Positions 1 to 64,000 are shown, counted from the stretch's first letter. The stretch: DNA of 64,000 nucleotides from Ostrea edulis (GCF_947568905.1 NC_079168.1:68324001-68388000), one strand, 5' to 3'. The notes: generated from the sequence alone by a model not told the origin. Program-made: numbers and translations.

Positions 1-370
1 CTATCCGGCATTTATGGCTAAACTATACTCCAGCTCAAGGCGATCTCCGATCGTGTTTGATCAAGTTTACCCGAACTATTCTCATGGATACTCTACTAGC
101 ACAGGTGTCTTCACAGCTGACAGGAACGGTGTGTACATCTTTCTCGTCAACATTGAGGCCCATAAAATGACAACCGTAACAGCCATTAAAGTGAATGGGC
201 AAGAGAAAACTGAAACGAGGTCGGACGGGCGACACGAATCCTATGACGACACATGCGCCGTGTCAGTTCTACAGTTGAATGAAAATGACAGAGTATCCGT
301 AAAGCTTAAATCTGGAACGGCAGATGAGGGGCAGACGATATTCTTTGGATTTTTGCTACATGAATCATAG
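1..370 (+). CDS. Terminal C1q-domain exon of a third C1qDC paralog (gene C), 5' part outside window
   Basis: Frame is open from base 2 (YPAFMAKL..IVFDQVYPNYSHGYSTSTGVFTADRNGVYIF..TIFFGFLLHES*). It has gC1q motifs and aligns with the third C1q exon of genes A and B. Confidence 0.9.
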   Translation, partial: YPAFMAKLYSSSRRSPIVFDQVYPNYSHGYSTSTGVFTADRNGVYIFLVNIEAHKMTTVTAIKVNGQEKTETRSDGRHESYDDTCAVSVLQLNENDRVSVKLKSGTADEGQTIFFGFLLHES

Positions 371-429
371 TCTTGAGTGTATTTAAGAAGACGATAAATT
401 AAACAACAAATCTTCTTCTTTACTAATAA

Positions 430-1402
430 TCTAGTTTATTTGTCATATTGTACTTATAATTAGATTTCAGATGAAGAACATCTACCGAGGTTGTTATGAA
501 TGCAAATTCATTTAGATATATTGACAATATCTTCGTGGTCTTTGGTGATCAGGTCTTCCAACAGTCTGTTGGAATTCCCATGGGCACGAATTGTGCTCCT
601 TTGTTACTGACCTGTTTATATATTCATATGAAGCAGAATTTATTCAAAAACTTCTACGCGAGAAGAAAAAATATCTCGCCGTGGCCTTCGATTCGACATT
701 TAGATATATCGATGACGTTTTGTCTATAAACAATAATAGCTTTCATTCACATGTCGATTTGATATATCCCTGTGAGCTCGAAATAAAAGACACCATAGAG
801 TCGTCCACTTCTGCTTCATACTTAGATATTTTATTGAAAGTAGACATTAACGGCAAACTGACAACTCAACTGTATGACAAACGGGATGATTTCAGCTTCT
901 CCATCGTCGACTTCCCATATTTATGTAGCAATATTCCATTATCACCTGCATATGGTGTTTATATATCTCAACTGATTCGATATGCAAGAGCTTGTTCTGC
1001 GTGTAGGCAGTTTTTAAATCGAGGTAAGCTACTGACAAACAAGTTGATGGTACAGGGATTTCAACAGTCTCGATTGAAGTCAGCATTTCGCAAATTATAT
1101 GGTCGTTATAACGATCTAGTTCGTCAATACAACCTATCATTGGGTCAAATGCTGTCTGACGTGTTTCATACCGATTGGTAAGCAGTTCTTGGCACACTGG
1201 TTTTGACTGCGGATAGCTCCGTTTGCCTGATCAGGATATAGGGCTCACGGCGGGTGTGGCCGGTCAACAGGGGATGCTTACTCCTCCTGGGCACCTGATC
1301 CCACCTCTGGTGTGTCCAGGGGTCCGTGTTTGCCCAACTATCTATTTTGTATTGCTTGTTGGAGCTATGAGATTGATCACTGTTCGTTATCTTCACCTTG
1401 CA
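430..1402 (+). mobile_element. Naiad-like Penelope retroelement, 3' half of RT plus 3' tail (frameshifted)
   Basis: GIPMGTNCAPLL / RYIDDVL / LYDKRDDF..SNIP..AYGVYISQLIRYARAC motifs split across two frames, followed by the ~220-nt tail that recurs across the window. Confidence 0.85.
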
Positions 1403-1895
1403 TCGACGACGTGTCAATGAATGACGTCATTGATGACACAATCAATTTCTATTCTTTGCGTATGGGGATACACATCGAATACGTTTGAAATTGTGCAGTA
1501 AAATCGAAAAGACCAGAACGAGGCGCCACAAAATGTTTCCTGCAGTGAATGTGTAGTACACATTATCAGTGTTTATGGTATTTTAATAGAAGATTTGGTG
1601 ACCCATATTTTCACATGAAAGTGAATCATAGAAAGCCTTGATATTACAGTTATTGAAAAAAGAACAACAAAGAAATGCCATTACTCCAAAATACACCGAC
1701 TATATCTTCAACAGAATATCGGAACATTTATGCAAATCAAACTTCTACAAGAAATATACCGATTTCATCATCAAACACTTATCAGAATAGTGATGCCTAT
1801 AAAATTCCACAGGAAAAATAGATAGACGGGCTTAATATGTAATACATATTGAGACCCTATTGGTAATTCATGTTCAACCTGATGAGTATTGCCTT

Positions 1896-3548
1896 ATAAA
1901 TCAGCTGTTAGATGTCTACTTTATATAAATCAGCTGTTAGGTGTCTACTTTATATAAATCAGCTGCTAGATGTCTACTTTATATAAATCAGCTGCTAGAT
2001 GTCTACTTTATATAAATCAGCTGTTAGATATCTACTTTATATAAATCAGCTGTTAGATGTCTACTTTATATAAATCAGCTGTTAGGTGTCTACTTTATAT
2101 AAATCAGCTGTTAGGTGTCTACTTTATATAAATCAGCTGTTAGATGTCTACTTTATATAAATCAGCTGCTAGATGTCTACTTTATATAAATCAGCTGCTA
2201 GATGTCTACTTTATATAAATCAGCTGTTAGATATCTACTTTATATAAATCAGCTGCTAGATGTCTACTTTATATAAATCAGCTGCTAGATGTCTACTTTA
2301 TATAAATCAGCTGTTAGATGTCTACTTTATATAAATCAGCTGTTAGATGTCTACTTTATATAAATCAGCTGTTAGATGTCTACTTTATATAAATCAGCTG
2401 TTAGATATCTACTTTATATAAATCAGCTGTTAGATGTCTACTTTATATAAATCAGCTGTTAGGTGTCTACTTTATATAAATCAGCTGTTAGGTGTCTACT
2501 TTATATAAATCAGCTGTTAGATGTCTACTTTATATAAATCAGCTGCTAGATGTCTACTTTATATAAATCAGCTGCTAGATGTCTACTTTATATAAATCAG
2601 CTGCTAGATATCTACTTTATATAAATCAGCTGCTAGATGTCTACTTTATATAAATCAGCTGCTAGATGTCTACTTTATATAAATCAGCTGTTAGATATCT
2701 ACTTTATATAAATCAGCTGTTAGATGTCTACTTTATATAAATCAGCTGTTAGATGTCTACTTTATATAAATCAGCTGTTAGATGTCTACTTTATATAAAT
2801 CAGCTGTTAGGTGTCTACTTTATATAAATCAGCTGTTAGATGTCTACTTTATATAAATCAGCTGTTAGATGTCTACTTTATATAAATCAGCTGTTAGATG
2901 TCTACTTTATATAAATCAGCTGTTAGATGTCTACTTTATATAAATCAGCTGTTAGATGTCTACTTTATATAAATCAGCTGTTAGGTGTCTACTTTATATA
3001 AATCAGCTGTTAGATGTCTACTTTATATAAATCAGCTGTTAGATGTCTACTTTATATAAATCAGCTGTTAGATGTCTACTTTATATAAATCAGCTGTTAG
3101 ATGTCTACTTTATATAAATCAGCTGTTAGATGTCTACTTTATATAAATCAGCTGTTAGATGTCTACTTTATATAAATCAGCTGTTAGGTGTCTACTTTAT
3201 ATAAATCAGCTGTTAGATGTCTACTTTATATAAATCAGCTGTTAGATATGTCCTTTATATAAATCAGCTGTTAGGTGTCTTCTTTATATAAATCAGCTGT
3301 TAGATGTCTACTTTATATAAATCAGCTGTTAGATGTCTACTTTATATAAATCAGCTGTTAGATGTCTACTTTATATAAATCAGCTGCTAGATGTCTACTT
3401 TATATAAATCAGCTGCTAGATGTCTACTTTATATAAATCAGCTGTTAGATATCTACTTTATATAAATCAGCTGTTAGATGTCTACTTTATATAAATCAGC
3501 TGTTAGATGTCTACTTTATATAAATCAGCTGTTAAATGTCTACTTTAT
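1896..3548. repeat. 29-bp tandem minisatellite, about 57 units
   Basis: Unit ataaatcagctgttagatgtctactttat. The period of 29 is read from successive ataaatc starts at 1896 and 1925. Confidence 0.97.
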
Positions 3549-3782
3549 AACTGTTCCGCGATCTTTCTTACTGATTTTGCACTTCTTGTTTTGCTAATGA
3601 AAAAATAACTGATAATTTCATTTTATTAGATTAAAATTTATTAAAAAAATATCTTGCAAACAAATTCATTTATAAATGAGGGGAAACATTTTACATTTGA
3701 ACAAAGAGTAGCAGTGGACAGTCTTGCACTATAGGCAACTTTCTTTAAAAATGTAAATCCTCCTTATTTGAAGTGATATTAC

Positions 3783-4335
3783 ATATGAAAGTAGACATTA
3801 ACGGCAAACTGACAACTCAACTGTATGACAAACGGGATGATTTCATCTTCTCCATCGTCAACTTCCCATATTTATGTAGCAATATTCCATTATCACCTAC
3901 ATATGGTGTTTATACCTCTCAACTGATTCGATACGCAAGAGCTTGTTCTGCGTATAGTCAGTTTTTAAATCGAGGTAAGCTACTGACAAACAAAGTTGAT
4001 GGTACAGGGATTTCAACAGTCTCGATTGAAGTCAGTATTTCGCAAATTCTATGGTCGTTATAACCATCTAGTTCGTCAATGCAGCCTCGCATTGGGTCAA
4101 ATACTGTCTGACATGTTTCATACCGAGTGTTAAGCCGTTCTTGGCATACTGATTTTGACTACCGATAACCCCGTTTACCTGATTAGGATATAGGGCTCAC
4201 GTCGGGTGTGACCGGTCGACTGGGTATGCTTACTGCTCCTAGGCACCTGATCCTACCTCTGGTGTGTCCAGAGGCCCGTGTTTGCCTAACTATCTATTTT
4301 GTATTGTTCGTAGGAGTTATGAAATTGATCACTGT
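3783..4335 (+). mobile_element. Naiad-like PLE 3' fragment
   Basis: KVDINGKLTTQLYDKRDDF..YARACS reading, followed by the same 3' tail. Confidence 0.85.
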
Positions 4336-6771
4336 TCGTTATCTTCACCTTTCATATGTAATAATGTGTACAATAATTTTAGGATACATATTTTGTGTAA
4401 GTTGATATGCAACATGTAGGTGTCACCATTATTCCAAGGATAGATGGGTGCAAATACGAAACTAAGACATGTGGTCAGTTGCTGAAGAAATTCTGGTGAA
4501 AACATGCATGGTCCAGCAAAAGGTATGTAGCTGAGAGGGAAGGTGGATGACCTCATATGAAAGGCAGATTTTTAAGACGGACAGACAACCCCGGTTATTG
4601 ATTGTGCACAGTGTCTAAATCCCCTCGTACGGTACTGTGATGGTGTGGGGGTGGTGTGGATTGGCCCAAATGAGAGAAAATCAAAGCGAGATAGTGGCAC
4701 CTGCTCAGAGAATGTTTTGTGCACCAGCAGCATTATTTATAGATTACATGGAATTTATAGTCATAATTTATTAAATACACCAATATGACATACAAGCATT
4801 GACATAAAAGGAAAATATGATTTTTCATTAGTCTGTCATAATCTGACTTTAATGTATACCCCCAACCGACATGTTTCAGAGCCCCCCCCCCCCCAAAAAA
4901 AACCCAAACCAAACCCAAAAAAATCCTGTCCCCTGCCACCAAAACCCAATCGTCTGTATTCCGAGAGCGATACACATCTAGACATGGCCATACACAGACA
5001 AGTCGAACCTCTTCCAGCTAGAGAGCGGTTCTTCCACAAATCAGAATTTAGTATTAACAGCCTAATCTAATGTTCGCTCGGCAATATGCGATATCCTCAT
5101 TGACGACATATAAGATTAAGCATAGACCCTGCCAATTCTCCTTTTTGTCAGCAAAACATGTATGATTCCGAATAAGAAGGTGTTATAACAATTCTTCCTT
5201 TATGCAATAATCGAGTACTGACATGGTATAGTCGCCTCGGCCAATCAAAAGCGACACGCGTTACAAATTGACCTGGTGCGTAGTTGTATAGGGAAACAGT
5301 GTGCTGTATATTTCTGACCGGTTGTAGAATAGAAATAAACTCCTTGTCTTTGTTGATAGAGTAAGATGGTCTCCAATGTTGTTTGAAGTGTAAAAGCGTT
5401 GACCAACGCCGCGGTCTTTATGTTTCAAAATAGCATTTCTTGACCTCCGAGTTTATCCTGCACGATACACGAAAACCAGGCTTTTATTTTCTAATTACGG
5501 GATCAGTAATCACTTGCAGTTTTACTTGTGAAGGAAATTTCTTGATTTCTGACATCGATGGTTTCTTGACATACACTTAACTGATAAACAATTGCCAATG
5601 AATTCAGACTCTCTATAATGGAGGAATATGAATGGATCATTGACGATACAAGAAAACATTGACGCAAGTGCCAAATTGGTCGCAAAAGGCCGATCCATAC
5701 ACTTTTATAAGAGTAAAAACTTGTTTACAAATTCTAAAAATCTCGAAAAAAAGTTGTTAATAATATAAACATCTTACATTCATTATCATTTGATTGTAAA
5801 TTAACCCAGTACTCATTTCTGCCTTTGATTCAAACGCTAATCAAGATAAAGCACACAAAACAAAGGAGACATCTTTGAATCTACGTACTGGTATAACTAA
5901 ATTGACCTAGTTCCCTGTCTGTTGTGCCATGTGCGTTTATCAGGCGCAGTGTTGTGGATTGTGTACAAAAATATATTAACATTTTAATACACGATGAATA
6001 TCTATTCAATATTACTGAGCTTTACCGATAATTCAATTTGAACGTTAGTAAGATGAAACAGAAATTGCTTTTACATCAAAAATAACTTGTTGGCCAATCC
6101 CGCAGAAAACATTTCCATCCCACGAAAACTCAGCGTCAATCTTTAGATGTATATCAAATAACGGCTAGCCCCTTGGCGGCCCGTAAAAGAATGACCGTTG
6201 GTTGTGAAGTGTAGCGGACGATATGGATAGTTTTCTTCATTGATAACATTTCTAATTGAATTAAGTTTTTCAGCTTCAAAATGGTTTTACTTAAGCAACA
6301 TTAACAAGGTGATTGTTCTACTAACAGTTTTAAATGTGCAATCCATCACAAATTTAAAGTGTCCCGGAAGTCCTGGGTACAAAAATGGTAAATTGGTTCA
6401 GAAATACCTTTGAAAAAATAAGAATATAAAATCATGATCGTGCGTGCATTCAATAGTGAGATATTTCCCCTCAAAGTAAACTATTTTCGCACATGCCCGA
6501 AATCATTTAACTTTCGGTTTTACTATATGTAGCCAAAATGACGTATGACGTCACAACACATCAGTTTCGAACAGGCAATTATGTCGAATGCGAGCGACAC
6601 CTCCGCTTCTCTGGACGATATCGACCTCCACATGTCGTTTGAAGTGATTATCCAACCGAGGACGAACAGGACATCGTCCTTTACCAATTTGAGCTTGCTG
6701 CTACGGATTCTTCTAACGATTCAGATGAGTCAAATGGACAGGACTCTGAATCTGAACAATATCGCCCCGGA

Positions 6772-6965
6772 AACACACCAGAGGTGGGATCAGGTGCCTA
6801 GGAGGAGTAAGCATCCCCTGTTGACCGGTCACACCTACCGTGAGCCCTATATCCTGATCAGGTAAACGGAGTTATCCGCAGTCAAAATCAGTGTGCCAAG
6901 AACAGCTTAACAATCGGTATGAAACACGTCAGACAGCATTTGACCCAATGCGAGGTTGTATTGAA
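6772..6965 (-). mobile_element. Naiad-like PLE 3' tail fragment
   Basis: Reverse complement of the tail (cagaggtgggatcaggtgcctaggaggagtaagcatcccc...). Confidence 0.8.
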
Positions 6966-7499
6966 TGCTAGGAACTAGCGAAATAGTTGAGAAAATCAAC
7001 ACATGAAATAATCCACCCACTACATGTAGCTGCGTGACGTTGAAAAAACAGGAATCATTTGAAAACACAGACAATTCAGTTTATTACACCTATACCTTTA
7101 TCATTATATAAAAGTAAATCAATATATTTTGCTGATTCCATACCCAGCAACTGTTTAATTGCATCACGAGTTAATTGTTCCCCATATACTTAGAACGTCA
7201 TTAAGTACAGCAATCCTGGCGAGTAGGTCCCGGTTTTGAAACGTTGTATAAGTTTTTTTTCTGGTTTGAATGTTTGTATCTGTATAATAAAACGGTTAAA
7301 GTATATCATTGAAAGGGTCAGCAAAACTCCATTTCATCGATAGCAAGGCTTGCTTTAGGGAAATGAAATCTTGTTGACTATCGATGACATACTTTAACTG
7401 TAATATTCATCATGTTGAGGGTTTTAAACTTGTATTCTTCAACACCAGACAACAACCTGGAAATTATGGATTCTCTGTAAACCACAGCGGGGTAGTAGA

Positions 7500-8190
7500 T
7501 GATAATCATTCCGAATCATGATTTCAGTTTCTTAAACTTGAATTTGATAACAAAGGAATTGACGATATCGACATAAACAACATTCTTCGTCATAAAATGT
7601 TCATTCTTTTATTCCAGCATATTTCAAATTCAAGTCTCCCTCTTTATGTCCTACAGATATACTTCTACTATTTGCATATAAACAAACAGCTTAGAAATAA
7701 ACTTTACAGTGCCTAGAAAGAGACCATCTTATATATAGCTCTGACATCTACGTGTTCTTTTTCTTCTTTCAACTATAAGTCCATCTGGAAAAATCATTAC
7801 TGGTGATGTCGATATAATTAAAAATGGGGACCTGAAATCACGTTTTTTTTAAAAAGGTCCTAAATTCAGAAAAGCGTGGTCTTTCAATTGGGGATAGAAC
7901 TTAATTTCTACTATGAAGTTTGTCGAAGATTATTCCAGACGTTGGGATAACTATGAAGAACTTGATACCTTGTAAGAATAGATAAAAAGTATAAGAGAAA
8001 TATTAAAATCACGTATTAGACTGTTGAAAACAAAAGTGTGTACCATCTATTCCTCTGTATTTACTCAACCAAAAGTAATAAAATAATTAGATGAGGAATA
8101 TTATTTTGGTTTCAGCTGCCAAAGCTTTTAACAACATTGTCTTTGTAAGGCTCATTATTACAACTGTATTATAAACGAACTGTAGCATTA
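7500..8190 (+). mobile_element. Degenerate Naiad-like PLE, linker and RT N-terminal region
   Basis: Broken readings resembling NKGID, ITGDVDII, KGPKFR and NNIVFV. It parallels the minus-strand copy at 9690-10460. Confidence 0.65.
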
Positions 8191-8223
8191 ATCTCCATTT
8201 GATTGAAAGATTCTCGAGAAGGA

Positions 8224-8484
8224 CGACTGTTAGTTCCCGAGGGTCTCTACAGCCCAGTAGCTAAGTACTTCGTTACTAGCTTGAAAATACGGATGTATAT
8301 TTAATTGCTGTTATAAAATTTAGAAATTCATTTCAAAATTAAGGATTATCTCCCTCATGCATAGCTCTTATCCTTAGACGAATTTGACTCCACTTTTTTT
8401 GGCACACTGTTTTTGGCTATAATAGCTCTAAAACTTCATTGTTATTTCGGATTTCAAACATTTCGTATGAGCATCACTGAAGTT
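8224..8484 (+). mobile_element. Retrozyme-like short repeat whose hammerhead core is deleted
   Basis: Shares cgaattt(g/a)actccac..ggcacactg..aaaacttcattgttatttcggatttcaaacatttc..gagcatcactgaag with the hammerhead-bearing copies, then jumps from ctgaag directly to ttttaca. Confidence 0.7.
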
Positions 8485-8649
8485 TTACATTATGGCCCAA
8501 CTTACGGCTAAATTCACAACAGACGTTTGACCAGTTGTTAACTAGAGGATAGTAAATATAACCAATGATCAAATTTTACCAAGGTTTTGATCAACCCAGT
8601 CCGAGTGGACAATCTAGATTGATTGAAACATGTTTGATGTTATACATTG

Positions 8650-9302
8650 TCGATTTCAGCTTCTCTATCGTCAACTTCCCAATTTTTGAAGCAATATTCC
8701 ATTATCACCTGTATATCGTGTTCATGTATCTTAACTGATTCAATACACTAGAGCATGCTCTGCGTTTGAACAATTTGTAAATCGAGGCAGGCTACTGACA
8801 AATACGTTAATGTTACTGGGGTTTCAACAGTCTCGTTTAAAGTAAGCATTTCGCAAATTCTATGGTCGTTAAAATGATCGTATTTGCAAATATTACTTGC
8901 TAGACCGTTCTTAACATGCTGATTTTTACTACAGATTACGCCGTTTATCTGATCATGAGAAAAGGTTCATGGCTGGTGTGACCGGTTAACATGGGATTTT
9001 TATTCCTCTTAGGCACTTGACCCCACGTCTAGTATGTCCAGGGATCTGTGTTTGCCCAACTCATACTTTTATACTAGAAAACTGACAAGATCAGCAAGGT
9101 CTGAGGGCTATCAAAGAACATCTGTATTAGATTTGACTACGGATAACTCCATCTACCTGATCAAGATATAGGGTCACGGCGGGTGTCTGGTCGACAAGGG
9201 ATGCTTACCCTTCCTAGGCACCTGATTCACACCTCTGGCATATCCAGGGGTCCGTCCAAATATCTATTTTGATTGGTTGATTGTATCTTGCTTAACGTCT
9301 CG

Positions 9303-9337
<35 letters not shown>

Positions 9338-9670
9338 AGACCGGCGAAGGGCTTCAAATTTAGGCCTATACTCGGTGCTTACGGCCATTGAGCAGTGATG
9401 GTTCTTTACAGTGCCACACCTACTGTGACACGGGTCATCCGTTTTTAAGGTCATATCTGAGGACCCGTGACATTCACACCTTATGTCGAGCGTTTGGCGA
9501 TGGAACTGTCACTACCTGTTTTAACAGACTTAGGTCTGTCGCAGCCGGAATTCGAACCCCGGCCTACGGCATGTGGGGCGAACGCTCTAACCTCTCGGCC
9601 ACCGCGGCGGTCTCTATTTTGTATTGCTTATATGAGATTGAACACTGTTCGTTATCTTCATCTTTCATAT
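8650..9670 (+). mobile_element. Two degenerate Naiad-like RT-end/tail copies, the second interrupted by a SINE
   Basis: Tail motifs at 8960-9065 and at 9150-9270 resuming at 9613-9668. Confidence 0.7.
9272..9612 (-). mobile_element. tRNA-derived SINE (central domain resembles Meta/RUDI type)
   Basis: Minus-strand head ccgcggtggccgagaggttagagcg..ggttcgaattcc (A and B boxes), caat-repeat tail, and 9-bp TSD tctattttg at 9263-9271 and 9613-9621. Family name is from recollection. Confidence 0.85.
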
Positions 9671-9689
9671 AATTCTTGTTATCACTTCT

Positions 9690-10460
9690 GGTTTACTAAA
9701 CACAGAAGGTTATATGATCCGTAATTTTATTTGGTGTGTCAAATGCGGTATTTAATATTCTTCACATACTTTTTAATCCATTCTGACAATGTATCAAGCT
9801 CTTCTTTTTCATATTTAGCCCATCGTCTAGGATACTCTTCGATAGAATTCATAATGGAGATAAAGTTCTGTCGCCAATTGAAAAACCAAGGTTCTCTGTA
9901 TTTGGGACCTATTAAAATGTGATTTGAGGTCCTCAATTTAAACAATATCAATATCACCAGTAATGGGATGTCCAGTTGGACTGAAGTTGAAAGAACACGA
10001 TGAACAAGAACATGTAGATGGATTAAGTATAAGATTGTGTATATCTAGGCACTGCAAACGTTGTTTAGAATTAGAAAGTTTGGATGCAATAGTAGAAGTA
10101 TATTTTTTAGGAAATACAGGGTTTAGACTTGAACTTGAAATACATGTATGTTGGAATACAAGACTGAACTTTTTGGGATGAAGAATGTTGCTTATGTTGA
10201 CGGTATATATTCTTTGTAAGCTTAAGGAACTGGTAACATGGTTCAGAGGGAATATCATCCATGCCCCGTGGTGGTTTAAAGAGCTTGTAATTTGCAATAT
10301 CCAATAATCATAGAGTTCAGTCTATATTCTTGTGTTGAAAAACCCAAGTATATACTAGCGCTGGCTTCATCAAATAACGTATTTAAAATTCTCAATGGAA
10401 CAGAGTAAAGTTTTGTGCGAATATGATGTGCATCTAATTGTCTATTGACGTAAGGCAAAA
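9690..10460 (-). mobile_element. Naiad-like PLE fragment with the CxC linker
   Basis: NISNILH..YTSTIASKLSN..TCSCSSCSFNFSPTGHPITGDIDIV, then GPKYREPW..LSEWIK. The CxC linker between an N-terminal endonuclease and RT is characteristic of Naiad/Chlamys PLEs. Confidence 0.75.
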
Positions 10461-10777
10461 GTGAACCAAGCGTGACATGTATACTTGGTATCTATATGAA
10501 TAATGTCCATGACTGCGTTTTCGTCTTTGAGTATTTGGAAAGAGACTCATCACATTCACGTTATTTCTTTATGGACTAGTCAAATTTCCTACATAATATA
10601 CATTATCATTGCATCCATATGGAAATGCAGTATCTAGAGTCTTGATCCAATGATATCATTTTCTACGGAAAGTGGTATTTAATGTTGGACTATTTGTATG
10701 ATGGTAATTTCTTTCTCTAAAATCCTGACTCTCATGGAGAAGATGGAGTTGTCTAGGGGGAATTAGATTGATCAGAA

Positions 10778-11127
10778 TATAATAATGATAATAATAATTG
10801 GTTTTATATAGCGCTTCCAGCGTATACTGCTCAAAGCGCTTTACAATGCATTATTACCCCGGCAGACCTTATATCAATCTAGAACTTTCTCAGCCTCCTA
10901 GGAAGCATACAATGTAAGTTCTCATTACAAGCACTAGAGTACTAACCTTCTAACAATATTTTTCACTGTCTAAATCCAGATACCTCTTTTACATTTGGGT
11001 GGAGTGAGGACATTCATGTAAAGTGCCTTTCCCAAGGACACAACGTCGGCCCTGGCGCGGCCAGGACTCGAACCCACAACTTTTCGGTCGAGAGGGTGAC
11101 GGCCTAACCACTAGGCCACCGACGCCA
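10778..11127 (-). mobile_element. tRNA-derived SINE with Deu/Nin- or CORE-like centre and L2-like tail
   Basis: Minus-strand head ggtggcctagtggttagg..gggttcgagtcc, central aagtgcctttcccaaggacacaac, and 3' gtaaagcgctttgag..cgctatataaa followed by (tat)n. Confidence 0.8.
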
Positions 11128-11329
11128 CTATATATATCCTATAGTAGAGTTGAAGGTCACAGCAAGATTTTTTTTTCATGTAGAAACTTTTGTTTGAATA
11201 AACTCTACTTCATAGAAATATGAAAACAGATCAGCTAACAAAGGAGCAAAATTCGTGCCCATGGGAATTCTAACAGATTGTTGGAAGACCTCATCACCGA
11301 AGACATTGTCAGTGAGAAACTTCAACATA

Positions 11330-11877
11330 ATATTCAGTTCAACTTAACAGTACTTTGTCTGGAGTCAGAGTGAGTGGTGTGTAACAAAGTAATTTTTTTG
11401 GATAATTGATGACTAGATACGAATATTTTCTTTTTCCATTTTCGTTGAAGAAGCAACTGTATATGATGTCAATAAGTATAGTCTTTAATTTATCGCGAAG
11501 AATGGTCGTGTAAAGTGTTGGAAAGTCATACGTTTTGATTTTCTGAATTTGAGAAAAGGTTTGCGATTTCAAATTTACTAAAAATTCTTTAGAATCTTTT
11601 ACAATCCACATTTGATTTACACCACTTTTGGCATATGTTATGGCACAGAACGTTTGAAGTTTCTCCTTCACAGCTTTTATATTTTGGTAAGGAGCACATA
11701 TATGGAAATATAAGGGCGTAGTACAATATTTACTCGATGTAATGTATCCAGCAATGTATTTTTGTAAGGGTTTTTGTGAAGTTTGGGCATCCAGTTTAGG
11801 TACGGTAACTCATATTCATCCATCCCATTGACTGGGATATTAAATGTGTCTAAAACTGAAGCATAAATTTGAAGAAT
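11330..11877 (-). mobile_element. Naiad-like RT N-terminal fragment, inverted against an adjacent plus-strand tail
   Basis: LPYLNWMPKLHKNPYK and SGVNQMWIVKDSKE..IKTYDFPTLYTT motifs. Confidence 0.8.
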
Positions 11878-12650
11878 TTGGCACACTGATTTTGACTACG
11901 GAAAACTCCGTTTACCTGATCAAGATACACGTATAGGGCTCACGGCGGGTGTGACCGGTCGACAGGGGGTGCTTACTCCTCCCAAGCACCTGATCCCATC
12001 TCTGGTTTGTCTAGGGTTCCGTGTTTGCCCAACTCTCTATTTTGTATTGCTTGTAGTAGTTGTGAGATTGATCAGTTTTCGTTATCTTCGCCTTTCAGGT
12101 AGATTATCAGCATAAAGTTCCCAACTAGGAAGAGTTGGTTTTAATATGTCCAATATCATATTAGGTGAATTTCCATTGTCTTTTAATAACAAAGTTATTA
12201 ATTTTATAATCCTATATGTCAAACAATACATATTTACTTGTTTAATGCAGAATAAAGAACCAAACTTTGTTGGATTATTATGTCATCTAAGGTTTAAATA
12301 CCATGCGGAAAAATATGCTGTAATCCAAAAGTTTAAAATGTACAGCTTTGATAAAATGTGGACTAGATGGAAGTTTAATCTAGCTTTTGTAAATTCTTTC
12401 TTTTATTTTACCCAAGATAGGGCTAACAATAATAATATAAATACAATCCGTGATTGAGGAACATTACCTGATCAGAATATGGGGCTCACGGCAGGTGTGA
12501 CCGGTCAACAGGGGATGCTTACTCCTCCTAGGCACCTGATCCCACCTCTGGTGTGTCCAGGGGTCCGTGTTTGCCCAACTATCTATTTTGTATTGCTTGT
12601 AGGAGTTATGAGATTGATCACTGTTCGTTATCTTCACTTTGCATTGAACA
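11878..12650 (+). mobile_element. Two Naiad-like 3' tails (11878-12097 and 12465-12650) flanking a LINE fragment
   Basis: Both match the recurrent tail. Confidence 0.8.
12098..12455 (+). mobile_element. 3' end of an L1/Tx1-like LINE ORF2
   Basis: NIILG..NKVINFIILYVKQYIFTC..KYHAEKYA..FDKMWTRW resembles the Tx1/L1 C-terminus, and it ends in an aat-rich tail. Confidence 0.6.
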
Positions 12651-13051
12651 AAGAAAAAGCGTTGGACTCACAAACACGTTACAATCTCATTTCTGGGGGA
12701 AAATATTGTGCCTCGTGTTTTGATTTACTAGGAAATATACAATCTGAGAATATTACCACGGCATTTATTTTGCAATCGTCGGTGCTTCAAAACAAGCCCC
12801 ATTTTTTTGTTCTATTTTATTTTAGACTTCGACCATTAGTTCTTCGTACCTAGGTAATTTATTATAACTTCAGCTGCGATCTCTATCACGAAAATTAATA
12901 ATCTGATTTACCCCCCCCCCCTTTTCCCTCCTATAAATTCTAAAAAATGGGAGAGATTATTTCTCTAATAAATGAATATATAAGTGCGTGAAAACAAAAA
13001 ACTGTCAATTTACAACTTTATTAAGATTAATTGATAATGAAGAAGTTCAGG

Positions 13052-13437
13052 TTACAGTTCAAAGAGAAGTACCCCGAAAAACATTGATTCACCACCACTA
13101 ACTGTTCCATATTTAAGTTCAACATATACCTTATCGCCAGAAGATAGTTGGAGCACAGATACAGCGGTGGAAGTTTCGTCATAAACATAACTACGACCGT
13201 CCGATCTCGTTTCAAATATATCAATGCCGTTCACGTTCAATGTAGCGCGTACAAGATTCCATTGAGCCTCTATATTGTACAGAAACACGTATACTCCATC
13301 ACGATCTGCAGTAAATATCCCAGTGGTAGTTGAGTAACCATGGTGATATCCGGAGTAAGTTGTACCAAAGACGACCGGCGTTCCGGAAAAATCTCCACTT
13401 AGAGAAGCAAGGAATGCTGGGTATGTGGACCTGGACA
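13052..13437 (-). CDS. Gene A exon 6: third C1q domain, with stop
   Basis: Phase-1 acceptor ctattgtag|TG TCC AGG. Reading YPAFLASL..GYSTTTGIFTADRDGVYVF..SMFFGVLLFEL*. Confidence 0.9.
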
Positions 13438-13804
13438 CTACAATAGTACAACTGTATGATATAGATATAACAATGTTAGTTTAATTCTATGACAAAAGTT
13501 TAAAATTGCTTCGTTGAATACTTATGTTTCGTTATGTTACAATTCTTGTTGATTCTTGATCGATTAGCTTTGTTTCGTTTGTAAATTTTCAGAATTATTA
13601 AACATCAAAAGACAACAAAATTATACCGTAGCTGTGCGTAAATTATTGGTTAATTAAATTGCATATGCATATAAATAATAAAAAAAAACCATTATACGAC
13701 TCTTTGTGAAAGAATTCACTTGTACATGCAGTTTTGCATTTAGTTCATATGTAGTTTAATGATATTTAAAAAAGATTGAAAAGTGTAATTAAACACAAGA
13801 AAGA

Positions 13805-14580
13805 GCTCGGTGAAAGGTGAAGATAACGAACAGTGATCAATCTCATAAGTCCTATAAGCAATACAAAATAGAGAGTTGGGCAAACATTGTCCCCTGGATA
13901 TACTAGAGGTGGGATCAGGTGCCTAAGAGGAGTAAGCATGCCCTGTCGACAGGTCACACCCGCCGTGAGCCCTTTATCTTGATCAGGTAAACAGAGTTAT
14001 CCGTAGTGAAAATCAGTGTGCCAAGAAAGGCGTAACAATCGATATGAAACAGTCAGACAGCATTTAACCCAATGATAGGTTGTATTGACGAACTAAATCG
14101 TTATAAGGACTATAGAATTTGCAAAATGCTGACTTCAATCGAGACTGTTGAAACCCCTGTACCATCAACTTGTTTGTCAGTAGCTTACCTCGATTTAAAA
14201 ACTGACTATACGCAAAACAAGCTCTTGCGTATCGAATCAGTTGAGATATATAAACACCATATGCAGGTGATAATGGAATATTGCTACATAAATATGGGAA
14301 GTTGACGATGAAGAAGCTGAAATCATTCCGTTTGTCATACAGTTGAGTTGTCAGTTTGCCGTTAATGTCTACTTTCAATAGAATATCGAAGTATGAAGCA
14401 GAAGTGGACGACTCTGTGGTGTCTTTTATTTCGAGCTCATAGGGATATATCGACATATGAATGAAAGCTATTATTGTTGATAGACAAAACGTCGTCGATA
14501 TATCAAAATGTCGAATTGAAGGCCATAGCAAATGATAGGTTGTACTAGCAACGACCATAGAATGTGCGAAATGCTGACTT
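13805..14580 (-). mobile_element. Naiad-like PLE RT 3' half plus tail, in gene A intron 5
   Basis: ELEIKDTTESSTSASYFDILLKVDINGKL..YARAC reading, followed by the tail. Confidence 0.85.
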
Positions 14581-14764
14581 TAAAAGAAACTGTTGGAACC
14601 CCAGTCAATTCAAATCATTTCATTTTAATTTATCGACACAGCATAATCAGGGATACTGTGTAGTTCGTTGAGTCTATATGGCAGGTAATGTTGAAGGTTC
14701 AAACATTGCTTTTTCGTCATTGTGCAGTTGCTATCGTAATTCTACCATGAACTCTAGTTTTCTG

Positions 14765-15011
14765 GGACCTACATGACCGAGTGGTTAGAGCATCGCGCTC
14801 CAAATCACACGGCCTCTCACCTCTGTCGGCGCGGGTTCGAATCTCACTCGCGCCGGTAAGTGAGAAAGTTTCCCAGTTTACTTTCGGAAGGTCGGTGGTC
14901 TCTTCCCAGGTACATTGTATCTGGGTTCTCTCTTCCACCAATAAAAACTGGGTGCCACCATATAACTGAAAAATTGTTGAGTGTGGTGGAAAACATCAAT
15001 CAATCAATCAA
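14765..15011 (+). mobile_element. tRNA-derived SINE (V-domain-like)
   Basis: A box gaccgagtggttagagc, B box gggttcgaatc, (caat)n tail, and 12-bp TSD tctagttttctg at 14753-14764 and 15012-15023. Confidence 0.85.
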
Positions 15012-15523
15012 TCTAGTTTTCTGTTGGTATAATTATTGTTAGAACTTCCCGTTTAATTCCAACTTAATCATATTTGTGTTTTCCCCCCTGGGAATTAGGC
15101 ATAAAATGGGAATCGTCTTTTAGTATTTCTCTAAGTGTTTTGTATGTCATTTGGTATATCTCATATTGGGTTGTGTGTTTGTATTGGTATTTTCTTCCCT
15201 ATTACTAAACAAGAGTAGTAATTGAAGTCTGATATGGACGTTCTGTACTTACTAAGCTCTTTCTTGTATTTCAGGTTTTTCATGAACCCTTTATTTTTGC
15301 GAAGGAACATGTAAAGTACATATAAATGTACTCAAACAAGTAAGTCATGCTTTTTTAAGGGAGCGAACCAAAACAGATGCTATTGACATAACGCTAAACA
15401 TTTTCATTCCCATATTTTGTAACGTTGTAATGCCTATTTAAAATCACTCATAACAGATTTAAGGTTTTCAATTATTTTCTAATATTACATTTTAGTGAAG
15501 GCAAAAAAAAGGGGGATTCTTAC

Positions 15524-15949
15524 CACTCATTTTATCTACTAGTTGCCATCCCGCAAAAACAGAAGTGGTAATCAATGCATCAGGATTCACGTCGTTATCA
15601 GCATCTACATACACAGCATCACCAGTATCTAACCAAGCAAATGTCATGTAGCTCACACTGTTGTAATATCCGTTCCAACGCACCCAAACTTTCGGCTGAG
15701 ACGTTCCATTACTGAAGTGAAATGTGCAACTGTACCAGGAGCTTCCATTGCTAAGAGCTGACATCATGAAGATATAAAGACCAGAACGAGGCGCCACAAA
15801 GTTTCCAGTTGATGTGGAGTACGCATTATCTGTGTCTAAAGTTTCGTTGTCATACACGATATGAGAACTATTTACAGAACCTTCGTTCTTGTACTTGATA
15901 AGAGAACTACTTACAGCACGTGAAAGGAGAGCATTAAACGCTGTGTCAT
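15524..15949 (-). CDS. Gene A exon 5: second C1q domain
   Basis: Acceptor tttttag|AT GAC ACA and donor AGT G|gtaag; 426 nt, phase 1-1. Open reading DTAFNALLS..AYSTSTGNFVAPRSGLYIF..TSVFAGWQL. Confidence 0.9.
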
Positions 15950-16034
15950 CTAAAAAAGATAAATGGATATTTATTAGTTTATCAGAAGTATCCTACCCCG
16001 GTACTACTGGACGTTGATATGGGATTTCTCGGAC

Positions 16035-16480
16035 TCCATGAAAAGGTGAAGATAGCGAACAGTGATCAATGTCAGAATTTGTATAAAGAATACAAAAGTA
16101 TAGGTTGGGCAAACACGTACCCCTATATATACCGGAGGTTGGATCAGGTGCCTAGGAGGAGTAAGCATCATCCTATGGCATGTAAATAGGGGTATGGTTG
16201 TTTGTTTTACAACCCACATGTGTATGCTTAGCGCTTACGACCGTTGCAATGAAGGTTCTTTAACGTGTTAACACCTGTCGTGACACGTGACTAACGTTTT
16301 TAATGTCATATCCAAAAGACTCGTGATTCGCACTTCTAAATGCAGAGCGTTTGGCGAAGGAACAATCACTATTTATGTTTACGTATTAGGGTTGACAGGA
16401 CCAAGGCACGAGCGGGGTTCAAACTCATGAACTTAAGGTTACGAAGCGAACGCTCTACCACGGATATACCGCGACCGTTT
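16035..16480 (-). mobile_element. Degenerate Naiad-like tail (16035-16175) next to a degenerate SINE (16190-16480)
   Basis: Tail motifs, followed by sequence alignable by eye to the 9272-9612 SINE. Confidence 0.6.
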
Positions 16481-16704
16481 AGAAAGAAGTATGAAATCTC
16501 GACCTTCAACAACGAATCATTTCAAACCACTACCATTTGCGACTTCACAGTTTTGTTGTGGTGGCCTGAGGACCACTGAGAAGGAAAGTGTACGTTTACA
16601 ATCACAGAAATCCACAAACAGAAGTCTGAAAAATTGGTATTACAGGTTGTCTAAGTCGATCCATTTATTTTTAAATAGCTTTTGAAACCGTGTAGATAGT
16701 TTAC

Positions 16705-17082
16705 CTGTTTTATTGATCTTCCAGCCAGAGAACATAGTATGTCTCGCTTCTGCACGTCCTGTAATGACCCTCACCGACAATTTATCGTTTACTGTAAGGT
16801 TAAGGACGGCAAAAGATGTAGATGTATCGTAATTAAAAAAACTTTGATGAGCTTTGGACAGTCCCGCCTGCATTCCGTTCACAAGGAGAGCCCCTTCTGT
16901 CAATTGTCCGTATGTCTCTATCGTCCAGGAGAACACATACAATCCTGTTGTGGATACAGTAAAAACGCCAGTGACATTGTCGTATCCACCTCCGATATTT
17001 GTGATCACGTGATCGAATATAATGTCAGTTACATTTGTAGAACTGTAAGCCACGGCATGGAAGGCAACATGTTCCAACATCA
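16705..17082 (-). CDS. Gene A exon 4: first C1q domain
   Basis: Acceptor ttttctag|TG ATG TTG and donor ACA G|gtaaa; 378 nt, phase 1-1. Reading VAFHAVA..IIFDHVITNIGGGYDNVTGVFTV..TMFSGWKI. Confidence 0.92.
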
Positions 17083-18321
17083 CTAGAAAACATTGAGAGC
17101 AGGATATTTATCATGATCAGCTAAACATAGCAATGGTACAAGTTATTTTTTTTATAGTAATGCTAGGGATATCATTTTACACATATCAAAGTTGAAGCAA
17201 GTTTTTGGAATATTTTCTATTGCTTGTCCATCTGTATGTTGTTCTTTGTATTGTCTTAATATTTCAAATTTGTGTTCATTTTCTTCGTTTAATATATTCT
17301 ACAAAACTGTACGTAGCGTCAGCGGTGACAAAGCAAATTGGGAGAAGAAAAAATTCAACATGTTTTCCGTAGCTTAGTCTTCACAGAAGGGAAATTATGT
17401 AATATTATAAATGAGAAAATATGTCTCCATTAATTGAAAACATTCTACAGTCAATAATGAGGTAGTAAAAAACTAATGTTATAGTAAAGTATCCCTATAT
17501 GAAATAGATATCAAAGATAGTGATATCACAGCTTTCTAAAAATGTTATTTCCTGGGACTAGAATTAAATTTGAAATATTAGAATGAATGTAGACAACTAT
17601 TAATGTAGATTCTCTAAAACATTATATATGATAAGGTAAAAACGAGAAAATTGAGGTGAAGTGTTGAAATTTCAAACATATATTTAAAAAAAAACCCCAC
17701 ACCAATTATTACGTAGCAAAACCATTATAGTATTTACTATCAATTTCGCACCATTTCTTGAAATTTGGCGTGAAAATGACGCATGTACTGTTTCTTGTCA
17801 TGTTTTCCTTGACTAAAACGTCATTTCATCCTTGTTTTCTTTTTCAATAGATAGAGTGAATTTATGAAGAAGAATAAAATTTCTATCAAAAGCGAGAAAC
17901 AAGTATAAAGTAACAGTTCACAAAGTGGCTCTGTATTAGTTTCATAAAGGTTTCCAAAAACTACTCTTTTTTCTCAAAATTTCAAAAACCTTTTTGAGAG
18001 TCGAAGAGTGATCACTACAGCACATATCTATGATTTACCAATATTTTTTTCTAAAAGTAAAATGATAACTGAATTAAGATTTTAAAAAACTAAAACATGG
18101 ATCAAGAATATGTCTACTCACTAAATTTTCTAATATGAAATGAATTGATAAAGCTGTATATAAAAGCTTACTTTCCTTGTTGTTTACGAAGATTTGTCTG
18201 AACTTTTATATTATTTTAACGTTCTGAATTCAAATAGGTAATTTTACTATAAAGTTTGAATATTTGTTATCAAACCAGGGAACGTGGTTCTTGCGATAGT
18301 AAGACCAATAGAAGTGTATAC

Positions 18322-18498
18322 CTGATGGCTCACATCGATATGATAATGATGACCACTTTCCACCGGGAGGACAATTGATGATATTTTTGGTGCCTACACC
18401 AGTATAACCAGGATTACATTCGAATGTGACTGATGGAGGGGAAAACGTCTTGATTGCCACTCTTCCATTTTCTAAGTCTGGAGCTGGATCAGCACATC
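18322..18498 (-). CDS. Gene A exon 3: sushi/CCP domain
   Basis: Acceptor ttttcaag|GA TGT and donor TCA G|gtata; 177 nt, phase 1-1. CADPAPDLENG..FECNPGY..INCPPGGKWSSLSYRC has the four Cys and the Trp of a CCP domain. Confidence 0.88.
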
Positions 18499-18869
18499 CT
18501 TGAAAAGCAGATAATCAAGATCTTTATACAGATTAAAATCTTTGAATGAATGAAAAAAGTCGTAATTTTCAATCGGATTAGTGTAAACTGGAGTTTAAGT
18601 ACATTCTGCTGAAATAACGGAAAAACGATTCGGGAATGAATTGGAGGATTACTTTAATCTACACAAGAATACAAAAAAAAAATAATTAAGCTATGCTTTT
18701 TAGATATCGACATGATTATATACTGAGTAAAATAAGTTTAACAATTGAAATATCTAGTATAATACATTTAAAGAAAAATATATCGTATATTTTAAATAAA
18801 TTGAAATTATGGATTATCATCACGTAACTAATGATAATGTCAAAGGTTAAAGAGGATCGTATTTCGATA

Positions 18870-20120
18870 TTAAGAAATCGACACAAAACAGCTGAGGGGC
18901 GTGGATTGGAAAGTAACAATCAGTATCATTCTTTTGTATGGCCTCTAATTGCAGCACTAACAGCTATACAACAGCCTATCGTGCTCTCTATCAGGTCTCT
19001 GATCTCGAGCATGGTGATCCGGTCCTAATCGTGCAGCAGAACAAACGTCACTTACGTTACGTTGTTTACGTTATGTCGTTGTCTTCAAGAATGCCTCAAA
19101 CATGTTCAATTGGTTTAAATTTGGCGACCTTGCCGGTCAATTCAAGACTTCAGCGTTTTTCTGACATTGGATGTCTTGTGTATGCCGTGTGGCGTGGTAA
19201 TGTGCGTTATCTCGGTGGGAAATGCCCTCATGTCGTCGCCGCAGAAAGGGAATAACAACAGGATCAATGAGATCGATCTCATTGAAGTATCTTTAGGAAT
19301 TTAAAGCCCCATTTATTGTCACAAGATCTGTTTTACCCTGGTGGCTTATTCCGTCCCAAACCATAACATTACCCCCACCATAGCGGTCACGTTGATTAAT
19401 GGTGTCTGAATCATGTCGATCATCATTTCTACCTCTCCAAATACGAAATTTTCCATCGGCAATTTGACTCGTCGGTAAACGGTACCACATTCCATCGCTG
19501 TTGAATCCAGTGATACGTATGTTGTTCCATGTAAGGGGGTATTAACGATGACATTGAGTTAGTGATACTGCAGAGAGAAGTGTTCGAGCCCAAAGCTTTG
19601 CACAACGTAGCCTGTTTTACACTCTGTCCACATAACCCTGCTCCAGTGGCACAGCATAACTCGTCTGCAACTTTAGAAGCAGCCATGGAACGATTACATC
19701 TTGACGGTGTGATGATGAGATGATCATGGCTGTCAGTCTTTTTCGCAGACGTCCTGAGCGCCACGGATCAGAAACATGTCCAGTAGTTTGAAATCGGTTC
19801 AGAAGTCGGCAAATGGTGGATAGACGGACATCAAAGTGTTGGGTGAAATCTTTTTGCAAACACCCAAACACTTAGCATCCTTATGGCTCTTTGGATTTCA
19901 TTTTCGGAAAGTCTTTGTCATTTTTCCATTCAATTCTTCAGCAGTTCTTTATCGCGTTTTATTCATAGGCGTACTTGAAAACATTTTCGTGTAAAAATTT
20001 CTAAAACCATGCGGATTCGAACATAACTTATTGTATTGTAGAATTTTTATCGCATTCAATGACGTTATTTTCGAGTGCCAGTTTTCAAAAATGTTTCTGT
20101 TTTTTTGGTTACATTTGTAT
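18870..20120 (-). mobile_element. Degenerate Tc1/mariner transposon in gene A intron 2
   Basis: Broken frames give STICRLLNRFQTTG..RSGR, FTDES and RYGGGNVMVWDGISHQGKTDL, typical of Tc1 transposases. Ends are approximate. Confidence 0.75.
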
Positions 20121-20463
20121 CTCTTGATTTTATGGAAACATGGTAAAAAATTAAGATATTTTTATTTTATATTATCCCTATATAAATACATTTGCTAAAT
20201 TTGTTTTGCACAGTACATAAAAGAACACTAAACCCAAAAAGAAAATAATAATAAAAGACAAAATAGATAAACAAGCAAATTCTTTTTAAAGTTTTGCTTT
20301 TCGCCTCAAAATTTGTCCTTCTATGAGCATCTTTCACATTTTATTCCCCATGTTCTTTATACGACTGAATTCATATTTGCAATTGAAAAATAACGGCAAA
20401 GATCATATTGAATAATGCATGAATTATTGTACCTTGTTTCATTTAAATAAATAATTCTTTTAC

Positions 20464-20560
20464 CTACTGCGATGCAGACAAATTCCTTGGAACGTGTACG
20501 GACACATTTGGAGTACTGTTTGCACGAGAGCGTCCCACATTTCTTACCTGTGTAATCAAG
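20464..20560 (-). CDS. Gene A exon 2: short four-Cys EGF-like segment
   Basis: Acceptor gtttgcag|CTT GAT and donor GTA G|gtaaa; 97 nt, phase 0-1. Reading LDYTGKKCGTLSCKQYSKCVRTRSKEFVCIAV. Confidence 0.75.
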
Positions 20561-20881
20561 CTGCAAACACAAACATGTGCAAAATGAACCTTTATCCGCG
20601 ATATATCATGATCATATTTGATTTCAATAGCGATAAACTATGATTTTATTTCTGATATACTACTATTTTTTCTTTCTGTAATAAACTTTTATTTCATTTG
20701 TGATATATTATATGTATTTCTCGTTACATTCTAAGATTTTATCTGCGATACTAAGTATACAATGAATTCTAAAACAAGAGAATAATTCCAAAAAATAAAG
20801 GTTCTCTGAAATTTGATATAAAACACGAGTAGTTTAAATACTTGCGTAACTATCTGTAGAAATTCAACGTGTGAAACTTAC

Positions 20882-21199
20882 GACACCAGGTATTTCCTTG
20901 TATATAAAGCTGCTATCGTTGTCTAAAGTCAGGCTTTCGTTTTTCTTCTGACTGTTCAATTCGCACATAAACGTCGTGGGGTTAAAGTTAATCGACAAAC
21001 ATATGGCATAGGCTTCGCATTCTTTGAAACATAAATGGATTCCGATTTCAAATATCACCATGAACGTAGAATTTGGTAATTTCTTTCCGATCTCCCCGGT
21101 ATCACTGGGACTGATACACGTGTTCGTCGTAGTAACAAGTCGAAATAAAAATAAAAGAACGAAAACATTCCTGTTTGTAGATTTACATAAAATAGCCAT
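20882..21199 (-). CDS. Gene A exon 1: signal peptide plus PAN/apple-like domain
   Basis: MAILCKSTNRNVFVLLFLFRLVTT, then CFKECEAYAICLSINF..CELN (PAN pattern). The phase-0 donor GTC|gtaagt matches exon 2. Confidence 0.82.
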
Positions 21200-21919
21200 G
21201 ATAAATTTGATTAGGGAATTGAATTAATACTAGACATCTCTGGCTGCTTTCTGCTGATGCCTTCTGAGTTTTTTTTTTATATACCTGTACACTGTCAATG
21301 GGCGTGTATTTAAAACATATTTCTATTCAATTTTCATTACCGGGTATTTTATTGCATTATGATATATTATTCATTCGTTTTCCGAATATGCATTGAAATT
21401 TTATACTGTATTGTATATCACATTACTGTCAGACTATTCTAGGACGTGCAATTGCAAAACCTGATTGTAAGAAAATCTAGATTAAAAACAAGCACTGTAA
21501 TATCAGATTGGTGTGTATAATTTTTGCTGGTGAGCAGCTGTCAATGAAATCTTGATATGTAATAAAATGTGTCGAAATCTAATGAGAAGAATAAAAGATG
21601 TATGGAAAATCGTTTTATTATTACTAGTAATGTTTGACAGTTAATCATACCAATCTCAATATTTATCAAAAGCGATCTGAAATGCATTACTAGTGGCAAC
21701 AAGATTTAGAATATTTAAATTAACACGTGGCGTATTTCACATAGATTTTCATCGACTATTTCAAGTCTTTTAAAATCTCTTGCACTTTTCCTTGTTTAGA
21801 AGTTGAAAACTCGGGTAGATAATCGGAGTTCTGGGAGAGATTCTCCTAAGCAGTAAGTATTTCTATTACGATGGCTTTAGAACAGACTACAAAAATTAGT
21901 TCAAAACTATCAGGATAAA

Positions 21920-21924
21920 AATAA

Positions 21925-21965
<41 letters not shown>

Positions 21966-22138
21966 CCAAATAGAAAGAGTTGATATCACACAGTCAAAAT
22001 AATTCAATAAAAAAAGCAGGGAAATATACAGTTCCAAAATATATTTAATTCACTAGCGCTTATCCATCCTCAGGTGAAAATAAATCACTAGCGCTTTCTG
22101 GATTTTAATATCCATCCAAATTGGTACCGTATAAGTTT

Positions 22139-22197
<59 letters not shown>

Positions 22198-22403
22198 CAA
22201 TAAAAAAAGCAGGAAAATATACAGTTCCAAAATATATTTAAATCACTAGCGCTTTCTGGATTTATTTAAAATTTGTATTCACCTGAGGATGGATGTTAAA
22301 ATCCAGAAAGCGCTAGTGATTTAAATATATTTTGGAACTGTATATTTTCCTGCTTTTTTTATTGAATTATTTTGACTGTGTGATATCAACTCTTTCTATT
22401 TGG

Positions 22404-22455
<52 letters not shown>
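21920..22455. mobile_element. Penelope-type pseudo-LTR remnants in tandem and inverted arrangement inside (TA)n
   Basis: A block of about 130 nt occurs on both strands between three (TA)n tracts and contains a hammerhead motif. Confidence 0.65.
22279..22319 (+). ncRNA. Minimal type I hammerhead ribozyme
   Basis: tcac CTGAGGA tggat-gttaaa-atcca GAAA gcgc TA gtga: core, 5-bp stem II, palindromic AGCGCT stem III and 4-bp stem I. Confidence 0.75.
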
Positions 22456-25233
22456 CACTAAGTTTGAACAATTCAACAATACCCGATACCTAAAAGTGTC
22501 AGATCCACAACATGGATACAAGGTCAAATACAAAAAATTATACAAAGCACTAAAATGACCAACGACACGAACAACCAGATTGTCAAATTTTGGGACAAAT
22601 CGTCCCTTCTTCAGAACGAAAAGAATTACATAATGTGGCCAATATCAACAGAGAATAGTAACAAAAAATATATATAAATACATTTAGCACTACAACTACA
22701 CTAATCTGCAAACGTATTTACACCGCAGACTATATGTGCTTTTGGTTTTTAGGCTTGCCAATCAATGTTAAAAGCGGAGCGAATTAGGGCATGCCTTATT
22801 TGTTCAAAGAGCTGATCCAAAATGTACGAAGTGATAAAAATAGACTTAATACACCGATCCACTGTCGCAGCATAAACCCCGCCCACCATGGTTACGTTAT
22901 AGCAACAACGGAGACTCGGACAAAAAGTAAACAATGGCGTCGACGGCAAACGCCTTCGAGATAATCCCGGTTAACTTTTGTTAGATTACTTTAAAATTGT
23001 CATCATTTCATCCCTTGTGAAGGAGAAGGGTTGATTTTGATCATTCATTTTTATTTATATGCTTTCAAATTATTTCATTCCACTCACAAAAGCGTAGAAA
23101 TCACATCGAAACGACAGGCCCCGCGTTCTAGGATGACGATCCTCACTCGGGTTTTGTAATGCTTAATTCTCATTACTCTTGCCAAACAGGCTGTTGAGAT
23201 TTGTTTTCATATATTCATTCCATAATTTACATTCCTTTGTCAGTACACCCCTACTAACGTGTTCGGAACATATTCTTTATCGGTGTTAAGTAGAGCGTAA
23301 AATCAAAGACTATCGAATGAAATATAATCTCGCTGCTCCGAGACTCCAACGCGAGCTACCTGAGACCCGGTGAATTTTCTACCGGATATGGATGTGCTTT
23401 AAGGAATTCCAGTGTTAATGTAAGTATCAATTAGAAATTATGGTATATTGTGTTTTATTTGTTTTTGCAATATATAGATCTACGTATCAATGCATTATTT
23501 TCCTAATGCCATCAGCTAATAAAGCTTAAATAAGAAATGGTAAGAAAGAGTTATCGTCCTTAGATTTGGACCTAGGCCAACTTTGAAAGAACTCTTGATT
23601 ATCGTGAAAAAAAAAAAAAATGAGAGGGCGTCTTTCTATTTCAAAGTGCCATAATTAAATTTTAATGTTGCATAGGGATTGTGTTCAAATTATCAAATAC
23701 TGAAATGTTGCACACAATTTACCATTTTCACTCAGAAAATACTATAGTCTGTTTCATGTTTGAGGTATATATATATATATGTATCTGTGAATGTGCATGT
23801 TACAAGCAAAGAAGATGCATTGCAAGTATCTTAAAACTTCTAAACTTAATATTTCTTTGGTGGAAACAGAATCATTTTCCTAATTTAGCAGTATAGAAAA
23901 AGTGGATTTATTTTATGAAGAAAGTAAATTTTATTGATTGGATCAATTGTGGTGACCAGGGGGTGTATACTACCCATTCATAATTGTTTGAAATGTAAAG
24001 ATTTTAATAATTAAACTCATTGATGCATGCAACACACCTAAGAAAATTAGAATGAATGAAAAGTATATGACATGTATTTGTATGATTATCATTTGGTACA
24101 TATGTAAATGAAAAATTCCAACTTTTCCTTATATGATATGATTTAATAATAATACCATATATATATAGCACCCTTTTCATACACTCTGTACGCTCAAAGG
24201 TGACCAATTATGGATTGTTTTAAAGTGGAGGGAAAGCAACAATAAATGGAAATTAGAACATGACTAGATGTTGTACAATGCATGTATATATATATAGTAA
24301 CCATTGCCAAAGTATATAATGTACCAGTGATAATTCTAAAAGTTGATCACAAAACTGCAAAGGACATCAGGGGACAGTGCATTGTATTTAACAGGATCCT
24401 CCCTGTATCTAATGCAGGATTGTAATTGTCATTTATAACATGTATATCAAATCTGGTAAAAAATGTGCATATTAGACACCAGTGGACAATGCGTTAATTA
24501 AAAGAATTTTATCAGATCATGCATCAATCTCCTTATATGTAGCAAAATATCGCAGTCTTTAATTTATATAAAATCATAGTAGAAAACATTTAAAATTCCT
24601 GAGTGGTGCAGGTCTCATACTCATTTACAGATTGGCAGTTTATAGCTCTGAGTTTCTGTAACCACACACATGTATTACCAATGTTTATTTATGCAAACAT
24701 TTATGACATATATTACTCATTAACACATATATTAATGTGACGGGACAATATACATAGATTATATACATCATAACTTTTTCCTTTATTGATACATTAAGCA
24801 GTAAATATTTTCATAAGTCATTTCTAAAAAAAAACTTCTCCTTTTATGAATGAAATACCTACATGCATTTCTGATCTTTTTAATTAATTTAGATTTACTT
24901 ACTCCAATTACAAACTTATAATTACAGAAACACACATGTAATAATATCAATAATCTTTTTCATATTTAGATTAGTAATGTATCTGTATGTTAGAGAACAA
25001 TCTGTACAAAAATTTAAAATCTTAAATCAAATATTGAATCACAATTAGGATTACATTGCACAACACTGTAATTAACTATTGTTTTAATATACATCAACTA
25101 TATTTTGTCTGTAAGAAACCTTTGTTGTTTCATTTTTAGTATTACATTTCGTAACATAATAAAACAGTTAAGTTTCAGAAATCAAAATTGAGCGATGATG
25201 ATGATCTCATCCTAGCTGCAATAATGTAGCCCT

Positions 25234-25281
<48 letters not shown>

Positions 25282-51778: not shown

Positions 51779-52811
51779 TTTAGATATAGATATTTTTTCT
51801 TCACTTTTTTTTCTAATTAGATTAAAATTTCAGATAACTGTGCACTTACATCTTATTTTAAAGGGGCATTAGCTGTGAAAGTGATGACAACCATTTTCTT
51901 TTTTTCTTCTCAAAATCTCTCGATGATATTGAAATACATATTGATGACTAATAAGAACATTTATTTTTTATTATGTACAAAAACAAGAGAATTAACCCTA
52001 ATAAAACTACGTTAGATAACCGCTTTTAATGTAAAGAAATATATACGGAAGATGTATTCACTGCACCCAAATCAAATCATTTCTCAAATAAAAACAAAAA
52101 CAGCATATACATTTTGCTGACAGCATGCAAAGGTAACTAGAGAATAATTATACTGTCTTGCAAGACAATAATATTCAATCACCAAAATCACATATTCATT
52201 CAGAGGTTAAAAGGTGTTTGAAATAATTAAATACAAGTGTAATTATTACTTTAATATATAATAACTATTATAGGGCAACTTTCATTGAATTCAATATTTG
52301 GTGACAAAATGACCGCTAATTCCCATTAAGACAAGAAGATGGAAGGGGTACACAAGAAATGTTGCATATATGTTCTATTATAGAAAATGTTGTGATGGAT
52401 ATATTGAAATGGCTCTTTTATTCTAAATATTCAAGAAAAGTCGTGAACTTTGGTGCCCTTGCTGTTTCAGTTCTGAAATTTTAAGAAAAAAGTTGTGAAC
52501 TTCTGGCACACGATTCTGAATACCAAAGAAAAAGTTGTGGTACACTTCTGGCACACAGTTTTGATTCTGAATACCAAAGAAAAAGTTGTGGTGCACTTCT
52601 GGCACACTGTTTCATTTAGGAAAAGTTGTGGCGCACTTCTGGCACACTGTGCCACTAGTGGCACACTGTGTGCTGCTAGTGGCACACTGTATGCCGCTAG
52701 CGGCATTAGCTGCACACTTCTGGCAAACAGCTCTGGCACACTGATTTGTTTTCCGCAAACTTGCAGCAAACTTGCGGCAAATTTGCAGCAAACTTTACAT
52801 TTTGGTAAGGG
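47900..52811. mobile_element. 4.9-kb TIR DNA element with subterminal repeat arrays (EnSpm/CMC-like)
   Basis: Termini cccttaccaaaat..attttggtaaggg flanked by TA on both sides. ctggcacac and gcggca arrays lie at 47920-48310 and 52420-52790. Superfamily is inferred. Confidence 0.7.
48600..49350. repeat. About four ~180-bp tandem units (HINE-like insert)
   Basis: ctgatcac recurs at 48751, 48932, 49113 and 49293. Confidence 0.75.
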
Positions 52812-53279
52812 TACATGTACATATATACGTTTAGAATTGTTAAGCTGATATTGACATGCACGTCTTCAGAGATTTATTTTATTGATACTAGGGTCTAAAT
52901 ACGGAGAAAACAAGCGTTCATTATGAAGAAGCATATCATGGGAATACTTTTCAATAAAGAAGCTTCCAGACTGGCATATAATCTTTTCATGGGCGCCTTC
53001 GCCATTGAATGTTTGGAGATGAATGCTAATGAACATTCGAAATACTCATAAAGACAATGCCTGTTTTGTGAGTAATTTTGAAATACAATCACCAACTTAT
53101 TAGGAAAACAGAAGCAAATCTGCATTAGAATGAGGATCTTCAGATTTTAGCCTGTTAATGCTGATTTAGCGCCATATATTCGTTTCATTGCAAACCTACG
53201 ACTGCTAATTATTGAATGAGGTGGACATGGTCATGTTTAACTGAATTTCATCGTTGTGCATTGTGTGAGAGCTGGGTAC

Positions 53280-53409
53280 CTGGAACGGTGGGCCTAGATG
53301 CTGAAGAACAGTTGGCGTTGCAGAGATCCCCATCACAACAGTGAATACACACACCAAGTAGATCTCGCCTCCTGCCGACGACTGGTCCAGACAAAAGCGA
53401 GGAACAACC
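53280..53409 (-). CDS. LU-like module 2, exon c (putative gene B 5' part)
   Basis: Acceptor ttatctag|GGT TGT; reading GCSSLLSGPVVGRRRDLLGVCIHCCDGDLCNANCSSASRPTVP; candidate phase-1 donor CCA G|gtacc (weak). Confidence 0.8.
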
Positions 53410-53493
53410 CTAGATAAATCCGTTTTACGACAATTAGGAAGCAAAAATGGATTCATTTCTTTGACGTTAAAAGTTGCAACAAAGAAAACATAC

Positions 53494-53562
53494 CAAACGA
53501 GGTTCACACTTGGAAGTAAAATATTTCTGTTCGAAGACGTTTCTTTCGTGTATAAGACATTT
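53494..53562 (-). CDS. LU-like module 2, exon b
   Basis: Acceptor ctttttag|AAA TGT and donor TTG|gtatgt; phase 0-0; reading KCLIHERNVFEQKYFTSKCEPRL. Confidence 0.78.
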
Positions 53563-53894
53563 CTAAAAAGAGAAGAGTGAAATGATGAAAATAGCACTGG
53601 AGACAAAAAATGAAATACCCTTCCATGTTGAATAAATGTATAAATCTTATATCTTTGAATGCACGATTGTTGATGCACCAGCGTTCTGTTCACACCTGAA
53701 AGTTATATTGAATTAAAAGTAAAATTTTATGGATTGTTTTTAAAATTGAACAAAAGATATCAATAATTGAAACACGCTCAAAATTGAAAATCAAATACTT
53801 GAATGTAAATACACCAATTTGATTCTATATACATCAGGTCACAGATCAGGTTTAGCAGGAACTAAGACATCTAAAAGCTTCTACTAGGACGTAC

Positions 53895-53989
53895 TTGATT
53901 GAGGTCACACGGAGTGATGGTGTGACAGTCCGTTGGATCCGCAACATCCTCACAGTCAAAGCAGATAGGGCCTCGAGTATCGGGGTACT
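53895..53989 (-). CDS. LU-like module 2, exon a
   Basis: Acceptor gaatag|AG TAC and donor CAA|gtacgt; phase 1-0; reading YPDTRGPICFDCEDVADPTDCHTITPCDLNQ. Confidence 0.8.
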
Positions 53990-54109
53990 CTATTCACCAA
54001 TATTTAAAAAAAACCAATGGTTTCATTCAGATACTACACGACAAAGAACAGACATGCTCGATAAATTCTATTATACATCTTGTTCGTTTATACTTTATCC
54101 TGTACTAAC

Positions 54110-54236
54110 TAGGAGTTCCGCATCCGTAGGCGTTACATATATCTGTGGTACAGCAGTCCCTACACTGTACAACGCCGTCAATATACTGACTCCGTTTGGT
54201 GGTTATAACGGTTCTATTATCTGTCGCTCCACATTC
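54110..54236 (-). CDS. LU-like module 1, exon c
   Basis: Acceptor tttttacag|GAA TGT and donor CCT A|gttagt; phase 0-1; reading ECGATDNRTVITTKRSQYIDGVVQCRDCCTTDICNAYGCGTP. Confidence 0.82.
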
Positions 54237-54725
54237 CTGTAAAAATGTTAATCTTCATTTACATTATGATAGGTAAAATCGGAAAAAGTAGCAATGCATT
54301 TCTACAACGTTTGGTGGCGGTACATTCGGCTTTGATTCCGTTCATAATTGTTTTTCAAAGTTTCTCGACAACTTCCATTGCTATTGGAATTTAAGGTTTT
54401 CATTTTCTTATGAAACAAAGGTAATGGTGAAAGTATTTTCACTTCAGTATTGATTTAATTTCATTCCTCGGCTAGATAGCACAACAAAAATAACGCCGTA
54501 TAGGTAATTTTTGTTATCAAAATTGCAATATTCAGCTCTCTTTCTTTCTATCACTGTCCCACGGTTCGGAGTTATCACACGATGCTCAACATTTGAAAAA
54601 GAGAAGAGTGTATATGGAAAAGACGTAATTCATTACGAATTTAACTCCACTTTTTTTGGCACACTGTTTTCCCCTAAAGTAGCTTTAAAACTTCATTGTT
54701 ATTTCGGATTTCAAACATTTCGGTT

Positions 54726-54774
54726 GATCATCACTGAAGAGACATTATTTGTCGAAATGCGCATCTGGTGCATC
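54726..54774 (+). ncRNA. Minimal type I hammerhead ribozyme inside a retrozyme-like insert (54634-54800)
   Basis: catca CTGAAGA gaca-ttatt-tgtc GAAA tgcgca TC tggtg. Confidence 0.8.
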
Positions 54775-55224
54775 AAAATTGGTACCGTATAAGTTTTACA
54801 TGAAGATTGTTTCGGGTGATCACGATTACTGCGGCGAATAGATCAGTAGAACATTTGATTTGTGATGTGGAGGTCGTGAACTCAAATATTGACCACATAA
54901 GTCCAGAGAATATCAAACAAGGAAGTTCAGACAATATTCAAACTACTGATTTGTAACGTAACGCTTGGTATTTGGTGAAGTTTCTGTGGTATATCGAGAA
55001 TCTTTTGAATGAGAAAAAAATCGCAGTCGTTTGCACGATTCAGAACCACATTGTCTAGGACAGAGTTCATGTGCCTATCTTTGTAACCTCGCTCAATTAA
55101 ACCTCCTGCTGTTGACATCTTGTACAACCGATCGACCGACCGATCTATTAGTATCCATCCCACCATTCACAAACTCACCCATATATCTGTCTATCTACGT
55201 ACCAAATAATCTATCAAAAAAGTG

Positions 55225-55450
55225 AAGATAACGAACAGTGATCGATGGAAAGGTGAAGATACGGAACAATGATCAATCTCTTAACTCCCATAAAGGATGA
55301 AAAATGGAGAACCCTAGAACATACCAGAGGTGGGATCAGGTGCCTAGGAGGAGTAATACTCACCTGTCGACAACATCTCATAAATCCTATAAAGAATACA
55401 TAATTGAGAGTAGGACAAACACGGACTCCCAGAAACACAAGAGGTGGCAT
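55225..55450 (-). mobile_element. Two partial Naiad-like tails
   Basis: gtgaagataacgaacagtgatc and cagaggtgggatcaggtgcctaggaggagtaa motifs. Confidence 0.7.
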
Positions 55451-55606
55451 CAGATGTCAAAGGACCTTTTCGTCTCTTTTACAAATTAGAACTGATAATT
55501 GCACATCTTAAACTGCATTTGATCTTGATTTTTCCTTTGGATGCAATGATAAGTTTTGCAAGTCGGAACTTTAGATTGTGGAAGCTTTATCTGAATGAAG
55601 ACCAAC

Positions 55607-55678
55607 CTTTTGTGGATAACATCCAGTCCAATAACCAATATCGCCATTATCTGCTCGGTACTGCTGCACTGCACACAC
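55607..55678 (-). CDS. LU-like module 1, exon b
   Basis: Acceptor ctgacag|GTG TGT and donor AAG|gttggt; phase 0-0; reading VCAVQQYRADNGDIGYWTGCYPQK. Confidence 0.78.
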
Positions 55679-55765
55679 CTGTCAGAATAAATTGAATTAC
55701 TAAGCTTCTTCAGATAACTGTACAAGTTAATGTTGTTATTAAGTATTGAACATAATATATGTTAC

Positions 55766-55842
55766 CTCTCCATTTTGACAGCGCTCAATTTTATTACACA
55801 GCCGAGGTTCAGTAATATCGGAACATCTCAGACATGTTAAAC
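55766..55842 (-). CDS. LU-like module 1, exon a
   Basis: Acceptor ttttatcag|GT TTA ACA and donor GAG|gtaaca; phase 1-0; reading LTCLRCSDITEPRLCNKIERCQNGE. Confidence 0.8.
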
Positions 55843-56276
55843 CTGATAAAAATCGAAAACAAACTTTTGGAATTATGAATGAGACAAGAAGCTCATAAAA
55901 CCCCGAATCGTTAGTCGGGTTAGAATAACCTGAAGAAATGAAAACTTACGGTTCATATACATACATTCATTATTACTAACGGGTCGGGACACTTAAAAAC
56001 TTTGACAGGGAATGTGAGTCCATATACCCTGCCAAGAATCCATATAACTAATGTGTCTTACTGCAGAGCGATCATTATAGAAAATGTCTCATGTATTTGT
56101 GTGTTTACAATCGTGCAGACGATAAACATCGGTATTACGTCACGAGCGTAATGGTATATGCGTAAATCATTTAAAGTAAATACATGTAAACGTAATTTTA
56201 CAAATAATTTCTGAAAATAAATGATACATTTAGAAAAAAAAAATGTTTTAATATGCCTTAATTTTACTCTTCAGTA

Positions 56277-56316
<40 letters not shown>

Positions 56317-56489
56317 GGACAAACATTTACTTTGGGTTGCCTTGAAAGTAACAAAATTTTGAAGGACCTCGAGGGGAGGGAAACATTAACTTTTGTTGGC
56401 AGTACGGTGACCGAGTATGCAATCACTCTGGAGAACGAGGTCACAGTATGGTGATCCAGTTTACAACAACTCTGGAGGATGATATCATA

Positions 56490-56610
56490 ATTCATTTCAA
56501 AATTAAGGATTATCTCCTTCCAATATTTCAGCTTGAGCATCACCAAAGAGACATTATTAGTCGAAAAGCGCATCTGTTGCATCAGAATTGGTACCTTATA
56601 AGTTTTACAT
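56490..56610 (+). mobile_element. Retrozyme-like fragment with a mutated hammerhead core
   Basis: gagcatca CCAAAGA gacattattagtc GAAA agcgcatc: the CUGA core is lost. Confidence 0.7.
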
Positions 56611-57059
56611 CATAGTATGGTGACCGATTCTACAACCACTCTGGATAATGATATTAAAATGCCGTTGTTTAAAGACGCGAACAGAAGAATAGGAATGGTG
56701 GGAAGGGTTCACACTGGTATTGTCCAGGTGAGCTAAACCTATCACAACAGAAACACGTTTTATTGTACATTATCATACATTGAAACGTCATTGAATAGAG
56801 TATATTACTTTTACTGAACGTACTTACCTAGAACGCATCTTCCAATAACTGAGGCACAGTATAATAAAACTGCAATACAAAGTAAATCTTGTTTTAGTTT
56901 TTAGGGACAGAGCACATACCAGTCACTGTTGTAATGTTTTGTTGAAATAAACTTACGAGGTACGTTTTTCATATTTCGAATATTATATCTGAACTTGGCG
57001 TCAGTTACGTTCAATTACACTATCAGATAAGAATGCAAAGGTCGATGGAATTTCCTTTG

Positions 57060-57315
57060 TTACATATATGAAGAACTTGACACATTGTCAGAATGGATTA
57101 AAAGTATAGAAGGAATATTTAGTTCATATTAGATACATTAAAGCAAAAGTGCTTCTGTGTTTAGTCAACCAGACGTTTTGAAAGAATTAAAAAAGTTACA
57201 TGAGGAATATGTTTTGGATCCAGCTGTAACAACATTGTCTTCGTTTGTAAGCATCCTTATTACAACTGTATTTTAAACAAACTTGGCATCAATTCTACAA
57301 TCGGTAATCCTACTT
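57060..57315 (+). mobile_element. Degenerate Naiad-like fragment
   Basis: ELDTLSEWIK..LKKLHEEYVL..NNIVFVCK..YYNCILNKLGINST-like reading. Confidence 0.65.
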
Positions 57316-57329
57316 GGTAATATGTTAGT

Positions 57330-60300
57330 AATATGTCTATTGTCTTCATTCTCTGTCTATTGTCTCCATTCTCTGTCTATTGTCTTCATTCTCTGTCTAT
57401 TGTCTACATTCTCTGATTATTGTCTACACTCTCTGTCTATTGTCTCCATTATCTGTCTATTGTCTTCATTCTCTGTCTATTGTCTACATTCTCTGTTTAT
57501 TGTCTACATTCTCTGTCTATTGTCTACATTATCTGTCTATTGTCTCCATTCTCTGTCTATTCTCTACATTCTCTGTCTATTGTCTCCATTCTCTGTCTAT
57601 TGTCTACATTCTCTGATTATTGTCTACACTCTCTGTCTATTGTCTCCATTATCTGTCTATTGTCTTCATTCTCTGTCTATTGTCTACATTCTCTGTTTAT
57701 TGTCTACATTCTCTGTCTATTGTCTACATTATCTGTCTATTGTCTCCATTCTCTGTCTATTCTCTACATTCTCTGTCTATTGTCTCCATTCTCTGTCTAT
57801 TGTCTACATTCTCTGATTATTGTCTACACTCTCTGTCTATTGTCTCCATTATCTGTCTATTGTCTACATTATCTGTCTATTGTCTACATTATTTGTCTAC
57901 TGTCTCCATTCTCTGAATATTGTCTCCATTATCTTTCTATTGTCTACATTATCTGTCTATTGTCTACATTCTCTGTCTATTGTCTACATTCTCTGTCTAT
58001 TGTCTACATTATCTGTCTATTGTCTCAATTATCTGTCTATTGTCTCCATTTTCTGTCTATTGTCTAATTTCTCTGTCTATTGTCTACATTATCTGTCTAT
58101 TGTCTCAATTATCTGTCTATTGTCTCCATTTTCTGTCTATTGTCTACATTATCTGTCTATTGTCTACATTATCTGTCTATTGTATTCATTCTCTGTCTAT
58201 TGTCTACATTCTATATCTATTGTCTACATTATCTGTCTATTGTCTTCATTTTCTCTCTATTGTCTTCATTATCTGTCCATTATCTCCATTTTCTCTCTAT
58301 TGTCTACATTCTCTCTCTATTGTCTACACTCTGTTTATTGTCTACACTCTCTGTCTATTGTCTACATTATCTGTCTATTGTCTCCATTCTCTGTCTATTG
58401 TCTTCATTTTCTGATTATTTTCTTCATTCTCTGTCTATTGTCTACATTCTCTGATTATTTTCTACATTCTCTGTCTATTGTCTACATTCTCTATCTATTG
58501 TCTTCATTCTCTGTCTATTGTCTTCATTCTCTGTCTATTGTCTTCATTCTCTGTCTATTGTATACATTATCTGTCTATTGTCTCCATTCTCTGTCTATTG
58601 TCTACACTCTCTGTCTATTGTCTTCATTATCTGTCTATTGTCTACATTCTCTGTCTATTGTCATCATTATCTGTCTATTGTCTCCATTCTCTGTCTATTG
58701 TCTTCATTTTCTGATTATTTTCTTCATTCTCTGTCTATTGTCTACATTCTCTGATTATTTTCTACATTCTCTGTCTATTGTCTACATTCTCTATCTATTG
58801 TCTTCATTCTCTGTCTATTGTCTTCATTCTCTGTCTATTGTATACATTATCTGTCTATTGTCTCCATTATCTGTCTATTGTCTACACTCTCTGTCTATTG
58901 TCTACACTCTCTGTCTATTGTCTACATTATCTGTCTATTGTCATCATTATCTGTCTATTGTCTACATTATCTGTCTATTGTCTCCATTCTCTGTCTATTG
59001 TCTACATTATCTGTCTATTGTCTACATTCTCTGATTATTGTCTACACTCTCTGTCTATTGTCTCCATTATCTGTCTATTGTCTACATTATCTGTCTATTG
59101 TCTACATTATCTGTCTATTGTCTACATTATTTGTCTACTGTCTCCATTCTCTGAATATTGTCTCCATTATCTTTCTATTGTCTACATTATCTGTCTATTG
59201 TCTACATTCTCTGTCTATTGTCTACATTCTCTGTCTATTGTCTACATTATCTGTCTATTGTCTCAATTATCTGTCTATTGTCTCCATTTTCTGTCTATTA
59301 TCTACATTCTCTGTCTATTGTCTACATTATCTGTCTATTGTCTCCATTTTCTGTCTATTGTCTACATTATCTGTCTATTGTCTACATTATCTGTCTATTG
59401 TCTTCATTCTCTGTCCATTGTCTACATTCTATATCTATTGTCTACATTATCTGTCTATTGTCTTCATTTTCTCTCTATTGTCTTCATTATCTCCATTTTC
59501 TCTCTATTGTCTACATTCTCTCTCTATTGTCTACACTTTCTGTTTATTGTCTACACTCTCTGTCTATTGTCTACATTATCTGTCTATTGTCTCCATTCTC
59601 TGTCTATTGTCTTCATTTTCTGATTATTTTCTTCATTCTCTGTCTATTGTCTACATTCTCTGATTATTTTCTACATTCTCTGTCTATTGTCTACATTCTC
59701 TATCTATTGTCTTCATTCTCTGTCTATTGTCTTCATTCTCTGTCTATTGTAGACATTATCTGTCTATTGTCTACATTCACTGTCTATTGTCTTCATTCTC
59801 TGTCTATTGTCTTCATTCTCTGTCTATTGTCTCAATTATCTGTCCATTGTCTACATTCTCTGTCTATTGTCTACACTCTCTGTCTATTGTCTTCATTCTC
59901 TGTGTATTCTCTACATTCTATGTCTATTGTCTACATTCTCTGTCTATTGTCTCCATTTTCTCTCTAGTGTCTTCATTATCTGTGCATTATCTCCATTTTC
60001 TCTCTATTGTCTTCATTCTCTGTCTATTGTCTTCATTCTCTGTCTATTGTCTACATTATCTGTCTATTGTCTACATTATCTGTCTATTGTCTTCATTCTC
60101 TGTCTATTCTCTACATTCTCTGTCTATTGTCTCCATTCTCTGTCTATTGTCTCCATTCTCTGATTATTGTCTACATTCTCTGTCTATTGTCTTCATTCTC
60201 TGTCTATTGTCTACATTCTCTGATTATTGTCTTCATTTTCTGGCTATTGTCTTCATTTTCTCTTCTATTGTCTACATTATTTGTCTATTGTCTCCATTCT

Positions 60301-60480
60301 CTGATTATTGTCTACATTCTCTGATTATTGTCTCCATTACCTTTCTAATGTCTACACTCTCTGTCTACTGTCTTCATTATCTGTCTATTGTCTACACTCT
60401 CTGTCTATTGTCTACATTCTCTGTCTATTGTCTACATTCTCTGATTATTGTCTCCATTACCTTTCTATTGTCTACACTCT
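57330..60480. repeat. 20-bp satellite A (about 155 units) with higher-order duplications
   Basis: Unit ttctctgtctattgtct(a/t/c)ca; 200-bp, 300-bp and about 1.24-kb repeated blocks. Confidence 0.97.
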
Positions 60481-61099
60481 CTTCATTTTCTCTCCAATGT
60501 CCCCATTCTCTGTATATCACTAAAACAACCAAAAAGGACCGGGTACAGTTTCTATTCTCTGTATCTTTTTTATAGCCTCCATTATCTAATTGAGAATCTT
60601 CGGATGAACAAACTACGGTTCACAGAAACCTAGGATGCGATTGATGTAGTGATATGTACCTATTTACTACATTTTTCGCCGAAACTGCTGTTTACTCTTT
60701 TTGCATTCCGCCTTTAAAGTTTAAAGATGTCAACAGAAAACTTTTCCATCGTACTGCAATTTGCAACAGATTGCCTATGTATACATTTTGATTTATAAGA
60801 CTAGTAACTAAAAACACTTTAATCCTTACAACTGCTTTGTGTTTTCCATGTTGAGAAATATTTTGTTTTTGATCACATGAATGTAAATATTCGCTATGAC
60901 GACAATCCGATCAAGTCCAAGGTCTTTGTGCAAGATGCGAACCGCGTTGAAAAGCTTTGAGTGCTGTATATGATACCCATCTCCGTTTATCTTTTCCGTT
61001 CTCTATCCATGGTCTCCATTCTCTCTTTATGATTTACATTCTCTTTTTATCGCCTTTTAATATTATCTGTTTATGGTCTACGTTCTTTAATTTTGATTT

Positions 61100-62190
61100 C
61101 CATTCTCTGTTCATAGTCTTCGTCTTCTGCTCATGGCCTTCATTCTCTGTACACGATCTTCATTCTTTGTTCATGGCCTTCATTCTCTGTACATAGTCTT
61201 CATTCTCTGTTCATGGCCTTCATTCTCTGTTCATAGCCTTCATTCTCTGTACATAGTCTTCATTCTCTGTACATAGTCTTCATTCTCTGTACATAGTTTT
61301 CATTCTCAGTTCATGGCCTTCATTCTCTGTACATAGCCTTCATTCTCTGTACATAGTCTTCATTCTCTGTTCATGGCCTTCATTCTCTGTTCATGGCCTT
61401 CATTCTTTGTTCATGGCCTTCATTCTCTGTACATAGTCTTCATTCTCTGTACATAGTCTTCATTCTGTGTTCATGGCCTTCATTCTCTGTTCATAGCCTT
61501 CATTCTCTGTACATAGTCTTCATTTTCTGTACATAGTCTTCATTCTCTGTACATAGTCTTCATTCTCTGTTCATGGCCTTCATTCTTTGTTCATGGCCTT
61601 CCTTCTCTGTACATAGTCTTCATTCTCTGTTCATAGTCTTCATTCTCTGTTCATGGCCTTCATTCTCTGTTCATAGCCTTCATTCTCTGTACATAGTCTT
61701 CATTTTCTGTACATAGTCTTCATTCTCTGTACATAGTCTTCATTCTGTGTTCATGGCCTTCATTCTCTGTTCATAGCCTTCATTCTCTGTACATAGTCTT
61801 CATTTTCTGTACATAGTCTTCATTCTCTGTACATAGTCTTCATTCTCTGTTCATGGCCTTCATTCTTTGTTCATGGCCTTCCTTCTCTGTACATAGTCTT
61901 CATTCTCTGTTCATAGTCTTCATTCTCTGTTCATGGCCTTCATTCTCTGTTCATAGCCTTCATTCTCTGTACATAGTCTTCATTTTCTGTACATAGTCTT
62001 CATTCTCTGTACATAGTCTTCATTCTCTGTTCATGGCCTTCATTCTCTGTATATAGTCTTCATTTTTTGTACATAGCCTTCATTCTCTGTACATAGTCTT
62101 CATTCTCTGTACATAGTTTTCATTCTCAGTTCATGGCCTTCATTCTCTGTTCATGGCCTTCATTCCCTTTTTGTGCTCTTCATTCTCTGT
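61100..62190. repeat. 20-bp satellite B (about 54 units), related to satellite A
   Basis: Units ttctctgtacatagtcttca and ttctctgttcatggccttca. Confidence 0.97.
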
Positions 62191-62474
62191 TAATGACCTT
62201 TAGTCTCTCTTTATAATTTACATTATCTGTTCATGATTTCGATTCTTTAATACATGTTTCATAGCATTCTCTGTTTATGGTTCCCATTATCTGTTCATGG
62301 CCTTAATCCTCAGTTTTCGATCAAGGTTTATATTGCTCATTTATTCAAAGTTATTCGCGTATGAAAATGTTAAAGACGTCACATTTCAGTTTTATAAATG
62401 CTTAATCTACAATGGTCTTTACTTACTGTAGAAATACTTAAGTTACAATGTTTTTTAATTACTGTAGGATCCCG

Positions 62475-62712
62475 TGGGGATCAGGGTTAAAATAGGTCCT
62501 CAGTACCCCTTGCTTGCCGTAAGAGGCGGTCCTTCGGGTGAGACCGCAACAACCGAGGTCCCGAGTCACAAGAGGTGTGGCACAAAAAAGATCCTTCCCT
62601 GCCCAAAGGCCATAAGCGCCAAGCATAGGCCTAAAATGTGGAGCCCTTTACCGGTAATGGTGACGTCTCCATGAGCGAAATATTCTCGGGAGCGACATTA
62701 AACAATATTCAA
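62475..62712 (+). mobile_element. SINE-like element sharing body and tail with the 9272-9612 SINE but with a non-tRNA head
   Basis: gtcaca..ggtgtggcac..aaggcc.taagcgcc..ataggcctaaa..ggtgacgtctccat..attctcg..caatcaat is shared; no A/B boxes are evident in the head. Confidence 0.75.
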
Positions 62713-64000
62713 TCAATAAATTACTGTAGGAAAAGTTTTACTTCTCAGAAAAGCGTGAACAACTTGAGAGCAGAAGAAATAACGTTAATTAAAGTAGGGG
62801 TCTAGTAGCGTGACGTCATGTCCGGATCAAACTCCGGTATTGGTTCACGTACTTTTATTATCAAACGTATTTTTACATTTACCTGGATGTTTTTTAAAAT
62901 TTAGTAAAATGAATACAATAACACTCAATCACTTATATTTGAGTAGACTATGGCTCCAATCTTCTTTCCATTTTTTGTCATCTAATTCACACATAAAACC
63001 AGAGGTACATATTTGTTTAATTGATATACAGGGGTATTACATGTTTTAAAAATTATCTGTAAATAAAAAGAAATTCATGATATGCAATAATGCACTTGTG
63101 GAATTAAATAAAACAATTCTGCACTTGTTATATATTTGTTATCTTGTTATATATTTGTTATCTTCTATTATGCGAAAATCATCTTCAAAATGGCTATTTT
63201 GGCCAAAAAATGTAAATATAAATTGAGATGCTGTGAAAATATTATACTGAGAAAGGGCAGATTTTTTAAATGTATTTTAACAAGCATTCACATGTGAACA
63301 TAATATATGAGTTTGAATGAAAAATCACAAATCAAATTTTCAAAATATTCATATTAGTGGTGTTGCAGTGCCGTATTTTTGACTTGTATTGTATTGTATT
63401 GGGTTCAATTTTGTACCACCATTATTAAAAAACATGAAACTGTGTTAAAATTTCACTTTTAATTATTTAGTTAGACATATTTATGTCGTATTTGAGGAAA
63501 AAAATTGCAGCATCATACCTCAAACAAAATTTTATGGACATATTTTAGAACTTCTTCAATGAATTCTGATATTGCCGTTTGACAAATGGGGGTACACGTA
63601 ATAAAAATACCATAATTTACTCATTATACTGACAACCCCCCATTTTTTTGTTTTTATCATACCCTCAAATGAACAATCTAAGTATTTAAACTCAATTTTT
63701 TTTTTTAGAAATCACAAGTAGGTCCTTGACTAGGGACCTCCCTTAATCATTATTGTTGTTTTAGATACATTGTATGATGTGTCACAGAATTATTTGTTCC
63801 AAAGAAGATAAATTATCATCATTATTTTAATAGTAAAATGCATGTTCAATTCTGATTATTCAATTAATTTGAATTCCTTAATATTCATTACATATCTACA
63901 ATGCAAATGGCCAGTTCCTGACATTATTCAGTTTGAAAGTGAAAAGCACTTGAATCACTACACTAAAGTAAAAGGTTATAGCATGTCACGTGCACATTTC

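Follow-up and report, generated by a model that had tools for sequence, protein, structure and literature searches.

Genes A and B, both located within a single 64,000-nucleotide stretch of the Ostrea edulis genome (the window), are intact paralogues on the same strand and belong to the multi-C1q (smultiC1q) class of bivalves. Our overall explanation, to which we assign a probability of roughly 0.75, is that in this pair of paralogous multi-C1q genes the tail of gene A was re-headed, and that the tail itself, as predicted by modelling, is an intramolecular trimer.

Gene layout and the shared C1q tail

Both genes lie on the minus strand of the window, which is part of chromosome OX387708.1, with gene A spanning 21199-13052 and gene B 56972-41999 (all coordinates are those of the window). 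They are not new, as RefSeq models exist already under the name "uncharacterized protein". Gene A corresponds to XP_048735534.2 (LOC125650984, 593 aa, labelled P0209) with 100% identity exon by exon and gene B to XP_048732014.1 (LOC125648968, 586 aa, labelled P0206) with 100% identity in 11/11 coding exons. The sequences are therefore no different from those in RefSeq, whose records hold neither a function nor a family name or an evolutionary interpretation. The coding sequences amount to 1782 nt for gene A and 1761 nt for gene B, and the 14,974 nt covered by the latter equal the span of the annotated gene. The product of gene A consists of a putative signal, PAN, Cys-rich, Sushi and C1q x3 and that of gene B of a putative signal, LU x2 and C1q x3; the N-terminus following the start codon is hydrophobic in both proteins. 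An earlier note on this DNA had given the range as 13052-55842, which is right for the C1q exons but misses the start of gene B, whose ATG is at 56972 with two signal exons beyond that range.

The three C1q domains of gene A are encoded at 16705-17082 (378 nt, E 9e-16, residues 199-323 of P0209), 15524-15949 (426 nt, E 2.6e-9, residues 325-465) and, including the stop codon, 13052-13437 (386 nt, E 4.5e-14, residues 467-593), and those of gene B at 46928-47305 (378 nt, E 4.8e-18, residues 211-335 of P0206), 46104-46475 (372 nt, E 6.8e-9, residues 337-459) and, again with the stop codon, 41999-42381 (383 nt, E 1.5e-13, residues 461-586). All six exons match Pfam PF00386 (E 7e-9 to 5e-18), have AG/GT borders and are entered in phase 1, and the first two of each gene also end in phase 1, so that the exon sizes and phases on which the note had based its claim of paralogous C1q exons proved exact. 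At the level of the full proteins, three stretches each were recognized with 136 bits for P0206 and 128 bits for P0209 (cut-off 23.7), and both have the two or more PF00386 domains per polypeptide that define the multi-C1q class.

A comparison of the tails revealed 86/74/85% amino-acid and 85.6/78.6/78.1% nucleotide identity for C1q1/2/3, with dS of 0.20-0.37 and dN/dS of 0.29-0.46; on this sequence evidence the tails are under purifying selection. It could be argued that either A or B is a copy that has fallen silent or is decaying, with no function at present, as no RNA contig identical to the LU exons of gene B appeared in the runs examined and the protein clusters have no transcript-derived members: the RefSeq prediction is the sole member of those of both P0206 and P0209. 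But these RNA runs are few, small and apparently from another organism, and considering the dN/dS values and the 17/17 coding exons that are open with canonical splice sites, we regard a silent copy as improbable.

The similarity between A and B extends about 370 nt beyond the stop codon and trails off about 40 nt ahead of the C1q1 acceptor. A single blastn alignment connects 12685-13538 with 41640-42482 (78% over 867 nt), and since the 3' non-coding flank of gene A at 12685-13051 still aligns with 41640-41998 beyond gene B, this gives the 3' limit of the duplicated segment. Upstream of the acceptor the genes differ completely, as had been claimed before: neither blastn nor tblastn detected similarity between the two heads, and no LU relic was found near gene A and no PAN or Sushi relic near gene B. 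We assume that a B-like gene, or only the three tail exons with the 3' flank, was duplicated to a site about 21 kb downstream, that the breakpoint would lie in the intron immediately before the C1q1 acceptor and that the copied tail then became spliced to foreign head exons, whereby the frame would have been kept because every module border is in phase 1.

The head of gene A comprises three exons, each 100% identical to P0209. The first (20882-21199, residues 1-106, ending in phase 0) begins with the start codon at 21199 and encodes the signal peptide and a PAN/Apple domain (PF00024, PAN_1, 25.0-26.9 bits, cut-off 21.4), and the third (18322-18498, residues 140-197, phase 1-1) a Sushi/CCP domain (PF00084, 25.8-26.6 bits, cut-off 20.7), from which donor 18322 leads to 17082. 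Between them lies a short 4-Cys module (20464-20560, residues 107-138, phase 0 in and phase 1 out). The order signal-PAN-EGF-like-sushi with a phase-1 end, as first read from the sequence, holds apart from the EGF-like label, which was rejected for this exon: it has only four Cys in 32 residues, whereas EGF is a six-cysteine pattern, and no EGF family was found in Pfam at E up to 0.05.

The LU head of gene B and its junction with the tail

Gene B starts with a short exon at 56957-56972 that contains the start codon and the first five signal-peptide codons (P0206 residues 1-5) and ends in a GT donor; the remaining signal peptide is encoded at 56828-56869 (phase 1-1, residues 7-19). Two LU modules follow, as the note had proposed, in six exons that are all 100% identical to P0206. 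LU module 1 is composed of 55766-55842 (phase 1 entry, residues 21-45, 72% identity to LU x2-C1q x3 proteins of other oysters), 55607-55678 (phase 0-0, residues 46-69, limits that recur in the O. edulis P0014 gene) and 54110-54236 (phase 1 end, residues 70-111), which carries the CC...CN motif. LU module 2 is composed of 53895-53989 (phase 1 entry, residues 113-143), 53494-53562 (phase 0-0, residues 144-166, 70% identity to homologues) and 53280-53409 (residues 167-209), the last ending at donor 53280 in phase 1. A candidate for the middle exon of LU module 2 near 53695 was discarded for its stop codons, and 53562-53494 takes its place.

Module 2 passes the Pfam cut-off for PF00087 (Toxin_TOLIP, 24.0-24.7 versus 21.2 bits), and module 1 stays below that for PF00021 (18-23 versus 24.8 bits), which is passed by the orthologue P0203 with 27.3 bits. 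Both share a conserved cysteine framework ending in CC...CN, with cysteines invariant in 14 aligned heads. The structural model of the head is weak (pLDDT 64.3), and Foldseek ranks LU, three-finger and related receptor ectodomains highest for it, with E no better than 6e-4 and a single-domain TMt of 0.6-0.68. The best matches for this weak model are the multi-LU proteins of the Ly6/uPAR type (uPAR, C4.4A, TEX101, CD177), which resemble the head in the tandem modules of presumed three-finger type, the Cys pattern and the C-terminal CC...CN. However, these vertebrate proteins are GPI-anchored or stand-alone, whereas in gene B LU x2 is fused to the predicted trimeric C1q x3 tail and a hydrophobic C-terminal tail is absent.

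The splice from the LU head to the C1q tail, 53280->47305, had been considered the doubtful link, but it is exactly the junction in XP_048732014.1, where the residues of the C1q1 exon come right after those of exon 8, and annotations for several oyster species show the same layout. The link is supported by this predicted RefSeq model and by conservation. In the runs examined the LU exons of gene B were covered only by diverged contigs, from a paralogue or a related species, and by DNA; in run X2 one contig stops exactly at 54110, the end of exon 5, and contig record 11 spans exactly 53989-53895, i.e. exon 6, and then goes on spliced. The possibility that the LU x2 exons, or the PAN-Sushi exons of gene A, form a separate gene for a small secreted protein ending by read-through of the last donor, and that the predictor misjoined them to a headless or differently started C1q x3 gene, seems very remote to us. 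Such fused models would be in line with the length of the intron at 47306-53279 (5,974 nt, full of tandem repeats and repeat copies), but no alternative exon, signal-like exon or head relic was recognized therein, and the C1q1 exon itself lacks a signal peptide. Headless RefSeq models are known (P0195, 376 aa), many C1q1 exons begin with a conserved Met, and no RNA read crosses 53280->47305 or 18322->17082 in the few small runs, apparently of another organism; on the other hand, the phases are compatible, models from several oyster species join head and tail in the same way with an identical exon limit, and in the related MAM-C1q x3 proteins head and tail are joined on transcript contigs.

Head changes in the oyster C1q x3 family

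Proteins of the LU x2-C1q x3 type are annotated in O. edulis, M. gigas, C. angulata, C. virginica, S. echinata and S. cucullata. Gene B belongs to them with the order signal-LU-LU-C1q x3 and colinear tail domains, its LU exons match those of other members (LOC125648058, LOC105348215, LOC111104384, LOC105327878 and others) exon for exon with 50-100%, and the exon plan recurs in the O. edulis P0014 gene. The family is conserved with this exon plan across Ostrea, Magallana/Crassostrea and Saccostrea. The heads on closely related C1q x3 tails are of four kinds, namely LU x2, coiled coil, PAN-Sushi and MAM, with MAM and C1q x3 joined on intron-free transcript contigs from two SRA runs. A word-limited search turned up no PAN-Sushi-C1q x3 protein in other oysters than O. 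edulis, and the donor of the head of gene A was looked for without success.

The tail tree places A and B as sisters (90/89) within a clade of O. edulis (100/99) to which one LU-headed and one coiled-coil-headed gene also belong; LU-headed lineages branch off basally at three levels, and at least five head changes are needed. LU-headed monophyly was rejected by the AU test (p 2.7e-58, for an LU group defined after the tree had been inspected), i.e. the LU-headed genes are paraphyletic. This paraphyly, together with the number of head changes and the sister position of A and B, argues for an ancestral LU head and a derived PAN-Sushi head, so LU x2-C1q x3 is probably ancestral and gene A a re-headed copy. 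The idea that a portable C1q x3 cassette was combined with different heads by way of phase-1 introns is thus supported, but the change probably went in the opposite direction to a cassette being joined to LU. Furthermore, gene B and its paralogue LOC125648967 each come after a Peptidase_M49 gene and are therefore whole-gene duplicates, whereas A has the tail alone in common.

A rather unlikely but more serious alternative is that the genes with LU, coiled-coil, PAN-Sushi and MAM heads represent distinct lineages of long standing whose tails were repeatedly homogenized in each genome by gene conversion, so that their likeness would be no record of re-heading. The tails indeed cluster by genus whatever their head (in the tree also with a Saccostrea clade, 98/94, beside that of O. 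edulis), and family members are located on one chromosome within about 150 kb. However, the dS between A and B is 0.20-0.37 in all three exons without near-identical tracts, and the non-coding 3' flank as well as the 100 nt that precede the C1q3 acceptor have diverged equally (78%). The lack of PAN-Sushi-headed relatives in the word-limited search outside O. edulis also speaks against this alternative, and so do the coiled-coil heads, which by eye show no evident likeness between Ostrea and Saccostrea. Re-heading of gene A remains our preferred reading.

Predicted structure and possible role of the tail

In the AlphaFold model of the gene B tail (pLDDT 92.5, pTM 0.92), three jelly-roll protomers are predicted to pack about a three-fold axis. 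Foldseek superposed the model in full length on the single-chain trimers of engineered human gC1q (5HKJ/5HZF), adiponectin (4DOU) and Cbln1 (5KCA) with TMq 0.87-0.88 and an rmsd of 2.7-3.1 A. These are man-made three-chain fusions, whereas the tail of gene B consists of three tandem exons with about 20% identity to them and is thus predicted to be a natural single-chain gC1q trimer. The human C1q A/B/C head is similarly one recognition head made from three different gC1q modules, but there the modules are separate chains on collagen stalks, while the oyster tail is probably one chain without a stalk.

Described bivalve multi-C1q proteins are secreted and, like A and B, have a row of three gC1q domains without a collagen stalk: the smultiC1q class, of which 21 genes, mostly three-domain, were reported in C. 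virginica (PMC6835236), HcC1qDC6, each C1q domain of which binds bacteria, LPS and peptidoglycan (PMC5519582, a paper in which the word "trimer" is absent), and furthermore HcC1qDC5 and CfC1qDC-2 (PMC10672478). They have a signal peptide or a coiled coil ahead of C1q instead of the PAN-Sushi and LU x2 heads of A and B, and we found no report in the literature of LU, PAN-Sushi or MAM heads on multi-C1q proteins. By analogy to the characterized triple-C1q proteins, A and B may function in secreted pattern recognition.

The three C1q domains, which are nearly linker-free, would fold as one intramolecular pseudo-trimeric gC1q head. A single-chain trimer would account for the portability of the tail: if it trimerizes without collagen or coiled-coil stalk, any N-terminal module could be attached, and this module would decide what the recognition unit couples to. 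We would give even odds to the broader idea that the tail is a natural single-chain heterotrimeric gC1q head and a free-standing phase-1 cassette, repeatedly re-headed in oysters (LU x2, coiled coil, PAN-Sushi, MAM; at least five switches), which gave rise to a combinatorial family in which one asymmetric recognition head is connected to various partner-binding modules.

The C1q genes of bivalves number in the hundreds, and their diversification has mostly been described as tandem duplication of single-domain genes. The locus points to a second route, in which a three-domain tail, probably a complete single-chain trimeric head, was moved among unrelated N-terminal modules by phase-1 exon shuffling, and the predicted trimer would offer a structural reason why multi-C1q proteins can do without collagen or coiled-coil stalks. 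Furthermore, LU x2-C1q x3 can now be named as a conserved, uncharacterized oyster family that is amenable to testing in O. edulis, for which Bonamia and Marteilia disease is a limiting factor.

Two genes with a common C1q tail and unlike heads

Genes A and B are already recorded in RefSeq and are both located on chromosome OX387708.1 (GCA_947568905.1). The protein XP_048735534.2 (P0209; O. edulis LOC125650984, 593 aa, with Pfam C1q, PAN and Sushi domains) matches each of the six gene A exons at 100 % identity, and XP_048732014.1 (P0206; LOC125648968, 586 aa) does so for every exon of gene B, with coding sequences of 1782 nt (A) and 1761 nt (B). Spliced models were searched one exon at a time, and the full-length forms in trees and folds are the database proteins P0206 and P0209. 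The stretch is free of N runs, has a G+C content of 35 % and contains six open minus-strand exons matching the Pfam C1q profile with E values from 7e-9 to 5e-18. These encode the tail of three C1q domains (C1q1 to C1q3) in gene A (17082-16705, 15949-15524 and 13437-13052, minus strand) and in gene B (47305-46928, 46475-46104 and 42381-41999, minus strand). Their sizes of 378/426/386 nt and 378/372/383 nt are exactly those given in the earlier note, which was also right that all six are entered in phase 1, with AG/GT borders.

A comparison of the two tails revealed a protein identity of 86, 74 and 85 % for C1q1, C1q2 and C1q3 and a DNA similarity of 85.6, 78.6 and 78.1 %. With dS of 0.20-0.37, the dN/dS ratio is 0.29-0.46 and therefore indicates purifying selection on both tails alike. 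The DNA similarity extends about 370 nt past the stop codons, takes in roughly 100 nt of the intron preceding C1q3 and is lost at its 5' side some 40 nt before the C1q1 acceptor is reached. Upstream of this limit blastn and tblastn between the two genes came back empty, in line with the claim from the sequence that A and B are unlike upstream of the first C1q acceptor. Furthermore, neither LU relics near A nor PAN or Sushi relics in the intron of B were found. Much of the noise in A/B dot plots comes from one repeat family with five copies (549-1178, 3749-4060, 14067-14579, 38864-39394 and 44628-44951), which is present inside introns of both genes and whose conserved open frame, 100-200 codons long, matches nothing in Pfam. 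Between B and A lies the gag-pol frame of a Ty3/gypsy-type retrotransposon (31741-35880, plus strand), open without interruption for 1380 codons, with protease, RVT_1, RNase H and integrase domains (Pfam), where the public record calls a gene as well.

The head of gene A is composed of three minus-strand exons. The first (21199-20882) carries a PAN domain (Pfam, 26.9 bits) behind the start codon and a hydrophobic N-terminus, and the third (18498-18322), which ends in phase 1, encodes a Sushi domain (Pfam, 26.6 bits). The exon in between (20560-20464) has four cysteines in 32 residues and no EGF match, so the label 'EGF-like' it had received is unsupported. The head of gene B has two LU modules of three minus-strand exons each (55842-55766, 55678-55607 and 54236-54110; 53989-53895, 53562-53494 and 53409-53280), which both have phase 1 at entry and at exit and share a cysteine framework with CC...CN. 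A candidate for the middle exon of the second module near 53695 was rejected, as it has stops in every usable frame and its length of 77 nt breaks the phase; the real exon is 53562-53494. The second module lies above the Pfam cut-off for Toxin_TOLIP (24.0-24.7 bits versus 21.2) and the first narrowly below that for UPAR_LY6. The AlphaFold model of the head of B is weak (pLDDT 64), and its best Foldseek matches are uPAR, C4.4A, TEX101, CD177, PSCA, GPIHBP1, Lypd6b, Lynx2, three-finger toxins and CD59; related receptor ectodomains rank behind these with weaker scores.

A search of the sequence upstream of 55842 for a signal peptide contained in one exon found nothing, because the putative signal peptide of B is divided between two small minus-strand exons (56972-56957 and 56869-56828, ATG at 56972), which we located using P0206. 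The earlier range of gene B, ending at 55842, was thus too short, since both exons lie beyond it. Further upstream, between B and a Peptidase_M49 gene, there are two arrays of a 20-bp satellite (57334-60482 and 61101-62190) with 157 and 54.5 copies and 86-87 % matches.

The junction between LU and C1q in gene B

The splice from the last LU exon to C1q1 (53280->47305), which had been regarded as the doubtful link, is present in the RefSeq model XP_048732014.1, and a HMMER search with the C1q1 exon of B led to proteins of 593 and 608 aa with two LU modules ahead of C1q x3. Word searches and cluster look-ups that followed led to the RefSeq proteins of A and B. What supports this LU-to-C1q junction is a predicted model together with conservation. 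In a length-limited word search using just the C1q1 exon, all matches were single-exon ORF fragments of genomic contigs, with none across a junction. Logan members of M. gigas clusters were rejected as transcript evidence, as they are genomic last-exon ORFs.

The only RNA runs containing parts of the stretch, one labelled as RNA and two guessed to be RNA, all cover small shares of it, and the contig alignment was confined to 49900-55899, with the intron of B being 5,974 nt long. The contigs of one run (X4) are identical to the window; the two guessed RNA runs (X1 and X2) belong to a different organism code, and most of what they cover is repeats. One contig of X2 (record 11, 336 nt) matches the exact limits of exon 53989-53895 and continues with 53390-53294, and the 88 letters between both matches equal the length of exon 53562-53494 together with the 19 nt that open the following exon. 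This contig is a spliced transcript of the second LU module that joins its three exons in order. Because of its 3/95 and 14/97 mismatches, it was rejected as a transcript of B; its source is a paralogue or else a related species.

The intron between head and tail contains tandem repeats at 47980-48301, 48727-49301 and 52512-52705 (units of 107, 181 and 51/21 bp), which translate to spurious cysteine-rich open frames on both strands. The intron between exons 2 and 3 of the first LU module carries two repeat pieces of very high copy number (54500-54899 and 55100-55499). In each of the four runs aligned, contig depth summed over these pieces exceeds that of the unique sequence beside them by a factor of thousands, and many loose contig ends lie at 54801, 55319-55323 and 55356.

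A tail family with different heads

Proteins with several C1q domains are known as the class smultiC1q, to which 21 C. virginica genes belong, most of them with three domains (PMC6835236). Our literature searches found no account of C1q x3 tails headed by LU, PAN-Sushi or MAM. The LU x2 - C1q x3 architecture is encoded in O. edulis by LOC125648058/059 and LOC125648967/968 and occurs also in M. gigas (LOC105348215, LOC105327878), C. angulata, C. virginica (LOC111104384), S. echinata and S. cucullata, in all cases under the label 'uncharacterized protein'. In LOC125648058 the limits of the LU exons are the same as in B, and linker and C1q1 are located in one exon. LOC125648058 and LOC125648059 belong to the more distant family I and are located on a chromosome other than that of A and B, where they lie in tandem about 6 kb apart (OX387709.1, 1.52-1.56 Mb). 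The window itself starts with the terminal C1q exon of a third family member (2-367, plus strand, Pfam E 1e-18), which is convergent with gene A, has 55-62 % identity to the third C1q domain of the A/B tail family and belongs to a gene whose remainder is beyond the window.

Tails close to those of A and B are also found behind coiled-coil heads, e.g. in XP_062607509.1 and O. edulis LOC125673044. In addition, two intron-free transcript contigs (Logan contigs L003 of SRR21102241 and L004 of SRR14492789) encode C1q x3 immediately after the last part of a MAM domain, with the frame open up to the 5' contig end in both, and their tail groups with M. gigas LOC105327878. MAM is thus a fourth head type, observed at the RNA level.

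In a single-domain tree the first, second and third domains of A and B each cluster with the matching domains of family proteins, and therefore the three-domain order is old. The whole-tail tree (30 rows, 382 columns) has one clade (94/92) with LU family I, then P0015 (LU) and then a clade of 16 rows (100/99). Within the latter, an O. edulis group (100/99) unites LOC125648967 (LU), LOC125673044 (coiled coil), B (LU) and A (PAN-Sushi), in which A and B are sisters (90/89). In Saccostrea an LU-headed protein is basal to coiled-coil-headed ones, and in Magallana the MAM-headed transcript is paired with an LU-headed protein. At least five head changes are needed on this tree, and constraining the LU-headed tails to monophyly, a group named after the tree had been seen, costs 312 log-likelihood units (AU p 2.7e-58).

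B and LOC125648967 are about 90 kb apart, each after a Peptidase_M49 gene. The unit of Peptidase_M49 gene and LU x2 - C1q x3 gene is present in two copies (OX387708.1, ~68.37 and ~68.47 Mb). Since this neighbour precedes both genes, they are duplicates of the whole unit, and the arrangement points to a segmental duplication that included the Peptidase_M49 gene. Gene A is located about 21 kb downstream of B and has only the tail in common with it. The likeness of these tails may also have arisen through gene conversion, which is a live alternative, but the simplest interpretation takes LU x2 - C1q x3 as ancestral and A as a copy of a B-like tail that received a new head.

Predicted fold and role of the tail

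AlphaFold2 modelled the tail of B (residues 209-586, 28 aligned tails) with a pLDDT of 92.5 and a pTM of 0.92. In Foldseek, the engineered single-chain trimers of Cbln1 (5KCA), human gC1q (5HKJ, 5HZF) and adiponectin (4DOU) align to the whole model across about 407 columns (TMq 0.87-0.88, rmsd 2.7-3.1 A), whereas ordinary single C1q chains align to just one third of it. Since the match to single-chain trimers is full-length, the tail is predicted to be a covalently linked pseudo-trimer, a reading of C1q x3 tails of which our literature searches found no account. By analogy with HcC1qDC6, HcC1qDC5 and CfC1qDC-2 (PMC5519582, PMC10672478) we infer that these proteins may act in pattern recognition. 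A pseudo-trimeric tail would require no trimerising stalk, which would explain how it can function behind any head.
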